Positions 1 to 64,000 of a DNA stretch of 64,000 nt are shown here, in pieces. The position numbers were made by a program, and so were the translations under genes. Location: positions 24,084 to 88,083 of IMG/VR virus record IMGVR_UViG_3300037483_000352. The stretch is one strand, 5' to 3'. This DNA is from a virus (Duplodnaviria > Caudoviricetes). The notes under the pieces were generated by a model. The model had not been told where the DNA came from. It saw only the letters and a list, made by a program, of their open reading frames with translations, and made no database searches. Numbering within the stretch: position 1 is the first letter of the stretch; every line of letters begins with the position of its first letter.

Positions 1-7
1 TACGATC

Positions 8-286
8 TTGGTCGGCAGCATTCCGGACGGCTTGACGTTGGACCACTTGTGCCGCGTTCGAAACTGCGTGAACCCCCGTCATCTGGAAGCCGTCACCCAG
101 CGCGTGAACACGCTCCGAGGTGACGGGTTCGCGGCTGATCACGCTGCCAAGACCAAGTGCCCGAATGACCATCCGTACGACGAAGCCAACACCTACGTGA
201 GCAATGTCAACGGGAGGCACTGCCGTACCTGCCACAGGGACCGCGAACGAGCCCGTAAGAGGGAGATCAGGAAGAGGGGTGAGTGA
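8..286 (+). CDS. HNH endonuclease with C-terminal Cys/His zinc motif, probably 5'-truncated by the window
   Basis: [24 protein letters not shown] is an HNH core, followed by CPNDH...CRTC. Confidence 0.8.
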
Positions 287-1386
287 CCATGTCGGATCGG
301 CGCGGTACCCCGGCGTACGTGCAGCGGATCATCACCGCCATTGCAGGTGTCTTGACGGTCTTCCTGACGGCCGTGGCGTTCTGGCTATCATTTGAGCACC
401 TGCACGACGTGGCCGCCGACCATGGTCTGTCGGGGGTCCGCGCGTGGGCATGGCCTGCCACCCTGGACACGTTCATCGTGATCGGTGAGGTGCTGATCCT
501 CCGCGCGTCGATCGTCCAGAAGGTGGACGCCTGGGCGTGGTGCTGCGCGGCAGCCGGGTCCCTCGGTTCGATCACGCTCAACGTGGTCGGGGTCGGGGCC
601 GACGCCGGGGCGCTGGACTACACCGTCGCCGCCGTTCCTCCGGTGGCCGCGCTGTTCGCCTTCGGGATCCTGATGCGTCAGTTGCACCAGGCGCTCGCGT
701 CGTACATGACCAAGGCCGACCCGGTGGACGTCATCGCTGGTGCGTTCGATGTCCCCCGGGACCTGATCATGGGAGACGCCGATGGGGGTCCGGAGCCTGA
801 GTACGACGCGTCAGGACTGCCGGTCAACGATCGTCCTGGGGACGAGGAAACGACCGGCATGGACGCCGGTATCGGCTACCTCCGGGGGACACCGATCGAC
901 GTGTCCGACGCCGTTGTCCCGGGCGCTTGGGACGAAGAGATGCGTGCCCGGCTGGCATCCCTGCCGGACGCGTCCTTGTCCCTGGACCTGACTCCGTACC
1001 CGGTCTACGCGGACAGTGTCCCCGCGCGGCCGACCGTGGCCCCGGTCAACGGGACACCCCGGCCGGGACATGTCCCGGACAGGGGACACGGGGACACAGC
1101 CGCGCGGGGACAGACGGCCGTCTCCCGGCCTGTCCCCGGGACAGGGGACACGGATGCCGGGGACATGGGGACAGGCCCCGGACAGTCCCGGACAGTCCCG
1201 GACAGTCCCGGACAGCGCCGGACACGGGCCGCCCGGACAGGTCTCACCCAGCGGGTCAGGGACATGTTGGAGATCAACCCCGGTATGACCAACGAGGACG
1301 TCCGGGACGCGTGTCCCGGCGACAACCCGGACAGCGTCAAGAAGTCGATCAGCCGGGTAAGGAGGGAGCTGGGCGAGACAAGCTGA
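283..1386 (+). CDS. DUF2637/SpdA-like membrane protein of Streptomyces transfer regions
   Basis: Four N-terminal TM segments with SFEHL..A and AWAWPATLD motifs, a low-complexity linker and a C-terminal HTH-like segment; lies upstream of traB. Confidence 0.65.
1010..1335 (+). repeat. Dense GGACA/TGTCC repeat tract, including CCCGGACAGT x3.9 at 1177-1215
   Basis: Read directly; roughly two dozen GGACA cores in about 320 bp. Confidence 0.85.
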
Positions 1387-1441
1387 CGGACCCCGGGGGC
1401 ACCGCGCCCCACATGATCGAACCTGAGCGAGAGGCACCATC

Positions 1442-1930
1442 ATGGCGACACCGCCTGTAGCACCGGCCAAGAAGGCCACCACACCGCGCAAGACCACCAC
1501 CGGCGGATCCCGCCCCGTGCCCGAGGATTCCGGACCGGTGTCCAGCGGCAGCGACAAGCTTGACGCTCTCGTCCGCGCGCTGGACGACGTGGAGCTGTCC
1601 GACCAGCACTCGCTGAACGCCTTCTGCGAGGCGCTCCGCAAGCTGGCCAGCCGCCTGGCCGTGGAGACCGCCATCGGATCCGGGCAGCTCACGGCCGGAG
1701 CCAAGGTCATGGCCAAGGGCACCGGTAACCCGCTGCTCATGGGCCTGGACGTCCGGCTCAAGATGCGCAAGGTCACCAAGGCACTGGACTCCGCGAGTGA
1801 CCACCTCGGGGACGCCGCAGCCCAGGCCGTCACGGCATGGTCCGTGTTCGAGGCCGAGTTCGAAGAAGCCCTGAACAAGTCGGCCCGGAAGGCCGCCACC
1901 CCCAGGGGCTTCACGATCAAGGAGGACTGA
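1442..1930 (+). CDS. TraA-like plasmid transfer accessory protein
   Basis: 162 aa helical protein with a basic, Pro-rich N-terminus directly upstream of traB; resembles Streptomyces plasmid TraA-type proteins. Confidence 0.5.
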   Translation: MATPPVAPAKKATTPRKTTTGGSRPVPEDSGPVSSGSDKLDALVRALDDVELSDQHSLNAFCEALRKLASRLAVETAIGSGQLTAGAKVMAKGTGNPLLMGLDVRLKMRKVTKALDSASDHLGDAAAQAVTAWSVFEAEFEEALNKSARKAATPRGFTIKED

Positions 1931-1932
1931 CC

Positions 1933-3978
1933 ATGGGCAGGCAGGGCGTCCGACGTGGACCAGTGAGGACCCGGGGGTTCGGGCTCGGAGAGCTGGCAGG
2001 CTCCCGTGTGCTCCCGTACCTGGTGCCCTGGCTGCTGTGCGTCCTGGCCATGCCGGTCGCCCTGCTTGCCCGCTGGCGCTGGGGGGACGACCCCCGGATG
2101 ACGGCGGTCATGGGGGCTACGGCCGTGTTCCTGTCCGGCATGACGTATGTCACCTGGGGACGCCGCCACCGGCACACCCGGAACACGGCGACCCTGGTTG
2201 CCGGGGTCGTCCTCGGGTGGACAGCCGTTGCTGTGTCCGGGGATCCGTTGTCCCGGGGGACACTGGACGCGTGGATCATCGGGACAGTCATCGTGTCTGT
2301 CTCCTGGGATGTCCGGTACGCAGCATGGTCTGTCCCCCACGAGGAGGACAAGTCGGGGGACAACGAAGATCCTTTGTTCAGCCGGATCAAGTCCCTGAAC
2401 GGCGCGAGGACAAAGAAGATCAAGGAGACACCTGGACGGGTCGAGGCGCAGATCCGGCTGAAGCCCGGGGAGCACACGATGTCCGAGGTCCAGGGGGACA
2501 AAGAGCGGATAGCTCAGATCGTCGGCATGGGGACAGAGGACATCACGGTGACCGGTGTCCCGGGACACGCGGACACCGTGACCATGTCCTTCCAGTTCGC
2601 CAACGGGCTGCGCCGGTCGATCTACTGGAACGGCCCGTCCATGGCCGGTGGCTCGGTCTATGACGCGCCCCTGCGGCCGGGCATCCGGGCGGACGGAAAG
2701 GATCTGGCCCTATGGCTGTGCGGGGACAGCTCCGCAGACCCCGTGCGGCAGCTCACCCATTGCCTGGCTACCGGGGTGACCGGATCCGGCAAGACGGAGA
2801 CGGTGAAGACCGTGATCCTGGACGGCCGGTGGCGCCGGGACTTCGTTCCGATCGTCGCCGACCCGGCCAAGTTCAATCAGTCGTTCGGGGACATCAAGGA
2901 GTGCCTGGAGCTGTACGCGGACGGTCCGGAACAATGCGCCCGGCTGGTCCGTAATCTGAAGGACACGATCCTGTACCGCGCACAGATCTTCGGGGAGCTG
3001 ACCAGGTCGGACGGCACCCAGGGCTACTCACAGTGGGAGCCGGAGCTGTGGACCCTGCACGGCATCCCCCTGGTTTTCATCGACCTGGAGGAGGCCGCCG
3101 ACCTGGTGGACTCCGATCTCGATGATCCGGTCCGTAAGGCCCGGTCAGTCGGGATCTTCCTGTGGGTGTCGCTTCAGACGGCGATCTTCCAGAACCTGGA
3201 CCGCAAGACCCGGGGGCAGTTCGGGCAGTCCGCGTGCCACGGAATGAACGAGATGCAGGACGCCAAGTTCGGACTGAACGCCAACACGATCAACGCCGGG
3301 GCCGACCCCACGAAGTGGGGAGCGGACAGCGCGGGATCTTTCTACGCGGAGTTCACCGGGACACCGAAGAACGAATGGCCGGTGGATGCGCGTGCGTACG
3401 CCTGGGGACGCAACGAGTCCGAAGCCAGGCAGGCCCGGCGCGCGGAGATGACGGCGTCCCGGGACGCGGGTGTCTGGGCTGTCCTGGACGAGGGGACATC
3501 CGACTATCTGTCCCGTGGGCTGTCTGTCCCCTGCGGGGACACAGCCGCTGTCCCCTGCGGGGACACCACGACTGTCCCTGTCCCGGGGGACACGGGGGCG
3601 GGATACACCGCGACTGTCCCGGCAGGGGACAACGAGGACAAGATCACCCAACTGAAGGAAAGGCCCGAAGTGACACAGGAGATCGCACCCCCGAAGCACG
3701 ACGTCGTGTTCTCCCTGGGTGTCCCCCAGAACGACGTGACCACCGAGCAGGCACGGAAGATCATCGAGGACAGGATCGACGAGATGGAGGCCGGTGGCCG
3801 GGACATGGTGGGCTACCGGGACATTGCCGACCTGGCCGCCAAGTGCGGACGCCGCCGGTCGTGGCTGTACAAGGAACTGGCGCGGCTGGTCGAGGCCGGA
3901 CGGCTGGAGCAGGGGGTGAAGCCGCCATACCGGATCAAGCCCCGTATCCAGAACGGGCACCGGGTTCCGGTGAGCTGA
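1933..3978 (+). CDS. traB: TraB-type FtsK/SpoIIIE conjugative dsDNA translocase
   Basis: N-terminal TM helices, Walker A GVTGSGKT, Walker B-like FIDLEEAADL, C-terminal winged-helix-like domain; ATG at 1933 follows GGAGG. Confidence 0.85.
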   Translation: MGRQGVRRGPVRTRGFGLGELAGSRVLPYLVPWLLCVLAMPVALLARWRWGDDPRMTAVMGATAVFLSGMTYVTWGRRHRHTRNTATLVAGVVLGWTAVAVSGDPLSRGTLDAWIIGTVIVSVSWDVRYAAWSVPHEEDKSGDNEDPLFSRIKSLNGARTKKIKETPGRVEAQIRLKPGEHTMSEVQGDKERIAQIVGMGTEDITVTGVPGHADTVTMSFQFANGLRRSIYWNGPSMAGGSVYDAPLRPGIRADGKDLALWLCGDSSADPVRQLTHCLATGVTGSGKTETVKTVILDGRWRRDFVPIVADPAKFNQSFGDIKECLELYADGPEQCARLVRNLKDTILYRAQIFGELTRSDGTQGYSQWEPELWTLHGIPLVFIDLEEAADLVDSDLDDPVRKARSVGIFLWVSLQTAIFQNLDRKTRGQFGQSACHGMNEMQDAKFGLNANTINAGADPTKWGADSAGSFYAEFTGTPKNEWPVDARAYAWGRNESEARQARRAEMTASRDAGVWAVLDEGTSDYLSRGLSVPCGDTAAVPCGDTTTVPVPGDTGAGYTATVPAGDNEDKITQLKERPEVTQEIAPPKHDVVFSLGVPQNDVTTEQARKIIEDRIDEMEAGGRDMVGYRDIADLAAKCGRRRSWLYKELARLVEAGRLEQGVKPPYRIKPRIQNGHRVPVS

Positions 3979-3984
3979 CCATGG

Positions 3985-4075
3985 TCCGTCCGGGGGACGT
4001 CCAGATCATCGGGCGTCCCTCGTCCGGGGGATGTTCCGTTTCGTCCACCGTCCCTCGTCCGGGGGATTGTTCCGG
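3985..4075 (+). repeat. Three direct repeats of CGTCCGGGGGA (3987, 4021, 4056) just downstream of traB; candidate clt
   Basis: Read directly; 34-35 bp spacing; copies 2 and 3 share GTCCCTCGTCCGGGGGAT. Confidence 0.6.
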
Positions 4076-4164
4076 AACAGATCACATCTCCCACCTAGGT
4101 ATATCCGTGCGGAACACGCCGCACGTCCACGGTCCGCGTCCAGCGGGCACCCAAGGAGACAACC

Positions 4165-4425
4165 GTGAAGATCAAGACTCGCAAGCTCAGCAAGATCATG
4201 ACGGAGGTCCGGTGGTTCACTCACGCGCTGGTGGCCGCTCTTCTGTTCATCCCCGTCGCCGGGCTCGTTCCGGGGGACAGCGTCAACCTGAACGTGATCG
4301 GATCGCTGGGTCTGATCGCCATACTGGTGGCCGCCGACCTGGCGATCACTGTCCCCCTGTCCCTGTGGCTGCGGAGGCTGAACCGCCCGGCGTTCGTGCC
4401 GGTCCGCAGCTACGCCAAGAGGTGA
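4165..4425 (+). CDS. Small membrane protein (Spd-like)
   Basis: Two TM segments; GGAG RBS; within the tra operon. Confidence 0.6.
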   Translation: MKIKTRKLSKIMTEVRWFTHALVAALLFIPVAGLVPGDSVNLNVIGSLGLIAILVAADLAITVPLSLWLRRLNRPAFVPVRSYAKR

Positions 4426-4547
4426 CCCGCAACCGTCGCCGGACCGGGCGCAAAACCCGGTCCCGCGCAACCCTGATCATCGTGGTCGGCCTGTTCCTTC
4501 TGGCCGTGGTGATCGCTGATGAGATGGGACTGACGAACCACTCATGA
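4422..4547 (+). CDS. Small basic membrane peptide
   Basis: GTGA overlap with the previous gene; Arg-rich N-terminus plus one TM segment. Confidence 0.5.
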   Translation: MTRNRRRTGRKTRSRATLIIVVGLFLLAVVIADEMGLTNHS

Positions 4548-4855
4548 GCGGAGTGAATGGAACCATGCCTGACACCCTGCACCCGGCGGATGCCGAGTAC
4601 TTCCGGACCCTGGCCCGGAACGCCGATCCCCTGTACGGGATGATCAACCTCGTCCGGTTCCAGGACAGGCTGATCGTCACCATGGCCCCCACCGTGGGGC
4701 TGATCAACCCGGAGATCCTTTTCCATGACCGGGTCCGGGGTGTCCGGGTCCACGGAGACCTGATCGAACTGTGCGACCAGGTGACCTACCGGATCACCGG
4801 GTGGGACCCCGACCAGAAGTCACTGATCGTTCTACTGGAGGCTGATCACCGATGA
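4544..4855 (+). CDS. Hypothetical protein
   Basis: ATGA-coupled ORF, 103 aa. Confidence 0.55.
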   Translation: MSGVNGTMPDTLHPADAEYFRTLARNADPLYGMINLVRFQDRLIVTMAPTVGLINPEILFHDRVRGVRVHGDLIELCDQVTYRITGWDPDQKSLIVLLEADHR

Positions 4856-5277
4856 CCGATGACCGGAAGGTGATCGTCCCCACGTCGGTCGACTCACCGA
4901 CACAGAAGATCCACCTGACCGCTTCCGATCTTGCCCGGCTGAACCAGGTGCCGGACGGGATGATGCCGGGCGCCCGGCCGGTCGTGATCAACGTGGTCCA
5001 GCAAGATCCCCCGGCCGACCGTCAGTACCGGGGTGACGATCTTCTTCGGAGGTTCGTCCCCTACTTCGTGATCACCATGATGGGTCTGGTGATCGTCGGT
5101 GGCCTCGCGGCGATCCTGGGTCTGGTGGTCCCGGTGATCATGGCGGGCATCCTGTCGATCGTCGCGTCATTCGTGTCGATCATCATGAGCCTCGTTCTGT
5201 CGATCATCGCCGGGGTCGTGATCGCGCTCGGCATCGCGTACTGCCAGACGGTCAACATCAAGAACAAGGGCCGATGA
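4852..5277 (+). CDS. Membrane protein (Spd-like)
   Basis: ATGA-coupled; long hydrophobic C-terminal half. Confidence 0.6.
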   Translation: MTDDRKVIVPTSVDSPTQKIHLTASDLARLNQVPDGMMPGARPVVINVVQQDPPADRQYRGDDLLRRFVPYFVITMMGLVIVGGLAAILGLVVPVIMAGILSIVASFVSIIMSLVLSIIAGVVIALGIAYCQTVNIKNKGR

Positions 5278-5393
5278 GCGCCAGGCACCGGCGACCGAAC
5301 AAGATCAGGGCCGCAGTGAAGGGGATGATCCTCTTGGCTGCGGCCCTGTTTTTGATCTTGGCTCCGGCCTGGACTCTGATGTCCATGCGCTGA
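5274..5393 (+). CDS. Small membrane peptide, 39 aa
   Basis: ATGA overlap; basic N-terminus plus TM segment. Confidence 0.45.
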   Translation: MSARHRRPNKIRAAVKGMILLAAALFLILAPAWTLMSMR

Positions 5394-6434
5394 GCCATGC
5401 ATAATTTCCCGGCCGAAGATCAATGTCCGTTTTTCCCGTATCGTGAAAACCAATGTTCGTGATCACGCCCCTGGCCTGCGGAAATCCCTAACCCAAAGTG
5501 GGTGGTACGCGGGTACCAGGAAGGGGGTCCAGGCCCGCAGACGGGCGTACAGAGCTTTTAAGTACCACTGTTTGTACCGCGCTTCCCCAGCATAACTACT
5601 CACCCCCGTGCATAAGTTGTTGGAGAACGCCATTTCCGCATGGTGGAAATGCCGGCTTTCCGATCTACGAAAACGCCATTCTCCACGTGCCGGGAAACGG
5701 TCCGGCCGGTCCCCTTGCTCCCGCGCTCATGTCCCCGGGAGCGCGGGTGAGTTGACCCCTCCAGAAAACTTTCTAAAGAATCTTGACGAAACCTATTGCA
5801 TCCCCCGAACGGGGGGCGCACATTGGAGACACAACAAAACAACGGGTGATCGGCCCCGAAGATCCAAAATCGGACGTCGCACAGGCCACCAGGCCTCGTG
5901 ATCACCCGGAGCCCCCGGACGGCGGGGGCGGGCCTTCGCACCGGGCCCCGGAAGTTCATCAGGTGGAGACGGCCTTACCGAAGGGCCCCAAAAAATCTTC
6001 GTAGATCCAAAGGGAACGGACCGGGTACCCCGGACGGTCGCGATCATCACCCCCGCTCACGCGGACCGGCGATCACGGCACATGGGTGATACGGAAACCC
6101 ACTACCGGCGGAACGACAGCTCAAGGATCGCTAGGAGTTGATCCGGTGGTGACCATGCGACCCGGTACCTCGTGCCGGATGGACACCCAGGGGAACAACC
6201 CGGAACGATCAAGGCGGGCATGATCTGGTGGTAGGTCCCATCGGGTGTCCGCAACATGGCACGGAGGCGATAGACACCGGCACTGGAAGCCGGGACCGAG
6301 AGGCGCCTAGCGGGTTCGGATCCCGCCCCTGCCACTGATCACCGGTTGCCAGGAACGATGGGTCACGAACCCGGGAAACAAACAGGCACGGTGTGATCAA
6401 CCACTAATCATCCGGTCAACCCGAGGAGCCGATC
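5394..6434. promoter_or_regulatory. ~1 kb non-coding control region with AT-richer patches and many hairpins; candidate rightward promoter TTGCAT(5796)-17-CACATT(5819)
   Basis: No credible ORF; lies between the tra operon and the early genes. Confidence 0.5.
5461..5560 (+). repeat. Dispersed ~100 bp element, copy 1
   Basis: Blocks CCTGCGGAAATCCCTAAC, GGGTACC and AGACGGGCGTACAGAGC are shared with the copies at 26.4, 43.9 and 61.3 kb. Confidence 0.85.
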
Positions 6435-6886
6435 ATGGCGAACCGCCAGGAGATCTTCCGGAAGGGATTCACCTACGTGATCACCCGCCGGATCGTCCAG
6501 CGGAAGACGTCGACCGTCCTCCGGGTCCGGGTCACCGCATACAAGGGCATGGCCATTCGCAGCAAGACCCCGGAGTTCAACGAGTACCGCGACTACGCCA
6601 GCATCGCCGAGGGCGACATGGTGTACGCCCGTCACATCGACAAGATCAACAAGTGAGGTACCCCATGTTCCAGATCACGGTCACCGACAGCACTGACCTG
6701 CTGGGTATCCGCACTGCCAGGACCGCCTCCGAGATGGAGGACGTTGTCACCGCGCTGCACAAGGAGTTCCCCGGGGCCCACGTCGACGTCAGGACGTTCG
6801 CTCAGATCCAGGCCGAGGACGACTACCTCGGTCGTCAGGAGACGCTGGCCGACGCAGCAGCCTGGTACGACATGGACCGCTGATCG

Positions 6887-6943
6887 ATGATCTCCGCTCG
6901 GGTGCGCGTCCCAACGGACGTGCACCCCCTGAGGCTGATCACC
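6887..6943 (+). repeat. 57 bp intergenic hairpin element, copy 1
   Basis: Near-identical to 7666-7722; 12 bp stem GGGTGCGCGTCC-CAAC-GGACGTGCACCC. Confidence 0.85.
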
Positions 6944-7665
6944 GATCAACCACCCCGTCCGGACCTACCAGGGAGCTGGCCATCATGACGAACGAGCTGA
7001 CCAAGGATGAGTTCCTGAAGATCCACGGTACGCCGACTGCGGCCGTATGGGTCACCCAGAACAGTCACCCGGCCAGCCGGACGGCCTACCAGGAGATGAC
7101 CATCGGGTCCGTCGTGTGGGCCAGGGTCACCGTGAACGGCCGGGAGATCGTCAAGCCCCGCCGGAACCTGGACCTCGTGCACCAGGGCTACAACAACCTG
7201 GTGAACCAGGCCATCAGCAGTTACGAGGACTGATCATGGACCCCGCGACCGAGATCAAGAACTTCGCCGCCGCGTGCTGCGCGGTCGACATGATCGACGA
7301 ACTGCCCCACGCCGACGCGGACAGGGACGCGATGATCCGCGACCTGGCCTCGTACGGACCCGCGATCCAGAACCGCAACCACGACGACAAGGACTGATCA
7401 TAATGTCTGACACCCGCATCCGCTCGCGCAACGTAGCGGTCGACGACACCGCGTCCCTCCACTACGACCAGGCCACCATGACCGGGACGGTCACCATGGT
7501 GGTCCGTCACACATCCGGCCCGCGCATGGGCCGTGTGGCGAAGATCCAGCTTCGTCCGGCGAACGCGTCCCGGTCCATCATGTGGTTCGTCCCCGCGCGG
7601 GACGGTGACCACTGGAACTCGGTGGGCGGGTACGTCACGGCCACGTTCTGAATGATCGCGTATCC

Positions 7666-7722
7666 ATGATCTCCACTCGGGTGCACGTCCTCCGGGACGT
7701 GCGCCCCCTGGGGCTGATCACC
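7666..7722 (+). repeat. 57 bp intergenic hairpin element, copy 2
   Basis: Stem GGGTGCACGTCC-TCCG-GGACGTGCGCCC. Confidence 0.85.
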
Positions 7723-8269
7723 AGACACCCCGCTCCGACCACCAAGGAGTGACCATGACCGACACCAAGATCCCCACCCCGCTGCGCCCCGGAGACAACT
7801 GGGTGCCCAAGGTGTACGCGAACGGCACCTACACCACGGCCGACGGCACTGAGGGTGTCGAGGTAGCCGAGCACACCGAAGAGGCCGTGTGGTTCCGCTA
7901 CCACAACAGCGACTACACGTTCCCGGTGACACCGTCCGAATGGCCGCACCTGGCCGACGCGATCAGCTTCCCGGTGGCCACGTGGGGCCTGCGCTACTCC
8001 CGTATCTACGACTGACACACCACCCGGCCGGGGGTCCATCCGGCTGGTCCCCGACGCTTTCACCGGCGCCGGGGGCGCGGCGGTCATCACACTGGCGAGG
8101 GCCCCCCGGGGGCATGAGGGCCTGTGATCATCGCGTACAACCCACCGGCCGGACATGCGACCGTGATCACTGACTCGCTCCCGCACCTGGGCATGCGACC
8201 CGATCACACCGACTCGCTTCCGGCCGGTGGCCCCCGTCATGCATCACCCGTTCAATCGTAGGAGCGACC

Positions 8270-9475
8270 ATGCAACTCACCATCCGCAAGGGATCCCTTC
8301 AGGACCTGGCTGAGGAGCTTCAGGAGCAGCAGGACCGGAAGGTCGACCTGGTGGTCCCGGCGTCCAAGCTGTGGTCCCGTAACGGCAACGTCCTCGTTGC
8401 CGGGCACGGTGCACCGAAGATCACCAGCGATGGTGTCACCGCGTCGAACCTCGAACTGGCTCCGTCCCGTGTGTTCGACAACGGCATGGTGTCCAAGCTG
8501 TCCGAGGTCGGCCGCCCGCTCGGTCAGCGGTTCATCACCGGCCTGCGCGAGACCGGCCGGACGGACATCATCGACTCGGTGTACAACGGCCTGCTTCACG
8601 GGAACCGTGAGCTGGGTGCCCCCGGCGACCCCCGGTCGTTCTTCGTCCGGACGTTCTCCGGGCGGGAGCCGGTCGGTGCCGACGACCCCGGGACCCTGGG
8701 CTACGCCCGCGCGGTCCTGTCCGACAAGTACCGGCCGATCGACAACCTTGACGTTCTGATGACCGTGATCAAGGGTCTCCAGTCCGCCGGGTTCTCCGCG
8801 CACACCGTCCGTCAGGCCGACCTGACCGACGACAAGATGTACCTGCGTATCTCGGTCCCCGAGATCACCGCGCTGGCGCCCGGTCTGCTGCACGGCTACA
8901 CCTCGCCCTACGGCGGGGCGCGCGGTGCGGACAACCCGGTCGTTGAGGCGGGCATCGTGATCTCCAACTCGGAGACCGGGGGCGCGGCCTTCACGATCAC
9001 TCCCGAGCTGGTCATCCGGATCTGCACGAACGGGATGACGATCAAGAAGGACATGATCCGGAAGACGCACCTCGGATCGAAGATGGAGGAGGGTGTGCGC
9101 GTCAGTCAGCGCACGCTGGACGCCAACCGCGAGCTGGTGGCGTCGCAGACCCGGGACGCCATCGAAACGTTCCTGGACGTGGACTACATGAACCGCGTCC
9201 TCCGACAGATCGAGTCGGGGTCGGACGAGAAGATCGACGACGTGGAAAAGGCCATCGAGGTGGTCACGTCCCGCGCCGCGTTCAGCAAGTCCGACACGAA
9301 GGGTCTGCTCGCAGCGTTCATGGACGGGGGCGACCGCACGCGCGGCGGACTGGTCAACGCCGTCACGGCGTACAGCCAGTCGCTGGATGACGCGGACCGC
9401 GCGTACGAGATGGACGCGGACGCCCTTCCGGCGGCCGGGTTCGCCAACGTGTCCGGCCTGGTGGCCGCACGCTGA
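8270..9475 (+). CDS. DUF932/DUF945-like phage/plasmid protein
   Basis: RAVLSDKY..IDN and GIVISNSETG...RICTNG motifs. Confidence 0.7.
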   Translation: MQLTIRKGSLQDLAEELQEQQDRKVDLVVPASKLWSRNGNVLVAGHGAPKITSDGVTASNLELAPSRVFDNGMVSKLSEVGRPLGQRFITGLRETGRTDIIDSVYNGLLHGNRELGAPGDPRSFFVRTFSGREPVGADDPGTLGYARAVLSDKYRPIDNLDVLMTVIKGLQSAGFSAHTVRQADLTDDKMYLRISVPEITALAPGLLHGYTSPYGGARGADNPVVEAGIVISNSETGGAAFTITPELVIRICTNGMTIKKDMIRKTHLGSKMEEGVRVSQRTLDANRELVASQTRDAIETFLDVDYMNRVLRQIESGSDEKIDDVEKAIEVVTSRAAFSKSDTKGLLAAFMDGGDRTRGGLVNAVTAYSQSLDDADRAYEMDADALPAAGFANVSGLVAAR

Positions 9476-9727
9476 TGGTGTGAGCCATTGATCATGGTGA
9501 CCGGGGGTCCTTCGGGTTCCCCGGCTGCCATGGCCAATCGATCACACAGGAGGAGAGATCATGCCCAACCCGATCCCTCGGTACAGCGTCGGGACCGAAC
9601 GGCCCAAGGGCTATCCGGTACTGAAGACCACCGAGCGACAAACCACGGTCCGGGTGTACCGGACCCGGCATGCGGCGCAGGCCGTTGCCGACACCCTGAA
9701 CCAATGGGCCGGACAGGAGCGCTGATC

Positions 9728-10638
9728 ATGGCCGCGAAGATCACCGACCCCGCCGACTTCGAGACCACCTCGTTCGGCTACTTCGAAATGCTGGCCTGGG
9801 CCACCTCGGACACCGGAGGTGGCCTGCCGGACGTGTCCGCGCGGCCGTTCGCCGCATGGCTCGACGGCGTGTGGAATCAGTTCGACGACGGGTCCGGCAC
9901 CCAGACCAACGAAGACGTCCTGAAGGGTGCCCTGTCGGACTGGACGGGGGGCCGGTCATGACCGGCGTCGATACAGAGATCTACTTCACCCGTTCCGCGT
10001 ACTGGGGGTCCGACGTCTGGTTCGCCCACGTGTCCGGGCGGGATCTCGGCAGGGTGGCGCGGTGCTCCCGGTTCGGTGCGTGCTGCACCGGGTGGCACGG
10101 ATGGCCCGACCAGTACCCCGCGTCCGGAAACGACCCGGACGCCAACAAACCCACGGTGCGCGGAGCCCGGACCCGGCGGCATGCCGCCGAACTCCTGCGT
10201 GACCGTGCCGACCACCCCGAGGAGTTCCGGGATGTCTGAGCCCTACGGATGGACCTACACCGAGGACGGCATCAATCGTCAGGTGAAGATCCACACCACC
10301 CGCGACGGATGCACGGTCGTATGGGCCCCTCGGTTCGTCGGGGACCCGTACCCGTGGTTCGACGCCGACCGCGCCGAGACCGACCCGTCCGCGTACTACG
10401 GGGACGTCGACCTGATCACGCTCGGGGTGCCGGTCACATCGTGGTCGGGGTTCGACTCATGACCTTCGACGTCAACGACCTGAGTCAGTTGCCGGACCCT
10501 GAATGGTTCGAAGACCCCCCGGCATGGTTCCTGTACTTCGTCCACCGTCTGTCGGCCGACACCAGTGCAGGTGGGGTCCGGGACGCACTGGAGAAGATCA
10601 GTCCCTCGGGCTCCGTTCCGGAATGGTTCGACGCCTGA
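9728..10638 (+). other. Small hypothetical CDSs: 9728-9961, 9958-10239, 10232-10462, 10459-10638
   Basis: Overlapping start/stop coupling. Confidence 0.55.
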
Positions 10639-10780
10639 CCCACCATCGGGGCCGTACGCGAGGCCCATGCCATGTCCGTCCAGGCCCCTGGCTGCCGCTG
10701 TGGCGGCCGGGGGCCGCTAGGTGGGGAGGTTGTTCCACCGTGGTCCTGTTCGGCCCTTACGGGCCCGTACAGGGCCCCAA

Positions 10781-10852
10781 GGGCCCGTAGCTCAGCGGTA
10801 GAGCCCCTGCGTAGCAAGCAGGCGCGCGCTGGTTCGAATCCAGTCGGGTCCA
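10781..10852 (+). tRNA. tRNA-Ala(AGC); CCA not encoded
   Basis: Full cloverleaf: acceptor GGGCCCG/CGGGTCC with G3:U70 and A73, T-loop TTCGAAT, anticodon loop GT-AGC-AA. Confidence 0.8.
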
Positions 10853-10870
10853 CGCATCGAGGAGGTGCCC

Positions 10871-11145
10871 ATGGCAGATCGCCACGACCAGAACACCGAG
10901 GACAGCTACCCCCGCGAGGTGGACTTCACCCCGGCGCCGGAGCTGTTCGACCCGGCCGCGCTCCAGGCGGAGATCGAAGCCTCCGTCAACCCGGAGGGCA
11001 ACCGTTGATCGACTTTTTCCTGTCCGGCAACCGGGCCCGCCTGGCCTTGATCGTCCTGGCGTTGATCGGCGTCTTCGTACTCGCCAAGTGCGGTGAAGGC
11101 GGGATGTACCAGGGCGGGGGCGAGGACACACCTGGCTGGAGGTAG
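10871..11145 (+). other. Two small CDSs: 10871-11008 (acidic) and 11005-11145 (membrane)
   Basis: GGAGGT RBS; overlapping stop/start. Confidence 0.5.
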
Positions 11146-11180
11146 GCATGACGGCCGCCGGGAGCCGTAATCCCGCGCAC

Positions 11181-11252
11181 GCCCCCATGGTCCATGGGAA
11201 AGATGTCCGGCCCCTCAAGCCGGAGACGCGGGTTCGAATCCCGCTGGGGGTA
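11181..11252 (+). tRNA. tRNA-Glu(CTC); C33, CCA not encoded
   Basis: Acceptor GCCCCCA/TGGGGGT, anticodon arm CCGGC-CCCTCAA-GCCGG, T-arm GCGGG-TTCGAAT-CCCGC. Confidence 0.8.
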
Positions 11253-11304
11253 CGCACGACGGGCCACAAGGCCAGTTGATCTCAACCGGAAGGGGACGCC
11301 GTCC

Positions 11305-14300
11305 ATGGGAGACGACGCAGCGCAGTACCGGGCCGAATGGTCCACCCGGGCGGACCGCGCGCCGTCTGATGTCTACGTACCGGCGGCCCTGCGCGAGGCC
11401 GCCGACGTGGCCCCCAGGGCCTGCCCGGAGGGCGGTACGGCAGCAGCCATCGACAATACCGCCGACACGGTCCAGCCGGGCGATACGGCCACCGTGGTCT
11501 ACCGGCGCCAGGGCCAGGAGTACGTCATCCGGCTGACCGACACCCACCGGTCCCCGGGCCGGGTGTCCGGCCGGATAACCGGTATCGAGGAGGTACCGCA
11601 GGGATGAGCACACGCCGACGCACCACCACCCGGCGCCGGACCGTCCGCCAGGATCACCGGCGCGGCCACGGACACCGGAGCCGTAACGGGTCTGGGTGGA
11701 TCACAACACTCGTCATCATCGCAATGATCGTCATCGCCGCTGGCAATGACATGATCCAGATCACAGGGAAGTGACCACATGACAGACAAGATCACGTGGG
11801 AGCGCAGTACGGGAGTCGGCCGGTCCGGGTGGACCGGAACCGTCGGCGGCCGTCGGCTGTTCACGATCGAGGTTTCCGTCACGCGCGGGGTCGGCTGGCA
11901 GCTCCGTTCGACGCTGCCGTACGGCCTTGTACCGGAGAAGGCGACAGGTCAGGACGAGGCCGTCATCAAGGAGTACGCGGAACGCGTGCTGACCAGGTTC
12001 GTCCGTTCGCTCGGGGCCGCATGGCCCGATGGGAAGTGATCACATGTCCGACAAGATCAGTACCTGGTACGTGGTGTCCGACGCATCCGACCGCATCGAA
12101 CCGGTGGACGAGGACACACCCACCCACTACCAGACCCCCCAGGAGGCCGGAGACGGCATCGTGAACGGCTTCCACGGGGAGACGGGCACACGGTACGTCC
12201 TGGAGGTGGAGGTCGCTCCTGTGGCCATCTACGACCGCACATGGACCCTCGCCCGTAGCCAGCCGGACCCCGGCCCCCCGGTCGACCCGTTCTTCGACTC
12301 CCGGCAGTTCAACTCCGGGCCGGAGGTCAGCTGACCATGGCAACGATCATCACCCTGCCGGACCGCGACGAGATGGCCAACCGCCTCGTCGCGGTCGACG
12401 GCAGCGGGGACCTGGTCCGCCACTTCTACCCGCGTCTGCTGAGCAAGACCGGGAAGTCGAGCGGTCCCGCCGGGTTCGTGGTGCTCATGAACGAAGCCCT
12501 GGGGAACTACGCCACCGGGTCGCCCAAGGAGGGACGACCCGGCCGGGTCGTGAGTCTGATCACGCGCGTCGGGGAGTTCACCCGCGCGCTGATCGACGAC
12601 GAGGACGCCCGGACCGAGATCTTCGACGTGTTCGAGTCGGCCGGGGTCCCGGTCCGGCGGGAGGTCTGATCATGAGCGCTCTCACGCACAACGAGTCGAG
12701 CGAGGCGCTCGCCCGGGGCCCCTACGCGAAGCGCTACCGGCCGTGGCCCCCGGAAGGGTACGCCCCACCGACCGGCGAGGAGTTCCGGCAGCTTGCGGAG
12801 AAGATCCGCAGGCACGGTACCTACACGCTCACGCGCATGGGTCGGGACAAGATCCAGGACGAGGTGATCATCCGGCACATGCAGCTGATCGAGATCTTCC
12901 CCGACCAACGCGGGGCCAAGATCTACGACTACACCCGGTGGCTCCGGGAAGAGATGAACCGCCGGAAGATCACACACAAGTCGATCAAGCTGCCCCGCTG
13001 CGGTCTCTGCTCGCACGCGAGCGAGCGTCTGTGGGAGGTCACCCCGGAAACGCACAACATCATCGAGCACGACAAGCCGTGGTCGGGATTCGTCTGCTCC
13101 CGCTGCTGGTCGGAGTATCTGATCACTGAAGACTGATCAAGGAGACAGCAGAATGAAGATCGAAGACATCTTCCCCCTGGGAAACGTCTGGGCCGGTGCG
13201 TTCGAAAAGATGGAGTGGGCCGACGACGAGATCGACAAGGCCCGTGCCCGGCACGGCGAGACGGACCGGGGGCCGCTGTGGCACAGCTTCCTGACCGTCT
13301 GTCAGAACGAGCCGTACATGGCCGACGAGATCATCTACCGGGCCCACGCGCGGGAAATCCTCGAACGGGTGGCCGCCGGTCACGACGTCCGGCCGGGCAC
13401 CGACGCCGAGATGATCGCGGCCCTGAGGGATTCCAGCAAGACGGCTCCGCTGTCGTCGTCGGCTGTGTGCCTGTATTTCCGCATCGCGGCCCGGTCGTTC
13501 CCGGACCTGTGGGCCAAGGCCGGAGATCATTCCGACCTGACCGCGTACGAGTCCGTGCACGGGTCGGCCGCCGATGATCACGAATCGTGGCTCCGGGCCA
13601 AGATGACCCGGAACCGAGAGGTCTGATCGCGAATGGTCAGCTACCTGCGCTGCTGCGCCGGGTGCGGCGGGTCGTTCGCCGTCGCGTACACCACTAACGA
13701 AGCGTGGTTCTGCCCGAAGTGCACGGCCGCGCTTCCCGAGTTCAATCCCCAGCCCTACGGCCGGGGGCGCCCGGACGATCAGAGCGTCCGCTACGGGCCC
13801 TACCTCGTTCAATATGTCGTCCTTGATCGCAAGGGCGACATGGTGACGATCAGGCCCATGGGCAACCCGGACGCGATGTCGTTCGAGGTCCACGTCAACA
13901 ACCTGCGACCGATGTGGGTCACCTACGGCCGCTGAGAAGGGAGAGGTCATGAGCGCTGCCCGGCGCTGGACGCTGTGGGGGTGGACGGCCCGGTTCCGGC
14001 TGGATCCGGAGATCCCGATCCGGATCACGACAGGCAGCCTCCGGGACTGCAACACACGGGAACGCCAGTTCCGTCAGGACTACCCGGACGCACTGACCGG
14101 GGTCTACGAGTTCGGAGACAAGCCGGTAGGCCTGTCGATCCAGGTACAGCAGCGCATCGCGGAGACGTGACCATGACGACGCGCGAGGTGAGCATCCTGG
14201 CGACCGAGGCATGCCGGTTGCTGACGGCCGCAGGATGGGCCGTGACGTACGAGGAGCACGCCGTGGTCCTGCGCAGCGGACGGATGGTTCGGGAGATCGT

Positions 14301-17300
14301 CTATGACGACTCTCTTGGATCACTCGTCCCGAAACCCGAGGTCGACGTCTTGGTTCTCCTCGGGAAGAGGCGGCACGGGTGAAGCAGCGGAACGTGATCA
14401 ACCCCGACGGCAAGGGCCCCCGGATCTGGTGCGGACGCTGCGCCCGGCATGTTCCGGCGCAACAGGCCCCGTGGCCCAGCAGCCGGTACGTGGCGAAGCA
14501 GCACACCCATTCGACCAAGGAGAATTGATCATGACATGGGACAACCCACAGCCCGGCGAGGCCGGGCACGACGACGATCCCGCGAGCAAGAACCCGACAG
14601 GGCGCAAGCGGAAGTCGTCCGCAGGGCAGCGCCGCAAGAAGGACCGGAAGCTCTTCGGCGGGACCCCTTGGGCCAAGCCGAAGCCTGAAGATCCCAAAAA
14701 GAAGTGAGTCCCTGTTCGCGACCTGCGCCCGTCTCGTACGGGCGCAGTGCGGGGCAACAGGGCCCTACGGCACAGGAGAGATGACCATGGCATTCGATGA
14801 CAGCCCCGCCGACAACAATGATCGGCCGTTCGACTATGCCGACGCCAACGACTCGGAAGAGAATGGCGACTGGGAGCCCGTGGGGGTTCACCGGAACTCC
14901 GGCCCGTGGTTCACGCCGTCCGGCGACGGAGACGCCACCGGCGGAGGGCCGTACACCTCGGGGTCCGCGATCGAGGAGTTCGGGAGCGAGGACTGATCAT
15001 GCCACGTGCCAACGAGGTCAGCCGCGTACTCGCCGCAGCAGGTCACCGGCGCACGTCGACTTCCCGCACGGAGGTGCACGGCTGGACCGTCCACCATCGG
15101 GGGTTCCGGTGTTCGAACATGTCCTACGGCAAGGTGCGGGTAGAGCATGTGATCGGCAGTGCTTCCAACGACGTGCCGGAGGAACACCGGCGTGCGACAT
15201 GCGCGCGGTTCATCGCGCGATACGCCGAAGACCTGGATCAGAGCTACGACGTGACCGAGATCGAGAACATGTCAGGGCAACCGGTCCTGATCATCCGGGA
15301 CAGGAAGGAGGACCGATCGTGATCCGGCGCTGGAATGGCCAGATCGGAGGCTTCGGCCGTCGACTGGTCCACACGTACGAGAAGCGCGGCGGCATCGACA
15401 GGCTGAGCACCTCGGAATACATGGTCCACATCACGGTGGGGATCACCTCGGGGCCGGAGGCGGAGAAGGGCCGACGCGTCGACATCGATCTGACCGCTGC
15501 ACAGGCTCGGCAGATCGGCAAGGATCTGATCCGCCTCGCCGAGACCGTGGAGAAGGAGAACGACAGCACATGAGCAGTCACCGCGCCGGGGGACCGGCGC
15601 AGCACACCAGGGCGCCCCTGACCACGGGGCGCCTCGCATTGTGGCTGGGGTTCTGGCTGATCATTGCCCTGATGTTCATGGGCCTGGTCGTCACCCTGGC
15701 CGGGAAGGGATCGGCATGAACCAGCGACGTGATGCCAAGACCGACGCCGCCGAGGTCGACCTGACCGAAGCACGGCGCGCGGCCGACGCGTATCTGTCGG
15801 TCGCCCTGCGCCGCCTGGCTGATGACGACGACGCCATGGCTGGCGTCCGTGACCGGCTGCTGAGCAGGTTCGACTACGGGGACGCTGTTCCGGTCGAGCA
15901 AGTGATCGAGGCCTTGGCCGATCACCTCGGAGGCACGGCATGAGCAAAGACAACTACGGGTCGGTCGACGACAGTCACGCGGTCACCCGGTACGCGATCG
16001 TGGAGTGGTTCCCTGCCGACCATCCCGGTCTCCGGTACGGGTGGTCCGTGGTGACCCGGCTCATGTCCACCCCGGAGCGTGCGCGGGAACGCCTCGCCGA
16101 GGTACGCGCGGAACACCCGGACAAACCCGCTCTGTACTTCCGCGCGGCAGTGATCATCCGGACCTATGAGATCAAGGAGCTGGAAGAGTGGCCAGCAGGA
16201 TTGCCAAGTACGTGATCCACGGGGTGGTGGTCAGAGACCCTGGGGGCGGGTGGTGTCGGCCACATGGTGGGGGCGCGTCCCCTGGGGGACGTTCCATCCG
16301 TTCGCCACGTGGGCCGACGCCGCCGACTATCTGTCTCTGCGGCACCACCTCATGACCGAGGACAAGCCGTACCGGCCGGAACCGCACCGGCCCGGCCGGT
16401 CCATTCAGGAGGTACCCAAGTCCATGCTGCACACCAGCGAGCAGGCCACATGCCCGATCGTGGACGCCCCGGACAACTACCACTTCGAGAGGCTGTGCGA
16501 GGACTGCGACGTCAAGGTCATGGCCGGACTCAACCTGGGTCAGGTGGAGGACCGGTTCGGTCAGGCCCGGATCAGCCGGAACCAACTGGACGCGTACCGG
16601 TGGGTGTGGGCTCTGCTGTCCCCTGCGGGCAGTAACCCGCACTGGAAGAACCAGCCGTATGTGACCGACCCCGACGTCCGCAGGATCTCCCGGAAGCTGC
16701 TCCGTTTCCGGGGTCACCCGGTACCTGACGTTCTGTCGGAGACCGCGTCATAACCCGGCGGTACGACAACATCAAGGACCTCTGGCCCGAGCCGCCCGTC
16801 ACCATGATGGACCGGCTCCGCCAGACCATCGACGTGTGGGGCGACTACCCGGACGACTTCGTGATCGTGATAGCTACGATCGAGGTGTACGGATCCCACG
16901 TGTCCACCGGCCTGACGGTCGGTGATCTCAAGGAGCTGTACTGCCGGGAGCGTCTCGGCACGGACACGGTGATGTACGGCAGCGCGGCCGACAGGCTGCG
17001 TGACCGCCTGCGCGAGGACATCGAGAAACATGGTCCTCCCCCCGGAGATCCCCACCAGCCCTGAAGGGTGCGGTCATGGGACACAAGCGCGTGCAGCTCA
17101 ACAAGACCCGGACCACCAAACGATCAACGACCACAGACAACCGGCACAGCAACCCGGCGACCGACCGAAGCGAGATCCGCAAGGACGTCGCGAAGGTCTG
17201 GTGGCCGGACGCCTGACCGCCGCACCACAGCGAGCCCCGGAGCAGTCGGCCGGGGCTCGCTGTGGCACTACGGAAGGAGGCCGCCAGCCATGCGCGACTA

Positions 17301-17583
17301 CGACCCGGAGAAGGACGGCTGGGTCCACCGGGTCACCCCGCGAGCGGACCGATTCCCCAGTGGCGATCTGTGCCACAACGGGCGTGATCATGAGTTCGCC
17401 TCGGGTGAGTGCGTCCACTGCCTGAAGCCGGATCCGTACCAGGACCGGCCCGCCATGGTGCACGCGTACGACACCCGGAACGATCACATCTGCTTCGCCG
17501 GTTGCCGACACGCGCGTACCCCGGACGGCCGGTACCTCCGGAACCGTCCGCCGGATTTCGATGATCTGTACCCCGACGACTGA
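11305..17583 (+). other. Dense run of small hypothetical CDSs: 11305-11607, 11604-11774, 11779-12039, 12044-12334, 12337-12669, 12672-13136, 13153-13626, 13633-13935, 13949-14170, 14173-14382, 14379-14528, 14531-14707, 14787-14996, 14999-15322, 15319-15573, 15570-15719, 15716-15943, 15940-16215, 16352-16753, 16804-17064, 17290-17583
   Basis: Translationally coupled ORFs; several carry CxxC pairs (e.g. 12672-13136, 13633-13935). Confidence 0.6.
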
Positions 17584-17594
17584 GAGAGATCCGT

Positions 17595-17927
17595 ATGAGC
17601 ACCCATACGAAAGCGACCGGCTACCTGAATCACACGGGTCTGGTCGACGCGGTAGCAGCTGAATCCGGAGTCGACCGGGAGACCGTGGGCAGGGTTCTGC
17701 GGGCCACGTTCGACGTCGTCGGCCGGACCGTGTCCGCCGGTCTGGAGGTCCGCGTGACCAACTTCGGCACGTGGAGCCGCCGGATGATCCGCGCAACCCG
17801 CAACCCGCAGACCGGTGAGACCTCCGGCCCTTCGGCATCCGTAGGGTTCCGTCCCACCGGCAGGCTGACCGAGTGGGTCAAGTCGGGCCAGCCGTCGGCC
17901 ACCCTCAAGAAGGACCGGAGCCACTGA
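17595..17927 (+). CDS. HU/IHF-family DNA-binding protein
   Basis: LVDAVAAESG...NFGTW...RNPQTGE...VGFRPTGRL matches the HU fold signature. Confidence 0.85.
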   Translation: MSTHTKATGYLNHTGLVDAVAAESGVDRETVGRVLRATFDVVGRTVSAGLEVRVTNFGTWSRRMIRATRNPQTGETSGPSASVGFRPTGRLTEWVKSGQPSATLKKDRSH

Positions 17928-18204
17928 TCACGTACTGGACAAGGTCCGGCTGATCACCCACCACCCACAGATGTCCGGGTCCATGATGGTCCGGACGGGA
18001 TACCACAACTCAACAGATCCGAGATGATCGCCATGAACGGCGAGATCCGATCGACAGCAGTAACCGCGTCGTGCATACCGGCCGTCGAACTGGCCCACTA
18101 CCTGGACCCGTACGACTACGACGGCGGCCCGTTCCAGTGTCTGGCCCCGGGGCGTCCCCGGACCGTAGCGGAGACCACCCGTGATGCGGGCCCTGTGCCC
18201 GTCT

Positions 18205-18280
18205 CTGACCTCCCGAGCACACCCCCGGACGTGGGGTACCCGCTCGCGGGGTGAGGCCGTCAGACGGCCGTACAGAGCTT
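18205..18280 (+). repeat. Degenerate copy of the dispersed element
   Basis: CTGACCT...GGGTACC...CAGACGGCCGTACAGAGCTT; an inverted partial right block lies at 18191-18204. Confidence 0.6.
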
Positions 18281-18301
18281 CGGGCCGGGGAGGTGAACCG
18301 C

Positions 18302-18370
18302 ATGCTGAACTACGCGATCGGGGTTGTTGTCCTGATCATCCTGGTAGTCATCCTCATATCCATCATCTAG
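18302..18370 (+). CDS. 22 aa hydrophobic peptide
   Basis: GGAGGTG RBS; single TM segment MLNYAIGVVVLIILVVILISII. Confidence 0.45.
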   Translation: MLNYAIGVVVLIILVVILISII

Positions 18371-18399
18371 CGCGTGAAGCCCCGGGCAGCCGGGGTGAT

Positions 18400-18473
18400 G
18401 TGCACGTAGCTCAGCCCGGTAGAGCGCGGTCCTGATAAGGCCGGAGCCGCTGGTTCGAATCCAGCCGTGCGCA
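18400..18473 (+). tRNA. tRNA-Ile(GAT); CCA not encoded
   Basis: Cloverleaf with anticodon loop CT-GAT-AA, T-loop TTCGAAT and A73. Confidence 0.85.
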
Positions 18474-18511
18474 CTCCTGACCACCACCCGCACCCACGAG
18501 AAGGATCACCT

Positions 18512-18781
18512 ATGTCATTCAACGACCGCTTGATCGGTGCGTTCACCGTCCAGCCGAACAGGTTGGCGCCGGGCGACGTGATCGCCGACATGGAGGGACG
18601 CCGGGCAATCCGGATAGACCAGATCAAGCCCATACTGATCAACTGCCACGGACACGAGACCCCGGTCTGGTGGATCAAGGGAACGCAGGACAGGGATGAC
18701 GGGTGGTTCAACATCCCGGTCATCACAGTCTGTGTCCCCCGCCAGCCCTGGTACCGGCTCGCACGTTCCGACAGGGCGTGA
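18512..18781 (+). CDS. Hypothetical protein
   Basis: ORF with AAGGA RBS. Confidence 0.55.
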   Translation: MSFNDRLIGAFTVQPNRLAPGDVIADMEGRRAIRIDQIKPILINCHGHETPVWWIKGTQDRDDGWFNIPVITVCVPRQPWYRLARSDRA

Positions 18782-18866
18782 CACACCCGCTGTCCGCAAC
18801 GGTCCTGGCATCCGCCGGGGCCGTTGCCCGGTGGCAGCTCAACCGAGCACCGGAAGGAGGTACATC

Positions 18867-19115
18867 GTGGACGCTCTGACGAAACGTCAGCTGGAGGTCA
18901 CCCGGCTTGCCGCCGGGGGACTGACCAACGCCGAGATAGCAACTGAACTGGGGATCAAGCCGGAGTCCGTGAAGTCCCACCTCTCCGGCGCGTGCAGGAA
19001 AATGGGTGCGCGCAACCGCGCGCACCTGGTGCACCTGGCCCACGGGGCCGGGCTCTTCGAGGGGACGAAGGCCGGTGTGCGCTCACGAGACACCACAGGA
19101 AGCCGCGCGTTGTAG
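18867..19115 (+). CDS. LuxR/GerE-type helix-turn-helix regulator
   Basis: LTKRQLEVTRLAAGGLTNAEIATELGIKPESVKSHL...KMGARNRAHLV. Confidence 0.85.
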   Translation: MDALTKRQLEVTRLAAGGLTNAEIATELGIKPESVKSHLSGACRKMGARNRAHLVHLAHGAGLFEGTKAGVRSRDTTGSRAL

Positions 19116-21359
19116 TTGCACGGGGTACGGGTTCGGAGATCCCCCGTGCCGGTGCGGTCACCCCAGGTCCCAGCACCTGGACGGCACCGGAGCCTGCGTG
19201 ATCGCAGCCTCCCGGTGCCACGAGTTCGTGATCCGGATGGACGAGCCGTTCCCGGTGACCGTCGCCCTGGTGAACGCAGCCGCCGACGCGATCATGATCG
19301 AGATGGGGTTCGATCCGGCCGTTGCCCAGCAGACCGCCATGTCCGCACTCTTCGCGGGCCGCCGTCATGCCACCGAACGAGACACGGAGCTGGACCGTGT
19401 CCGTGCCCAGAACGACCGCCTGCGCAAGCAACTGGCGCGGGCAGAACGGAGGTTCACCCCAGATGACCGATGACACCAACCGCATACCGGGCTCGTGCCC
19501 CTGGTGCGTCCGGGTGCGCTGCGACCATATGCACAGGACCGGGGATCCACGGCTGCACTGGCCGTGCAACTGGTCGGGGTACCGGCGCCGGGGTGACGCA
19601 CACAAGCCGTGCCCGTGGTGCTGGACGACCGTGGGCCCGTTCACCGTCAGCCCGGTGTTCCACCGGATGGGCCACATCTGTACGAGCAAGCCGAGGGAGA
19701 AGCGGTGAGCACGGTTCACGGCCTCGCGTGCAACGGGTGCAGGGCCAGCATCCTGTTCACCCGGGAGCGCGGCGGCCAGGTTCCGACCAAGGCCGTCATG
19801 GAACAGGTCGCGCGGGACACAGGATGGAACGCACCGGACAAGCTCGGACGTCACTGGTGCCCGAAGTGCCGAGCAAACGGAAGGAAGCGCAAGCAGTGAT
19901 CATAAATAGTCTGATGCCGCAATCGGAGTTCGAGGCTGAGCGGCTGCGGATAGGGTCCACCCCGGCCGCTCCGTGCCCCCCGGAGCTGGAGACCTACTGC
20001 CTGGTGTGCCGCCGCATGGTGGAGGCCAGGCCGTGCGACAGGGGCCGGTCGTTCATCCCGGTCCGGCACTTCCGGGTGGACCTCAGCTTGCAGGACCGCG
20101 AGACCGTCATGTGCACCGGGACGTACGTCCAGGGTCCCGGCCCGGGGTTCGGGGCCGAGGATCCCATGGCCGTATTCCACGGTGAGCCGGAGAGGAAGGC
20201 GGTCTGGACATGGCAATAGAACCGCTGCCGGGAGACCCACCGTGGCTGACCGACCGTCGCCGGGAGTTCGTCCGCCGGGTCGAGGAGGCCCACGAGGCCG
20301 GTCGGCCGTACACCGGTGATCCGTATGATGATCAATTCGCTCCGCGAGATCCACGGTTCGAGTGGGTCAATACCCAGACCATGGGCGAGGCCGCACCGAC
20401 ATGGCTCAAGGCAGGGTGCCGTCACCTCACCCCGGCGCCGGTCGACCTGCGCACAACGGAGCTGGTGGCCTGGTGGTGCCCTGACTGCGGGCGGCAGTTC
20501 GACCGCGACCGCTGGCCGGTGCCCGATGGTATGTGGGTGCCGCTGCCGGACGTCATCCGGCCGGTGTCCGGCCTGGCCCATGAGGTCACGGTGTTGCCGT
20601 CCAACGGGTTCGAGCAGTGCGAGAAGTGGGTTGGGGCGGACGCCCTGATCGATCGGGCGCACATCGACAACGTCCCGGTGGTTCTTCCGGACGGGTCGAC
20701 CTACATCCCGCTGTGGCAGAACCCCCGGATGACCGGCTCCGGGGACCTGATCCCGTGGACCACGTGGGCCAGGAAGTTGCTCGCACCCGCATGGGACTTG
20801 GCCAAGAACATGATCGTCATCATGGCTTCGACATCCCCGTTCCTGGTCCCGCTCCTGTACATCGTCGGCTCGATGATCGGATGGTGGTCCTGATGGGCGA
20901 CACCGACCCGGACCGCGAGGAAGAGTTCACCGACCACCTCCAGGACAACGACCCCGACCGGGCCGCGACGGCATGGGTCACCCTGTGCCTGATCGTGGCC
21001 GTCCTGCTCGTAACGATCGCCGTGGAGGCACTCCTATGAGGGAGTACAGCATGCCGGACGGAACGCCTGTACCGGCCGAACTGCAAGAGAAGATCGCCGC
21101 CGACGTCCGGGACTTCGACCGGGCGCAGACCCCGGAGGCCCGCCAGGCCGTGGCGCTGCGGAAGATCTCCGCCGAGCTGCCGCGCATCCGCGCGGCGATG
21201 ACCGGTGAGGATCAGTCCGTCCAGGCGCGGCAGGCCACGGCCCTGGAGATCATGGCCCTGAGCGAGCTGGGATTCCCCGCAGACACCCTGCGGTCTACTC
21301 CCCTGGCTCAGCGGCTCATGTTCCGCTACGGGCTGACCGGCTCGGAGCCGCTGCTGTGA
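19075..21359 (+). other. Hypothetical CDSs, several Cys-rich: 19075-19473, 19463-19708, 19705-19899, 19896-20219, 20210-20893, 20893-21039, 21036-21359
   Basis: Coupled ORFs with multiple CxxC motifs. Confidence 0.55.
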
Positions 21360-21929
21360 ATGAATCCGGGCACTAGGCTGACCGCCATGACTCGATACGC
21401 ACCGAAGCCCGGGGACATCGGCCTGGTCGCCATCCCCGGGACCGGAGGCAAGTTGATCAGGGCCCTTCAGTGGGCGAATGCGGACGGCTGGTCCGAGTGG
21501 CAGCACGCGTTCACCTGCGTCGGCTGGGGCAAGGTGATCGAGGCCATGCCGGGAGGCGCCCGCCAGGCTCCGGTCGGCCACTACAACGAAGACGAGATCC
21601 TGTGGCTGCGGTGCCCTCCGCAGTACGGGGTGGCTGTGGCGCAGGCCGCCCTCGGGATGATCGGCACACCGTACAGCTTCCTGGACTATGGTGCCCTCGC
21701 GCTGCACCGGTTCCGCATCCCGGCGCCGCACCTGCGCGCGTACATCGAGACGTCCAAGCACCAGATCTGTAGCCAGCTGGCCGACCGGGCGGCCCTGCTG
21801 GGCGGCTGGTACATCTTTGATGACGGCCGGTGGCCGGGGTACGTCACGCCTAACGATCTAGTACGGGTGGCCCTGGCGCAGTCCCGGGACATCACCACGT
21901 ACATCGAACGGTGGAAGGGCCCGCGCTAA
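21360..21929 (+). CDS. Permuted papain-like (YaeF/YiiX, NlpC/P60 superfamily) enzyme
   Basis: PGDI...WQHA (His first), EA, YSFLDY, ICSQL (Cys late): the permuted catalytic order. Confidence 0.7.
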   Translation: MNPGTRLTAMTRYAPKPGDIGLVAIPGTGGKLIRALQWANADGWSEWQHAFTCVGWGKVIEAMPGGARQAPVGHYNEDEILWLRCPPQYGVAVAQAALGMIGTPYSFLDYGALALHRFRIPAPHLRAYIETSKHQICSQLADRAALLGGWYIFDDGRWPGYVTPNDLVRVALAQSRDITTYIERWKGPR

Positions 21930-21938
21930 CCTGTCGGC

Positions 21939-22184
21939 ATGACGGACGTGCGCGCATCGAAGCTCCCCTTCGGACCCGGGTCGTCTCTGTGGGCCTATTG
22001 GACGAAGGGGAAGGGCGCGGCCAAGTGGACCGGCGCGGCCAAGAAGTGGTCCACCCTGAACAAACTGCTCAAGGCGGCAGGTGTCCCGGCCAAGGTGGTT
22101 GACGGCCTGACAACGAACATCATCGAAGCCGTGATGCCTGGCTATATGGACTCCAAGCAGAAGAAAGGCAAGTACGCTAAATGA
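21939..22184 (+). CDS. Small protein with a WAYWTKGKGAAKW motif
   Basis: Resembles a short domain seen in actinophage head-region proteins (recalled, not searched). Confidence 0.5.
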   Translation: MTDVRASKLPFGPGSSLWAYWTKGKGAAKWTGAAKKWSTLNKLLKAAGVPAKVVDGLTTNIIEAVMPGYMDSKQKKGKYAK

Positions 22185-22375
22185 TCACCGACCCCGACAA
22201 GAAGGCCACCAAGCGCGGCTGGTTCCGCACGCTGTTCTCGCCATTCATGGGCGCCAACATCCGGCGCGCGCGGCTACAGACCCGCGACGTCCAGGACGCA
22301 CGCGCGAATCTTCGCGCCCAGCGGTCCGCCAACGCCGACGTGAAGGAACTCCGTCGGCGCGGCATCCTCAAGTAG
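22181..22375 (+). CDS. Small basic hypothetical protein
   Basis: ATGA-coupled ORF. Confidence 0.5.
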   Translation: MITDPDKKATKRGWFRTLFSPFMGANIRRARLQTRDVQDARANLRAQRSANADVKELRRRGILK

Positions 22376-22391
22376 ATCACTGCACGTACGG

Positions 22392-22432
22392 CAGGCGCCG
22401 GGTCCGGACCATGTCCGGGTCGGCGCCCTTCG
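22392..22432. terminator. GC-rich hairpin between convergent genes
   Basis: GGCGCCG..CCGGAC-CAT-GTCCGG..CGGCGCC. Confidence 0.5.
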
Positions 22433-22433
22433 C

Positions 22434-23162
22434 ATGCCGCCCGTTGCTCTTCCGGGGCCGCTCCGCCTTCCGCGCGTAGGCCCGTGCGAAGTACCCCAGG
22501 GTCAGGCCGTAGGTGCCGTGTCCCAGGCAGGAGTTCACGAACGTCTGCCAGCTCAGCCGGAACAGCTGGGTCTGCGCCTGGGGAAAGATCCACAGAGTCA
22601 GGATCATCCCGAGGCCGATCATCGACGCGTACCCCAGGCCGGTCTTCGGCCCCCACCACTTCCGGGGCATGAGAACCCCGTAGACGACCCCGAGCCCCGC
22701 GCCGTTGCCGAAGGTCCGCCACAGGTACCCGAGCCACCACGGAGCGCCGTCGCCGACCAGCATCGTGCCGATGTGCGGTATCGGGTCGGCTCCGCCCTGG
22801 CTGTAGCTCAGGGCCAGGCGCATCAGGTCATACAGCAGGACCGCCACCACCCCGGCCACGAAACCGGTGAGCGCTCCCCGGCCGACCGCCGGGAGGAGCG
22901 ACCCCAGGACGATGATGGCGATGTACGCCGGGACGACCACCAGACCCAGGACGACAGGCAGCGGTACGAATCCTGCGTACGCGGCAGACAGGCACAGGAT
23001 CGGCGTCGCCCCGCATGCCGCGCACGCCAGCCTGGCGCCCGCGTCGGTGATCTGCTCGAAGCCCAGACCGGCCGGAAGAGTGCCGGTGGGGGGTCCGGTC
23101 AGGAAGACCAGGCACCCGACCCCGAGCAGGACGAATCCCACCAGCGGGATCAGGGCGGTCAC
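22434..23162 (-). CDS. Polytopic membrane protein
   Basis: About six TM segments; GTGA overlap with the upstream lipoprotein gene. Confidence 0.65.
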
Positions 23163-24013
23163 CGCCCAATGACCTTGAAGTCGAACGTGTCGAACGCCTG
23201 CACCTCGGTCGCCTTGGACGTCGGGAGCTGCGGGTGTCCGGGCACCGAGCAGTAGACATCGCCCCGGTACGTGCCGCGCGGCAGACCGGTGATCTTCGCC
23301 GTCACGTCGCCCTTGAACCCCTGGATCCCGGAGAACGCCGCGTCGTAGTCCTCGCCCGGCAGCGCGTTGAACCCGCGCAGGGTGGTCACCCCGAGGTGGC
23401 AGTGCAGCAACGGCCGTCCGTTGGCGTCCAGCTCCCCGGGCCGCTCGTGCAGCGTCGTTCCGGCGCCGCCGGTCGCGTCGAACGTGAACGCGTTGAGATC
23501 CAGTACGCCCTGGTTGTCCGCCACCACGATGCGCACCTTGATGCCCGCGCTCCTGCGCACGAGGAGCGGCGCCTGTGTGGTCACCCGGACCGGGTGGTCG
23601 GCGATCTCGCCCAGCGGGGTCGAGACGCACGTGTTGCCCTTGTCGGCCAGACCCTCGCCCGGCGGCAGACCGGAGTCGTCGCAGTAGTTCGAGGTCTCCG
23701 GGTCGGCCGGGGTCTGCCGGATGTTCTCCACCGGCGTCCCGCGCACGATGGTCACGGTTCCCGGCCGGACGGCCGCCACCGGGGGGGCCGTCGTCGTGGC
23801 GGGTGCCGTGACGGTCCCTGACGGGGTCTGTGACGCGCTCTCCCCGTGCCCCTGGTGGTCCTGTACCACCGGGGCTGTCGTCGTGGCCGACGCGGACGCT
23901 GAGGGGTCCGGGGTCTGGTGCGCGCTGGCCGTGGTGCAACCGGCGAGGAGCGCCATCCCGGCCGCCCCGGCAGACAGACGCTTCACGTAGATCGTGCGGA
24001 TCTTGAGAGGCAT
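23159..24013 (-). CDS. Putative lipoprotein
   Basis: Signal peptide with lipobox LAGC, Thr/Ala/Pro linker and a globular domain with HCH and CSVPGH. Confidence 0.7.
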   Translation of the reverse strand: MPLKIRTIYVKRLSAGAAGMALLAGCTTASAHQTPDPSASASATTTAPVVQDHQGHGESASQTPSGTVTAPATTTAPPVAAVRPGTVTIVRGTPVENIRQTPADPETSNYCDDSGLPPGEGLADKGNTCVSTPLGEIADHPVRVTTQAPLLVRRSAGIKVRIVVADNQGVLDLNAFTFDATGGAGTTLHERPGELDANGRPLLHCHLGVTTLRGFNALPGEDYDAAFSGIQGFKGDVTAKITGLPRGTYRGDVYCSVPGHPQLPTSKATEVQAFDTFDFKVIGR

Positions 24014-24078
24014 GGTGTGGTCCTTACGTGGGTGCCGACTGGCATCGATCAGCATACAGATCGTTGAAGGGAGTACAG

Positions 24079-25256
24079 ATGAGCAGGAAGAGCCGCATGG
24101 CCCGGAGCCTGGCAGCCATGGACACATGGACGAGTCTCGCCCACCGGGAATCCAAACTTCCCCGGTGGTACTGCCCGTCCTGCGGGATGGTCCGCGCCGA
24201 GGAGTCATGGGGCAGCCAGCAGGTGATCGGGGACCGGGTGATCGCCCATTACAAGAACACCGACGTGAAGGACAAGGTGCTCTGTCCCGGAGGGAAGATC
24301 GACGTGGTCAGGGACCGGGCGCCGTGACCACCTACGACGAAGACGGCCGCCGGTCGGACGTCGCGGAGCCGGGCGAGATCCGGCTGTGCGCGCGCATGTG
24401 CGGCACGTGCATCTTCCGGCCGGGCAACCTCATGCACCTCGCACCCGGACGGGTGGCCGACATGGTCAAGTCTGCGCGGGCCGATGAGGGTCACATCACG
24501 TGTCACAAGACGCTGGACACGGACGCCCCGGCGATCTGCCGTGGCTACGCGGACGGACCCGATCAGGGCCGGAGCCTCGCGCTGCGGATCGGCCGTATCG
24601 CGGGGTGGCTCCGCGAGGTCGAGCCCCCGGACAAGGAGGAGTGACCGTGGACGGAAGGGACATGCGGCCGGTCCGGTACACCAACATCGATCCGCCGCCG
24701 GACAACAGCTGTGCGGACTGCGCAGCGCTGAACACCCACCGCGCGTTCTGCCCGGCTCACCGGCGCCCCGGGGCACCCTGCCTGTGGTGCGGCGGCCGGG
24801 GGTTCCGGGTGGCCTACGACCGATGGATCCGATGCAAGGAAGGATGACCATGTACAACTGCTTCGCGCCCCGCTGCCGGTTCCGTACCGAGGACCGGGCC
24901 GCGTTCGCCGACCACACCCGGAAGGCGCACGGTGAACCGCCGCTCGGAGAAGTGCAGCTGACGGACTGCGTGTTCCATGGTCATGTGTACCCCGAGCACG
25001 ATTTCACCTACGGCAACGAGTGCCGCCGGTGCGGAGCGGAGGCCGAGTGATCCCGCCGGGCGAGTCTACGATCACCGTCCCGCCGCTGACCGCGTTCATG
25101 GTCGCCATGATCCGGATCAACGGCGACATGGGCCGGGCCCTGCGGTACCGGACCGGCCGGGCCGGATACATCGTCCTGGCGTTCCTGGTCTGCCTGTGGC
25201 TGCGACTGGTGATGGACATGCTCCCCGGCCTGGCCGACTTCCTGCTCAACCCGTGA
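24079..25256 (+). other. Small Cys-rich hypothetical CDSs: 24079-24327, 24324-24644, 24641-24847, 24844-25050, 25047-25256
   Basis: Coupled ORFs with CxxC motifs. Confidence 0.55.
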
Positions 25257-25265
25257 CACAACCTG

Positions 25266-25310
25266 CGCAAAAATGCCCCCTCTCCGATCCGGAGAGGGGG
25301 CATTTTTGCG
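25266..25310. terminator. Bidirectional intrinsic terminator where the two arms converge
   Basis: 20 bp perfect stem CGCAAAAATGCCCCCTCTCC / GGAGAGGGGGCATTTTTGCG with A/T tracts on both sides. Confidence 0.85.
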
Positions 25311-25311
25311 T

Positions 25312-25686
25312 TCAGGACGTCAGCTTGCCGGGCACCGACCCGGCATGGGACGAGGAGACCGGGGCGCCCACGTACTTGCGCAGGAAGAACGATCCGACGA
25401 CGGTGATCAGGGCGAGCACGTTGGTCTGAGCTTCGGCGGCCCACTCCAGGCCGAACGCTGCGAACAGGGATCCGGCCGCAACCACGATGCCGGACGCGAG
25501 GGCGATCAGGCCCTCGTTCACCGCGATGGCCGTGACGACCGCGAAGACGAACACGATGCCCGCGTTGACCCAGCCCTGAACGTGGCCGTCCAGGTCGAGT
25601 CCGTAGCCCGTGAGTACCTGGCCTACACCGGCGACCAGCGCCAGGTAGATCGTGATCTCTCGGCCGAAAATCTTGACGGGGTTCAT
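25312..25686 (-). CDS. Holin-like membrane protein
   Basis: KIFGRE N-terminus and about four TM segments, as in actinophage holins; lies in the lysis region. Confidence 0.6.
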   Translation of the reverse strand: MNPVKIFGREITIYLALVAGVGQVLTGYGLDLDGHVQGWVNAGIVFVFAVVTAIAVNEGLIALASGIVVAAGSLFAAFGLEWAAEAQTNVLALITVVGSFFLRKYVGAPVSSSHAGSVPGKLTS

Positions 25687-25701
25687 TTGGTGGTCCTTCC
25701 A

Positions 25702-25881
25702 CTATCCGATGATCTCTACCAGTCGGCGAAGACCCCCTGTGATGTAACCCCCCGGGCCTGTGTCCCCAACGAGACACCCGGCCACGAAGAACACGGATGC
25801 GATCAGTATTGCGGGGTGCCTTCGGCCCATGATGAGCGCGATGCCCACGACGAGCGACAGAATGGCCAGGGGGATCCACAC
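25702..25881 (-). CDS. Small membrane protein
   Basis: Two hydrophobic segments; start codon uncertain. Confidence 0.45.
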   Translation of the reverse strand: MWIPLAILSLVVGIALIMGRRHPAILIASVFFVAGCLVGDTGPGGYITGGLRRLVEIIG

Positions 25882-26115
25882 ACGGGGAATGTAGCACCCC
25901 GACCAGCAGGCCCGAGGCGCTGCCCGGCGGGGGTCCTGACGCGTTCCTGGGGGGTACCCGGTACCGGCGCCCCGCACCACCCTGGAACGGGCGCAGACGG
26001 GCACACAGGGGTTTAGATCTCCGGGCCCGACGAATTTAGATGTAGGGACCAAGTCCACCAATGCGATCCTGGCACGACGAAGGGCCCCCGCTTCCGCGAG
26101 GGCCCTGGTGGTCGG

Positions 26116-26223
26116 TTACTTCTTGATCTTCGGGGTGGTCACCGACTTGGCGTTCGGTGTCCTGCGGGCGATCTTGATTGCGGAGAAGAAGATCGCTGCC
26201 GCTACGCCGGGAGTCTTGTTCAT
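26116..26223 (-). CDS. 35 aa Lys-rich peptide inside the inverted-repeat cassette
   Basis: GGAG RBS; MNKTPGVAAAIFFSAIKIARRTPNAKSVTTPKIKK. Confidence 0.45.
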   Translation of the reverse strand: MNKTPGVAAAIFFSAIKIARRTPNAKSVTTPKIKK

Positions 26224-26262
26224 GATCTGCTCCGTTGCTCGCTGTTTAGTTTGTCTAGTAAG

Positions 26263-26292
26263 AACCTATTGCCCATGTTGGTACCGAGTCAA
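26263..26292 (-). promoter_or_regulatory. Housekeeping-sigma-type promoter TTGACT-18-TAGGTT
   Basis: Matches the Streptomyces HrdB-like consensus; AT-rich context. Confidence 0.6.
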
Positions 26293-26411
26293 TACGTTTC
26301 GTAGAGATTCGTAAAGATTGTTTACGTAGTTGACTTGGTCCCTACATCTAAATTCATCCGGTCGGTTTGTACCATGGTCATCCGGAGCCTGGTTACCGCC
26401 AGGTATTCGCC

Positions 26412-26511
26412 AAAACGCCCTGTGTGCCCGTCTGACGAGATCCTTTGTCTCCGGGGTACCCGTGGACCACCGGGCTTGGGTTAGGGATTCGCGCAGGTCA
26501 GAAGCGTGATC
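26412..26511 (-). repeat. Dispersed ~100 bp element, copy 2 (inverted)
   Basis: Reverse complement reads CTGACCTGCGCGAATCCCTAAC...GGGTACC...AAAGGATCTCGTCAGACGGGCACACAGGGC. Confidence 0.85.
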
Positions 26512-26559
26512 ACGGGTATTGGTTGGAACGAAACGGACATTCAGGACCTCGGGTTTGTA

Positions 26560-27069
26560 TCAGCTCGCGGCGATCTTTTCGTAGATCACGGCGACCCTGG
26601 TCCCGTAGTCGGCGGCCGGTGCCCAGCGGGTCCCGAGGCGTTCGACCACCGTGGCCGATCCGTAACCGGCGCTGCCGGGGGAGACCCACACCGCGCGCGG
26701 GTCCGGGCTGTCGTCCGGCACCGGGAGACCTGCGTACAGCCTCAGGTGGTGAGCGTGCGCCAGCGCCCCCAACCGTGGGTAGCCGAACGGATCAAGAGCG
26801 AATCGGGCATGGTCCGCCGGGAGGTCGCCGGTGGCTGTGCGGATCTTTAGGCCGCACGTGTTGCCGTACGTCTCGTCGATCACCCCGCCGAACCGGCCGT
26901 AGCTGGTCTCGTGCGCGCACTGCGCCGCGAGGACGGCCGGATCGACCCCGGTCGACAGCCCGGCGTCGTACAGAGCGATGACCGCGCGCCGGTACCAGTC
27001 CGGGTACGTCAGGGCAAAGTTCTGGATCTTCCACAGCGGGATGCTCGGGGGAGCGATGATTGCGATCAT
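26560..27069 (-). CDS. Glucosaminidase-family peptidoglycan hydrolase
   Basis: AQCAHETSYG, NTCGLK and RWAP...YG motifs. Confidence 0.7.
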   Translation of the reverse strand: MIAIIAPPSIPLWKIQNFALTYPDWYRRAVIALYDAGLSTGVDPAVLAAQCAHETSYGRFGGVIDETYGNTCGLKIRTATGDLPADHARFALDPFGYPRLGALAHAHHLRLYAGLPVPDDSPDPRAVWVSPGSAGYGSATVVERLGTRWAPAADYGTRVAVIYEKIAAS

Positions 27070-27071
27070 GG

Positions 27072-27536
27072 TCAGCCTCCAACCAGGACGTTCACTGCGA
27101 TGACCACGGACACGATCAGACCGGCCGCTGCCACCACCCACCCGTACAGCGCGGCCTGTCCGCCGGACCGGCCCGCTGAGCGGTCGGACTGCTTCTTGAG
27201 GTTGTCGATCTGGTCCTTGAAGGACCCCAGCTTGGCATCGAACTCCACGCGCGTGATGAACGAGGCATTCTGGTCGGAAAGCTGCGCGCGGAACTCGTTG
27301 ACCGCCTCGAACCGCTTCTCAGCCGCCAGTTCAGCCTTGCTCACCGCCCGGTCCGCCGAATCCAGGGCCGTGGTCACGGCCTTCTCCGCCGCGACGAACG
27401 CCGCGTCCAGTGCCTTGGTCTGGGTCTGGTACCTCTCGTCGAGCAGCCTGCGAAGATCACGGATCTCCTGCTGCGTGGCCGCGCGGAGAGTATTGATCGT
27501 CCATCCGCTCACGGGATCATCGATCTCACCGCTCAC
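27072..27536 (-). CDS. Coiled-coil protein with a C-terminal TM segment
   Basis: Helical repeats followed by a hydrophobic C-terminus. Confidence 0.6.
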   Translation of the reverse strand: MSGEIDDPVSGWTINTLRAATQQEIRDLRRLLDERYQTQTKALDAAFVAAEKAVTTALDSADRAVSKAELAAEKRFEAVNEFRAQLSDQNASFITRVEFDAKLGSFKDQIDNLKKQSDRSAGRSGGQAALYGWVVAAAGLIVSVVIAVNVLVGG

Positions 27537-27718
27537 CGGTCGCCCCCCTGAAGTAGAGATGGATTCCAGTCCCTCACTTCGTTGTACGCCCAGTCGAACG
27601 CTTCACGCCAGCTCCCGAATGGCCGACTCTCGTCTTCGTAGTTTCCTGAGAAACCACGGGTGATGGTGACCATCCACTGGCACCCCCACCTGAATACCAC
27701 CGGCTTGGGGTATATCAC
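27533..27718 (-). CDS. Small Trp-rich hypothetical protein
   Basis: Coupled ORF. Confidence 0.45.
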   Translation of the reverse strand: MIYPKPVVFRWGCQWMVTITRGFSGNYEDESRPFGSWREAFDWAYNEVRDWNPSLLQGGDR

Positions 27719-28617
27719 TGGTATCGGACCTTGTCCCCGATGCCGATGTTGGAGTCCTTGATCGCCGGATTCAGCTTCTCTAGCGCGGCCACCGTGGTCT
27801 TGTACCGCTTAGCGATCGAGTACAGGGTGTCGCCGGACACCACAGTGTGGAACCTCTGCCCGGCCGACACGGTGATCTTCTGGCCGACGGACAGGACGTC
27901 GTTCTTCACCGAGGGGTTCAGCGCCCGGAGGACGGCCACGGTGACCCCGTACTTCCGGCCGATCGACCACAGGGTGTCGCCGTCCACCACGGTGTGCGTC
28001 CTGGCCGCCGGTGCGGCCGTGGCCACGGTCATGCGCCTCTCGATCCGCTTCCGCATGGACGTCATGGTGAACCCGCGCGGGTCGACCTTGCCGGGCTGCC
28101 ACTCCAGGTGACCGATCACGTGGTTCTCGTTCCAGCCGTGATACTTGCAGATCGCCGCGCTCACACGCTCGACGGTGAGCAGCTGAGCGGCAGGCCACGG
28201 GTCCTGGCCGTCCCCGAGGTTCTCGCACTCGAAGCCGTAGAACGACCGGTTGCCGTCCGTGTTGGATTCGTTCCGGACGGGCGCCGCGCGCCCCGCCTTG
28301 ACGGCCGTCAGAACGTCGTCGTCCCCCAGCCCGGCATGATTCGCGCGGCCGTATCCGACGAGGTGGACCCTTCCGTCCTTGGTGATCACGCCGTGGCACA
28401 GCGGGCCGGGCAGCGTGCTGTGTCCCGTCCGGCAGATGTCCACCGTGCGCTGGCTTCCCCGGGTGACCGTGTGGTGGATCATCACGCCGTGCACCGGCCC
28501 CCATGATCCCTTACTGTTGCGGTTGTGCGTCTCCCAGTCGCCGACCTCCACCACGGTCACACCGGCCGCCCGCAGAACGGATGCGAACTTACTGGCGCTC
28601 ATCGGAACAGTGCTCAT
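27715..28617 (-). CDS. Endolysin: N-acetylmuramoyl-L-alanine amidase with two LysM domains
   Basis: MIHHT, GRANHAG, GFECEN, IGHLEW...KVDP; two HTVVxGDTLxSI LysM repeats. Confidence 0.9.
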   Translation of the reverse strand: MSTVPMSASKFASVLRAAGVTVVEVGDWETHNRNSKGSWGPVHGVMIHHTVTRGSQRTVDICRTGHSTLPGPLCHGVITKDGRVHLVGYGRANHAGLGDDDVLTAVKAGRAAPVRNESNTDGNRSFYGFECENLGDGQDPWPAAQLLTVERVSAAICKYHGWNENHVIGHLEWQPGKVDPRGFTMTSMRKRIERRMTVATAAPAARTHTVVDGDTLWSIGRKYGVTVAVLRALNPSVKNDVLSVGQKITVSAGQRFHTVVSGDTLYSIAKRYKTTVAALEKLNPAIKDSNIGIGDKVRYQ

Positions 28618-28946
28618 GATCGGTGCCCCCCCTTCGAACGAGCGGTCCTCCGGTCCACCAGCTGGACCCTGAGAAGAGCGATCACGTGGCCGAGGATCGC
28701 AGTCCCGATGACGATCACCAGGACTATGCGGATCATACGGACCGCGTCCAGGTTCTCCCACCGGGAGAAGACCAGGGACAGTGCGGCCAGACCGGCCAGG
28801 CCGCCCATCATCATCATGATCAGTCTGCCGGTGGACGTCCTCCACCACGGGGTGATCAAGCTGTAGACAGTAGCGAACAGCATGGCCATGGCGGAGGCGT
28901 ACGCGCTGGCCCATATGTTGATCGTTTCTAGCAGCTCACTTTCCAC
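28614..28946 (-). CDS. Holin-like 3-TM protein
   Basis: Three TM segments and a basic C-terminus; adjacent to the endolysin. Confidence 0.6.
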   Translation of the reverse strand: MESELLETINIWASAYASAMAMLFATVYSLITPWWRTSTGRLIMMMMGGLAGLAALSLVFSRWENLDAVRMIRIVLVIVIGTAILGHVIALLRVQLVDRRTARSKGGHRS

Positions 28947-29458
28947 CGGGCGCCGCTCCGTTCTTGATCGCCGATCTGATCAGTTCAGCGAAGTGGTTGG
29001 TCTCCCGGAGTGTACGCAACTTGTTGGACAGTACAGTGATCTCCCCTGTCTGCTCCACCGCATCGTTGTGCACATTCTCAGCGTGGGCGACCGCCCGCCG
29101 GGCGTCCCGCTGGCCCGTGTCCTTCTTCAGGTCAACGGTCCTCCCGGACATCCGCCGGATCCAGTGCAGCACGGTGATTGCCTCCCTCCGGAGTGATTGC
29201 CTGGGGGATGGCTTCGATCACGTGGGTGGTGGTCCTGGCCATTTCCATCAGCTGGCCTATCTGCCGGTCCTTGACCCCGATTGTTTCTAGACCTTGCTCG
29301 TACGCCGTTTTGTACAGAGCTATCTGCTCATCCTTGGCGATCAGCAGGGACCGGACCGTCGCCTTGGGCAGAAGTATGCCCCACAGGATCAGCATCACAA
29401 CGATCACCAGAATGCCGATCGCCCCGACGTCCGGAGTCAGGAACTTGGAGAAATCCAT
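28936..29458 (-). other. Two small lysis-region CDSs: 28936-29172 and 29132-29458 (membrane); also a 22 aa TM peptide at 29499-29567
   Basis: ORFs with hydrophobic or amphipathic segments. Confidence 0.55.
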
Positions 29459-29575
29459 GCAGGTCACGTCCTCCGGTCACGTGCGGTATGGCTCGCCGCT
29501 AGGCGAACGTGATCACTACCAGAAAGATGACTGCCGTCACCAGCACGGCGATCCCGAGAACTCTCATCACTCACC

Positions 29576-30697
29576 TCACAAGAAATATTCAAGGCCGTCG
29601 AAGTAGACCGTGGTCGGAAGGGCCAGGGTCAGCGTGTGCGAATGGCTGTACGTGTGGTTGTGGGAATAGGTGTGGTCATGGTTGTAGGTGTGCGCGTGGG
29701 CGTCCCCCGCGTGTGAATGGCTGTAGGTGTGATCATGGCTGTAGGTGTGATCATGGCTGTAGGTGTGATCATGGCTGTAGGTGTGCTGGTGGTTGTAGGT
29801 GTGCGTATGCCCACCGGACGACGACGTTCCTCCGGACCCGAAGAACGACGTCCCCTGGCTGCCGGATGCCGACGTCCCCTGGCTGCCCGTGGTCGACGTG
29901 CCCTGGCTGCCGTTGAAGGACGTCCCGCCGGACCCCGTCGTGCTGGTCGTCCCGCCTCCGTCGGTCGACGTGCCCTGGCTGCCGTTGAAGGACGTCCCGC
30001 CGGATCCCGTGGTCGACGTGCCCTGGTCGCCGTCCGCGTCCGTGGACCCCAGGGTCTGGGTGCCGCCGACCAGGGTCACCGCGCCGGTGGTGGCCGCGAT
30101 CTGCACCAGCACGGACGTGGACTCCCCGTTCCGGCCTGCCCGCAGGGTCCGCGTGGCCGACGGAACGTACCCGGCGGCCACGGTGAACAGGGACGCGCCG
30201 GACACCGTGAACGCGCCCTTGAACTGGACCTTGGCCTCACCGTTGTCGACCACCCGGCGGTAGGACACGCCGCCGGACGTCTGCCAGCCCTGCGCGGCCG
30301 GGGTGGCCGGGGTGTCGTTGATCTGGCCCAGGACCGTGAGATCCGTCCCCTGCTTGCAGACCAGGACCGTGTCACCGACCACCGGAGAGTAGCTGTCCAG
30401 GTAGCGGACGCCCTCGATGGTGACCGTCGTGTCTCCGGAGATCTGGAGGCTGACCGTGGGCGGTGTGGCCGTGGCCGCGTCGGCGGTGACCTGCGCTTTG
30501 CGGATGGTGGCGGGGTCGAACTCCAGCAAGGTCTGTTTGGCGATCTCCGTTGCCAGCGCCTTGATCTGGTCGTTCAGCGCGGCCTCCGCAGCGGCAGCTT
30601 CCGCCGCAGCCTGCTGCGCGGCGGCCTCCTCCGGGGTCGGCTCAGGGCTGGGGGGTACGGGGACGGCCGGGTCACTGCCTTCGGTCGGTGTGGTCAT
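29576..30697 (-). CDS. Tail fibre/tip protein with GSQGTS and HTYSHD repeats
   Basis: Last gene of the tail module; 18 bp DNA repeats at about 29630-29800 encode many HxH motifs. Confidence 0.65.
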   Translation of the reverse strand: MTTPTEGSDPAVPVPPSPEPTPEEAAAQQAAAEAAAAEAALNDQIKALATEIAKQTLLEFDPATIRKAQVTADAATATPPTVSLQISGDTTVTIEGVRYLDSYSPVVGDTVLVCKQGTDLTVLGQINDTPATPAAQGWQTSGGVSYRRVVDNGEAKVQFKGAFTVSGASLFTVAAGYVPSATRTLRAGRNGESTSVLVQIAATTGAVTLVGGTQTLGSTDADGDQGTSTTGSGGTSFNGSQGTSTDGGGTTSTTGSGGTSFNGSQGTSTTGSQGTSASGSQGTSFFGSGGTSSSGGHTHTYNHQHTYSHDHTYSHDHTYSHDHTYSHSHAGDAHAHTYNHDHTYSHNHTYSHSHTLTLALPTTVYFDGLEYFL

Positions 30698-31818
30698 GCC
30701 AGTGTCCTCTTCGCCCTCAGGGTGATGTTCTGGAGGTCGGCCGCGCGGAGCGGGACATTGAACGCGTCCACCGCGTACAGCCCGGACACCCGGCTCCGCA
30801 GGCGTTCGACCTGGACGACGTGACCGGCCTCGTACGAGGAGTTCACGACTCCCGTGACCGACAAGCCGGAGGAGAAGCCCAGCAGGTTGCGCAGGAGCTG
30901 ATCGGCCGTGGCCTGCGCTTCCTGCACGGTCTTGATCGTCTGGTCCGTGATGAACATCGGGACCTCGCCGTACGGACCGAGGTGGTACGTGGCCGACGTC
31001 GGCTCCTCGTCCCAGGCGACCGCGCGGACGGCAGGCAGCTCGTCCCCGGGGCTCTCACCCGTGATGACCACCCCGTTGTAGCCGGGCTCGTCCGTGAACG
31101 ACCGGGACAGTGACGTCATGACGCAGCCCTGGCCTTCGATGTACGTGAAATCCGGGGACGGCAGTGCGTCGATGTCCACCGGCGGAGCGATCACGACGGT
31201 GCCTTCCACGTCGAAGTAGATCTCACACCCGAGGGACTGCGCCAGATCCGCGCAGGCCTTCCAGGGATCGTCGCTCACGTCGTACAGCTTCGGCGCCGTG
31301 GTCTCCCTGGTCGTGCTGATCGAGTCGTAGGTCAGGTCCGGGAACGTCCGGGCCAGGATCGACTTGATGGCGTCGATCAGATTGGTTCCCTCTTCGATCA
31401 CGTACGGGCTGATGAACTTGTCCCGCTGCACGGTCCGGCTGAGGTCATAGGCCTCAAGCTGAATGTCCGGAGATCCTCCCACCGAGTCGTTGACGTTCGA
31501 CTTGGACAGCCGGAACACTCCGAGCGGCATGACCTCGGTGGTTCCGTCGGTGTACTGGACGCCCCGGTAAGGCCGCAGGATGGTCCCGTACGGGGTCAGC
31601 AGACTGTCTTGGGACGCCGGGACCAGCAGGCCCGAAGGATCTATGCACGTGGCCCTGCACGCCCTCCGGATCTCCGCCGTCCGGTCGCACGTCACCTCGC
31701 CGCCGGTCGCCGGAAGCCGCAGCGTCTCCTCGGTGGGAGAAACCACGTCGATGTAGCTGTACACCCGGTGGGACTTCCTGATCTCCGCCAGGAAGCGCGG
31801 GGTGGCCCGGCTGGTCAT
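30694..31818 (-). CDS. Minor tail protein (hub-like)
   Basis: Position after the large tail protein; LEAYDLS and YFDVEG motifs typical of actinophage minor tail proteins. Confidence 0.65.
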   Translation of the reverse strand: MTSRATPRFLAEIRKSHRVYSYIDVVSPTEETLRLPATGGEVTCDRTAEIRRACRATCIDPSGLLVPASQDSLLTPYGTILRPYRGVQYTDGTTEVMPLGVFRLSKSNVNDSVGGSPDIQLEAYDLSRTVQRDKFISPYVIEEGTNLIDAIKSILARTFPDLTYDSISTTRETTAPKLYDVSDDPWKACADLAQSLGCEIYFDVEGTVVIAPPVDIDALPSPDFTYIEGQGCVMTSLSRSFTDEPGYNGVVITGESPGDELPAVRAVAWDEEPTSATYHLGPYGEVPMFITDQTIKTVQEAQATADQLLRNLLGFSSGLSVTGVVNSSYEAGHVVQVERLRSRVSGLYAVDAFNVPLRAADLQNITLRAKRTLA

Positions 31819-31927
31819 CCCACGGTTCCCCGTCCGTCACACAGCCCGATGACACGGAAAATCCAGTGCACCGGGGAGGTCTTCAGCCGGATGCACCCGG
31901 GGCAGACCCATGAGTCTTTCATCATGG

Positions 31928-34900
31928 TCACCCTTCTGGCTTGGTCTGGACAAAGGTGATCTTGAAGAACCTTATCGGATTGGTGAACCGCTGCCCTGTG
32001 TACTGGATCGCGGCGGACAGGTCACCGACCGGTCGGACCCACCACGCATGATCCACCGGCGACTGGAGAAAAAGGGTCCGGCCGGTCCTGAGCTGTGCAC
32101 GCAGCAGCGCGTGCTCCTCGCGGTTGAGCACGAGGGACAGTTCGAACGCGTCGCCCTTGTAGCCCTCGGTCAGCACGACCGGGTAGTCCTCACCCAGCGG
32201 CTGGAACGCCACCGCCGTGTTGGTCGTGCCCACGGTCACCGGCCCGGCAGGGACGTGCACCCGCAGGGCCATGGACCAGCCGGTGGTCAGATCCTTCAGC
32301 CACCACTCCCGGGCGGTCAGCGATGCTTCGTCCGAGTCAGGCCCGTACCCTGAGACGAACCGGTCCCCGGCCAGTCCGTAGCTGACTGTCTGTGCCCGGT
32401 ACTTGCGCCGCTGGAGGGGGATCACGGTGTTGTCGGTGTAGGTCATGAGGCCGGTCAGGACGTCGAACACCGGGGGGTTGATCTGCTGGCCGGGGAGGTC
32501 GTACCAGTCCCCGTACCCGGACCCGTCATCGTCGGCGTACTGGAGGAACGGCCCGGACCACACAGCGTGTGTACTGCGGCCGGTCCCGTTACGCCATACC
32601 GTGGTGTCCCCCAGCATGATCCCGATGCGGTCGAAATAGACGAAGTCACCCACCTGGCGGTCCGTCACCGAGACCTCGCCCTTGATCCGGGTCGTCCCCT
32701 CGGGGATGTCCATGACGGCCGAGGAGAAGTTCCAGATAGCCGTGCCGAACGGGGTCCCCTGCGCGGTCTGAGAACTGATCAGTTGGTTCGCCCGGTAGAA
32801 GTACAGCGTCATGTACGGGGTGCCGGATGTGGACCCGATCCACGAGGACATGAACGTGACCTTGTTACCGGCCTTCGTCATGATCTCCGGTTCGATGGCG
32901 GAAATGTCCACCGAGTCCGGCATGGTCCCCAGAGTCAGGCCGGAGGTCAGCGGGACGGCCGGTTTGATCAACCCGATCCAGGACGCCGCGCTTGCCAGGG
33001 ACGTACCGGAACCGGGGGTGAACTGCATGGTGACCGACGTGGCCCCCGCTGCCACCGGCGCGTTGCTGTCGTAGATGCCGGTGTACATGAACGGGCTGGA
33101 GGCCCCGGCCACCTCGTCGACCCGTTCGGTCTCGTTCGCTCCCGGGGCCGGTCCGGTCGGCAGGGCTTTGATCAGTCCGACCCACGATCCGGCCGCGTAG
33201 TAGCTCCGGTTCAAGGTCCCGGTCCGGCTGTGGTTGCCGGTACCCACCGTGCCGTTGCTGTCCGCCGTGGTCAGCGTCGCGGTGCGGTACGAATAGGAGC
33301 TAATCTGGTACTCCTCGGACAGTTCGTCCCTCTCGGTCACCTCGGACGTGTAGGCCGACGTGTAGTAGTCCCCCGAGTACCCGAAGAAGCAGACCCGCCA
33401 TGACGTCGAATCCGTGTTGCTGACCGTGGCCGTGGTGATCGTGTTCCCGCTGCCGGACGTCGACTGGTTCTCCGCGACGAACTGATTCGTGTCCAGTTCG
33501 CAGTTGCGGTAGGCGACCGACTGCACCACCACCGGCTTGACGGTGGCGGACAGAGTGCCGGTCCATGAGCTGGGTTCCGACCCCCCGGCCGTCCGCTTCA
33601 TGACCGCCATGCGGGCGGACGCGAAGGAGTCCGACGAGGTGAACTGCCGGACGACTGTCCATCCGGACGGAGCCGTCACCGTGGGCACCACCGAGTCCGA
33701 CACCACGACGGCCGCGAGCATGAGATCCCCGGACACCACACCCGACGGCCGGTTGATGGTGAACGACGTGGTGTTGGACGTGTTGGACCATGACGTTCCC
33801 TTGCCCACGTACGCGATCGGCTGGCTGGCCGTGGGAGGGAGGACGTTGGCCACCATGGTCCCGGACCCGGCGTCGTCGTTGACCGCGAACGCGGCCACCC
33901 GCCACGCGTTGGCGTCGGTGTTGTTGATCACGGCTGACGTCAGGTACAGCGGGGTGTCGGCCGCGCGCGTCAGTACGTTCTCCGCGACGAACTGAACCGA
34001 CGCGTCAGCCGCGCCGGAGTACGCCACCACCCGGGCATTGCGCCGGGTGGACGTGGTGCCGAGGATGCCGTCCGTCCAGGAGCCCGGCTCCGAGCCTCCT
34101 GCCGTCCGTTTGAGCACGAAGAGGGCGGTGTCGGTGCTCCCGTCGTCGATGGACGCCGTGTTGACCGCAGTCCACCCGGCAGGGGGCGTGATGGTGCCGT
34201 GCTGGGACGACGTCACGAACGCCAGCATGAGGTCACCGGTCGCCACCCCGGCCGGAGCATTGAGAGTGAAGTTGGCCCCGGACGATGTGGAGTTGAAGTT
34301 GGCGCCGGTCGCCCGGAACGCCAGGGTCGGGGTGATCCCGTCGTAGGTCAGCCGCTTAGTGAACAGACCATGGCCGCCGACGCCGGGCGGGGCGACCCGG
34401 GAGATGGTCGAGCCGGACCCAGCGACCCAGTTGGTTCCCACGGGGTCCTCTGCCGACGCACTGAAGCTGTCCAGGATGTTGCGTGAGTTGTGGCCGCCGT
34501 CCGACCACAGCGCTCCGGCCCCGTACATCAGGCCGACATGATCCACGTTGTGGACTTCCGCGCTGGCCGGGGCGGTGACCTTAAGGATCACCCGGGCCCA
34601 GCGCGTGTCGGCCGGGGACGTGCCGGTCACCGTCTCTTCGGTCCATGTGTCCGCCGAGTCGGTCGTGCCCGCCGAGTTGATCTGGCTGATGTACGTGAAC
34701 AGATCATCGTAGAAGTGCACCTGGACGGTCACTGTGCGGCCGGTGACCGCCGCGCGGAACTGAGAACGCGCCGTGACCGGCACCTCGGGGGCACACCGTA
34801 TGTAGGTGGTGCCTGCCGACATGTCGGCCGCCGTGGACGCGGTCAGCTTCCCGGATGCTACCCCGGCGTAGTAGACCGACGTGTCCCGGGCGAACGCACA

Positions 34901-35890
34901 GTTCACCGTCACGTACTCAAGGCCGTCGGTGGACGTCTCGAAGTCGGCCTGCTGTACGGACAACAGGTTCGAACTGTCCCGCAGAGTGAGCGACACGGCG
35001 GACCGGAAGCTGTCCGGTACCACCGAGATGACCCCGATGCCAGGTGTGCCGGACACCGTGTTGTCATCGGACGGTACACCTGGGGAGGGACCCTGCACGG
35101 AGAATTCCCGGCCCACCCAGAGCGACTTGGCCAGGAAGGCGGAGTACACCCTGACGTAGGCGTAGTAGTCGTCCGGGTTGAGTGACGTCGGCAGGATCAC
35201 GGACGTCGTATCGCCGGTCACCGTGGCCTGGTACACCGGGTCTGTCACGTCCGGGTTGAACGAGGAGTCGGCCACCTGGATGGACGTAAAGATCTTGTAC
35301 TCCGCCTTGGCCTGAAGGTCGCCGTCCGCCTGCGCGTAGGTCCACGAGACCGTGGGCGAAGGGGTCAGCACGGTACCGGTCGGGGCGTCCACGGTGACGG
35401 TCGGCCGGACCCGGTAGTTGATCACCGCGAAGACTTTGTAGACCCGGATGCAGTCGAACGTGCCGGAGTAGCTGAACACCTGGCAGAGAAGCTTGTTGAT
35501 CCGGTGGATGTCCCAGGGGTTGCCCAGCGGATCGCGCTGGTACGTGGCTATCTCGTAATCGGCGATTGTCTGCGTGGGGTAGATCGTCCGGGACGTGAAC
35601 CGCGAGGGGTCGTCGGTGCACAGCACGTTGACGGTGATCGACCGTGACTGGCTGTCCAGTTTGTTGCACCGGATCTTGATGGTCACCGACGTGATGACCG
35701 CACCCTGGTCGACGGTCGTAATGTCCGTCGGGAACCGGACCGTGCACCGGCCCTTGTTCGGGGGGTTCTTGCAGTACTTCGTGTCGTCGTCGTTGTTCCA
35801 GGCCTCGAAGACGCGGGTCACCCCGGAGCCGACCAGGGTCCACCCTTCGTTGCGGTAGTCCCCGTTGCATATGTGGTTGAGGGTGGTCAT
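31928..35890 (-). CDS. Large multidomain minor tail protein
   Basis: 1320 aa directly after the tape measure gene; duplicated P.GV..GDLM.A...P.GWT modules. Confidence 0.7.
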   Translation of the reverse strand: MTTLNHICNGDYRNEGWTLVGSGVTRVFEAWNNDDDTKYCKNPPNKGRCTVRFPTDITTVDQGAVITSVTIKIRCNKLDSQSRSITVNVLCTDDPSRFTSRTIYPTQTIADYEIATYQRDPLGNPWDIHRINKLLCQVFSYSGTFDCIRVYKVFAVINYRVRPTVTVDAPTGTVLTPSPTVSWTYAQADGDLQAKAEYKIFTSIQVADSSFNPDVTDPVYQATVTGDTTSVILPTSLNPDDYYAYVRVYSAFLAKSLWVGREFSVQGPSPGVPSDDNTVSGTPGIGVISVVPDSFRSAVSLTLRDSSNLLSVQQADFETSTDGLEYVTVNCAFARDTSVYYAGVASGKLTASTAADMSAGTTYIRCAPEVPVTARSQFRAAVTGRTVTVQVHFYDDLFTYISQINSAGTTDSADTWTEETVTGTSPADTRWARVILKVTAPASAEVHNVDHVGLMYGAGALWSDGGHNSRNILDSFSASAEDPVGTNWVAGSGSTISRVAPPGVGGHGLFTKRLTYDGITPTLAFRATGANFNSTSSGANFTLNAPAGVATGDLMLAFVTSSQHGTITPPAGWTAVNTASIDDGSTDTALFVLKRTAGGSEPGSWTDGILGTTSTRRNARVVAYSGAADASVQFVAENVLTRAADTPLYLTSAVINNTDANAWRVAAFAVNDDAGSGTMVANVLPPTASQPIAYVGKGTSWSNTSNTTSFTINRPSGVVSGDLMLAAVVVSDSVVPTVTAPSGWTVVRQFTSSDSFASARMAVMKRTAGGSEPSSWTGTLSATVKPVVVQSVAYRNCELDTNQFVAENQSTSGSGNTITTATVSNTDSTSWRVCFFGYSGDYYTSAYTSEVTERDELSEEYQISSYSYRTATLTTADSNGTVGTGNHSRTGTLNRSYYAAGSWVGLIKALPTGPAPGANETERVDEVAGASSPFMYTGIYDSNAPVAAGATSVTMQFTPGSGTSLASAASWIGLIKPAVPLTSGLTLGTMPDSVDISAIEPEIMTKAGNKVTFMSSWIGSTSGTPYMTLYFYRANQLISSQTAQGTPFGTAIWNFSSAVMDIPEGTTRIKGEVSVTDRQVGDFVYFDRIGIMLGDTTVWRNGTGRSTHAVWSGPFLQYADDDGSGYGDWYDLPGQQINPPVFDVLTGLMTYTDNTVIPLQRRKYRAQTVSYGLAGDRFVSGYGPDSDEASLTAREWWLKDLTTGWSMALRVHVPAGPVTVGTTNTAVAFQPLGEDYPVVLTEGYKGDAFELSLVLNREEHALLRAQLRTGRTLFLQSPVDHAWWVRPVGDLSAAIQYTGQRFTNPIRFFKITFVQTKPEG

Positions 35891-38800
35891 CAGCTCCTCC
35901 TCCCCATGCCCTGTTCAAGAGCCATCCGGAGTTTGTCCGGCAGGGTCGTCTCCAGCCGCTGCACGGCCGCCTCCGTGGCGCCGCGCGCGTCGATGTGCAG
36001 GGTCAGGTTCACGCCCTGGCCGCCGCGTTCGCTGACCAGCGATTCGAGCGGCCGGATGTCCTCGCCGCCGCGCATCTTCATCAGCTCGATGCCACGGTCC
36101 CCGACCACGCCCCAGCCCGGCGCGGCGGACCTGGTGCCGTAGCCGTACCAGTTGTTGGCCTTCTGGAAGTTGTTGGCCGCATTCGGCGATCCGTAGCGGG
36201 ACCGGATGTACCCCAGCCCCCACTTGATCTGGGTTCCGGGGTTCGTCTTCCAGTCCGCACCGGCGCTCGCCATCTTGGACCCCGGGAGGGCCTGAGGGAT
36301 GCCGTACGCGTCCGAACTGGGGTTGTCGGCATTCCACCGCCAGCCCGACTCTCGGGTCCACAGAGCGTCCAGGGCGGGGTACTGCGCGGACCACCCGTAC
36401 GCCCCTAGCATGCCCTTGGCCGTGGCCTTGGCCTGCGCCGGGGACGTGCCTCCGGACGCGGTCTTGGACGGCAGGAATCCGTACCAGGAACCGAACATCC
36501 CGTTGTTGTAGCCACGCGCCCCGCCGCCGACCCGCACGCCGACCCCGCCGGACGATTCGACGTTCACACCGTTCAGGGTTCCGGCCGTGTGACCGACCCC
36601 GGCATTGGTGATCCCGACCATGAACGGGGCCTTCTCCGACTTCTTCCACCCGGCCGGGGCGACCTGCCCGGAGAACGCCGCCGTAGCCCATATCCGTGAG
36701 TTCGGCTTGTTGCCCATGATGACGTTCTGGATCGCGGACATGAACCCTGAGCAGTCGTATCCGCCAGGTCCCGCGCCGCCCCACTGGTACGGCTTGCCGA
36801 CCTGGGTACGGGCCCATGCCAGGGCCGCTTCCACCGAGCCCCCGGCGATCGTGGGGGCAACGTCCTTCTCCTTGACCCAGTTCTTGATCGTGGTGGCGAT
36901 CTTGTCGATCATTCCGGTGCCGAGCTTCTCCATGGCCGCTCCGCTGCCGGGAACCGCAGCCCTGACCGCCGTCTTGCCGATCTTGGCCACGCCGTCCACG
37001 GCGGACGAGAACGGCCCGTAGATCGCACCGAGAGCCAGATCTTTCAGCTTGCCGAACGCGTTTTTGATGATCCCGTCCGGTATCAGGTCGGGGCCGATGT
37101 CCGCGCCGATGCCGGTCCCGAGGAACCCTCCGCCGTCCTCGAAGCTCCGGCCGCCGTACGTCCGTACCCGCTCACCCTTCAGGGCCTGCGACCGCATGCG
37201 CGCCACGGCCTCGTGACCACCGGCCCCGGCCACCTCGCGCGCCGTCCAGACGTGCTCGTTGGGGTGGAGCAGGGCAGGGAAGCCCCGGTCCTTGCCCGGC
37301 CCGTCGCCGGTCGACCCTCCGGCCTTGAATGCGGGGAGCGTGAAGTTGCTCAGCTTGTCGGCGCCGAACACCCCGGCCACCAGGTTCCACAACTTCACGA
37401 TGCCGTTGTTGTAGACCACGTTCACCACGGCCTGGATGGGGTCCCGGACCAACTTGCGGATCTTGTCCCAGCCCTTGCCCAGTGCGTTGGCCGCTTTTTC
37501 GAACGCGTCCGGAATGGTCTTGGTGAAGAAGTTGCTGACCGGGTTCCAGAACGTGGTACGCAGCCAGTTCGACCCGGCGTTGAACAGCTCCCGAACCTTC
37601 GTCCACAGTTCCGCAGCTTTGTTGACCAGCGCTGTGACAGACGTTCCAAAGAAGTTCTGCACGGTAGTCCAGGATGTGTTCCACACAGCCTTGACGAATT
37701 CCAAGAACGTATTGAGTGCGGCCCGGAGCGTGGCCCAGGCATTCGTGGCGATGTTGACGATGGCCGTGACGATCGTCTGGAAGATCGTACGCATCGCGGT
37801 CCATACCGTGTCCCACAGGTTCTTGACGGCCGTCAGGAATGTCTGGAACAGGTTCTTCAGGGCGTTCCAGAATGTGGCGGCCACGTTCTGGATGGCCGTC
37901 CAGAATGCGTTCCATACCTGCTTGGCCGTGTTGATGAACCCGGACAGCAGCGTCGACATGACGTCCAGGAACATGGTCCACAGGGCCTTCATGAGGTTCC
38001 AGATGGCGGCAGCCGCCTCCTGGATCGCTTTCCAGGCCTTACCCCAGTTGCCGGTGAAGATCGCCAGGAACACCATGAATGTGGCGGTGATAACTTCCCA
38101 GAGAACATCCCATGCCGCCTTGATGACATTCCAGACGCCCCGGAGTATGGCCCACAAAGTCTTCCACGCTGTCTCGAAAACCCCGGAGAACAGCGCGTAC
38201 CAGACGTCCCACACACCCTTGACGATCTCCCATACGACCTTCCAGGCACCGGTCAGAATGGCCCATGCGATCTTGGCCGTCTCAGTGAGGAACGTCCACC
38301 CGATCTTCCACGAGCTGGACAGGATCGCCCATGCCGTGGTGTAGATCCCCTGGATGACCGACCACACCAGGCCCCATCCGGCCTTCAGGAGATCCCAGGC
38401 GGCCGACGCGGTATTCGTGAATCCCTCCCACGAGGACTTCACGGACGGCCCGAACAGGCCCCAGAACTGATCCCACACGAACTGCATCCCGGCCCACAGG
38501 ACCGACCACGCCGCCTTCAGGAAGTTCCACACGTTGGATGCGGCCTGCTGCATTTCCGGCCATACCGTGTTCCAGGCCTCGAACACCTCGCCCATGACCG
38601 CGAAGTACTTGTCAGAGATCCACGCTGTGGTGGTTGCCCACGCGTCCTGTATCCACCCCCAGACGGCGGATGCGACCTGCTTGACCTTCCCCCAGATCTC
38701 GTCCCAGTGCAGCGCGATGAAGGCGATCACCCCGAGGGGCCCCAGGAGCAGCAGGACGAACTGGCCCCAGCCCTTGGTCAGGAAGTTCCACACGGCGACG

Positions 38801-40152
38801 GCCGCCGTCTTGATCGCATTCCAGGTGTACTCCCATGCGACCTGAAGGGCGTTCCACACGGCCAGCGCGGCCGTCTTCAGGGCGGCCCACACGGTGTCCC
38901 AGTACTTGACCAGGAAGAATATTCCGACCCCTACCGCGATGATCGCCGCAACCACAGCCGCGATCGTCAGGGCCACTCCGAGCATGAGGAGTCCGAACGG
39001 AGCCGCTGCCAGGGTCATGGCCGTGGTCGCGGCAGCGGCCACGAAAGCGACCAGTGCGTAGATCTTCAGCGCCGCAGCCCATGCGATGAATCCGTACGTC
39101 AGGGCGGTGAGCAGATCCGGCGGGAACGACGCCAGGACCCTGAGGAACACGCCGAACACGACGAACGCGCCCCCGGACATGTCGCCGACTGCTTTGCCCA
39201 CGTTGGCCAGGAACGTACCGAGATCCTTGGCCGCCGCGATGAGTGCCGGGCTGTTGGCCGACAGCCACTCCATGAACCTCTGGAAACCGCCGCCTTCGGC
39301 CCAGCCCTGGAACGCCGTCATGGTCTTCTGAAGCCAGTCGGTGAACGCAGCTCCCAGTGGCGCCGTGGCTCGCATCCCTACACCCAGCGCGCCGAACAGG
39401 GACCGCATCGCGTCCACGAACCCCCGGAACGCGGGTACGCCGGACTGCACCAGGAACGCGATGAACCGGTCCAGCCCTCCATCGGTGACCCACTGCTTGG
39501 TCAGGGTGGCCACCCGCTGGATCTCCGGGGATATGGCCCGGATCACGACGCTGAATTTGGGAAGGGCAGCAGTGAACGCTTCCAGCATGGTGGTGGCCGG
39601 GCCCAGGGTGAACTTGGCGTTCTGGTCATTGAACGACTCGACGGACTGCTTCATGTCGTCGTACGACCGGGCGAACTTCTCCTGCACAGCGGGGAGAGAC
39701 TTGATCGCGGCCTCGTGCGCCTTCTCCGCCTCGGTGACTTTCTTAAGGACTTTCTCGTAGTCCTTGGTTCCCTTGGCCGTGTTGTTGAGCTGCTTCTCTG
39801 CGTTAGCCAGGGCCGTAGCGGTCTGCCCAACGGCAGAGCTCTGCCCCACGGTCTGTTCTATAGCCCCCTTCATGGCCAGGGCGTAGATGGTGACAACGGC
39901 CCCTGCGGACACGAACGCGGACCCGGCCGCCGCGCCGATCGCCAGCAGCCCACCGGCGATCGGTACGAGGGCAGGGCCCAGGGCCAGCGCCGTTGCCACC
40001 AGGTCGCGCATGCCGGGGACCAGGGCGCGGGACGACTTGGTCAGCGCGTTCATCGAGGTGTCCAGGTTGGCAATGTCCCGCCGGGCCTGGCGCATCCCCT
40101 CGCCGCTGTAGAACGAGTTGATCCGGAACGCCATGTTAGTGATCGTCGCCAT
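35890..40152 (-). CDS. Tape measure protein with NlpC/P60 and lytic transglycosylase domains
   Basis: Long Trp/Ala-periodic helical region; GKPYQWGG..YDCSG and ESGWRWNADNP..AYGIPQALP motifs; start set at MATITN. Confidence 0.9.
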   Translation of the reverse strand: MATITNMAFRINSFYSGEGMRQARRDIANLDTSMNALTKSSRALVPGMRDLVATALALGPALVPIAGGLLAIGAAAGSAFVSAGAVVTIYALAMKGAIEQTVGQSSAVGQTATALANAEKQLNNTAKGTKDYEKVLKKVTEAEKAHEAAIKSLPAVQEKFARSYDDMKQSVESFNDQNAKFTLGPATTMLEAFTAALPKFSVVIRAISPEIQRVATLTKQWVTDGGLDRFIAFLVQSGVPAFRGFVDAMRSLFGALGVGMRATAPLGAAFTDWLQKTMTAFQGWAEGGGFQRFMEWLSANSPALIAAAKDLGTFLANVGKAVGDMSGGAFVVFGVFLRVLASFPPDLLTALTYGFIAWAAALKIYALVAFVAAAATTAMTLAAAPFGLLMLGVALTIAAVVAAIIAVGVGIFFLVKYWDTVWAALKTAALAVWNALQVAWEYTWNAIKTAAVAVWNFLTKGWGQFVLLLLGPLGVIAFIALHWDEIWGKVKQVASAVWGWIQDAWATTTAWISDKYFAVMGEVFEAWNTVWPEMQQAASNVWNFLKAAWSVLWAGMQFVWDQFWGLFGPSVKSSWEGFTNTASAAWDLLKAGWGLVWSVIQGIYTTAWAILSSSWKIGWTFLTETAKIAWAILTGAWKVVWEIVKGVWDVWYALFSGVFETAWKTLWAILRGVWNVIKAAWDVLWEVITATFMVFLAIFTGNWGKAWKAIQEAAAAIWNLMKALWTMFLDVMSTLLSGFINTAKQVWNAFWTAIQNVAATFWNALKNLFQTFLTAVKNLWDTVWTAMRTIFQTIVTAIVNIATNAWATLRAALNTFLEFVKAVWNTSWTTVQNFFGTSVTALVNKAAELWTKVRELFNAGSNWLRTTFWNPVSNFFTKTIPDAFEKAANALGKGWDKIRKLVRDPIQAVVNVVYNNGIVKLWNLVAGVFGADKLSNFTLPAFKAGGSTGDGPGKDRGFPALLHPNEHVWTAREVAGAGGHEAVARMRSQALKGERVRTYGGRSFEDGGGFLGTGIGADIGPDLIPDGIIKNAFGKLKDLALGAIYGPFSSAVDGVAKIGKTAVRAAVPGSGAAMEKLGTGMIDKIATTIKNWVKEKDVAPTIAGGSVEAALAWARTQVGKPYQWGGAGPGGYDCSGFMSAIQNVIMGNKPNSRIWATAAFSGQVAPAGWKKSEKAPFMVGITNAGVGHTAGTLNGVNVESSGGVGVRVGGGARGYNNGMFGSWYGFLPSKTASGGTSPAQAKATAKGMLGAYGWSAQYPALDALWTRESGWRWNADNPSSDAYGIPQALPGSKMASAGADWKTNPGTQIKWGLGYIRSRYGSPNAANNFQKANNWYGYGTRSAAPGWGVVGDRGIELMKMRGGEDIRPLESLVSERGGQGVNLTLHIDARGATEAAVQRLETTLPDKLRMALEQGMGRRS

Positions 40153-40546
40153 GGTCCCCGGTCTCCTCGTCGTCGGCCCCGAACGTCTCCATTGCTCCGG
40201 TGTCCATCTCGTCCTCGTCGGAACGATAGTGGTCCGGCTGGTCCTTTTCGAACATCTCGTACGGACGGGGGTACTTCTTCGGGCTGGGCACCGGGTTCTT
40301 CTTGTGCTTCCGGTCCGTGAAGTGGGCCGCTCCAAGGAGGTGGTTCAACCGCTGCAACTGCTCGTGCGTCGCCGCCGTGGCCTCGTCCTGCCACCGGCTC
40401 CCGATCGGGCCGTCCTCCCGTTCGTACGCCATCCACTCCGCCAGTTCGCGGGAGCTTATCCGGGAGAGTCCCCACTCGACGGACTGCCATCCGAGGGCGA
40501 GGGCGAGACGGAAGTAGAAAGCTCGCTCTGGCCGTCGCCGAAATTT
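40136..40546 (-). CDS. Tail assembly chaperone, -1 frameshift extension (G-T)
   Basis: The -1 frame reads FRRRPERAFYFRLALALG...ELAEWMAY. Confidence 0.75.
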   Translation of the reverse strand, partial: KFRRRPERAFYFRLALALGWQSVEWGLSRISSRELAEWMAYEREDGPIGSRWQDEATAATHEQLQRLNHLLGAAHFTDRKHKKNPVPSPKKYPRPYEMFEKDQPDHYRSDEDEMDTGAMETFGADDEETGDHGDDH

Positions 40547-40926
40547 TCGGTCAGCTCGTTCACGTCGTCGTCGGTGAGGCCGTTCATCCCCTGGCACTCG
40601 TCGAAGACGCGGGATATGGACTTGGCCGACTTCTCACCGATCCACTTGACGTCACCGTTGTTGAAGAGCCGGTTGCCCTCCTCGTCGACCGCGCACTGAA
40701 CGATCAGCCGCGCGCGGAAGTTGTCCAGGTTCGGCTTCTTGCTGTTCCCCTTGGGCGCCATGGACGCCTCGAACAGGTCGCGCTCCCGGCCGGTCATTCC
40801 CTTCAGCCGGAGTGACCACTCCTCGGGGTGGGGGTCGCCCACGGGCGCCCACTCCGGGACCGGAACCTCCCCGTACTGCTGGTCGTCCGCCTTGAATATG
40901 TCGTCTCGTCCCAGGTACCTCGGCAT
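40456..40926 (-). CDS. Tail assembly chaperone (G)
   Basis: Located between the tail tube and tape measure genes; GGAG RBS. Confidence 0.8.
   Translation of the reverse strand: MPRYLGRDDIFKADDQQYGEVPVPEWAPVGDPHPEEWSLRLKGMTGRERDLFEASMAPKGNSKKPNLDNFRARLIVQCAVDEEGNRLFNNGDVKWIGEKSAKSISRVFDECQGMNGLTDDDVNELTENFGDGQSELSTSVSPSPSDGSPSSGDSPG
40540..40546 (-). other. -1 ribosomal frameshift heptamer A AAT TTC
   Basis: Canonical X XXY YYZ in the chaperone frame that opens the extension frame. Confidence 0.8.
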
Positions 40927-41038
40927 GCCTGTCTCCTTGTCCGGTGTTGCCATGCGGGTCAGTGCGGGTCTTGGAGGTGACCGGGCGACCCGCACAGGAC
41001 CCGGCCACCCCGCTGTGGGGGTGGTCGTATGAAGTTGT

Positions 41039-41533
41039 CTACCGCCCGGTGCCTGCGCGGCTGATGGTCCGCGCAGCATCGTCCATGACGTCCGACAGGC
41101 GGTCCTCCACGTCGTCACGTCCGGACGAGATGGTCTCCCGGAACCACGATCCGCCGGTCGTCTGCCGGACCCATACGTCACGGTTGCCGTACACCGGGTG
41201 GCGCCAGCCGCGCTGGCTGTCCAGGTACGCCGGAAGGTTGATCTCGTCCCGGTCGTCCATGGACGTGGTGATCTGCACACCGGAACCGGTGATCTTTGTG
41301 CCTACGCCCTTGGCCACCCGGCCGCGCAGCCCGGTGTGTTTGGCGCCGGTGGTCGGGATGTTCAGCACGGCCCGGCGCGCACGCGCGGCCAGCACGTCCG
41401 ATGCCTCACGCACTTCGCGCCGGAACTTGTCACCCAATGACTTGTCCTGAGCATTGAGCGCCGCCGCCACGCGCTTCCACTCGGGGCCGGTGGCCACCGA
41501 GACGATCTGCCGTCCGGGCGTGGTGCTGGCCAT
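41039..41533 (-). CDS. HK97 gp10-like tail completion protein
   Basis: GWRHPVYG..WVRQ motif; position in the tail module. Confidence 0.6.
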   Translation of the reverse strand: MASTTPGRQIVSVATGPEWKRVAAALNAQDKSLGDKFRREVREASDVLAARARRAVLNIPTTGAKHTGLRGRVAKGVGTKITGSGVQITTSMDDRDEINLPAYLDSQRGWRHPVYGNRDVWVRQTTGGSWFRETISSGRDDVEDRLSDVMDDAARTISRAGTGR

Positions 41534-41535
41534 GG

Positions 41536-41757
41536 TCACCCACCTCCCTCGGGGGCGCTGAGCTTACGGGTGATGGCACCGGCCGCCGCGACCCATGCCA
41601 TCTGGGTGCGTGTGGGGAGGTCGGTCCACCGGGGCATGTCCCGGCCGTCCCACGTCCTCCACTCTGTCCAGTCGCCGTACGCCTCGTACCCGGCGCGCGC
41701 GACGTCGGATACGCGCGCGCCGGTTGACGGCTTGTTGTCCCCCGAGTTGGACGGCAT
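41536..41757 (-). CDS. Small hypothetical protein
   Basis: Coupled ORF; MP.W.DLP...Q.AW.AAA motif. Confidence 0.55.
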   Translation of the reverse strand: MPSNSGDNKPSTGARVSDVARAGYEAYGDWTEWRTWDGRDMPRWTDLPTRTQMAWVAAAGAITRKLSAPEGGG

Positions 41758-41758
41758 G

Positions 41759-42175
41759 TCAGGTCGTGGCCCGCGCGATGCCGGTCCGCTGACTCGGGAA
41801 CGTGACCTCGGTCTCGGAGAGGTCGCCGACCGAGCCGGAGAGGGGCTGGTACTCCAGGATGATGCACGTCGCCGTGTAGCTCGGGTTCGTCGCCGAGACG
41901 GCCGCCGCCGTCGGCTTCACGACCACCGTGAACTCGGTCTCGTTGTTGTACAGCGGGAACAAGGTCTGATCGACCTCGCCGGTGGCGTAGTCCTGCTGGA
42001 AGTTGACCACGAACGAGTCATCCTTCAGACCGGCGACGCGCTCACGCCCCTGCCCGCTAAAAGAGGTCGTTTCCACCTCGTCTTTCACAAAATTTATCTC
42101 GACCGACGAAACGTGGTCGCTGAGATCCACTGCGTTGATCGTTATGGTGCAATCCCGCAGGACAATCTTACCCAT
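41759..42175 (-). CDS. Major tail (tube) protein
   Basis: DLSDHVSSVEI..KDEVETTSF; 138 aa; upstream of the chaperones. Confidence 0.75.
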   Translation of the reverse strand: MGKIVLRDCTITINAVDLSDHVSSVEINFVKDEVETTSFSGQGRERVAGLKDDSFVVNFQQDYATGEVDQTLFPLYNNETEFTVVVKPTAAAVSATNPSYTATCIILEYQPLSGSVGDLSETEVTFPSQRTGIARATT

Positions 42176-42177
42176 GA

Positions 42178-42857
42178 TCAGTTACCTTCCTCGTCGGTGC
42201 CCGCCATGGGCTCAACCGGGTCTAGTTCCTTGACGGCTTCTATGTGTCCGCCCGATTCGAGTGCCGCAGCCTGCGCGTCGGTCAGGCACAGGACCACCGT
42301 GCCGGGCGCTGAGACGCCGCCTACGGGCTTGGGACCGGTGACCCGGTACATCCGGTCGACCGGCTCCTCCCGGCCCGCCCTGACGCCCCTGACGGGGTTC
42401 GGAGGGAATCCGTCATCGCGGGGGGACGGGCGGGGCGCGGGAGTGGCCGGGCGCGGCTGAACCTGCGGAGCCTGCGCCGGTCCGCCACTGCCCTTGCGCT
42501 GCCTGGGTGGGGTCACCGCTCCACCACCGCCATCGTGATCGTCGCGTCCTGGAGTTCCGTGGTGATCGTCGCTACGCCCGTGGTCCCGTCCTGGTAGAGC
42601 TTCAGAAGCGGGATCCACAGCTCCTGCATGGTGACGCTGCCGATAGCGAGGCTGTAGGTCTTGTTCGGGTAGTCGTCGCCGGTCTCCAGCGTGAGCGCGG
42701 TCGGCATGACCACGATCACATCGCACTGCACGGTGTGGGTGCTGCGGTACACCGCGAACAGCCGGTCACCGACGGGCATGGTGTCGGACGCCGTGACCGC
42801 CGCGAATGTCGGCGGAGTGCCCGCTACGGACATGGTCTGCTTGGTCCGGAGGCTCAT
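42178..42857 (-). other. Two virion-module CDSs: 42178-42516 and 42513-42857
   Basis: GTGA-coupled ORFs within the structural operon. Confidence 0.55.
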
Positions 42858-42864
42858 GATCTAC

Positions 42865-43293
42865 TCACTTCCCAGGAGTGCGGACGGTGAGCCGCACGAT
42901 AGCGCCGACATGATCGATTCGTGCTGTCTCGAACTTCCCGCCGTAGTCCCGGATGCCGTCGCAGTTGGCATCGGTGCCGTCCGTCAGGCCAAGATCGGCG
43001 TTTTCGTAGAACACCTGCCGCAGCGACCGGGCGCCGGACCCGGTGACGTACTGGTCAAGGGCTGCCTGTGCCACGGATCCCTCACCGCGCTGAACCAGGA
43101 CGAACAGGTCGAACTTCCACACGTCCATGCCCCGGCCCATGGCGCCGGAGAAGTCGGCCGTGTCGCGCGCGGGCATGACGACCATGGCAGGAAGCTGGAC
43201 GACGTCCTTGACCTCGTTGTACCCGCGCATGGTCGGAATGCGGTTCTGGACCGTGTTGTCGATAGCCGCGCGGATCTCGGAGAAGTTCGCCAT
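42865..43293 (-). CDS. Tail terminator-like protein
   Basis: Size and position after the adaptor gene. Confidence 0.55.
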   Translation of the reverse strand: MANFSEIRAAIDNTVQNRIPTMRGYNEVKDVVQLPAMVVMPARDTADFSGAMGRGMDVWKFDLFVLVQRGEGSVAQAALDQYVTGSGARSLRQVFYENADLGLTDGTDANCDGIRDYGGKFETARIDHVGAIVRLTVRTPGK

Positions 43294-43296
43294 GGG

Positions 43297-43911
43297 TCAG
43301 CCCACCAAGATCTTGCTGACGACGAAACGGCTGAGCTTGTTCTGTGCCATCAGGTTGTCCTTGACCCGGATGGACCCCCACTGATCGGACCCGGCCACCC
43401 CGAAGGGCGCGTCCTTGATCTGGAAAGTGGCCGCCGCCATGATCAGGCAGGCCTGCTTGACCGGCGCCGGTACGGCCGTCCACCCCCACTGCGCGGTGAC
43501 GCGCAACCGGCCGCCGCGCGTGACCCGGTTGACGGCCGTCGGACGGATGACGATCTTGTTGTAGGGCCAGCCGGGCTGGCCGTCCACCACACCGTTGAGC
43601 GGCTGCAACTCGTAGTCGGTCGCGGTCAGCGCGGTGAACACTCCGTCCAGATTGTCAGCTTCGATCACCAGACCGGTCACCGTGTGGAAGTCGTCCACGA
43701 TCACGAACGGGGTGTACATGACCCGGAACTCCCGGGCGGTCGCCGACGTGACCTTGTTGAACTGCCGGTTGCAGTGCTGTTCGATCTCGTCGCTCACGGA
43801 CTCCAGGGCCTGGGTCAGCGAGGTGTCGAACCGGGTGTCTTCCTGCATACCCAGATACGCCTTGAGATCGGCGAGGACCGCGTACGTGTCGCCGAGTGCC
43901 ACGGACCCCAC
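43297..43911 (-). CDS. Head-to-tail adaptor (gp6/gp15-like)
   Basis: YAVLADLKAYLG...IEQHCNRQF...TAQWGW.AVP..VKQACL. Confidence 0.75.
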   Translation of the reverse strand: MGSVALGDTYAVLADLKAYLGMQEDTRFDTSLTQALESVSDEIEQHCNRQFNKVTSATAREFRVMYTPFVIVDDFHTVTGLVIEADNLDGVFTALTATDYELQPLNGVVDGQPGWPYNKIVIRPTAVNRVTRGGRLRVTAQWGWTAVPAPVKQACLIMAAATFQIKDAPFGVAGSDQWGSIRVKDNLMAQNKLSRFVVSKILVG

Positions 43912-43937
43912 CTCCTGGTTAGCGTCTAGCAGGCCGT

Positions 43938-44026
43938 CTGACCTGCGGAAACTCTTTTGATCTTACCCCTGGACCAACGGGGCCACCCAGCTAAAGGATC
44001 TCGTTAGACGGGCACACAGGGCTTTT
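43938..44026 (+). repeat. Dispersed element, copy 3
   Basis: CTGACCTGCGGAAA...AAAGGATCTCGTTAGACGGGCACACAGGGC. Confidence 0.85.
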
Positions 44027-44104
44027 TGGCCCTTACTGATCAGTAACTCGGGCGGTCCGGAGACCGGCTCGATTGGATCACATAGTCATGCGCCGGAACG
44101 CATA

Positions 44105-44830
44105 TCAGACCAACATCCCTGCCACTGAGTAGGTTGCCGAGTTGGCGTTTCCGTGGGTGACGGTGATCCGGAACACCGGGGGCAGGTTGTCCCCGACTGC
44201 CAGGTTGGCCGCCGGAGTCGCCCCCGGGGACACCCGGAGAACCGTCGTCACCGCCGTGGCTATGGCCGCCGACGTCAGCAGCGCGTACGTCTTACCGCTG
44301 ACCCTGTCGACCCCGGACACCGTGACAACAAGCGAAGGCGTGGACGTCACGGCGGTGACGTCGATGATCAGATGCAGACCGGCGTAGCCGTAGCCGCGCC
44401 CGACGATCTCGAACTCCTGCGTGTCCGGGGTCGTCGTCCGCGCGGCCGACGGCAGCACTTCGAACCCTGCCGCGTCGGCCGCCAGCGACCTGATCGTGTT
44501 CGCCATGGGTCACGCCTGCTTCCGGGGACCGCGCCGGGGTGCCGCCGTCTTCTTCGCCGGAGGGGGGAAGTAATCGTCGTCCTCCGCCGTCGCCGGAGCA
44601 GCCTTGGCAGGGGCACTGACCACGGGCTCCGGTTCAGGCTCGTCCTGGGGTGCACTGCGCGCGTCCTCGATGTCATAGTGCACGCTGACCTCGTCGAACA
44701 TGGACTCACGGCCACGAAGAAGAGGGTGACCTTCGCGGACTCGGGTGACCCCACCGGTCACGGTGACCTGGCCCCCGTCGGGTCCATCCAGGACCGCGCT
44801 GTAGCGGGCTACGTAGATCTTTCCGGCCAT
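44105..44830 (-). other. Two post-capsid CDSs: 44105-44506 and 44510-44830
   Basis: ORFs directly downstream of the capsid gene. Confidence 0.6.
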
Positions 44831-44895
44831 GTCTTCCTCCTTGGATCAGCCGGTGACACCGGGGCCTGTCAGTCGACAAGCCCCGGACCAGCGGA

Positions 44896-47451
44896 TCAGG
44901 CGGTGTTGCCTTCGAGGAGACGGAACGCGTTCGGGTCGAGAACCTTCGATCCGTTCCTCCACACGGCGTACAGGCCGCGCTGACCGGAAGGCCGGTTGTT
45001 CGACGTGTGGAACAAGTGCGGGATCAGTTCCACCGCCATGCCGATACGGTCCACGATCAGGAACTTGGAGAAGTCCCCGAGCAGGAGCACGTAGGTGGTG
45101 TCCGTCATGGCCGTGGCCATGGTGGACGCCTCGTACACCGGGTAATCGACCAGGCGCGAGGGGCGGCCTTCGGCGATCCGGGCCCAGAGGTTCGAGCCAC
45201 CGGCCGTGTCGATCTGCCGTACGCGGTTGTACACCGCCTTGTTGCCCAGGAACGACGCGTTCGGGGTGTGGCGCGGGGGCAGATCGTCCACCAGGAGGTA
45301 GATGTCCACCGCCGCGATGCCGCCGACGGTGACCGCCTGCTTGACGCTGCCCGCGACCGCCGACACGCCGGTGATGACGCCCTCGGGGTTCGGCGGAGTG
45401 CCGTTGCCGGTGATGAACGCCGTCGCCTCTTCGGTGTCCTTGGCCTCGGCGAACATCGTTGCCAGCTCGCCGCGCATCTGCGACCAGTCCTGGTCGATCT
45501 CGAAGCTGAAGGGCACGAAGCCCTGGACGCGGGACGGCGTGACGGTCGGCTGCGCGATCGTCGGCGCGTTGTCCCCGGCCTCGGCCGCTTCAGCGGCGCG
45601 GGACACGGTGATGCCCGCCGACGTGACGCCCTGCCACTGCTTGCCCGCGATCTGGACGACTCGCGCGATCTGGCGGATCGGATTGACGACACCGGCGTCC
45701 GTGAGGATCACGGTCGGGTCCAGGTTGAACGGGACCGCGAACCCGCCGGTGGTGGTGACACCGACCGCCAGCGCCGCGCGCTCCTCGTTCGTGAGGCCGT
45801 CCGTGCCGCCCGCCAGCGCCATCTTGCCGAACGCCCGGTCGTACGTCTCGGAGCCGGTCTGGAGGATGCCCCGGGCGATCGTGCCGTCCTTGTCGTCCAC
45901 CCGGCGCAGCAGGCGTTCGATGCGGGTACGCGTCGCGTCCTCGTCGTCCACCGAGTCGTAGTGGCTCATCTCCACGGCCCGCAGCGCGTTGTCACGCATG
46001 GCCCTGGCGAGGTCATCCACGTTGCGCGCGTCACGCCGCAGGGACGTGATGTCGTAGATGTTCTCGGCACGCCGCTGCCGGATCTGGTTCGGGGCGGTGA
46101 ACCCAGTACCGTCCTCGGTGCTGCCGCTACCGGCAAGGACCGCGAGGCGTGCCGATCGTGCGTTGGCCGCCGCAATGGCCGCCGTGTGCACCTCGAACTC
46201 GGCGCTGATATCGTCCCACTCGGTCTGCCGCTCCTCGGGGAGGACCGCGCCGTTGTGCTCCGCGTCGATCTCCTGGAGCCGGGAACGGATCTCGGCCTGT
46301 CGCTGCTCGCGCTCCGCGACCGTCATGGTCAGTTCATCCATGGGGGATGCACTCCTCGTAACTTCCTTCGGCTTCAGGGGAGTTGGAGTGCTCACGCGGC
46401 TCCGGGGTACTGCCGTCCCGGCGGCCCCGGGCTTCGGGGTGCCTCCCGGCTTGGCCGGGGTGGTGCCGGTCCCGGGAGTGATCACCGGAACCTCAGTCGT
46501 GGTGCCCGCTGCGTCGGCCGCCGGAGCGGTGACCACGGGCTTCTGCGGAAGAGCATACGGCACGCCGGACAGTGGCTGTGTGGTGTCCTGCCGTTCGGCC
46601 CACTCGGTGACCTTGTCCTGGTCGTATCCCTGGTCGATCAGGCTGACGATGTACTCACTGCGCTGAGTCAGCGTCTCGTCGTCCGGTTCGACTGCGTCGG
46701 CCGTATCGGACCGGCCGGGCCCGTTGTCGGCAACGGCCGCCGCGCGCTCGGCAGCGAGGCTCTCGCGCGTCTCCCGGACGGACCGCATGGCCGTGTCGTA
46801 CTCATCCGGGCGCCGGGCCCGCAGCGCCGCGTAGTAGTCGTCCGTGGTGGACCGCATCCCGGCCGTCGCGCTGGTGTTGGCCGGGAACATCGTCGGCCCG
46901 AACTCCATGACCCGGACCTCCCGGATCGTGCGCTCCGGGATGCCGTCCGGGTTGGAGTCGGACCGCTCGGGCTCCTCGACCCACTCGTCCTGGAGGACCC
47001 GGAACCGGAACGACGACCCGTATGCACCGGCGTCCAGAGCGGGTACGAGGTCGCGCACGTACGAGGTGTCCAGCAGCGGGACCTCGTACCGGGCGCCGTC
47101 TCCGTCCTCGCTGAGCGACCGGGGCACCCCGAGGGGCTTGTCTCCCACGGTGTAGTCATGGCCATGCTCAAGCAGGCACTTGATCTTGTCGCCCGCGTTC
47201 TTCCGGGACGCGTCGTCGTTGAACGTCTTCTTGAACGACCCGGGGGCGATGCGCTCCAGGAACTTCCCTTCAAATGCCGAGTTGATCTGGTACCAGTTGT
47301 CGAACATGGAGAAATGACCCTCCATGACCGGCATGCCGTCCTTGCCGTCGGCACGCTGCTCCATCCGCAGCTCGGTTCGGTCGGAGTGGGTACGGCAGAC
47401 CGGAACAGACAGCCGCGTCGGAGGACCGTTGATCGGCTCGATATCGGGCAT
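44896..47451 (-). CDS. Fused HK97-type prohead protease and major capsid protein; possible internal start at 46341
   Basis: Protease motifs EGHFS, LEHGH, GSSFRF, EFG..FPAN; capsid motifs GGFAVP, G.GT..PEG, LLGDF; GAGGAG 10 nt before ATG 46341. Confidence 0.9.
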   Translation of the reverse strand: MPDIEPINGPPTRLSVPVCRTHSDRTELRMEQRADGKDGMPVMEGHFSMFDNWYQINSAFEGKFLERIAPGSFKKTFNDDASRKNAGDKIKCLLEHGHDYTVGDKPLGVPRSLSEDGDGARYEVPLLDTSYVRDLVPALDAGAYGSSFRFRVLQDEWVEEPERSDSNPDGIPERTIREVRVMEFGPTMFPANTSATAGMRSTTDDYYAALRARRPDEYDTAMRSVRETRESLAAERAAAVADNGPGRSDTADAVEPDDETLTQRSEYIVSLIDQGYDQDKVTEWAERQDTTQPLSGVPYALPQKPVVTAPAADAAGTTTEVPVITPGTGTTPAKPGGTPKPGAAGTAVPRSRVSTPTPLKPKEVTRSASPMDELTMTVAEREQRQAEIRSRLQEIDAEHNGAVLPEERQTEWDDISAEFEVHTAAIAAANARSARLAVLAGSGSTEDGTGFTAPNQIRQRRAENIYDITSLRRDARNVDDLARAMRDNALRAVEMSHYDSVDDEDATRTRIERLLRRVDDKDGTIARGILQTGSETYDRAFGKMALAGGTDGLTNEERAALAVGVTTTGGFAVPFNLDPTVILTDAGVVNPIRQIARVVQIAGKQWQGVTSAGITVSRAAEAAEAGDNAPTIAQPTVTPSRVQGFVPFSFEIDQDWSQMRGELATMFAEAKDTEEATAFITGNGTPPNPEGVITGVSAVAGSVKQAVTVGGIAAVDIYLLVDDLPPRHTPNASFLGNKAVYNRVRQIDTAGGSNLWARIAEGRPSRLVDYPVYEASTMATAMTDTTYVLLLGDFSKFLIVDRIGMAVELIPHLFHTSNNRPSGQRGLYAVWRNGSKVLDPNAFRLLEGNTA

Positions 47452-47453
47452 GT

Positions 47454-47585
47454 TCAGCCCCCCTTCGGGGCAGTGAGATCCTTCTCGGGCTGCGGGTCCT
47501 TGGCCTTCTTGGGGGCCTTCGCCTTCTGTGGTTTGGGCGCTGATACCGTCCCGGCGAACAGGTCCAGAACGTCAATCTTCTTCAC
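47454..47585 (-). CDS. 43 aa Lys/Pro-rich peptide
   Basis: GTGA overlap with the portal stop codon. Confidence 0.4.
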   Translation of the reverse strand: MKKIDVLDLFAGTVSAPKPQKAKAPKKAKDPQPEKDLTAPKGG

Positions 47586-49990
47586 GTGGTCCTCCCGGTC
47601 ACCGGGTTGTACGTGAACTCCTGCCGCAGACGCACGCTGATCGTATCCCCGTCGACCACGACTTCCTTGATCTCGAACCGCCCACCGGTGACGATCTCCC
47701 GCGCCCGGTCCGGGTTGTCATCTTTGACGAGATCATGTTCGTCTTCGTCCTCTTCGATGTTCGTACCGGGGTCCCCGGCCTTCATGTCTTCAGCGAACGG
47801 ATGGCCCAGCAGTCCCTGTGCGCCGGGTTCCACGGTGAACATCAGCCGGGCTCCGCCTCCTGCCGTGCCCTCCCCGAAGTTCTTCTCGTAGAGATCAGGG
47901 TCTCCGAAGTATTCCGCGACCCCCGGGGAATTCGTGAATGACACAAGTGAGAAATCGAGCGTGCCGCCTTCGGTGAAGTTCCCTGCGATGTCATCCGCGC
48001 TGGCCCCGTCGTAGTAACTCCCCCGGTACAGCTCCCCGGCCTGAGGCTTGGAAGTCGCCAGGCCGAGGACCATCCCGAATGCAGTCACCCTGTCATAGTC
48101 GTTGGTCTCGCCGGACCCCAGGAGAAGGTCATGATCCCCTTGGTCCAAGCCGACCAGTTCGTTCCCTGCTCGCCGGAGACGACGACTGCCCTCGAAGTTC
48201 GAATACCACCCCTGGTCGTGCCCTGCCGCGTAGAACTGTCCGAGTCCGGCCCAGTCGATCACCGACGTCTGCCCGTCCTCAAGGTCTTCGTCCTCGTCGT
48301 AGTCATGGCTTCCGGGGTCCGTGAACGGGTTGTACTCCTGCTTGACCACACCGGCATAGAATGCATCGCTGATGTTCTCGTCAAGGATGTTGTTCTCAGA
48401 CTCGTTCAGGTGGTCCTTGACGGAGATCCCTATCCCGTTTCCACCGCCGGAACCGGGATGCAGGAGGGAGTAGCCCGGATCCCCCTTGTTCCCGTGCCGG
48501 GTGATCCTCACGACTTTTGGGGCACCACCACCACCCGGCAACAGGGCATAGAACGTGCCGCTGTTCGCTTGCGCCGGTTCCGCAGGCTGGCCCGGCGGCA
48601 GCACCGGAGGCCCAGTCGGAGGCGTCGCCCCGGGAGCCTCTGTGCCCGGCGGGAGCAACTGCACGGACACGAGGCCCGTGTGTTCCAGCATGGTCAGGTC
48701 GAAGGCGTTCACCGCAGCGACAGACGACTCCGGGGTGAACCCCGACGTGATCGCCTTGGACAGGTTGCCGAACTGCTCGGTCTGGATCTTCGCCATTTCC
48801 AGCCGGTCTGTGCGCAGGAACGCTATGTCGCGATCGTCGTACCACAGCCGGACCGTGCCGTTGCTGCTCGGCATCACGGTGATCGTCTGGTAGGCCGCTG
48901 AAATGGACCGCCACAGGGGGCGCAAGGTCCGCTCTCCGAACGACTCCTTGGCCGATTTGTAGTTACCCGCGTTCAGGGACGACCCCTGCATGCCCTCGCT
49001 GAATCCCACCACCACGGACGGAACCCCGGCAGCCGCAGCGATGCGGGTCTCACCCGCGCCCTGGACGTTCTTGAAGTCCATCTGGACCATATTCGCGCCG
49101 ACCAGGTCGACGCTCGCTCCGCCCCCGAGGTACATGGTCTTGTACGCATTTTCGATTCCGCCGTTGGCGGCCTCGAACGCGTCCATGAACTGAACGAACT
49201 GATCCCGAGTCACGGTGTCGCTGACCGACACGGCCAGTTTCGGGGTCGCAGCGTTGGCGTAGAACTTGGCCTTATGGCTGGTGGCCTCCTTGTCCGACTG
49301 GATCTCCCGGAGTACGGGGGTCAGCCAGGACATGCCCCGGTACTGCGCTTCGGGGTCCGGGATCGGGCACCAGTGCGCGATCTGCTCAACCGGGTAGATC
49401 TCAGGACTCCCGTTGCCGATTCCGCCGGGGTAGTAGGCGTAACCCAGAACATCGGACTTCACGGCCTGGTCCGGCGCCGCGCTGAGGATGATCTGTACCC
49501 AGTCCGGCCGCAGGCGCCGCAGCCGCCCGGCCTCGCGCGCCACGTAGTGGTTACCGGTGAGGTCCACATCCTGAATCGCGCGGCTGAGAAGTTCGCCTGT
49601 GGTGCCGTTCGGCCACGGGTACTCCAGCAGACTCAGCGCCGGTGAACCGAACAGGTCACCAGGACGGCCGTTCTTGATCCTCTGAAACTGGAACCGCGCT
49701 TCGGAGAACACCGACCTGCGGGCCTCCATGCAGGCGAAGACGATCCCGTTCGTCTTGTACAGAGAGTTGATGTACCCGACGAACGAGTTCTCGATCGACT
49801 CGGTGTCGACGCTGGTGGACGTGCCGCCGAGCTGGTAGTTCATGCCCTGGTACGTCATCATCTCGTACCACTCGGACATGGTGATCATGGGATCCGCGCG
49901 CTGTTCCGTCCGTCCGAGCAAGGACCGCCACAGCTTAGCCATTCGGCTTGACCTCCTTGCGCTCGGTGACTTCGTCCACCTGGTCGACAA
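47582..49990 (-). CDS. HK97-family portal with a C-terminal ADP-ribosyltransferase-like domain
   Basis: Portal motifs (G..Y, G.SWL, FY.N.A.P, IAAA.GVP) in the first ~450 aa; tail carries LYRG, SFT.SP.VA..F and REIV..GRFEI. Confidence 0.8.
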   Translation of the reverse strand: MSTRWTKSPSARRSSRMAKLWRSLLGRTEQRADPMITMSEWYEMMTYQGMNYQLGGTSTSVDTESIENSFVGYINSLYKTNGIVFACMEARRSVFSEARFQFQRIKNGRPGDLFGSPALSLLEYPWPNGTTGELLSRAIQDVDLTGNHYVAREAGRLRRLRPDWVQIILSAAPDQAVKSDVLGYAYYPGGIGNGSPEIYPVEQIAHWCPIPDPEAQYRGMSWLTPVLREIQSDKEATSHKAKFYANAATPKLAVSVSDTVTRDQFVQFMDAFEAANGGIENAYKTMYLGGGASVDLVGANMVQMDFKNVQGAGETRIAAAAGVPSVVVGFSEGMQGSSLNAGNYKSAKESFGERTLRPLWRSISAAYQTITVMPSSNGTVRLWYDDRDIAFLRTDRLEMAKIQTEQFGNLSKAITSGFTPESSVAAVNAFDLTMLEHTGLVSVQLLPPGTEAPGATPPTGPPVLPPGQPAEPAQANSGTFYALLPGGGGAPKVVRITRHGNKGDPGYSLLHPGSGGGNGIGISVKDHLNESENNILDENISDAFYAGVVKQEYNPFTDPGSHDYDEDEDLEDGQTSVIDWAGLGQFYAAGHDQGWYSNFEGSRRLRRAGNELVGLDQGDHDLLLGSGETNDYDRVTAFGMVLGLATSKPQAGELYRGSYYDGASADDIAGNFTEGGTLDFSLVSFTNSPGVAEYFGDPDLYEKNFGEGTAGGGARLMFTVEPGAQGLLGHPFAEDMKAGDPGTNIEEDEDEHDLVKDDNPDRAREIVTGGRFEIKEVVVDGDTISVRLRQEFTYNPVTGRTT

Positions 49991-50135
49991 GCAGCGGTAC
50001 GCCGATCAGAAGTGCGGCACCGGTGCCGAACAGGCCCCATGGACCGAACAGCATGGTGAGACTCGCCGCGATCATAGCAATACCGATCAGGACAAAGATC
50101 ACGCATTCGCGCCGGGTCACCGGACCACCACCCAA
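49935..50135 (-). CDS. Small 2-TM protein
   Basis: Hydrophobic ORF between the terminase and portal genes. Confidence 0.55.
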   Translation of the reverse strand: MGGGPVTRRECVIFVLIGIAMIAASLTMLFGPWGLFGTGAALLIGVPLLVDQVDEVTERKEVKPNG

Positions 50136-51754
50136 GGATCAGCTGTCGTCAGTTCATGTGCCCTGGCCTGGAGGCCCCAGATAGCCAGGGTCGCGGCCAC
50201 CAGCGGGGAGATATCCGTCGTGGTCGACTTACGGTCCCAGGCCCACAGTTCCGCAAGATTACGCTTGGCCGCGCCGGACACCGCCAGCGTCAGGGACACC
50301 TGATCCCGGTGAACCAACCTCTGGGTCTCGCCCTGGGGAGGAACCACGGACGAACCGAACCACCCGCAGGTCTGCGCGTACTCGCGAGCCGTGGGTGACT
50401 GGACCTCCATGTTCAGGGTGTCCATAACCCCGCCTTCACGCTCCAGGTCGGTGATCAGAGACCCGGCCTGGGAAGCGCGGTCGATGACGATCGCGGCAGG
50501 TTTCCACCGGGTGATCAATGCTTCAAGCCGGGGAACCACCCACCGGTCACCGGGCTTGTGATCCAGGTCGTCCTCCCCGGTGATCTCTATGTGAGTCAGC
50601 CCGTCCGGGTTGGTACCGGCCACCGCGATGCAGGCGTACTTCCGGTCCGGGGTCATGTCGACGGCGAACACCAGGGGCGCAATGGGTGAGGACGTGAGGT
50701 CGGCCGCAGCCTGCCATGACGGCTCGTCGATGACTTGCCAGGCGTCCTCCTCAACCGGCCAGTCACCGAGTCCCAGCCGCTCCCTGTCGAATTCTTCAGG
50801 GTCCATCTGGGACTGTTCCCCAAGGATGTGTTCGAGGGACTGCCGGGGGTCCATGACGCCGCCGATCCGGATGCCGAATCCCGGGTTGGCCTTGGCGTAC
50901 GAGATGATGATCCTGTTGGTCTTGCGGATGATCTCTTCCTCGGGCATGCCGGGAAGAATCTGGAACCGCTTCTGATCGTGTTCCTCGCAGTCCCGGGGGC
51001 AGAAGTTCGAGCACGGCTCCACGGACCATTCCAGGAACGACACCCGGGGCTCCCCCCGCAGGCCACGGCGGCGCAGACGTCCGAAAGCTGTGGAGTGCTT
51101 GAACCCGGCCGACCCGGCGTAGATCACTTGCGGATTCGGCACGGCGGACAGCGTGGGCAGGATCGCGCCTACCGCGACGCCGGACAGGATCATGGCCTCG
51201 TTGAAGATCAGACAATCACATGTCCAGCCACGGCCGCCGCCCTCCGTCCGGGTACGGAACCGCAGCTCACGAGTCACCCCGTCACGGACGATCTCGATGC
51301 CCTCCTTGCCGTGCGACCGGCTGACCGACCCCCGGTGTGTGGTGAGGAACCGGTCAAGGTCGGGGGTGGATTCGATCAGCTGCTCGATGCGCTGGAAGTG
51401 CCGCAAAGCCGTGTCGTAGAGGTGGGCACTGTGGATAGTCAGCTCGTCGTCTTCGGACAGGAACAGGCCGAACAGCTCACGGGCTTCGAGGACGACGTCC
51501 TTGCCGTTCTGGCGTCCGGCCACCAGCCCGAAATCCCTGGATGACCACCTTCCGTCGCTCTGGACTCCGAGTAGTTCGTCCAGCGCCAGCGCCTCCCAAG
51601 GGTCGAGTTCGAGGCCCGCTATGGATGCCAGCTCGCGGGCCTCTTGCCCGCGAGAACTGATCTTCGAGGGGACGCAGTAGATCCGGGGTATCTGATCGCC
51701 CTGGTCGGGCAGGATCAGACGCGGATCCCATGCGTCCACCCGGAGAAGGCTCAC
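50117..51754 (-). CDS. terL: Terminase large subunit
   Basis: Walker A GRQNGK, SAH....A, RG...D.LIFNEA, RERLG.W, nuclease VDMTPDR. Confidence 0.92.
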   Translation of the reverse strand: MSLLRVDAWDPRLILPDQGDQIPRIYCVPSKISSRGQEARELASIAGLELDPWEALALDELLGVQSDGRWSSRDFGLVAGRQNGKDVVLEARELFGLFLSEDDELTIHSAHLYDTALRHFQRIEQLIESTPDLDRFLTTHRGSVSRSHGKEGIEIVRDGVTRELRFRTRTEGGGRGWTCDCLIFNEAMILSGVAVGAILPTLSAVPNPQVIYAGSAGFKHSTAFGRLRRRGLRGEPRVSFLEWSVEPCSNFCPRDCEEHDQKRFQILPGMPEEEIIRKTNRIIISYAKANPGFGIRIGGVMDPRQSLEHILGEQSQMDPEEFDRERLGLGDWPVEEDAWQVIDEPSWQAAADLTSSPIAPLVFAVDMTPDRKYACIAVAGTNPDGLTHIEITGEDDLDHKPGDRWVVPRLEALITRWKPAAIVIDRASQAGSLITDLEREGGVMDTLNMEVQSPTAREYAQTCGWFGSSVVPPQGETQRLVHRDQVSLTLAVSGAAKRNLAELWAWDRKSTTTDISPLVAATLAIWGLQARAHELTTADPWVVVR

Positions 51755-52197
51755 CGGACGGCGCCGTGACCGGATCCGCGACGGCGGCCGTTCGCCTCAC
51801 GCCGGGGACCACCGAGGGACCCCGGCCGCCGCGCGGCCAGCTCATCGTAGGCAGACATGTGCCCGGGGTCATCCGGGACTTTCTGGGGGTCGGACTCTTC
51901 GATCCCCTGCGCTTTCATAAGCTGCCGGATCAGGGACGAAGACACTTCCACCGACCGGTTGTTCCCGCCGATGGCGGATACCCACACGGACGACAACAGA
52001 CGTGAGATCCTGGCCATCTGAAGCGCCCTGGTGGCGGTCGGAGACAGGGCGTCAATGGGGTTTTCCGTAAGCGCTGTTTCTACGTCCGCGACGGCTTCCG
52101 TGCGCGAGGAATAGCCGCACTCGACGACGATCACGTTCCAGTCGACACCCGCGAGGGCAAAGCCAAAAGCCTTCTTACGGCGTGCTTCGGGGGTCAT
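51751..52197 (-). CDS. terS: Terminase small subunit
   Basis: N-terminal HTH and helical core; overlaps the terL start. Confidence 0.7.
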   Translation of the reverse strand: MTPEARRKKAFGFALAGVDWNVIVVECGYSSRTEAVADVETALTENPIDALSPTATRALQMARISRLLSSVWVSAIGGNNRSVEVSSSLIRQLMKAQGIEESDPQKVPDDPGHMSAYDELAARRPGSLGGPRREANGRRRGSGHGAVR

Positions 52198-52210
52198 CGG
52201 GGGCCACCTC

Positions 52211-52966
52211 CTAATATCCGGACACCGTGGCGAAAGCGCCCATGACTACCCACGAGTGCCACCGGAAGAGTACTTCCGGAGCCTTCCACCCGGCCGACTC
52301 CATGGTCATTTTCAGGGTGGATTCAGGGTACGGCATGAGGACTCCCCGGAGCGCTGAGGCCTTTGCCCGAATGGCTGACGCGTCGATCCCGTGGTCAGCC
52401 TTCCAGTCGTGGCTGAGGTCGTTGGCAATCTCCGCCCACCGGGCATCGGTGGGCCGGACCTTCTCCGCCACCAGCAGGGCGCCGGTTTCGTTGGCGCACA
52501 TGCGCGCGTTGCGCAACGCCGCCAGACGGCCCCGGAGAGACATGAACTGGAGGGTGAAGAAGATCAAGGTCAGGTCGGCGTCGGCGTGCTTGAGGGGCTG
52601 GGTGATGTCGTGATCGAAGTACTGCACGTGCTCCCCGGAATGTGGCTCCTTCGCCATGAGCGCGGATGCCCGGGTGAGCATCGGCTGTTCCACGTCATAG
52701 AGCGCCGCATGGATGTTCCGCTGAGGATGACGGGCCATCATCCGGCGCACGGTGGTGCCCGTGCTGGCCCCCAGGTCGGCCACCAAGCCACCGGCCGGAA
52801 CAGTCCAGTCGGAGACTTGGGCAGCAAGATCCTGAATGGCGTCGTAGAACGGGACCGAAGCCCGGACGTGCTGGTCGAAGACGTCCACCACGTCCTGGGT
52901 GAAGGCCCATGATCCGGTCTGGAACTGCTCGGCGACGTCAGCCGTAGAGCCGTCGGTGTTCGGCAC
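52211..52966 (-). CDS. cmoA: CmoA-like carboxy-S-adenosylmethionine synthase homolog
   Basis: W.F...V..VFD..V..SVP.Y, DLG.S.G, FTLQF, LLVAEK, HDWK...G align by eye along the full length of E. coli CmoA. Confidence 0.8.
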   Translation of the reverse strand: MPNTDGSTADVAEQFQTGSWAFTQDVVDVFDQHVRASVPFYDAIQDLAAQVSDWTVPAGGLVADLGASTGTTVRRMMARHPQRNIHAALYDVEQPMLTRASALMAKEPHSGEHVQYFDHDITQPLKHADADLTLIFFTLQFMSLRGRLAALRNARMCANETGALLVAEKVRPTDARWAEIANDLSHDWKADHGIDASAIRAKASALRGVLMPYPESTLKMTMESAGWKAPEVLFRWHSWVVMGAFATVSGY

Positions 52967-54341
52967 GGTAGTACCTCACTGGTTGTGCGAGTCGGGTGGT
53001 GATCGCGGTCTTGAGCCCCATGCCGTCCTGGAAGGCCACCTTGGGGCGTTCGATCACTGCTGAGGGTAGGTCACCCCGGTAAGCCCGCTGGAGGACGGCC
53101 TTGGGCTGCCCAGGCCCGTTCTGGACGGACACCCGGGGCAAGGACAGGGCGAAGTCCACCACGTCCGGGTCGAGGAAGGGCAGGCGGCCCTCCACCCCGT
53201 GAGCCATGAACGCCTTGTTGACCCGGGGGAAATTCTTGATCGCCTGGGACAGGATCAAGTCGCGCCGGTAGGTGTGCCAGTCCTGCTTCTGGAGGCCGTG
53301 GTACGCGAACCCGTACGAGGCCCACAGCTCGTCGGATCCCTCGCCGGTGAACGTGACCTTGAAGCCGTCGGACCGGATCCGTTCGGCCAGCGCGAGGCAC
53401 GGCCAGCCGATCTCGATCTGCGCCTTGAACGGCATCTCGATGTGGCGGATCACGCCAACCAGGTCGTCCGCCGTGGGGACGTCGACCTTCACTTCAACCA
53501 GGGCCAGCCCGAGCGCTTCGGCCGTCTCGCGTGCGCACCGCAGATCACGTGACTTGGGGTCGAGCACGGCGGTGTAGCAGACCAAATCCGGTGTGCGTTG
53601 GGCGAGTTCATAGGCGATGACCGCAGAGTCGATCCCGCCGGACAGAAGCGAGCAGACCGGGACATCCGAGATCATGCGCCGGTCGACTGCGCGGGACAGC
53701 GCGGTACGAAGGATCTTGCTGGCGTCCAGAGGCTGGACGTCCATGGGCAACGGGGCCAGCCGGTGGAATGCATGCGGGGTGATATCCCCGGCCTTGTCGA
53801 TCTCCCACCACTGCCCCGGCGGGACGTCCACCACGGCCGCTCCGCAGCGCCGACCCAGCGCGGTGAACGCCTTCAACTCGGAAGCCACCACCACGGGATG
53901 AGCACGGTGAACATGCAGTGGGATCTCCCCCCGCCGGTCGCGCGCCACGAACAACACGCCCGGCCGGTCCCTATCCGCCCACGCGATGGCGAACATGCCG
54001 TCGAACAAGGGGAGTGCGGCCCCCGGACCGAGCACGGCAAGAGCCGCCGCGATCACTTCGGTGTCCCCGGTGGTGTGCCACACCCGGCCAGGGTCAAGAG
54101 CTTCGACCCGGCTCCGAACCCGGGGCGCGTTGAACAGTTCGCCGTTGTAGGAGATCGTCACCGCGCCGTCGGTGTACGGCTGATCCGACCGGCTGTCCAC
54201 GTCCTGTATCGCCAGCCGGGTGTGCCCGAGACGGACGCCTCCGACTACCGTGATCCCGCGCGCGTCCGGACCCCGGTGGTCCATGGCCAGGACGGCCGGG
54301 GCGAGATGGGCCCACCCGGCCACCGCCACGATGCCGCACAT
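52938..54341 (-). CDS. asnB: Asparagine-synthetase-B-like glutamine amidotransferase
   Basis: MCGI N-terminal nucleophile, HRGPD, GHTRL, NGEL.N, PP-loop SGGIDS, GEGSDE, EGRLPFLD. Confidence 0.9.
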   Translation of the reverse strand: MCGIVAVAGWAHLAPAVLAMDHRGPDARGITVVGGVRLGHTRLAIQDVDSRSDQPYTDGAVTISYNGELFNAPRVRSRVEALDPGRVWHTTGDTEVIAAALAVLGPGAALPLFDGMFAIAWADRDRPGVLFVARDRRGEIPLHVHRAHPVVVASELKAFTALGRRCGAAVVDVPPGQWWEIDKAGDITPHAFHRLAPLPMDVQPLDASKILRTALSRAVDRRMISDVPVCSLLSGGIDSAVIAYELAQRTPDLVCYTAVLDPKSRDLRCARETAEALGLALVEVKVDVPTADDLVGVIRHIEMPFKAQIEIGWPCLALAERIRSDGFKVTFTGEGSDELWASYGFAYHGLQKQDWHTYRRDLILSQAIKNFPRVNKAFMAHGVEGRLPFLDPDVVDFALSLPRVSVQNGPGQPKAVLQRAYRGDLPSAVIERPKVAFQDGMGLKTAITTRLAQPVRYYRAEHRRLYG

Positions 54342-55651
54342 CAGATGATCCCCTCTTCGAGCAGGGGCATGAGGATCTTGTCCCGGACCGTCTCTGCGAT
54401 CTTCGCCATCATGACCGGCGGGACCGCGCGCCCGATCCGCTCCCACCGCTGGCTGTAACTACCCGTCAGGGTGAAGTCCGGCGGGAACCCCCCGAGGGCC
54501 CGCAGTTCGACCAGGTTGAGCTTGCGGGGCTCCGTCCAGTGGGCCGGGCCGGTGATCGTGATGTCGCCCTGCGCAGCCATGATCGTGTCGTACGGCTGGT
54601 CCGGGTGCTGCCGCCGCACGTGGAAGTACTTCTGCGACTTCTGGCCGGGCCGAAGCTTCTTCCACTCCTCGTGCACGGCATACCCGATCATGGACAAATT
54701 CTGGCCGGTCTCGGGGTCTACTGGATCGCCTCCATTCATCACGTGGTGGTACGTCTGAGTGGTAAGGGGAGGGATCGGGGTATCGGTCACGTCACCCTTG
54801 GAGAACGTGGGCCGGGACCCCCGGGTGTCGTGCACCATGCGCACGTCGTCCGTGACGACCCTCGCGCCGTGGCCGCGTGTCGGCCCGGTGGTGACCGCAG
54901 GCGAAGGTTCGTCAGCAGCCCGCAGCGCACCGCCTTCGAAACGCTGCCGGTCGTACTGCGCGCCGATGTACGGCAGCGCGTCCCGCACGGTGTACTGGTA
55001 CGGCATGGGGCGAGGGTGGACCGGAGCCATCGCCAAGTCGTTGCGGACCCCGACCAGGATCAGCCGGTTGCGGACCTGGGGGACACCCAGCCAGGCCGCA
55101 TTCAGCACCTTCGCGATGACCCGGTAACCGGCCGCCTTGAGCGCCGCGAGGATCTCCAGGAAGTAGCCCTTGGCCACCCCGCGCACCAGGCCCGCAACGT
55201 TCTCCGCGACGAACACCCGGGGCTGCGTTTCCTTGATCAACCGGACGTATTCGAAGAAGAGATCGTCGACCCGCTGCTTGGTGTCCGAGTACTTCTTGAC
55301 CTTGCCCCATCCGCCCTCCAGCCTCCCCGCTGTGGAGAATGCTGAGCACGGGGGCGAACCGTCGAACAGGTCGATCTCTCCGACACCCAGCCCGGCCGCC
55401 GCGAGCAGGTCCGCGCCGGTGACTTCCCGGATATCCCGGGTGTCCAGATGGGTGTACGGAGCCATGTTGTTCCGGTAGGTGTCCTGCGCCGCCGAGACGA
55501 ACTCGGACGCATAGAGCATCCGGAACCCCGCCATACGGTCGCCGGTCGAAGATCCTCCGCACCCGCTGAAAGTCGACACGGCGTTGAAACCGTTCCACGG
55601 CAGGTCCCTGATCTGCTCCATGGTCATTACGGAGTACGGGGGCTTGATCAC
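54341..55651 (-). CDS. C5-cytosine DNA methyltransferase-fold enzyme, predicted carboxymethyltransferase
   Basis: FSGCGG (I), GSPPC (IV), ENV.GL (VI), Q.R.R (VIII); motif X reads IGRAVPP instead of IGNAVPP. Confidence 0.88.
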   Translation of the reverse strand: MIKPPYSVMTMEQIRDLPWNGFNAVSTFSGCGGSSTGDRMAGFRMLYASEFVSAAQDTYRNNMAPYTHLDTRDIREVTGADLLAAAGLGVGEIDLFDGSPPCSAFSTAGRLEGGWGKVKKYSDTKQRVDDLFFEYVRLIKETQPRVFVAENVAGLVRGVAKGYFLEILAALKAAGYRVIAKVLNAAWLGVPQVRNRLILVGVRNDLAMAPVHPRPMPYQYTVRDALPYIGAQYDRQRFEGGALRAADEPSPAVTTGPTRGHGARVVTDDVRMVHDTRGSRPTFSKGDVTDTPIPPLTTQTYHHVMNGGDPVDPETGQNLSMIGYAVHEEWKKLRPGQKSQKYFHVRRQHPDQPYDTIMAAQGDITITGPAHWTEPRKLNLVELRALGGFPPDFTLTGSYSQRWERIGRAVPPVMMAKIAETVRDKILMPLLEEGII

Positions 55652-56172
55652 TTGGAACCGCCGGACCAATGGTAGCCGCATTTAGGGCATGTGTGTTCGG
55701 TCTTGATCGTCTCGTCGAATTCCGCGAAGTCCTCCGGCGCCTGTGGTGCCTCCACCGCCAGCGCGGCTTCCAGGTCGCCGACGTACCCAGCAATCTCCTC
55801 GTCTGTGTACCCGGTACCGGCGCCGTCGCCCTCCAGGTCCCGCAGCAGCAGCGCGAGGGCCTGTTCGTCGTCCTCCGCCAGGTCGTTGGACCGGTTGTCG
55901 ACCAGGTTTATCCGGCGGGCCGTGTCGTCATCGCAGTCGATGAACTCGCACCGGGCCTGGGTGCCCCCGAGTTCACTGATGGCGGTCATGGTGTGGTTAC
56001 CGGCCAGCACGATCTGAGGGCCGTTCTTGATCTCCCGGACGATCAGCGACCGGTACTGACCGTTCTTCTCGATGGACTCCTTGATGACGTCCACCCGGCC
56101 GCGCCGGGCATTGCCGGGGAACGGGGTGAGCTGGTCGAGAGAGACCATTTCGGTGCGCAGGTAGCGGGTCAT
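55648..56172 (-). CDS. ParB/Sulfiredoxin-like domain protein with a C-terminal CPKC zinc ribbon
   Basis: PGNARRG..IKESI..NG...LIV...LAGNHT...DN. Confidence 0.8.
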   Translation of the reverse strand: MTRYLRTEMVSLDQLTPFPGNARRGRVDVIKESIEKNGQYRSLIVREIKNGPQIVLAGNHTMTAISELGGTQARCEFIDCDDDTARRINLVDNRSNDLAEDDEQALALLLRDLEGDGAGTGYTDEEIAGYVGDLEAALAVEAPQAPEDFAEFDETIKTEHTCPKCGYHWSGGSK

Positions 56173-56188
56173 GATTTTCCGATCTTCG

Positions 56189-56344
56189 TCAGCCGTCCAA
56201 GAAATCGACCGTGGTGGTCCGGTCCTCCGCCATGACGACGACCATCCGGGGGTATCCGGCGGAGTCCGCCGTGACCTCGGATCCGACCACCGTGGTCCGG
56301 TCCTCTGCCTCGATCACGACCACTCGTTCCTCAGCGTCGGGCAT
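56189..56344 (-). CDS. 51 aa peptide with two V.AEDRT motifs (absent from the ORF track)
   Basis: GAGGTG RBS; MPDAEERVVVIEAEDRTT...MVVVMAEDRTTTVDFLDG. Confidence 0.55.
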   Translation of the reverse strand: MPDAEERVVVIEAEDRTTVVGSEVTADSAGYPRMVVVMAEDRTTTVDFLDG

Positions 56345-56348
56345 GCCG

Positions 56349-57491
56349 TCACCTCACCCTCAATGTCCGGTCCTCGGCATCGACCACGGACACCCGGGCG
56401 CCTACGACCCGGGTATTGCTCGTGAACGCCCCCACAGCGGCCGGGAGCGTCCCCGTGACGGTACCTGACGCCGTGGCGGTCCCCTCGATCGATCCGGTCA
56501 CTTTGAGCAGCAGGCCGGACAAAGATCCGGGCGCGTTCACCCCGCCGTCGAAGTCGGCCGTGGCTGCGCGGAGTGTTCCGGCGAACGGCCCGGCGGAAGT
56601 GACCGTGACCGACACCAGGCCGGTGGCCGCCGACAGCGCGCCAGACGCAGTCCCGGAGATCAGGGCTGCGGCCGTCATGGCGCCCGTGACCGGCGTGAGC
56701 GTACCGGCCACCGTGCCGGACGCCAGCACTACGCCGGTCACGGCGCCCGTGACGGCCGGGATCGTACCGGCCACCGTGCCGGACACGAGGGCGTCAGACG
56801 TGATCGATCCGGTGGTCTGGGGTAGTGTGCCACCGACCACGGCCACGACCGTCAGGGACGCCGTCAGGGACGCCGTGGGGGCACTCAGGGTCCCGGCCAA
56901 CTCCCCGTCGGCAGACACCGTGCCCGTGAACATGGCCTCGAACGATTCGAGCTGCGGCAGAGTGCCTTCGAGGATGTTGGTCCTGCTGACCGCGAAGAAC
57001 CCGGTCACCGCCGGAAGCATGCCGTGCAGGGAGTCGATCGGGAGGCTGGCCGTGATGTCCCCGGTGGCCGCCGACAAGGTTCCGGCCAGGGTGCCGGTGA
57101 CCAGGGCATCGGCCGCGAGGTCGCCGGTCACGGCGGTCAGGGTCCCGGCCAGGGTGCCGGTCACCTCGGCCGACGCGGTGAACGATCCGGTGGCCGCCGT
57201 CAGGGTTCCGGCCAGGGTGCCGGTGGCCACGACGTCCGCAGCGAGGTCTCCGGTGGCCGCCATCAGGGCCCCGGCGAAGGTACCGGTTACGGACGCATCG
57301 GCCGCGATATCGCCGGTCACGGCAGCGAGGACGCCGGGCAGGGTACCGGTCACGGATGCCGACGCGGTGAATGACCCGGTGGCCGCCGTCAGGGTCCCGG
57401 TCAGTTCAGCGTCGACCGGGGTAGCGGTCTGCTCCGCCTGGAACTGCGTCGTGTACGCACTCGCGGGGTGGCCGCGACCGAGACGAACCAT
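56349..57491 (-). CDS. Thr/Ala/Gly repeat protein, probable beta-solenoid virion fibre
   Basis: About 15 imperfect GTL.A.TG repeats. Confidence 0.65.
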   Translation of the reverse strand: MVRLGRGHPASAYTTQFQAEQTATPVDAELTGTLTAATGSFTASASVTGTLPGVLAAVTGDIAADASVTGTFAGALMAATGDLAADVVATGTLAGTLTAATGSFTASAEVTGTLAGTLTAVTGDLAADALVTGTLAGTLSAATGDITASLPIDSLHGMLPAVTGFFAVSRTNILEGTLPQLESFEAMFTGTVSADGELAGTLSAPTASLTASLTVVAVVGGTLPQTTGSITSDALVSGTVAGTIPAVTGAVTGVVLASGTVAGTLTPVTGAMTAAALISGTASGALSAATGLVSVTVTSAGPFAGTLRAATADFDGGVNAPGSLSGLLLKVTGSIEGTATASGTVTGTLPAAVGAFTSNTRVVGARVSVVDAEDRTLRVR

Positions 57492-57514
57492 TGATCACAC
57501 CCGCCCCCGTCGGA

Positions 57515-58012
57515 TCAGACTTCGAACATGATGTACGCGAGGATTGTGTACGTGGCCGCCGTGTTGATCCTGAGCTGGCAGAACTTACCGGCCTGGACCA
57601 GGAAGTCACGGCCCAGCGGGAACTGCTTTTCGTAGTGCTCGGTGGGGTCGCCGATGAACGCGCCGAACTGCCGCTCGGTGGTGTTCGTAGTGATCGAGAC
57701 AGCCCCGTACCCCGTGGTGGTGGTGGAGAACGTCAGGGGGCAGGCGCGGGAGCTGTCGCCCACGGGCGCCACCGACGCAGCACTGTGCGCCGTCAACGTA
57801 CTAGCCGCCGATGCCTGCGCCAGGGTGTACAGCGTCTTGGCCGCCGGAGCCGTGGCCGACGACGACACGCCCCACTCGACAAGGCGAATGTCCGCACCGG
57901 CCGGAGCCGCGAGCTGGATAGCCACCTTGGCCCCTGTGACGTACGACGTACCGGCAGCCATCATGCCGGTGGTCGCGTCGTGCAGGCCGTTGTACGCGAT
58001 GTACAGAGTCAT
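57515..58012 (-). CDS. Hypothetical protein, probably virion-associated
   Basis: Coupled ORF with beta-rich composition. Confidence 0.55.
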   Translation of the reverse strand: MTLYIAYNGLHDATTGMMAAGTSYVTGAKVAIQLAAPAGADIRLVEWGVSSSATAPAAKTLYTLAQASAASTLTAHSAASVAPVGDSSRACPLTFSTTTTGYGAVSITTNTTERQFGAFIGDPTEHYEKQFPLGRDFLVQAGKFCQLRINTAATYTILAYIMFEV

Positions 58013-58260
58013 GACGCGGACACCCCGTACACAGTGAGTACCGATTCCCCACGACTGACACCGGCCGGTACGGTGACCACCGTCCCGGACACCACGGCCC
58101 TCAGGGCCGCAGCCGCCGTGACTCCGACGATCGCGCAGCGCTTGACGACGCGGAAGTGGTCCACCAGGTCCAGGGTGTCACCGGCGGACGCGTCCCACAG
58201 CGAGAACAGCGCGACCTTGCCGGGATCCCCCGACGCGTACTTCAGCGAGAACCCGTTCAT
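58009..58260 (-). CDS. Tandem paralog B
   Basis: Aligns end to end with 58257-58523; both end TVYGVSAS. Confidence 0.65.
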   Translation of the reverse strand: MNGFSLKYASGDPGKVALFSLWDASAGDTLDLVDHFRVVKRCAIVGVTAAAALRAVVSGTVVTVPAGVSRGESVLTVYGVSAS

Positions 58261-58523
58261 GATGCGGACACCCCGTACACCGTGAGAATCGCGGCATCCT
58301 GGTTGGCTCCGGCCGGGATCGTGACCACAGTGCCGGACACCGACGCACCGAGGGCAGCGGCCACTGTGACGCCGACGAGGGTTCCGCGCTTGACCACCTG
58401 GAAATGTTCGACCAGGTCCACGGTGTCGCCAGCAGAGATGTTCAGCAGAGCGAAGACGCCGACCTTGTCGGAGTCGCCGGACTGGTACCGCAGCGGGAAG
58501 CGGGTCGGGGGCAGTACAGCCAT
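58257..58523 (-). CDS. Tandem paralog A
   Basis: Aligns end to end with 58009-58260. Confidence 0.65.
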   Translation of the reverse strand: MAVLPPTRFPLRYQSGDSDKVGVFALLNISAGDTVDLVEHFQVVKRGTLVGVTVAAALGASVSGTVVTIPAGANQDAAILTVYGVSAS

Positions 58524-58533
58524 GATTCATTCC

Positions 58534-59583
58534 TCACCAGGTCGACGCGCGGCGGACAGCTGTTTTGTAGATCCTAGGCGGAGTGGACAACACCGGCGGA
58601 ACATTGACGTTGTCGAACTCCGAGAAGTCGTTGGTCCCGTTGTTCCGGTGAGAGATCATCTGGAACTCCAGGGTCGTGGACGTCACATACGCAGGAGAGG
58701 TGACGGTCTTCCGGTTCGTCCACGCGAGTCCGTTGGGGGACGTGTCCCACATGGTCTGGCCGCCGGTCTCCCGGAACCTCAGCCACGCGTGATCAGTCGC
58801 AGAGTACGTGATCTGTGTCGATGTGGCGTCCGCGTACCCGACCCGGTTGGACATGTTCAGGTTCCCGAGCCGCGCGTCAACCTCGAACATCAGGTCCGTA
58901 CCGGCGGTGCCCGACAGGATGAGCACCTGCGCCCATGCCTCCGTGGTCGCGCCGCCTGCCGCCGGAGGGAACACCCGGACCAGGATCGACGACTCGTCCA
59001 GGGTGTAGATCAGGGCCGAGCTGTACGCGTTGTAATTGGCGTCGCAGGTGACCCGCGCCCGGCCGCCGGTCTCGGAGTAACCCCCGAAGTTGTTCGGCCA
59101 CAAGGTCGCGTTGACCGTGTTGTCGTCGAAGTTGTCGGTCAGTGTCGAGATCAGTGCCACGGGTCAGACGCCGCTCGGCATGGTGATCGTTCCGGCAGTG
59201 ATACTGACATCGACGCCCACGCTGATCGTCGTGGTGTTCAAGATCAGGGTGGTGGAGGCCGTGCCGACGTCGCAGTCAAAAACGTTGGCCGGTGTCCCGT
59301 TCTCGCAGCGCGCGAACGTCGCCGTACCGGCCGCTACGCCCTGCACGGTATGGGGCACGCCGAGCAGGGTGATCAGCCCGGCCGACGCCGTGCCGAACGC
59401 CGGGTTGTCGAACGTGAACGTTGCCAGCAGCGTGTTACCCGAAAGGGCTGTGTTCCCGGTCGCCGGTTGCGTGCCGCTGTACAGCTTCAGCGTCGCCGCG
59501 CCCGCAGCCGCATCTACCGCGTCGTCTTCAAACGCGTTGGCCATAGCGTTTTGCGCTATGGTCGCCAACCTCAAGTTAGCCAT
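58534..59583 (-). other. Two beta-rich CDSs, probably virion-associated: 58534-59160 and 59164-59583
   Basis: Coupled ORFs with Thr/Ala/Gly-rich composition. Confidence 0.6.
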
Positions 59584-59597
59584 GGATCATGATCCCT

Positions 59598-59939
59598 TCA
59601 GGGTGTAGCGCAGATAGCGTAGGTGGCCATTTGCACCGTTTCAGTGCCGCCCTTGACCCGGATGTTCCATCCGCTCCCCGACCCCGTGGGGTGGCTTTCT
59701 GCTACTACTAGACCGTAGGCGTTATCGGTCTGGCCCCACCCACCGCCCAGCACTTTCTTGCCTGAAGTGCAGTACGCGGCCCCGCTTGAGTAGTTACCAC
59801 CGCCAGGAGCATCCCAGGAGTACTGGATTCGTTCCCACCCGGCAACTTCGGCACTCGCGTTGGACGACGCGATCACGCCGACCCCGGCCGCCGTGATCAC
59901 CAGTGTTCCAGCCGCCAGCGCGGCCTTCAGCCGTTTCAT
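59598..59939 (-). CDS. Secreted protein
   Basis: Sec signal peptide ending ASA; C.SGKKVLGGG...YAIC domain. Confidence 0.65.
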   Translation of the reverse strand: MKRLKAALAAGTLVITAAGVGVIASSNASAEVAGWERIQYSWDAPGGGNYSSGAAYCTSGKKVLGGGWGQTDNAYGLVVAESHPTGSGSGWNIRVKGGTETVQMATYAICATP

Positions 59940-59942
59940 GGA

Positions 59943-60311
59943 TCAGTTCCCTTCGGTGCGTGCGCGCCTGCGCACCACAGTCACGGTGAGTGCTCCGGCC
60001 AGGATGGTCAGTCCGGCGGCCCCGTACGCCCGGAGGGGGTGGCGCTGGATCAGGTCCCCGGCGCCGGTGTCCGCCAGCTGATCGTCTCCACGCAGGTCCG
60101 CGTACAGGTCTGTGGTGACCGGTTCCCCGGGGTTGCCCTCGCACCCGACGCCGTCGTTGTCGGCGTCCAGATTCAGGGGGTCGTACCCGTTGACGATCAC
60201 TACCGAGGATGCAAAGTCGGAGCAGTCCCGGTCATACTCCGCGACGGCCGCCGGAGCAGACACCACCAGCGCCACCGCAGCGATGCCCGCCACGGACAGT
60301 GACTTGATCAT
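59943..60311 (-). CDS. Excalibur Ca-binding domain protein with an LADTG sortase signal
   Basis: Signal peptide; DRDCSDF...DPLNLDADNDGVGCE; LADTG followed by a TM segment and RRR. Confidence 0.8.
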   Translation of the reverse strand: MIKSLSVAGIAAVALVVSAPAAVAEYDRDCSDFASSVVIVNGYDPLNLDADNDGVGCEGNPGEPVTTDLYADLRGDDQLADTGAGDLIQRHPLRAYGAAGLTILAGALTVTVVRRRARTEGN

Positions 60312-60598
60312 CGGTTCTCCACCCTGATAGTGATCGTCCGCTCGTCGATACGCCCGGCCGATGTGGTAATCCGGTTGGCCACAGAGTAGACCGTCCCGGT
60401 CGTACCGCCGGACAGCCATACCGTGGTCGAGGACAGGCTCGCCGACTCGGACTCTTTGACCAGACCGGCCGAAACGGTCATCACGGAAGAGCTGATCGTC
60501 TCCCCGGCGTCCAGCCAGTCCGTCCAGTCCCAGCGCCAGTCGAGATACGCGTCAGGGTCCTTGATCCAGTCGACTACGGCCACCCGGTCCACCTCCAC
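60308..60598 (-). CDS. Fibre/head adaptor-like small virion protein
   Basis: KDPDA.LD...DW..WL..GETI...Y.V.N.I.TS.GR...RT motif. Confidence 0.6.
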   Translation of the reverse strand: MEVDRVAVVDWIKDPDAYLDWRWDWTDWLDAGETISSSVMTVSAGLVKESESASLSSTTVWLSGGTTGTVYSVANRITTSAGRIDERTITIRVENR

Positions 60599-60634
60599 AG
60601 ACGGTCATGGTGCACAGAGTAGCGTGGCGTTCAT

Positions 60635-60648
60635 GGGGGGGGGGGGGG
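60635..60648 (+). repeat. G14 homopolymer
   Basis: Read directly; intergenic. Confidence 0.8.
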
Positions 60649-60671
60649 CCGTATCCAGACCGGCCGGGCTG

Positions 60672-61157
60672 TCAGCGGAGCCCGACCGGCATGACGGTGG
60701 GGATCGCTCGGTTGCCCAGGCCCCCGAGCAGGTAGACCACACACCCGAGACCGGGCCCGGTGCCCTCGTCGGCCACGTTGACCGACAGATACGGTCCCGC
60801 CGTCATCGAGTCGGCCCGGACCCGGAACGCAATGAGTTGCTGCTGCTCCGCGATACCGGTGACCGTGGCACCGGCCGCCTGCGAAACGCGCACCCATGCC
60901 TCGTCGTTGTCGATCGTGGCTTCCGACTTGTGCCAGTACTCGGTGACCACGGCGAGGTCTGCGGACGATCCGGACGTGGACGCCGTGTGCTGCCGGACGG
61001 TGAGAACCGGGGGCTCCGCAGCAGCGGACGCGCCGCCGATGTAGAGCACGGTCATGTACTCCACACCACGCATGAGCTGACGGGCGCCGGTGTTGGCTCC
61101 GGTGGCGAGGTTGACCGGCGCGATGCCGATCGAGACATCAAAGTCGCTTCCGAGCAT
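60672..61157 (-). CDS. Hypothetical protein, possibly capsid decoration
   Basis: First ORF of the late accessory block; AGGAG RBS. Confidence 0.55.
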   Translation of the reverse strand: MLGSDFDVSIGIAPVNLATGANTGARQLMRGVEYMTVLYIGGASAAAEPPVLTVRQHTASTSGSSADLAVVTEYWHKSEATIDNDEAWVRVSQAAGATVTGIAEQQQLIAFRVRADSMTAGPYLSVNVADEGTGPGLGCVVYLLGGLGNRAIPTVMPVGLR

Positions 61158-61268
61158 GGTCCACTCCTGGTGTGCCGGGGCGCGGGTCCGGGGTCACTTG
61201 GCAGTGTAGGGCCTGGCCCTGCATAACGGCCGTATAGATCACCAGAGGCCCGTTTAGCGGCCGTTATG

Positions 61269-61366
61269 GATCAACGCCCTGACCTGCGGAAATCCCTAAC
61301 TCGGGCAGGGTGGTGCGCGGGTACCCGGAAGCCAAAGGATCTCTTTAGACGGGCGCACAGAGCTTT
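61269..61366 (+). repeat. Dispersed ~100 bp element, copy 4
   Basis: CTGACCTGCGGAAATCCCTAAC...GGGTACC...AAAGGATCTCTTTAGACGGGCGCACAGAGC. Confidence 0.85.
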
Positions 61367-61464
61367 GGATCTCCTACGCGCCGGTAAGTTGCACTCTGGG
61401 CAACATCTTTTCACCGCGAGTCACCGCATAAAGGACCGGCCGGGCGCATAGGTCCGGGCATGAC

Positions 61465-61510
61465 GAAGCCCCCTTCTCCTGCCGTCGCAGGTGATCAGAA
61501 GGGGGCTCCG
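61465..61510 (-). terminator. Hairpin downstream of the Ro60 gene
   Basis: AGCCCCCTTCT...AGAAGGGGGCT. Confidence 0.55.
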
Positions 61511-61566
61511 CTCCTGACGAACCCTTCCCGTCGCACGCGTCGGGGGAGAGTTTCAGGTTCTGAGGA

Positions 61567-63207
61567 TCACGACTGCCAAGGCCACTTCGCCGACCGGCCG
61601 CCGTCCAGCAGGCCGACCATGGTGAACAGCTTGTCACTGAATCCGCCGACCTCGTACCGGTTGCGCTGCGAGGTGTCCAGCGGAGAGGCCTGGTACCCGG
61701 ATGTGTCGATCGAGAACAGCGGCACACTCTCGGGGATCACGTTGCCCAGTGTGGACCAGCCGGACACGAAACGTCCGTACTGGCCGTCGTGGCAGATGAT
61801 CACCCGGTCGTGTCCCCTGTAGGTGGCCTGGAGAGCCGCCACGGTGTTGGTGCCGTGGCCGACCTTGCCAACGCACCGGTCGAACGACTCCATGTCCCGG
61901 AGCACAGAACCACCCAGCGTCAGCTGGAACCGGAACGCGTCATCGGCGAACCCGACCACGTCCACCGAACCCAGGGACCGGTGAGCGAACGTCAGGCCGA
62001 CCAGGGCCGCCACGTCCACGTGCCGGACCATGGACTTCGCGGACACGGGGTCGCGCATGGATCCTGACGTGTCGACCATCACCAGGGTCCGGCCGGTGAA
62101 CTCCGGGACGTTCGCCATGGAGTAACGCAGGGCCACCTCAAGGGCGTGACCCCACCGCAGCGAGGGCGCCGCCTTGTACGCGGACAGGAACCGGTAGGGG
62201 AACTGCCTGGACTTCGCGATCTGCTCGGGGTCCATCAGCCGGGATGTCACGAGCTGCGCAGCCTTGTCCGAGACCCCGGCCTCGTCGAAGTTCCGGAGGT
62301 TGCGGATCAATGCCATGATCCCCATGTTAGGGATCATGGCCTCCCACACCTTGCGCTTGTCGGCCGACACGTTGCCGGACAGCGACACCGCGTCCTCCCA
62401 CGTCATGCCCGCCGCGCGCAGCCGGTCCGGGTCGTACAGCCACTCAGGGTGGCGGTCAACATCGGCACGCAATGCGCGGTTCGCGAGCACCACCGCCAGG
62501 GACTCCGGGACCTGCTCCGGGTGACCCGGGCCGGACAGACGGGGACGCCGGTGCAGCGCGTAGGTGAACAGGTCGGCCTGCTCCGGGCTGTTCGGCTTGG
62601 GGTGCACGAACTCCTGGACGTCACCGAAGCGCATGCCACGGGACGCGGTGTCGTACTTCAGCAGCGAGTGCTGGTGGTACAGGCGCCGGACCGCGTCAGC
62701 CACACCACGCTTGACCGGCATGGGGAGGTTCCGTCCGTAGTGCGCGACCCAGTACGCGAGGAACTCACCCGGCTCGTCGGGGCGCTGGAGTACCGCGTCG
62801 ATGAACGCGCGCGGGCCGGTGAGCCGCTTCGCGGAGTGGTCCGGGAGGTCGGCTTCGAAGGGATCGAGTCCGCCCGCCAGTCGTGCCCGGGTGCCGACCG
62901 CAGCGGCCACCAGGGAAGCGCTGCGCATGTTGGCCTCGCCACGGAGCCAGCGCAGGAAGTCCAGGAAGTCAGCGGGCTGGCTGACGGCCGCCGTCTGGCA
63001 CAGATCGGCGAAGCGGCTGTCGCGGCCATCGGCCGACTCGTAGAACGTGTCCTCGCCGACCATGTTGACCACGGCGAGGAGGACCAGTTCGGACAGCGAG
63101 TCACGGACCCAGGCCCGGCCGCCCTCGTGGGTGACGGTCTCGGCAACGGTGGTCGCCGGGTGAGACACAGCCGGGCGTACGCCGAGCCGGTTGAACTTCG
63201 CGCACAT
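61567..63207 (-). CDS. rsr: Ro60 ortholog (TROVE plus vWA domains)
   Basis: DTFYE, RGEANMR, LQRPDE, ALIRNLRNF, SRQFPYRF..AY; MIDAS DTSGSM. Confidence 0.92.
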   Translation of the reverse strand: MCAKFNRLGVRPAVSHPATTVAETVTHEGGRAWVRDSLSELVLLAVVNMVGEDTFYESADGRDSRFADLCQTAAVSQPADFLDFLRWLRGEANMRSASLVAAAVGTRARLAGGLDPFEADLPDHSAKRLTGPRAFIDAVLQRPDEPGEFLAYWVAHYGRNLPMPVKRGVADAVRRLYHQHSLLKYDTASRGMRFGDVQEFVHPKPNSPEQADLFTYALHRRPRLSGPGHPEQVPESLAVVLANRALRADVDRHPEWLYDPDRLRAAGMTWEDAVSLSGNVSADKRKVWEAMIPNMGIMALIRNLRNFDEAGVSDKAAQLVTSRLMDPEQIAKSRQFPYRFLSAYKAAPSLRWGHALEVALRYSMANVPEFTGRTLVMVDTSGSMRDPVSAKSMVRHVDVAALVGLTFAHRSLGSVDVVGFADDAFRFQLTLGGSVLRDMESFDRCVGKVGHGTNTVAALQATYRGHDRVIICHDGQYGRFVSGWSTLGNVIPESVPLFSIDTSGYQASPLDTSQRNRYEVGGFSDKLFTMVGLLDGGRSAKWPWQS

Positions 63208-63261
63208 AGATGTGGCCTCTCGTGATTCGGGGGGATGATCACGAGAGGCCGGTCAAGCTGT

Positions 63262-63382
63262 GGTGTCCGAGGTCGCCGTTGGACGTGGGGCGCGCCGCCT
63301 GCGGCGCTACCGGGACCCGGAGGTCCCGGATGGAATCGAACCATTACTCAGGAAGTAACCCGCGTCTGTCGCAGCGGACACC
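63262..63382 (-). ncRNA. yrlA: YrlA-type Y RNA with a circularly permuted tRNA-like domain
   Basis: Terminal stem GGTGTCCG/CGGACACC; T-arm ATGG-TTCGATT-CCAT, closed acceptor stem CCGGGACC-TCCG-GGTCCCGG, then a TA-GCGC..GG..GCGC D-arm; adjacent to Ro60. Confidence 0.8.
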
Positions 63383-63394
63383 GCTGCATGAGGT

Positions 63395-63475
63395 GGCCTC
63401 CCGAGATCACTTGGTGCCGGTCGGATTTGGATCCTTGGAAGGGAAGTATCCGGTTGGCTTCGCAGCGGGAGGTGC
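63395..63475 (-). ncRNA. Short Y-RNA-like gene C
   Basis: Terminal stem plus the shared UGCGA, UACUUC and GUGAUCU elements. Confidence 0.65.
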
Positions 63476-63500
63476 CGATATTGAGTTGTGGTGGTCGTGC

Positions 63501-63580
63501 TGTGTAGCCAGAGATCACTAGTTGGCGGTCGGGATCTTTCGATGCGGTGAAGTACCCGGTTGCCCTCGCAGCTAGCCACA
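63501..63580 (-). ncRNA. Short Y-RNA-like gene B
   Basis: Same architecture; variable domain contains AUC-GAAA-GAU. Confidence 0.65.
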
Positions 63581-63608
63581 AGATCTTGAGTTGTCGGACA
63601 GACAGCGA

Positions 63609-63675
63609 GCCCGAGATCACTAGTTGGCGGTCGGCGTTTCACCAATTGAAGTAGCCGGTTGCCTTCGCATCGGGC
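63609..63675 (-). ncRNA. Short Y-RNA-like gene A
   Basis: Terminal stem GCCCGA/UCGGGC; same conserved elements. Confidence 0.65.
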
Positions 63676-63698
63676 CCGTGTTCTGTTGTCCTGCGTCC

Positions 63699-63727
63699 AT
63701 CCTACGTGATCGTTCTGGGTACGCGAA
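63699..63727 (-). promoter_or_regulatory. Candidate promoter for the Y RNA-Ro60 operon, TTCGCG-17-TAGGAT
   Basis: The -10 matches Streptomyces TAGRRT; the -35 is weak. Confidence 0.45.
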
Positions 63728-64000
63728 ACGGATCATCACAGATCTTTACTGGTGGTGGACCGGAACCCGGGCGGGTGACCGCTACGCGGTTATGCAAGAT
63801 CAATGTATGGATATTTATGATCTATCCAGATATGCATGATCATGCATGACGGCCGCGTAAGGATCTTGCATAACGGTTCATGCGTAACCCCATTCAGAAA
63901 CGATGATCGTTGATCATGCCTCTGACCTGCGGTTTTGCGGCCGACCTAAGATCTTTTATGCGTTCGATCCGTATGGATCTTAGGGGGTTATCACACCCAT

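Follow-up and report, generated by a model that had tools for sequence, protein, structure and literature searches.

We describe a four-gene cassette that would serve DNA hypermodification in the late operon of an actinobacterial phage. On the evidence of its sequences we consider it reasonably probable, at roughly 60%, that the encoded enzymes make 5-carboxymethylcytosine and then amidate it with glutamine nitrogen to give 5-carbamoylmethylcytosine. The cassette lies within a 64,000-nucleotide stretch (the window) of a metagenomic virus record with a CheckV figure of 82%. An initial annotation of the window had presented these genes as a candidate new pathway. Its chemistry agrees with every sequence and context test that we ran, the amidation step being a prediction, but its novelty does not stand: the CmoA, CmoX and CmoY enzymes of the Synechococcus cyanophage S-B43 have been proven experimentally, and glutamine-derived ammonia has been proposed as the substrate of a related ligase cluster (Yang et al., Nat Commun, December 2025; PMC12783734). 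The gene set and the idea of amidation are thus already published, and the window locus is a new example.

Gene organisation

The ParB-like, C5-methyltransferase, AsnB-like and CmoA-like genes that the initial annotation listed at 52211-56172 are all present, on the minus strand (Table 1). Both overlaps that it reported were located: a GTGA at 55651-55648 is common to the stop of the ParB-like gene and the start of the transferase gene, and a TGATG at 54343-54339 to the transferase stop and the AsnB-like start. The overlap of the AsnB-like and CmoA-like genes is 29 nt long, and there is a GAGG ribosome-binding site. Since its homologues begin one to three residues before a conserved KPPY, the transferase most likely starts at GTG 55651 rather than at ATG 55681, the start of the longest open reading frame; the AsnB-like protein starts at ATG 54341, not at the upstream GTG 54446. 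The cassette had been placed directly upstream of terS, and the CmoA-like stop does lie 13 nt before the ATG of the next gene, but the terS label rests on position: profile searches with this candidate returned no Pfam or NCBIfam match and a weak match to phrog_645. It shares a GTGA overlap with terL, a secure assignment, whose closest relatives are actinophage terminases at no more than 42% identity, with Rhodococcus phages at 42%.

Table 1. Coordinates of the cassette, its flanking genes and key codons in the window.
Feature	Position	Strand	Details
ParB-like gene	55648..56172	-	174 aa; phrog_723 5e-43
CmoX-type C5 transferase (putative)	54341..55651	-	436 aa from GTG 55651; PF00145 1e-50
AsnB-like amidotransferase	52938..54341	-	467 aa, Met-Cys N-terminus; PF00733 1.7e-48 + GATase_6/7
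CmoA-like gene	52211..52966	-	251 aa, GTG start; TIGR00740 4e-30
Putative small terminase (terS)	51751..52197	-	position only; outside pathway
Large terminase (terL)	50117..51754	-	phrog_9 6e-57; context
Transferase motif IV SPPC catalytic Cys codon	55346..55348	-	motif and SpCmoX alignment
Transferase motif X (GRAV) Arg codon	54428..54430	-	aligns with SpCmoX Arg350
Amidotransferase glutaminase nucleophile Cys codon	54336..54338	-	N-terminal Cys
Amidotransferase PP-loop SGGIDS (ATP pyrophosphatase motif)	53625..53642	-	motif
Amidotransferase KAQIE segment	53412..53426	-	at place of AsnB V-T-T-I-R
CmoA Arg207 codon	52346..52348	-	one helical turn past E. coli CmoA Arg199 column

The transferase, the CmoA-like protein and the ParB-like protein

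The best PDB match of the transferase is SpCmoX of S-B43 (8YF3; E 2.6e-64), followed by HaeIII (1.7e-21). The protein carries the FSGCGG, SPPC, ENV and QxRxR motifs and a motif X that reads IGRAVPP, in keeping with the GRAV motif first noted, and the arginine of this motif aligns with Arg350 of SpCmoX. In SpCmoX this residue touches the carboxymethyl group and holds the carboxy-SAM carboxylate; the R350N variant is inactive and the wild-type enzyme uses carboxy-SAM only (PMC12783734). Because SpCmoX is the closest solved relative and both the SPPC motif and this arginine are shared with it, we infer that the gene encodes a CmoX-type DNA cytosine C5-carboxymethyltransferase. A comparable solution is seen in the engineered M.MpeI N374K, in which a basic residue in place of the motif-X Asn allows carboxy-SAM to be accepted (PMC12783734), whereas the window enzyme is natural, comes from a separate lineage and uses Arg where the engineered one has Lys. 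Its target-recognition region, unlike that of SpCmoX, is longer and unalignable, so GC specificity cannot be assumed for it.

The CmoA-like protein has TIGR00740 as its top NCBIfam match, yet falls under the curated cut-off of that family, and at the aligned column it lacks Arg199, through which alone E. coli CmoA contacts the carboxylate (PMC4482062); both observations count against the proposed pathway. That column is occupied by Ala203, and an arginine, Arg207, follows one helical turn later. The same relocated pattern is present in SpCmoA, a highly active carboxy-SAM synthase (PMC12783734), and among 78 loci Glu or Ala followed by Arg is found in 68, the E. coli-type order of Arg then Glu in five to seven. 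Given this covarying arginine, and given that the protein falls in the same PHROG as proven SpCmoA (phrog_4752; 1e-50, against 7e-71 for SpCmoA), the product is probably a CmoA-like carboxy-SAM synthase; its PDB matches are 1IM8 and 4GEK, at about 1e-18.

The ParB-like protein gave no Pfam match at a threshold of 0.01. A GNHT motif is present, as is a conserved knuckle, His-x-Cys-Pro-x-Cys-Gly-Tyr, at the C-terminal end, whose Cys162, Pro163 and Cys165 are invariant among eight homologues. The model of the protein (pLDDT 85) finds ParB-N/Noc (E 4e-7) and sulfiredoxin folds in Foldseek. ParBc neighbours occur in 1,660 CmoX contigs (PMC12783734). The window protein presumably assists the transferase by binding DNA.

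The AsnB-like amidotransferase

The third enzyme (phrog_16728, 8e-116) matches E. coli AsnB (1CT9) at E 1.2e-43, and its model (pLDDT 90) superposes on AsnB across both domains with a TM-score of 0.82. In the numbering of E. coli AsnB, the glutaminase residues Cys1, R49, N74, G75, E76 and D98 do not vary among 14 family members and E. coli AsnB itself, and the PP-loop, E348, R387 and K449 are retained. The site at which AsnB holds aspartyl-AMP is altered, with A, Q and E in place of T322, T323 and R325. K376 is changed to L and D384 to N, and the protein lacks one insertion and the last ~70 residues of AsnB. R325A abolishes the activity of E. coli AsnB (PMC8496222). The changed segment reads KAQ[VI]E in 79 of 80 IMG/VR loci, which puts Glu in the position of Arg325, and the Lys and Glu of KAQIE align with the invariant Lys98 and Glu102 of SpCmoY, the proven 5cxmC ligase (hhalign probability 95%).

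Three features of this protein count against the pathway. Its TIGR01536 score, 245 bits, is close to the cut-off of 267, though it lies under both curated AsnB cut-offs; it keeps the acidic cluster E348/D351/E352, which in human ASNS binds the alpha-amino group of aspartyl-AMP (PMC6748925) and of which part is lost in SpCmoY; and it is 21% identical to SpCmoY, which falls in a different PHROG (phrog_26038). We propose that the enzyme is a glutamine-hydrolysing 5cxmC-DNA:ammonia ligase.

Distribution of the cassette

The neighbourhood search suggested by the initial annotation bears out the association of the three enzymes. Eighty IMG/VR viral contigs carry the amidotransferase, with CmoA in 77 and CmoX in 70 of them, the misses being mostly at contig ends; the nearby transferases have the motif-X Arg (68/68) and SPPC (70/70) throughout. 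The same module is present in Streptomyces phage TurkishDelight and in prophages of Streptomyces and Streptosporangium, and with such recurrence the four-gene arrangement is far beyond chance. One cyanophage contig (L038) encodes a CmoA with 88% and a CmoX with 94% identity to their proven S-B43 counterparts, and the slot that the glycine ligase CmoY would occupy between them holds a 42%-identical orthologue of the window amidotransferase. In two phage lineages that are not related to each other, the amidotransferase gene sits next to CmoX and CmoA or between them.

The survey of Yang et al. counted 5,615 CmoX, 4,257 CmoA and 2,251 ligases, and its second largest ligase cluster with CmoX, headed by A0A7T0Q3R0, is the one for which glutamine-derived ammonia was proposed (PMC12783734). 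A0A7T0Q3R0 is gp124 of TurkishDelight and is 68-70% identical to the window amidotransferase over its full length; the window enzyme belongs to this cluster. The remark in the initial annotation that the amide base had not been demonstrated holds good: soluble enzyme from the cluster was not obtained (PMC12783734), and we found no naming of 5-carbamoylmethylcytosine in the literature searched.

Alternative readings

What the AsnB-like enzyme attaches, and to what, admits of other answers. It might add to 5cxmC a nucleophile other than ammonia, such as another amine or a hydroxylamine-type donor, giving a different amide; within the AsnB family, divergence has brought other acyl and nitrogen substrates into use, the fold matches include beta-lactam synthetase, carbapenam synthetase and the hydroxyamidotransferase TsnB9, and more amine substrates are expected among CmoX-linked ligases (PMC12783734). 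We regard this as unlikely, since the glutamine-binding and catalytic glutaminase residues are all invariant, a signature of ammonia delivery, and neither the cassette nor its conserved neighbours hold a gene for an unusual nitrogen donor. The similarity to 1CT9, the near-threshold TIGR01536 score and the kept E348, D351, R387 and K449 would also suit a true asparagine synthetase, or an amidotransferase for some other small molecule, that the phage carries as an auxiliary metabolic gene while the DNA stays at 5-carboxymethylcytosine. This is less probable still: the aspartyl-AMP residues are replaced, Arg325 by Glu in 79 of 80 loci, the AsnB C-terminus is missing, and the gene is tied to CmoX and CmoA and stands in for CmoY in a cyanophage.

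The order of events could be reversed, with carboxy-SAM amidated first to a carbamoylmethyl-SAM analogue and a ready carbamoylmethyl group then added to cytosine. The final base would be identical, and carboxy-SAM has an alpha-amino-acid moiety that the kept acidic cluster could bind; but a carboxylate-pairing Arg in every transferase would be pointless with a neutral amide cofactor, and the analogous ligase SpCmoY works on 5cxmC already within DNA, so that we give this order very little credence. Least probable of all is that the transferase merely methylates cytosine to 5-methylcytosine, or that the CmoA-like protein serves the modification of host tRNA, and that no carboxymethyl base enters DNA. 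The sub-threshold CmoA score and the missing Arg199 speak for it, whereas the arginine of the strictly carboxy-SAM-dependent SpCmoX is conserved here, no CmoB-like gene accompanies the CmoA-like gene, and SpCmoA is highly active with the same relocated Arg (PMC12783734).

Proposed pathway and relation to known systems

Amidation of 5-carboxymethylcytosine in DNA is the reading that we prefer. The CmoA homologue would convert SAM and host prephenate to carboxy-SAM. The SPPC cysteine of the transferase, probably helped by the ParB-like protein to engage DNA, would attack cytosine C6 while the motif-X arginine grips the cofactor carboxylate, and the carboxymethyl group would pass to C5 of phage-DNA cytosines. 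We infer these two steps from their close agreement with the proven S-B43 enzymes. In the third, the PP-loop domain of the AsnB-like enzyme would adenylate the carboxylate of 5-carboxymethylcytosine, and the N-terminal cysteine would hydrolyse glutamine, sending ammonia to the synthetase site to form the primary amide, a neutral base whose nucleoside is predicted at dC + 57.02 Da ([M+H]+ 285.12). We predict the third step itself, ammonia as the amine, DNA and not a small molecule as the substrate, and protection against the nucleases of the host.

The cassette resembles that of S-B43: enzymes for carboxy-SAM synthesis (PHROG 4752) and for C5 transfer, the latter with SPPC and a carboxylate-binding Arg (PHROG 116), share an operon with a PP-loop Asn_synthase-family enzyme, so that a carboxyl 'handle' would be followed by ATP-dependent amide formation. 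The third enzyme, however, has a full glutaminase domain, which the 271-aa SpCmoY lacks, and as it is a different family member a primary amide is predicted here in place of the glycine amide of S-B43; the gene order, the added ParB-like gene and the actinobacterial host differ too. TurkishDelight has the same cassette next to its terminase genes, with the same 29-nt overlap of amidotransferase and CmoA, but its phage backbone differs and there is no nucleotide match. With AsnB and human ASNS (6GQ3) the window enzyme shares the two-domain fold, the N-terminal Cys glutaminase site, the PP-loop, E348, D351, R387 and K449, and the expected attack on an acyl-adenylate by channelled ammonia, whereas the carboxylate that it acts on is, to judge by context, borne by DNA and not that of aspartate. 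The E. coli CmoA/CmoB system of tRNA cmo5U34 has the CmoA fold and probably the synthesis of carboxy-SAM from SAM and prephenate in common with the cassette, but here CmoB is absent, the acceptor would be DNA cytosine C5 and Arg199 has moved by one helical turn.

The 80-contig association, the replacement of CmoY in a cyanophage and the intact glutaminase beside an altered Thr-Thr-Ile-Arg motif are new in silico support for this chemistry. The product of phage Mu Mom, N6-carbamoylmethyl-adenine, is an anti-restriction device that bears the same neutral carbamoylmethyl substituent, on adenine N6; the enzyme and the chemistry behind it are unrelated. That base is mentioned in PMC12923530. By analogy, the modified cytosine may allow the phage to evade restriction.

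Organization of the cassette

The window comprises bases 24084-88083 of an 88,083-bp IMG/VR virus record with a CheckV completeness of 82%, and its GC content is about 66%. Its minus strand carries a late region typical of tailed phages, with a large terminase, a portal and a fused protease-major head protein. The four coupled genes that the initial annotation placed directly upstream of terS, encoding a ParB-like protein, a C5-cytosine transferase, an AsnB-like amidotransferase and a CmoA-like protein, are present with both of the claimed overlaps; terS itself, a 148-aa gene, bears a putative label taken from its position only. GTG 55651 is the most likely start codon of the transferase, since its homologues have their N-termini one to three residues ahead of the Pro-Tyr that is invariant in 'KPPY'. 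The amidotransferase reading frame opens at ATG 54341, so that Met is followed directly by Cys. A promoter and terminator scan of 51500-57700 returned nothing exceeding the shuffled expectation, and the claim of a transcription unit is limited to the gene overlaps.

Features of the cassette and the neighboring late region.
Feature	Position	Strand	Description
Four-gene cassette	52211-56172	minus	Directly upstream of the late region
Junction, ParB-like stop/transferase start	55651-55648		GTGA
Junction, transferase stop/amidotransferase start	54343-54339		TGATG
Junction, amidotransferase/CmoA			29-nt overlap, GAGG ahead of it
Junction, CmoA stop			13 nt ahead of the next ATG
Tail of ParB-like protein	55648-55700		Ends exactly at the transferase gene start
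Large terminase	late region	minus	phrog_9 at 6e-57
Head-maturation protease and major head protein	44896-47451	minus	Single ORF, 851 aa; phrog_80 and phrog_10
380-aa gene	56349-57491	minus	Immediately upstream of the cassette; sub-threshold bactofilin match only, no PHROG match
546-aa protein	61567-63207	minus	phrog_850 'RNA-binding protein' match at 1.5e-36

The fold of the ParB-like protein is of the ParB-N/sulfiredoxin type, and the protein carries a conserved Cys-Pro-x-Cys knuckle at its C-terminus. In other phages ParB-N domains are fused to methyltransferases, and it is plausible that this protein, as a putative physical partner of the transferase, loads it on DNA. The tail has the conserved pattern His-x-Cys-Pro-Lys/Arg-Cys-Gly-Tyr-x-Trp-Ser-Gly with two invariant cysteines only, and may form half of a zinc site, the other half being supplied by a partner or through dimerization.

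A CmoX-type transferase and a CmoA homologue

A cyanophage CmoA/CmoX pair making 5-carboxymethylcytosine (5cxmC), of the kind mentioned in the initial annotation, is known from Synechococcus phage S-B43: SpCmoA synthesizes carboxy-SAM, SpCmoX generates 5cxmC at GC sites and SpCmoY attaches glycine to the 5cxmC of DNA (Yang et al., Nat Commun, 7 Dec 2025; PMC12783734). The C5-methyltransferase fold proposed for the second gene of the cassette is borne out by a PF00145 match at 1e-50, and among all solved structures its best match is SpCmoX itself (8YF3, E 2.6e-64), followed by HaeIII (1.7e-21). Motif IV, 'GSPPCSAFS' with the catalytic Cys, aligns on S95-C98 of SpCmoX, and motif X, 'ERIGRAVPP', aligns with 'ERVGRMVPP' of 8YF3, such that the Arg of the claimed GRAV motif falls on SpCmoX Arg350, in place of Asn. 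Motif I and the cytosine-contacting residues, the Glu of 'AENV' and the QxRxR Arg of 'PQVRNR', are also present. In the 1.9 Å structure of SpCmoX, Arg350 lies in contact with the cofactor's carboxymethyl group; the wild-type enzyme uses carboxy-SAM only and the R350N mutant is inactive (PMC12783734). On this sequence evidence the window transferase is a CmoX, predicted to transfer the carboxymethyl group from carboxy-SAM to DNA cytosine. SpCmoX is shorter between motifs VIII and IX and does not align with the window transferase in this region, and therefore its GC specificity is not transferable; because no characterized enzyme aligns with the recognition region of the window transferase (roughly residues 210-365), we propose no target motif.

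The CmoA-like assignment of the fourth gene stands in so far as its top NCBIfam matches are CmoA models and it falls, like SpCmoA, in phrog_4752; however, it scores below the curated equivalog cut-offs (TIGR00740, 105.2 bits against 193.3; NF011995, 70 against 285) and lacks an arginine in the column of E. coli Arg199. Among solved structures it is closest to H. influenzae YecO and E. coli CmoA, and in the latter Arg199 is the sole residue that touches the cofactor carboxylate (PMC4482062). Alignment with the proven SpCmoA places Ala of the window protein and Glu of SpCmoA in this column, while four residues further on both have Arg where E. coli has Glu ('KASALRG' aligned with 'KEKELRD'). The two positions covary over 78 related viral loci, with Glu or Ala and then Arg in 68, and the E. 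coli arrangement of Arg and then Glu in 5-7. The arginine thus looks to have been relocated by one helical turn rather than lost, and given that this relocation matches SpCmoA, covaries over the loci and occurs within a shared PHROG, carboxy-SAM synthesis by the window homologue is likely.

An AsnB-like amidotransferase with an altered aspartate site

The third gene encodes the full AsnB architecture, with Asn_synthase and GATase_6/7 domains and an N-terminal Cys; it matches 1CT9 at E 1.2e-43, and its AlphaFold model (pLDDT 90) superposes with a TM-score of 0.82 on both AsnB and human ASNS. Fold searches gave nothing beyond what the sequence had indicated. When 14 family members were aligned with E. 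coli AsnB, the glutaminase Cys nucleophile, the glutamine-binding residues R49, N74, G75, E76 and D98, the PP-loop, and E348, R387 and K449 were invariant. The V-T-T-I-R segment of AsnB is K-A-Q-I/V-E in the family, a change seen in 79 of 80 related loci. Two residues of this segment, Thr322 and Thr323, are reportedly required for the formation of beta-aspartyl-AMP, as is Arg325; here the three become Ala, Gln and Glu. K376 is changed to Leu and D384 to Asn, and AsnB extends ~70 residues further at its C-terminus. Replacement of Arg325 with Ala abolishes AsnB activity, according to the passage of PMC8496222 that cites Boehlein 1997. The protein also scores below both curated AsnB equivalog cut-offs (TIGR01536, 245.3 against 267.1; NF006949, 237.5 against 499). 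The acidic cluster E348/D351/E352, which in human ASNS holds the aspartyl intermediate by its alpha-amino group (PMC6748925), is kept.

SpCmoY consists of a PP-loop Asn_synthase domain only, without the glutaminase domain of the window enzyme, and the two share 21% identity (E 3e-8), belong to different PHROGs and do not form one sequence cluster; the clustering threshold of the published network is e-56, or ~30% identity (PMC12783734). Profile-profile alignment of the amidotransferase family with SpCmoY (hhalign) gives a probability of 95%, and the invariant Lys98 and Glu102 of SpCmoY align with the invariant Lys and Glu of the family's K-A-Q-x-E, a feature not found in AsnB. At the same threshold the window enzyme does cluster with A0A7T0Q3R0 (70% identity, E 2.6e-213), and, as befits that cluster, it combines an AsnB-homologous glutaminase domain with CmoX and CmoA neighbors. 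Relatives number 1,092 proteins at E <= 1e-20, of which the best 120 are 52-92% identical and the rest may include cellular AsnB.

Distribution and exchange of the ligase gene

Searched by megablast, 50,697 phage records gave no match to the cassette, whose relatives are visible at the protein level alone. The closest cultured relative is TurkishDelight, a phage of Streptomyces scabiei for which our literature search found no paper; the cassette recurs there as gp122-125, at the end of the genome by the terminase side, and gp124 is UniRef100_A0A7T0Q3R0. The same gene order adjoins terminase genes in Streptomyces and Streptosporangium prophages. As the terminase of the window phage has no close relation to the TurkishDelight backbone, the shared cassette behaves, by these comparisons, as a mobile module.

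A scan of IMG/VR recovered 80 loci that encode the amidotransferase; in their neighborhoods, where the initial annotation proposed to look for cmoA and a GRAV-type methyltransferase, CmoA is encoded in 77 and CmoX in 70, the misses lying mostly at contig ends. The neighboring transferases carry the motif-X Arg in all 68 that could be aligned and SPPC in 70/70. Two gene orders occur: ParB-CmoX-amidotransferase-CmoA in actinophages and CmoA-amidotransferase-CmoX in aquatic contigs. An 861-aa CmoX-amidotransferase ORF on one contig (IMGVR_UViG_3300029267_001426, 3819-6404) was rejected as a fusion and is most likely a frameshift, because the conserved C-terminal helix of the transferase is lost just before the junction and an Ntn glutaminase needs a free N-terminal Cys.

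In the marine locus L038 (IMGVR_UViG_3300021356_000140, 4306-7513), CmoA and CmoX share 88% and 94% identity with the enzymes proven in S-B43, and the middle slot holds a 465-aa full-length orthologue of the window amidotransferase (42% identical) instead of the glycine ligase CmoY (271 aa). Some 50 similar marine loci (L030-L088) are cyanophage contigs whose CmoA and CmoX are nearly identical to those of S-B43, again with the glutaminase-type amidotransferase in the CmoY slot. That a ligase has been swapped into the place between two enzymes certain to make 5cxmC speaks for a common substrate, and close cyanophage relatives probably differ in their final base through this one-gene swap.

Gordonia phage Evaa (OP434461.1, 1-3952) has a CmoA-like gene directly upstream of its terminase, 48% identical to that of the window and with the phage-type Arg pattern; a PF00145 C5-methyltransferase and an AsnB-like gene are both absent from its complete 61-kb genome. 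Evaa gp2 has 511 aa and combines a ParB-N domain with a Rossmann 'VDFGAG' domain, which falls in phrog_5475 but in no Pfam methyltransferase family; it is possibly a non-C5 transferase that uses carboxy-SAM. A preliminary search for such transferases found no candidates (PMC12783734).

Discussion

We propose that the AsnB-like glutamine amidotransferase would work on polymeric DNA, converting 5cxmC in the phage genome to 5-carbamoylmethylcytosine, and that phages alter the final base by exchanging it with CmoY within one slot; we put the probability of this reading at roughly 0.6, and hold the full pathway to the amide base to be probable to the same degree. Formation of 5cxmC by the cassette is very likely, and given 5cxmC, glutamine-dependent amidation on DNA is likely. 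A further ATP-dependent step to a nitrile, as carried out by QueC, finds no support.

That the DNA is not carboxymethylated at all is the least probable of the alternatives: the CmoA homologue has sub-cut-off scores and a displaced arginine, and beside these stand the same displacement in SpCmoA and the Arg350 equivalent of the transferase. It is highly improbable that carboxy-SAM is amidated prior to transfer, given the motif-X Arg kept by the transferases and the action of SpCmoY on 5cxmC in DNA. The retained acidic cluster and the distance from SpCmoY point against a 5cxmC ligase. A true asparagine synthetase or a small-molecule amidotransferase, which the overall similarity to AsnB would favor, is quite improbable in view of the replaced residues of the aspartate site and the exchange with CmoY. 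A nitrogen donor other than ammonia is unlikely for a family in which the glutaminase residues are invariant.

The pathway was put forward in the initial annotation as a candidate new one. The chemistry is supported by sequence, but the hypothesis is already in print for the A0A7T0Q3R0 cluster, which includes the window enzyme (PMC12783734), and so it is not new. The published survey lists 5,615 CmoX, 4,257 CmoA, 2,251 ligases and 1,660 ParBc neighbors; the enzyme chosen from the A0A7T0Q3R0 cluster, that of TurkishDelight, yielded no soluble protein (PMC12783734), which is why Yang et al. left the ammonia-ligase question open. The initial annotation knew of no demonstration of the amide base in actinophage DNA, and several spellings of its name retrieved no report from the searchable literature. 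The idea of an ammonia ligase gains independent support in silico from three observations: the ligase exchange within one slot, the covariation of the CmoA arginine and the changes in the aspartate site. The cassette is confirmatory rather than surprising, and the current picture of the system is unchanged.

If the proposal is true, 5-carbamoylmethylcytosine would add to the known natural bases of DNA, and the enzyme would be a glutamine amidotransferase acting on DNA. The window enzyme and its many relatives, including that of the cultured phage TurkishDelight, offer alternatives to the insoluble enzyme of Yang et al. The swap in cyanophages suggests that the final base is diversified by ligase exchange alone, which bears on phage-host arms races and on tools for the enzymatic labelling of DNA.

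Follow-up and report, generated by a model that had tools for sequence, protein, structure and literature searches.

The locus considered here raises the question of whether a phage enzyme with the fold and motifs of a DNA cytosine C5-methyltransferase (C5-MTase), and with arginine at the position of the canonical motif X asparagine, transfers a carboxymethyl group from carboxy-SAM (Cx-SAM) in place of the methyl group of SAM. The gene lies on the minus strand of a window of 64,000 nucleotides (the whole stretch of DNA analysed), which belongs to a virus record of 88,083 bp and also contains genes for a large terminase, a portal, a protease-capsid fusion and a tape measure protein. A sequence-only reading had pointed to this arginine and proposed a natural Cx-SAM-selective enzyme. 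Our results support the view that 54341-55681 (-) encodes a CmoX-type Cx-SAM-dependent DNA cytosine C5-carboxymethyltransferase, to which we assign a probability of roughly 0.85. The assignment is based on orthology in sequence and fold, conserved contact residues, synteny and co-occurrence; the cofactor selectivity, the DNA target and the final product are inferred.

The CmoX system appeared in print in December 2025, supported by a crystal structure, mutagenesis and analysis of phage DNA (PMC12783734), and the window protein (hereafter CmoX) is a further example of that system, not a discovery. With the window, the published CmoA-CmoX-CmoY family gains an uncultured actinophage of 88 kb, and the rule that the motif X Arg accompanies a supply of Cx-SAM is independently re-tested. 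Modest additions are a set of CmoA-less relatives with Asn in motif X, a motif IV residue and a serine (Ser132) that switch together with the Arg, and a ParB-like neighbour whose linkage is independent of the cofactor.

The cassette and its closest relatives

Four overlapping genes directly upstream of the terminase genes form a cassette. They encode a ParB-like protein, CmoX, a CmoY of the GATase type and a CmoA homologue, and are translationally coupled; the TGA stop of CmoX, for instance, shares bases with the start ATG of the gene that follows it (TGATG). The features used below are the following, all on the minus strand.

50117-51754 (-): large terminase (TerL; phrog_9, E 6e-57); the terminase genes (50117..52197) lie directly downstream of the cassette
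51751-52197 (-): 148-aa ORF, possibly the small terminase; no Pfam match
52211-52966 (-): CmoA homologue, 251 aa (TIGR00740); overlaps the end of CmoY by 29 nt
52938-54341 (-): CmoY-like amide ligase of the AsnB glutamine-hydrolysing type, 467 aa (PF00733, PF13522, PF13537)
54341-55681 (-): putative CmoX orthologue, predicted C5-carboxymethyltransferase, 446 aa (PF00145, 8YF3, Foldseek)
54428-54430 (-): Arg418 codon CGC, at the motif X Asn position; equivalent to SpCmoX R350, HhaI N304 and MpeI N374
54818-54961 (-): residues 241-288, an insert of some 48 aa within the target-recognition region, predicted to be disordered; missing from TurkishDelight gp123 and from SpCmoX
55286-55288 (-): Ser132, part of the GWGKxKxYSD hairpin that follows motif IV; Ser in Arg-type enzymes, E/A/H/G in Asn/Asp-type ones
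55343-55357 (-): motif IV, S109-P110-P111-C112-S113, with catalytic Cys112; Ser113 stands where canonical and Asn-type enzymes have Gln (PCQ)
55648-56172 (-): ParB-like protein, 174 aa (phrog_723, E 5e-43); overlaps the start of CmoX by 34 nt

The IMG gene call begins CmoX at Met19 and gives a protein of 428 aa. We disfavour that start and prefer the 446-aa one, since the residues upstream of Met19 (K13, P14, Y16, V18 and P19; window 55627-55681, -) are conserved across relatives; it is this longer form that overlaps the ParB-like gene by 34 nt. The CmoY-like ligase matches TIGR01536 (E 1.4e-72) and has both an N-terminal class II amidotransferase domain and an AsnB-type synthetase domain; it begins MCGIV, which places a Cys2 nucleophile at its N-terminus.

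The same four genes, in the same order, are found in the Streptomyces phage TurkishDelight (NC_073473, gp122-125), where the cassette also lies next to the genome end and the terminase. Identity between the two phages is 57-64% for CmoX, 70% for CmoY and 63% for CmoA, and in motif X the two CmoX proteins carry one and the same string (WERIGRAVPPVMM). The TurkishDelight CmoX is annotated just as “methyltransferase”, and the window protein differs from it (gp123) by carrying the extra insert of about 48 aa, which is rich in Ala, Gly, Pro and Arg and has a pLDDT below 50 in the AlphaFold2 (AF2) model. The two phages also differ in terminase lineage: the large terminase of the window is most similar to those of Rhodococcus phages (best match 42%) and other actinophages, and TurkishDelight is absent from the best 12 terminase matches listed. 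The terminase is nearest to Rhodococcus phages (42%), the cassette to TurkishDelight (57-70%); the cassette itself seems to be exchanged among actinophages that are otherwise unrelated, while its position immediately before the packaging genes is retained. A megablast search of the cassette against GenBank phages returned nothing, its relatives there being detectable at the protein level only.

The window ligase is 70% identical to TurkishDelight gp124, which is UniRef A0A7T0Q3R0, the named representative of the second-largest ligase cluster in the published survey; this cluster was predicted to use glutamine-derived ammonia, and its authors did not obtain a soluble enzyme from it (PMC12783734). 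Because of this closeness to A0A7T0Q3R0, the window cassette falls in a branch that was surveyed but left untested in that paper.

Motif X and the match to SpCmoX

In a sequence search of the PDB, the top match of CmoX was 8YF3 (E 2.6e-64), followed by M.HaeIII (1.7e-21). 8YF3 is SpCmoX from the Synechococcus phage S-B43, bound to Cx-SAM (Yang et al., Nat Commun 2025, PMC12783734). This enzyme moves the carboxymethyl group from Cx-SAM onto C5 of DNA cytosine (PMC12783734), and is the only natural DNA carboxymethyltransferase characterised so far. An AF2 model of CmoX built with 46 relatives (mean pLDDT 81, pTM 0.80) was weak only at residues 246-316, in the variable target-recognition region, and a Foldseek search with it again returned 8YF3 first (E 7e-28, TMt 0.84). 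The two proteins are 41% identical. The residues named as Cx-SAM contacts are all conserved: F25, E47, F48, D69, C98 and R350 of SpCmoX are identical to F38, E60, F61, D83, C112 and R418 of the window protein, and F38, E60, F61 and D83 are invariant or nearly so in the 46 relatives. Judged by sequence, the window CmoX is thus an orthologue of SpCmoX, with which it has in common the C5-MTase fold, the SPPC(S) motif IV, the motif X Arg and all named Cx-SAM contacts.

CmoX matches PF00145 (C-5 cytosine DNA methylase) with an E-value of 1.1e-50 over profile positions 1-322 of 324, and also NCBIfam dcm. Its motifs are FSGCGGSS (I), GSPPCSAFS (IV), AENV (VI), PQVRNR (VIII) and GRAVPP (X). The SPPC motif with the catalytic Cys, which spans S95-C98 in SpCmoX, is present (S109, P110, P111, C112), and the Glu/Arg motifs that hold the cytosine (E160-N161-V162, or ENV, and Q202, R204 and R206, or QxRxR) are invariant in the 46 relatives. 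M.HhaI, M.HaeIII and Dcm share with CmoX the fold, the catalytic Cys, the ENV and QxRxR motifs and base flipping; they differ in carrying a Gln directly behind the catalytic Cys and an Asn in motif X, and in using SAM. Where canonical MTases combine GN[AS]V in motif X with PCQ, CmoX has GRAV and PCS.

A direct read of the minus strand at 54433-54422 gives GGG CGC GCG GTC (ggg 54433-54431, cgc 54430-54428, gcg 54427-54425, gtc 54424-54422), in the same reading frame as the 446-aa ORF 54341..55681 (-) and encoding G417-R418-A419-V420. The string IGRAVPP was placed by script at residues 416-422 of CmoX. The HMMER alignment sets it opposite IGNAVP of M.HaeIII and VGRMVPP of SpCmoX, and the longer strings ERIGRAVPP (window) and ERVGRMVPP (SpCmoX) align without gaps, with R418 paired to R350 in both HMMER and MAFFT. 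Since the Arg is paired with the Asn of IGNAVP, it lies inside motif X, at the canonical Asn position. The sequence-only reading had placed an Arg codon of motif X at 54428-54430, and coordinates, frame and alignment all bear this out; the possibility that the Arg might fall outside motif X is answered by the same alignment. The residue is neither a chance change nor an error, because Arg is kept at this position in 112 of the 133 unique relatives of the subfamily, and because going from an Asn codon (AAC/AAT) to CGC requires at least two base changes.

In the crystal structure of SpCmoX, Arg350 replaces Asn304 of HhaI and touches the carboxymethyl group of Cx-SAM; the wild-type enzyme accepts Cx-SAM as its sole cofactor and refuses SAM, and the R350N mutant is dead with both (PMC12783734). 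Engineered carboxymethyltransferases (CxMTases) also recruit carboxy-SAM through a cationic side chain, placed either where motif X has its Asn or beside it: M.MpeI N374K, which had been correctly cited as a precedent for the window enzyme, M.MedI N377K and M.CviPI Y205K all yield 5-carboxymethylcytosine (PMC13288465, PMC12015181). These are single-site laboratory mutants that carry only the Lys and retain SAM activity, whereas the natural enzyme has Arg together with a motif IV change from Gln to Ser/Ala, and its own cofactor synthase. It is conceivable, though improbable, that CmoX is likewise a dual-cofactor enzyme, making 5-methylcytosine from abundant SAM as well as 5-carboxymethylcytosine, and so a mixed phage DNA, given that M.MedI N377K and M.MpeI N374K still methylate (PMC13288465, PMC12015181); against this, natural SpCmoX works with Cx-SAM only (PMC12783734), and both its Arg and its motif IV Ser are common to the window protein.

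The Arg itself is a weaker guide than it may seem. In DNMT3A and DNMT3B this motif X residue is likewise a conserved Arg (R887 in DNMT3A), yet these enzymes use AdoMet (PMC13594970), so a motif X Arg alone is not diagnostic of Cx-SAM use. The proposal of a natural Cx-SAM-selective enzyme is well supported: orthology to SpCmoX, the match to R350 and the linkage to CmoA speak for it, whereas the Arg by itself is no proof. The identification of Cx-SAM as cofactor rests, in consequence, on the SpCmoX orthology, on the altered motif IV and on the linkage to CmoA.

The correspondence with the S-B43 system has limits. The S-B43 cassette also contains a CmoA gene and an AsnB-family ligase, but its gene order is different; its ligase SpCmoY ligates glycine, whereas the window ligase has a glutamine amidotransferase domain (ammonia being the predicted donor), and its host is a cyanobacterium, that of the window phage an actinobacterium. 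Moreover, the target-recognition region of the window CmoX (approximately residues 218-376) is unrelated to that of SpCmoX, is some 70 residues longer, and does not align with it. The GpC specificity of SpCmoX (PMC12783734) is for this reason not transferable, and the DNA target of the window enzyme may differ.

Co-occurrence of the motif X arginine with CmoA

A search of viral contigs with the window CmoA as the lone protein returned a single locus, and CmoA genes were therefore sought inside MTase loci. IMG/VR was scanned three times, the queries being the window CmoX and two of its Asn-type relatives; with TurkishDelight, S-B43 and a locus derived from CmoA added as three further records, this provided 164 classifiable loci. 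Removal of identical proteins left 133 unique subfamily transferases, 40-65% identical to the query. For each, we scored the residue aligned to position 418 and searched the flanks for CmoA, using a purpose-built HMM and also tblastn. The outcome for the 133 unique transferases was as follows.

Arg at 418: CmoA present in 107, absent in 5
Asn at 418: CmoA present in 0, absent in 20
Asp at 418: CmoA present in 0, absent in 1

The expectation that the motif X Arg would co-occur with cmoA was thus confirmed, with 107 Arg-type enzymes beside CmoA and five without it, compared to none of the 21 with Asn or Asp. Four of the five exceptions are in fragmentary or incomplete contigs, several of them with the transferase near the contig end. 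The fifth comes from a jumbo phage contig of 262 kb, in which a stretch of 17.8 kb surrounding the transferase was examined; related Erwinia jumbo phages carry CmoA at a distance of about 20 kb from the transferase gene. Among the Asn-type genomes, two complete ones, with terminal repeats, have no CmoA at any position. The association is strong by Fisher's test (p 4e-20), a raw value that precedes any correction for phylogeny: the proteins without Arg fall into just two clades (18 and 3 members), so that the co-occurrence amounts to approximately two independent events. A quick IQ-TREE tree and a FastTree tree are each compatible with the Asn type having arisen once or twice.

The other cassette genes behaved differently from each other. 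Only Arg-type enzymes had the GATase-type ligase next to them (32 of the 111 such relatives from other genomes). The ParB-like neighbour was found at 101 of 111 Arg-type and 19 of 20 Asn-type loci, and since it adjoins both types, its linkage is independent of the cofactor.

The Asn-type loci include L080:8001-9242, L081:8001-9332, L078:1886-3082, L109, L114 and L118. Asn/Asp-type relatives are 41-49% identical to the window CmoX, mostly have the canonical Gln after the catalytic Cys, and have neither CmoA nor a ligase at their loci. From their sequences, the Asn-type proteins look like natural SAM-using counterparts within the CmoX subfamily. The published survey counted 5,615 Arg-bearing homologues, 4,257 CmoA genes and 2,251 ligases, its two filters being the SPPC motif and the Arg (PMC12783734); the filter that requires Arg would have left out the Asn-type relatives.

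Two other alignment positions change along with the Arg. Directly behind the catalytic Cys, nearly every Arg-type enzyme has Ala or Ser (Ser113 in the window protein, Ser in SpCmoX), the sole exception being one poorly aligned jumbo-phage locus (L120); Asn-type enzymes have the canonical Gln there, apart from a small group with Val. At position 132, Ser is found throughout the Arg-type enzymes, and E, A, H or G in the remainder. The parts played by R418, S113 and S132 are suggested by alignment to 8YF3; we infer a role for Ser132, around which the AF2 confidence is only 64-66. The motif IV change agrees with the re-engineering of bacterial C5-MTases for larger cofactors, in which substitutions in both motif IV and motif X are generally needed (PMC13594970), and it may account for the inactivity of the single SpCmoX mutant R350N.

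These distributions bear on a second alternative, namely that CmoX is an ordinary SAM-dependent 5-methylcytosine MTase that tolerates a motif X Arg, while CmoA serves another purpose, such as modification of host tRNA. The DNMT3A/DNMT3B precedent (PMC13594970) is compatible with it, as are the fold and the catalytic motifs, all of which are those of C5-MTases. We nevertheless consider it very unlikely: CmoX is far nearer to SpCmoX (E 2.6e-64) than to any methyltransferase (1.7e-21), and wild-type SpCmoX refuses SAM (PMC12783734); the Arg tracks CmoA, with no Asn-type enzyme beside CmoA among the 133; and no CmoB homologue is annotated in the cassette regions of S-B43 or TurkishDelight, nor was one found with NCBIfam among the six ORFs scanned from the window cassette region.

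The CmoA homologue and the predicted product

The assignment of the window CmoA needs some care. The protein matches TIGR00740 with an E-value of 4e-30, at 105 bits versus a curated cut-off of 193, and NF011995 at 70 bits versus 285, so that both scores are below the cut-off; CmoA is nonetheless the best-scoring family for 52211-52966, and the best PDB matches are YecO (1IM8) and CmoA (4GEK). The protein keeps Y39, G64, F133 and Q136, but has Ala in place of E. coli Arg199 and Phe in place of Asn132. We had considered the Ala as an argument against Cx-SAM synthesis, and rejected it: SpCmoA, a faster producer of Cx-SAM than its E. coli counterpart (PMC12783734), also lacks this Arg, having Glu there and Leu for Asn132, and the missing Arg199 is therefore no evidence against Cx-SAM synthesis. 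The two phage proteins, only about 26% identical, have in common an Arg at the position of E. coli 203.

The hypothesis that the CmoA homologue yields some other SAM derivative, and that the transferase installs a group other than carboxymethyl, could draw on the Ala and Phe substitutions and on the TIGR00740 score, but it is very unlikely given that SpCmoA, a proven Cx-SAM maker, is likewise without Arg199 and Asn132 and has the same Arg at 203, and that the Arg in the transferase pocket and the adjoining ATP-dependent carboxylate-amidating ligase both call for a carboxylate.

Under the CmoX-type carboxymethyltransferase reading, the pathway would proceed as follows. The phage CmoA (52211-52966) would make Cx-SAM from SAM and prephenate. 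In CmoX, Cys112 would attack C6 of the flipped-out cytosine, as in a C5-methyltransferase, and the C5 carbanion would accept the carboxymethyl group of carboxy-SAM in place of the methyl group of SAM. Arg418, replacing the motif X Asn, would form a salt bridge with the extra carboxylate of the cofactor, and Ser113, replacing the motif IV Gln, would probably make room for that carboxylate. The glutamine-dependent CmoY (52938-54341) would then probably amidate 5-carboxymethylcytosine to 5-carbamoylmethylcytosine. The latter is the likely follow-up product, a DNA base that has been predicted in print and never detected.

A broader proposal can be built on this pathway, to which we give about even odds: CmoX may mark a target other than GpC, it may write 5-carbamoylmethylcytosine together with the glutamine-dependent CmoY, and Arg418, Ser113 and Ser132 may constitute a three-position cofactor switch that has been flipped about twice. 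If true, such a switch would explain the dead R350N mutant, and would provide a natural recipe for the conversion of MTases into CxMTases and vice versa.

In most of the other phage CmoAs in the loci, position 199 is Glu and position 203 is not Arg; as far as their sequences indicate, the carboxylate-binding arrangement is variable among phage CmoAs. One further CmoA was found in a different context. Gordonia phage Evaa (OP434461.1, L085:1-5649) has a CmoA homologue 48% identical to that of the window, directly before the terminase. The sole methyltransferase nearby is a 511-aa protein fused to ParB-N, which has no C5-MTase motifs and whose only Pfam match is a weak one to ParB_N; this protein could be a different, non-CmoX Cx-SAM-dependent DNA transferase.

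What the first reader, a model, noticed from the sequence alone, without database searches (positions are those of the whole stretch)
61567..63675. Phage Ro60 with a tandem array of four Y-like RNAs, only one of them tRNA-mimicking
Seen: four self-closing units upstream of the TROVE gene on the - strand (63609-63675, 63501-63580, 63395-63475, 63262-63382). All share terminal stem, UGCGA(A/G/C), interrupted stem, UACUUC, a variable module, CCAA(C/G) and G(U/C)GA(U/C)CU. The last unit has a permuted T-arm/acceptor/D-arm domain. Two spacers share ACAACTCAA(G/T)ATC, and ACAACTCAA recurs at 18005. Established: Ro60 binds the bulged stem of Y RNAs, YrlA RNAs mimic tRNA, and Y RNAs can tether Ro to PNPase; some actinophages encode Ro plus a Y RNA. 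Inference: a modular set of RNA adaptors or decoys with one Ro-binding end and four different effector loops, possibly countering host RNA-targeting defences.
Basis: partly seen in the sequence, partly recalled or inferred. Interest (0 to 1): 0.85.

Follow-up and report, generated by a model that had tools for sequence, protein, structure and literature searches.

The report
Phage Ro60 gene with four Y RNAs
An uncultured actinomycete phage carries a gene for the ring-shaped RNA-binding protein Ro60, preceded by four small structured RNAs that share one handle; this layout is a larger version of the Ro60/Y-RNA pairing already known in mycobacteria and is common in actinobacteria and their phages.

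Summary
On the minus strand, directly upstream of a 546-aa TROVE + vWA (Ro60) gene, lie four self-closing units. Each has a 7-9 bp closing stem, UGCGA, an interrupted inner stem, UACUUC, a variable module and GA(U/C)CU. Three are about 70-78 nt. The fourth (121 nt) carries a T arm, an acceptor-like hairpin and a D-like arm in the permuted order of YrlA.

Two covariance models built here give 305 matches beside Ro60 in 143 phage and actinobacterial loci, all on the Ro60 strand, with strong compensatory change. In 41 genomes of one actinobacterial family, matches occur only in genomes that have TROVE (12 of 15 against 0 of 26).

Arrays of 2-5 units are the rule and follow a conserved order. Cultured phages (GiJojo, BRock, Quantum, VanLee) have them unannotated, or partly called as tRNAs.

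The units are best read as actinobacterial YrlA/YrlB-type Y RNAs made from one precursor (Chen et al. 2014). Rfam's YrlA model does not reach them.

The modular-adaptor reading is supported by sequence. Ro60 binding and any anti-defence role are untested.

I class this as a new member of a known kind, of moderate interest. Earlier notes of this scan report similar RNA arrays beside Ro60-like genes on other DNA.

The parts
63699..63704 (-). Putative -10 hexamer TAGGAT of the array promoter, about 21 nt upstream of U1
   Evidence: Read from the sequence. The block ACGTAnnATGGACG-CAG is conserved with the closest relative L001, which has TACTAT here. The sigma-70 consensus scan found no promoter, so this is inference only.
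63607..63677 (-). U1, a short Y-like unit of 71 nt with a 7-bp closing stem
   Evidence: R1 gives 69.8 bits, but U1 is a training sequence. Fold. Similar UACUUC..GGUGAAA modules occur in L009, L026, L012 and L031.
63582..63594 (-). Spacer motif ACAACUCAAGAUC between U1 and U2, a candidate processing site
   Evidence: An ACAAC/CAACU motif is present in 36 of 56 phage spacers and 28 of 60 chromosomal spacers. It is absent upstream of tRNAs.
63503..63580 (-). U2, a short Y-like unit of 78 nt with a 9-bp closing stem that includes two G-U pairs
   Evidence: R1 gives 61.7 bits, but U2 is a training sequence. Its likely ortholog is L001:575-645.
63477..63489 (-). Spacer motif ACAACUCAAUAUC between U2 and U3
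63397..63472 (-). U3, a short Y-like unit of 76 nt with closing stem CCUCCCG/CGGGAGG
   Evidence: R1 gives 69.8 bits, but U3 is a training sequence. The same closing arm class marks the penultimate unit in 63 of 92 arrays.
63262..63382 (-). U4, a YrlA-type unit of 121 nt: handle, small hairpin, T arm (AUGGUUCGAUUCCAU), 8-bp acceptor-like hairpin and a D-like arm (GUAGCGCC..GG..GCGC)
   Evidence: R2 was built without this unit or its L001 ortholog. It scores U4 at 47.0 bits, E 9e-10, full length. The fold has z = -3.4. ARAGORN mis-calls a tRNA-Thr at 63319-63408 across its T arm.
63214..63250 (-). Strong hairpin (about -25 kcal/mol) between U4 and the Ro60 start. Its 3' arm holds the likely ribosome-binding site GAGAGG (63216-63221), 8 nt before the ATG.
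   Evidence: Comparable hairpins, often followed by a U-rich tail and containing GGAGG, precede Ro60 in L001, L002, L007-L011, L014, L068-L071 and L115.
61567..63207 (-). Ro60 ortholog, 546 aa (TROVE ring plus vWA domain with MIDAS DTSGS)
   Evidence: Pfam TROVE E 4.9e-20 and VWA_2 below its cut-off. PDB 9KOP, phage phiLo Ro60, E 1.7e-23. Translation. It is 38-43% identical to annotated 'Ro-like RNA binding protein' genes of Streptomyces, Gordonia and Arthrobacter phages.
61463..61511 (-). Terminator-like hairpin with a 15-bp stem, downstream of the Ro60 stop codon
   Evidence: RNAfold. It has no U tail, so this reading is inference.

Best explanation
This is a phage copy of the actinobacterial Ro60 (Rsr) locus, with four Y RNAs of the YrlA/YrlB lineage encoded head to tail just upstream of the protein gene.

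Most likely sequence of events:
1. One transcript starts about 15-20 nt before U1 and runs through U1-U4 (inferred).
2. Endonucleolytic cuts in the short spacers release RNAs of about 70-120 nt, each protected by its closing stem. Two of the three spacers carry the conserved ACAACU motif (inferred).
3. Ro60 binds the constant handle. The handle is the closing stem plus the nearly invariant 5' (G)NUGCG(A/C) and 3' (U)GA(U/C)CU strands, which form a bulged helix (inferred by analogy with all studied Y RNAs).
4. The variable part then decides what the particle touches. U4 offers a tRNA-like T/acceptor/D domain, which host tRNA enzymes recognise in published YrlA RNAs. U1-U3 offer only small pyrimidine/A-rich hairpins. 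They may simply gate the Ro60 ring, or tether it to a nuclease such as host PNPase (inferred).
5. A strong hairpin that buries the ribosome-binding site sits between U4 and the Ro60 start. It probably lets RNA output exceed protein output (inferred).

The purpose during infection is not known. It is probably remodelling of host structured-RNA decay or RNA quality control.

What is shown here: the RNA family, its structure, its conserved order in the array and its strict linkage to Ro60.
For: Structure and family:
- Model R1 (short units) gives 145 matches in 63 phage Ro60 loci and 160 in 80 chromosomal loci. All 305 are on the Ro60 strand, and nearly all lie within about 1 kb upstream of Ro60.
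- On 142 distinct units, 87.9% of cells pair against 63.5% in shuffles. There are 498 double-change cells against 140, and slid controls give 38-53%.
- The inner stem was not used to pick units. It pairs better with its own partner than with other units' partners in 93 of 96 units (p 1e-16).
- U4 scores 47 bits, E 9e-10, against R2, which was built without it.

Linkage to Ro60:
- In 41 genomes of one family, R1 matches occur in 12 of 15 TROVE-positive genomes and 0 of 26 TROVE-negative genomes (Fisher 6e-8). Nineteen of 20 matches lie within about 2 kb of the TROVE gene.
- In three whole 8-9 Mb genomes the only matches are at the Ro60 locus.

Link to known Y RNAs:
- Same-handle tRNA-like units of Streptosporangium score 41 and 39.5 bits (E 1e-7) with Rfam YrlA RF02553.
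- M. smegmatis YrlA and YrlB probe sequences in PMC4201824 show the same ACUUC-hairpin and ACUUC-T-arm layouts.
- That paper shows Rsr binding, a shared precursor upstream of rsr, and RNase P and CCA processing for the M. smegmatis RNAs.
- Phage phiLo Ro60 binds two upstream Yrl RNAs and host PNPase in vitro (PMC12135203).

Array grammar: short unit first, CCUCCCG-type unit penultimate, T-loop unit next to Ro60. The window obeys it.
Against: - There are no expression, processing or binding data for this phage or any close relative.
- Rfam YrlA (RF02553) and Rfam Y_RNA give no match to any of the four units, even at E <= 10.
- The published YrlA motif GNCGAAN0-1G is met only approximately: UGCGAAG in U1 and U3, UGCGAG in U2, UGCGAC in U4.
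- The D-like arm of U4 can also fold as a plain 6-bp hairpin.
- Single folds of U1-U3 are not more stable than shuffles (z -0.7 to -1.1).
- No promoter reached the sigma-70 consensus scan.
- The alignments used for pair counts were fitted to the model, and the closing stem was part of my first regex filter.
Confidence: 0.8

Rival explanations
1. The units are not free RNAs. They are a structured 5' leader of the Ro60 mRNA: repeated Ro60-binding sites through which the protein regulates its own mRNA stability or translation.
For: The units lie on the same strand immediately upstream of Ro60, with 15-32 nt spacers and no internal terminator. A hairpin buries the ribosome-binding site just before the start codon.
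Against: In L033, L036, L038 and L053 the arrays lie downstream of Ro60, where they cannot act as a leader. The M. smegmatis counterparts accumulate as discrete Rsr-bound RNAs cut from a precursor (PMC4201824). A conserved spacer motif suggests cleavage between units. The two roles are not exclusive.
Confidence: 0.1
2. The units are decayed or rearranged tRNA genes, remnants of a phage tRNA cluster with no function of their own.
For: ARAGORN calls a tRNA across U4. Public annotation calls tRNA-Arg inside the equivalent units of GiJojo and VanLee. In GiJojo and BRock, Ro60 sits inside a tRNA cluster.
Against: U1-U3 have no tRNA feature. Rfam's tRNA model does not match any unit. The handle is conserved with compensatory change across hundreds of units and is found only beside Ro60. 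The T/acceptor/D order is permuted in the same way as in YrlA.
Confidence: 0.03
3. The repeats act at the DNA level near the genome end, for example as protein-binding sites for packaging, replication or recombination.
For: The locus lies within 400 nt of the end of the virus record, and the L001 contig ends at the same homologous position. The flanking 323 nt are unusually GATC-rich and AT-rich.
Against: All 305 matches keep the orientation of Ro60. Pairing is kept through G-U pairs and compensatory changes, which matter only in RNA. The same arrays occur in the middle of bacterial chromosomes and in the middle of other phage genomes.
Confidence: 0.02
4. One reading: the RNAs are true Ro60 partners whose main job is to act as decoys or adaptors against host RNA-targeting defences, such as tRNA nucleases or CRISPR types III and VI.
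For: There is no direct evidence here. U4 mimics a tRNA. The authors of PMC12135203 suggest that phage phiLo Ro60 and its Yrl RNAs hijack host PNPase to escape defence.
Against: The same ordered arrays occur beside chromosomal Ro60 genes in many actinobacteria, so the design predates phage use. The record holds no RtcB ligase and no CCA-adding enzyme, and the neighbouring genes have no RNA-repair domains.
Confidence: 0.15

Closest known systems
Mycobacterium smegmatis Rsr with YrlA and YrlB (Chen et al. 2014, RNA 20:1715, PMC4201824)
   Same: Both are Ro60 orthologs preceded on the same strand by more than one Y RNA made from a single precursor. One RNA has a permuted T arm, acceptor stem and D arm. 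Both share an ACUUC element after the inner stem, judged from the published probe sequences. Both hosts are actinobacterial.
   Different: The window has four units instead of two. Three minimal units of about 70 nt have no T arm, whereas M. smegmatis YrlB has one. The D arm of U4 is degenerate. Nothing has been tested experimentally here.
Salmonella YrlA/YrlB and Rfam family RF02553 (YrlA)
   Same: Both have a Ro60-adjacent tRNA-mimic RNA with the order T arm, acceptor hairpin, D arm, enclosed by a handle. Same-handle units of Streptosporangium score 39-41 bits with RF02553.
   Different: RF02553 has a gathering score of 69 bits. It matches none of the window's units, and no actinobacterial or phage unit reaches threshold. 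The handle sequence differs: (G)NUGCG(A/C) here against GGCGAAUG. There is no rtcBA repair operon.
Thermus phage phiLo Ro60 with Yrl1 and Yrl2 (NAR 2025, PMC12135203; PDB 9KOP, 9L5Y)
   Same: Both are phage-encoded Ro60 genes with several Y-like RNAs upstream that contain a CGAA-type motif. phiLo Ro60 is the closest solved structure (E 1.7e-23).
   Different: phiLo has two RNAs, not four. The host phylum is different. phiLo binding to Ro60 and PNPase was shown in vitro, and nothing was shown here.
Metazoan Y RNAs (hY1, hY3-5; Xenopus Y3) and Deinococcus Yrn1/Yrn2
   Same: In both, the 5' and 3' ends pair into a stem that carries a conserved bulged helix, and a variable loop or module follows. 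There are several paralogous RNAs per genome. From my memory of hY1 (GGUCCGAAGG ... UUGACU), the phage handle (GGUGCGAAGG ... UUGAUCU) resembles both strands of that helix. This was not verified with a tool.
   Different: Rfam Y_RNA does not match. The bulge position differs. The metazoan genes are separate Pol III units, not a polycistronic array.
RNA arrays beside Ro60-like DUF2828 genes noted earlier in this scan (for example e1-5790182, e1-5679549)
   Same: Both show tandem small RNAs with one constant handle and different tRNA-like inserts next to a Ro60-fold protein in phages.
   Different: Those notes concern very divergent Ro60-like proteins and a different handle. Here the protein is a plain TROVE Ro60 and the handle is of YrlA type. 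I did not re-test those notes.

Membership tests
Ro60 / Rsr protein (TROVE + vWA) | TROVE (HEAT-repeat ring) domain | tested here: met
   Pfam PF05731 E 4.9e-20, 72.6 bits against a cut-off of 23. Two aligned stretches cover residues 9-538 against phiLo Ro60, 9KOP.
Ro60 / Rsr protein (TROVE + vWA) | C-terminal vWA domain with a MIDAS motif (DxSxS) | tested here: met
   The sequence VMVDTSGSM is present. Pfam VWA_2 scores 20.4 bits, below its cut-off of 27. This region aligns to the vWA domain of 9KOP.
Y RNA (functional class) | 5' and 3' ends pair into a closing stem that is kept by compensatory change | tested here: met
   The closing helix is 96% paired, and 6 of its 7 pairs show double changes across 142 units. 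The four window units have four different complementary stems.
Y RNA (functional class) | Conserved Ro60-binding helix with a bulge next to the closing stem | tested here: inconclusive
   UGCG on the 5' strand and GA(U/C)CU on the 3' strand are invariant. RNAalifold pairs C-G and G-U across them, leaving unpaired bases. The likeness to the metazoan site rests on memory, and Rfam Y_RNA gives no match.
Y RNA (functional class) | Encoded next to Ro60 on the same strand | tested here: met
   All 305 matches lie on the Ro60 strand. In whole genomes, matches occur only in TROVE-positive genomes, and 19 of 20 lie within about 2 kb of the gene.
Y RNA (functional class) | Physically bound by Ro60 and stabilised by it | not testable with these tools
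   This needs co-immunoprecipitation or a gel-shift assay.
YrlA (Rfam RF02553; Chen et al. 2014) | Score at or above the Rfam gathering threshold of 69 bits | tested here: not met
   No RF02553 match to U4 even at E <= 10. Related units in L115 reach only 39-41 bits. The Rfam model evidently does not cover the actinobacterial branch.
YrlA (Rfam RF02553; Chen et al. 2014) | tRNA-like domain in the order T arm, acceptor-like stem-loop, D arm, enclosed by the Ro60-binding stem | tested here: met
   The R2 alignment of U4 places AUGGUUCGAUUCCAU on the T arm, CCGGGACC-UCCG-GGUCCCGG on the acceptor hairpin and GUAGCGCC..GG..GCGC on the D arm. The D arm is weak.
YrlA (Rfam RF02553; Chen et al. 2014) | GNCGAAN0-1G motif in the 5' strand | tested here: inconclusive
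   U1 and U3 have UGCGAAG, U2 has UGCGAG and U4 has UGCGAC. The first G of the motif is U here. Most relatives have GGUGCGCAG.
tRNA | Cloverleaf in normal order, recognised by tRNA models | tested here: not met
   Rfam tRNA matches only the three true tRNAs of the window. The ARAGORN call at 63319-63408 spans the U3-U4 spacer and the U4 T arm.

The most novel reading that the evidence does not exclude
Actinobacteria and their phages may share an ordered 'Y RNA operon': short handle-only RNAs first, a CCUCCCG-stem unit next to last, and a YrlA-type tRNA mimic beside Ro60, cut apart at a dedicated ACAACU spacer signal. In this reading each position is a distinct adaptor for Ro60, and the ~70-nt minimal units are a Y RNA class not yet described. 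Phages would have captured the whole operon to redirect host RNA decay during infection.
Probability: 0.3. Interest if true: 0.6.

Novelty: new member of a known kind. Interest (0 to 1): 0.42.

Why it matters
Ro60/Y-RNA particles are found from bacteria to humans, yet what bacterial and phage Y RNAs do is still largely unknown. This locus adds little as a single case. The comparison built around it adds more.

- Multi-unit Y RNA arrays with a fixed order and a shared handle are the norm beside actinobacterial and actinophage Ro60 genes.
- Rfam's YrlA model misses them.
- Some are annotated as tRNAs in public phage genomes (GiJojo gene 29, VanLee tRNA-Arg).
- Cultured, genetically tractable phages (GiJojo, BRock, Quantum, VanLee) carry the same arrays. 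The role of each unit, and of the ~70-nt minimal units, could therefore be tested directly.

Tried and rejected
- Rfam scans of the window, of the array alone and of U3 alone found no Y_RNA or YrlA match. Scans of 40 related loci at gathering threshold found only tRNAs.
- Megablast of the locus against the phage collection found nothing.
- RNAalifold on a plain MAFFT alignment of 38 short units recovered only the closing stem, because the 3' inner arm was misaligned. I replaced this with a duplex-energy test and a hand-given structure on a cleaner alignment.
- In the given structure, inner helix 3 is only 62-68% paired. Two geometries exist: a 3+4 bp stem with an AAC/ACC internal loop as in the window, or a continuous 8-bp stem. 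They are offset by one column.
- Model R1 does not detect U4, so I built a second model.
- The reviews by Sim and Wolin 2018, Boccitto and Wolin 2019 and Sim et al. 2020 are not in the held library, and the supplements of Chen et al. 2014 are not held. I therefore cannot exclude that arrays of three or more units are already listed there.
- Searches for third or fourth named bacterial Y RNAs found nothing relevant.
- No RtcB or CCA-adding enzyme is in the virus record. No informative Pfam domain is in the nine ORFs next to Ro60.
- The spacer motif is not shared with tRNA flanks.
- The third ACAACTCAA, at 18005, lies in a leader 24 nt before an ATG. I could not connect it to the array.
- Mycobacteriophage Ro60 genes were too distant to appear in the tblastn list. 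I therefore could not run my models on the published ET08 YrlA.
Full report
**What is in the window.**
The minus strand of 61567-63207 encodes a 546-aa protein. It matches Pfam TROVE (E 4.9e-20) and carries a vWA MIDAS motif, DTSGS. Its closest solved relative is the Ro60 of Thermus phage phiLo (9KOP, E 1.7e-23). It is 38-43% identical to genes annotated 'Ro-like RNA binding protein' in Streptomyces, Gordonia and Arthrobacter phages. The window is the right-hand 64 kb of an 88,083-bp IMG/VR virus record, so the locus lies within 400 nt of the record's end.

- U1, 63607-63677
- U2, 63503-63580
- U3, 63397-63472
- U4, 63262-63382

Each unit has the same parts in the same order: a 7-9 bp closing stem, one unpaired base, UGCGA, a short interrupted stem, UACUUC, a variable part, the other strand of the interrupted stem, CCAA(C/G), and G(U/C)GA(U/C)CU running into the closing stem. 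The closing stems have four different sequences, and all of them pair. Among U1-U3, one inner pair is C-G, G-C and A-U, and another flips from G-C to C-G. The pattern TGCG-N8-18-TACTTC occurs five times in the whole 88-kb record; four of these are the units.

**Is it more than chance?**
I fetched 63 phage contigs and 80 bacterial contigs that encode relatives of this Ro60. The three closest phage loci (57-69% Ro60 identity) carry the same kind of array, with 5, 4 and 3 units.

A covariance model of the short unit (R1) finds nothing else in the window above 14 bits. Elsewhere it gives:
- 145 matches in the phage loci;
- 160 matches in the chromosomal loci;
- all 305 on the Ro60 strand, and almost all within 1 kb upstream of the gene.

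Pair counts on the 142 distinct phage units:

| Measure | Observed | Control |
|---|---|---|
| Cells forming standard pairs | 87.9% | 63.5% (shuffles) |
| Cells changed on both sides | 498 | 140 (shuffles) |
| Pairing when partners are slid | – | 38-53% |

That alignment was fitted to the model, so I also ran a test that does not depend on it. The inner stem played no part in picking units. It pairs better with its own partner than with other units' partners in 93 of 96 units (p 1e-16).

In three whole actinobacterial genomes of 8-9 Mb, the only matches are at the Ro60 locus. In 41 genomes of one family, matches occur in 12 of 15 genomes with a TROVE gene and in 0 of 26 without one (Fisher 6e-8). 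Nineteen of the 20 matches lie within about 2 kb of that gene. The RNA family is real and travels with Ro60.

**The fourth unit.**
R1 does not recognise U4 as a whole. I therefore built a second model from 17 long units of other loci, leaving out U4 and its ortholog in L001. That model scores U4 at 47 bits (E 9e-10) over its full length. It aligns three elements:
- a T arm, AUGGUUCGAUUCCAU;
- an 8-bp acceptor-like hairpin;
- a D-like arm, GUAGCGCC..GG..GCGC.

This is the permuted order described for YrlA. The D arm is weak and could also fold as a plain hairpin. U1-U3 have no T-loop or D-arm motif.

ARAGORN's 'tRNA-Thr' at 63319-63408 is an artefact of the U4 T arm. The same artefact appears in public annotation. 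GiJojo gene 29 (tRNA-Arg cct) and VanLee tRNA-Arg (tct) lie inside units that score 49 and 107 bits with the long-unit model.

**Relation to published Y RNAs.**
Chen et al. 2014 (PMC4201824) reported the following:
- YrlA-like RNAs lie within 4 kb of Ro60, on the same strand, in 254 bacteria and 22 phages.
- In M. smegmatis, YrlA and YrlB lie upstream of rsr and are cut from one precursor.

Their probe sequences show that M. smegmatis YrlA contains UUACCACUUCUAAUGG and YrlB contains GCGACUUCAAGGUUCGA. These are the same ACUUC-hairpin and ACUUC-T-arm layouts I see in the units here.

Rfam holds a YrlA family (RF02553, gathering score 69 bits). It does not match the window, even at E <= 10, and it reaches threshold in none of 40 related loci. 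It does give 41 and 39.5 bits (E 1e-7) on two same-handle units of Streptosporangium. The units therefore belong to the YrlA/YrlB lineage, in a branch the Rfam model does not cover.

Phage phiLo has two Yrl RNAs upstream of its Ro60, and these bind Ro60 and host PNPase in vitro (PMC12135203). In the held library I found no paper that names a third or fourth bacterial Y RNA. The main reviews and the 2014 supplements are not held.

**What the comparison adds.**
- Arrays are the rule. By R1 alone, 43 of 56 phage loci have at least two units and 31 have at least three. Several Streptosporangiaceae chromosomes have four.
- Cultured phages carry them too: GiJojo, BRock and Quantum have three units and VanLee has four. 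None is annotated as an ncRNA.
- The order is conserved (see the table below). The window obeys all three rules.
- Spacers are short (median 18 nt). An ACAAC/CAACU motif is present in 36 of 56 phage spacers and 28 of 60 chromosomal spacers. The motif is not found upstream of tRNAs. I read it as a processing signal, but that is inference.
- Compared with L001, the window lacks one canonical YrlA-type unit between U1 and U2. This looks like gain or loss of a whole unit at the spacer motif.

Order of units in the 92 arrays with at least two upstream units:

| Position | Rule | Arrays that obey |
|---|---|---|
| First unit | Short (95 nt or less) | 73 |
| Penultimate unit | CCUCCCG-type closing arm | 63 |
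| Ro60-proximal unit | GUGCCCG-type closing arm | 62 |
| Ro60-proximal unit | Carries a T loop | 69 |

**Flanks.**
About 21 nt before U1 there is a TAGGAT hexamer inside a block conserved with L001. It may be the -10 element, but the consensus scan found no promoter.

Between U4 and the Ro60 ATG lies a hairpin of about -25 kcal/mol whose 3' arm contains the likely ribosome-binding site GAGAGG. Similar hairpins, often with a U-rich tail and GGAGG in the 3' arm, precede Ro60 in many phage and chromosomal loci. This would favour RNA output over protein output and is also inference.

A strong hairpin follows the Ro60 stop codon. No RtcB, CCA-adding enzyme or other RNA-repair gene was found in the record or beside Ro60.

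**Verdict.**
The idea of a modular set of RNAs with one constant Ro60 end is supported at the level of sequence, structure and genomic linkage. Binding, processing and any role against host defences remain untested. The presence of the same ordered arrays beside chromosomal Ro60 genes argues that the design is not a phage invention.

The locus is a new, larger member of the known Ro60/YrlA-YrlB kind. The most interesting residue is the conserved array order and the ~70-nt minimal units, which I could not find described.

Earlier notes of this scan report similar arrays beside more divergent Ro60-like proteins on other DNA. One of them gave me the Rfam accession, which I then tested.

Noticed in passing
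window 1-64000; 63678-64000: GATC occurs 720 times in the window (11.25 per kb), about 3.5 times the roughly 3.1 per kb I estimate from base composition. There are 12 copies in the 323 nt upstream of the array, where GC falls to 50% against 66% overall. This may relate to the cytosine-modification genes noted elsewhere in this genome.
   Followed up: partly
window 63980-64000 and L001:1-30: The virus record and the contig of its closest relative both end at the same homologous sequence, GATAACCCCCTAAGATCC. A 27-nt block, GTCAGAGGCATGATCAACGATCA, is conserved further in. This may be the true physical end of the genome.
   Followed up: partly
L153:1769-1843 (GiJojo gene 29) and L156:1626-1697 (VanLee tRNA-Arg); L002:2612-2687: tRNAs annotated or called by ARAGORN lie inside YrlA-type units that score 49-107 bits with my long-unit model. 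They are probably mis-called tRNAs.
   Followed up: partly
L039:2526-2667: One unit with the standard handle carries a tRNA-like insert in normal D arm, anticodon-like stem, T arm order instead of the permuted YrlA order.
   Followed up: no
L033, L036, L038, L053 (about 4800-6400): In these phage contigs the Y-like arrays lie downstream of Ro60 instead of upstream, still on the same strand.
   Followed up: no
G014:C13:178109-178181: An orphan short-unit match (62 bits) lies on a contig with no TROVE hit. The same genome also has a normal Ro60-linked unit.
   Followed up: no
window 18005-18013 (+): A third copy of ACAACTCAA lies in an intergenic leader 24 nt before an ATG at 18033. I found no Y-like unit nearby, and its meaning is unknown.
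   Followed up: partly
L001:646-810: The closest relative has about 165 nt of GC-rich, probably structured sequence without the handle between the orthologs of U2 and U3. The window has only a 32-nt spacer there.
   Followed up: no
window 63397-63403 and 63466-63472: The widespread penultimate-unit closing stem CCUCCCG/CGGGAGG pairs an anti-Shine-Dalgarno-like strand with a Shine-Dalgarno-like strand, and is followed by CCA in the window, L002 and L063. This may be coincidence.
   Followed up: no
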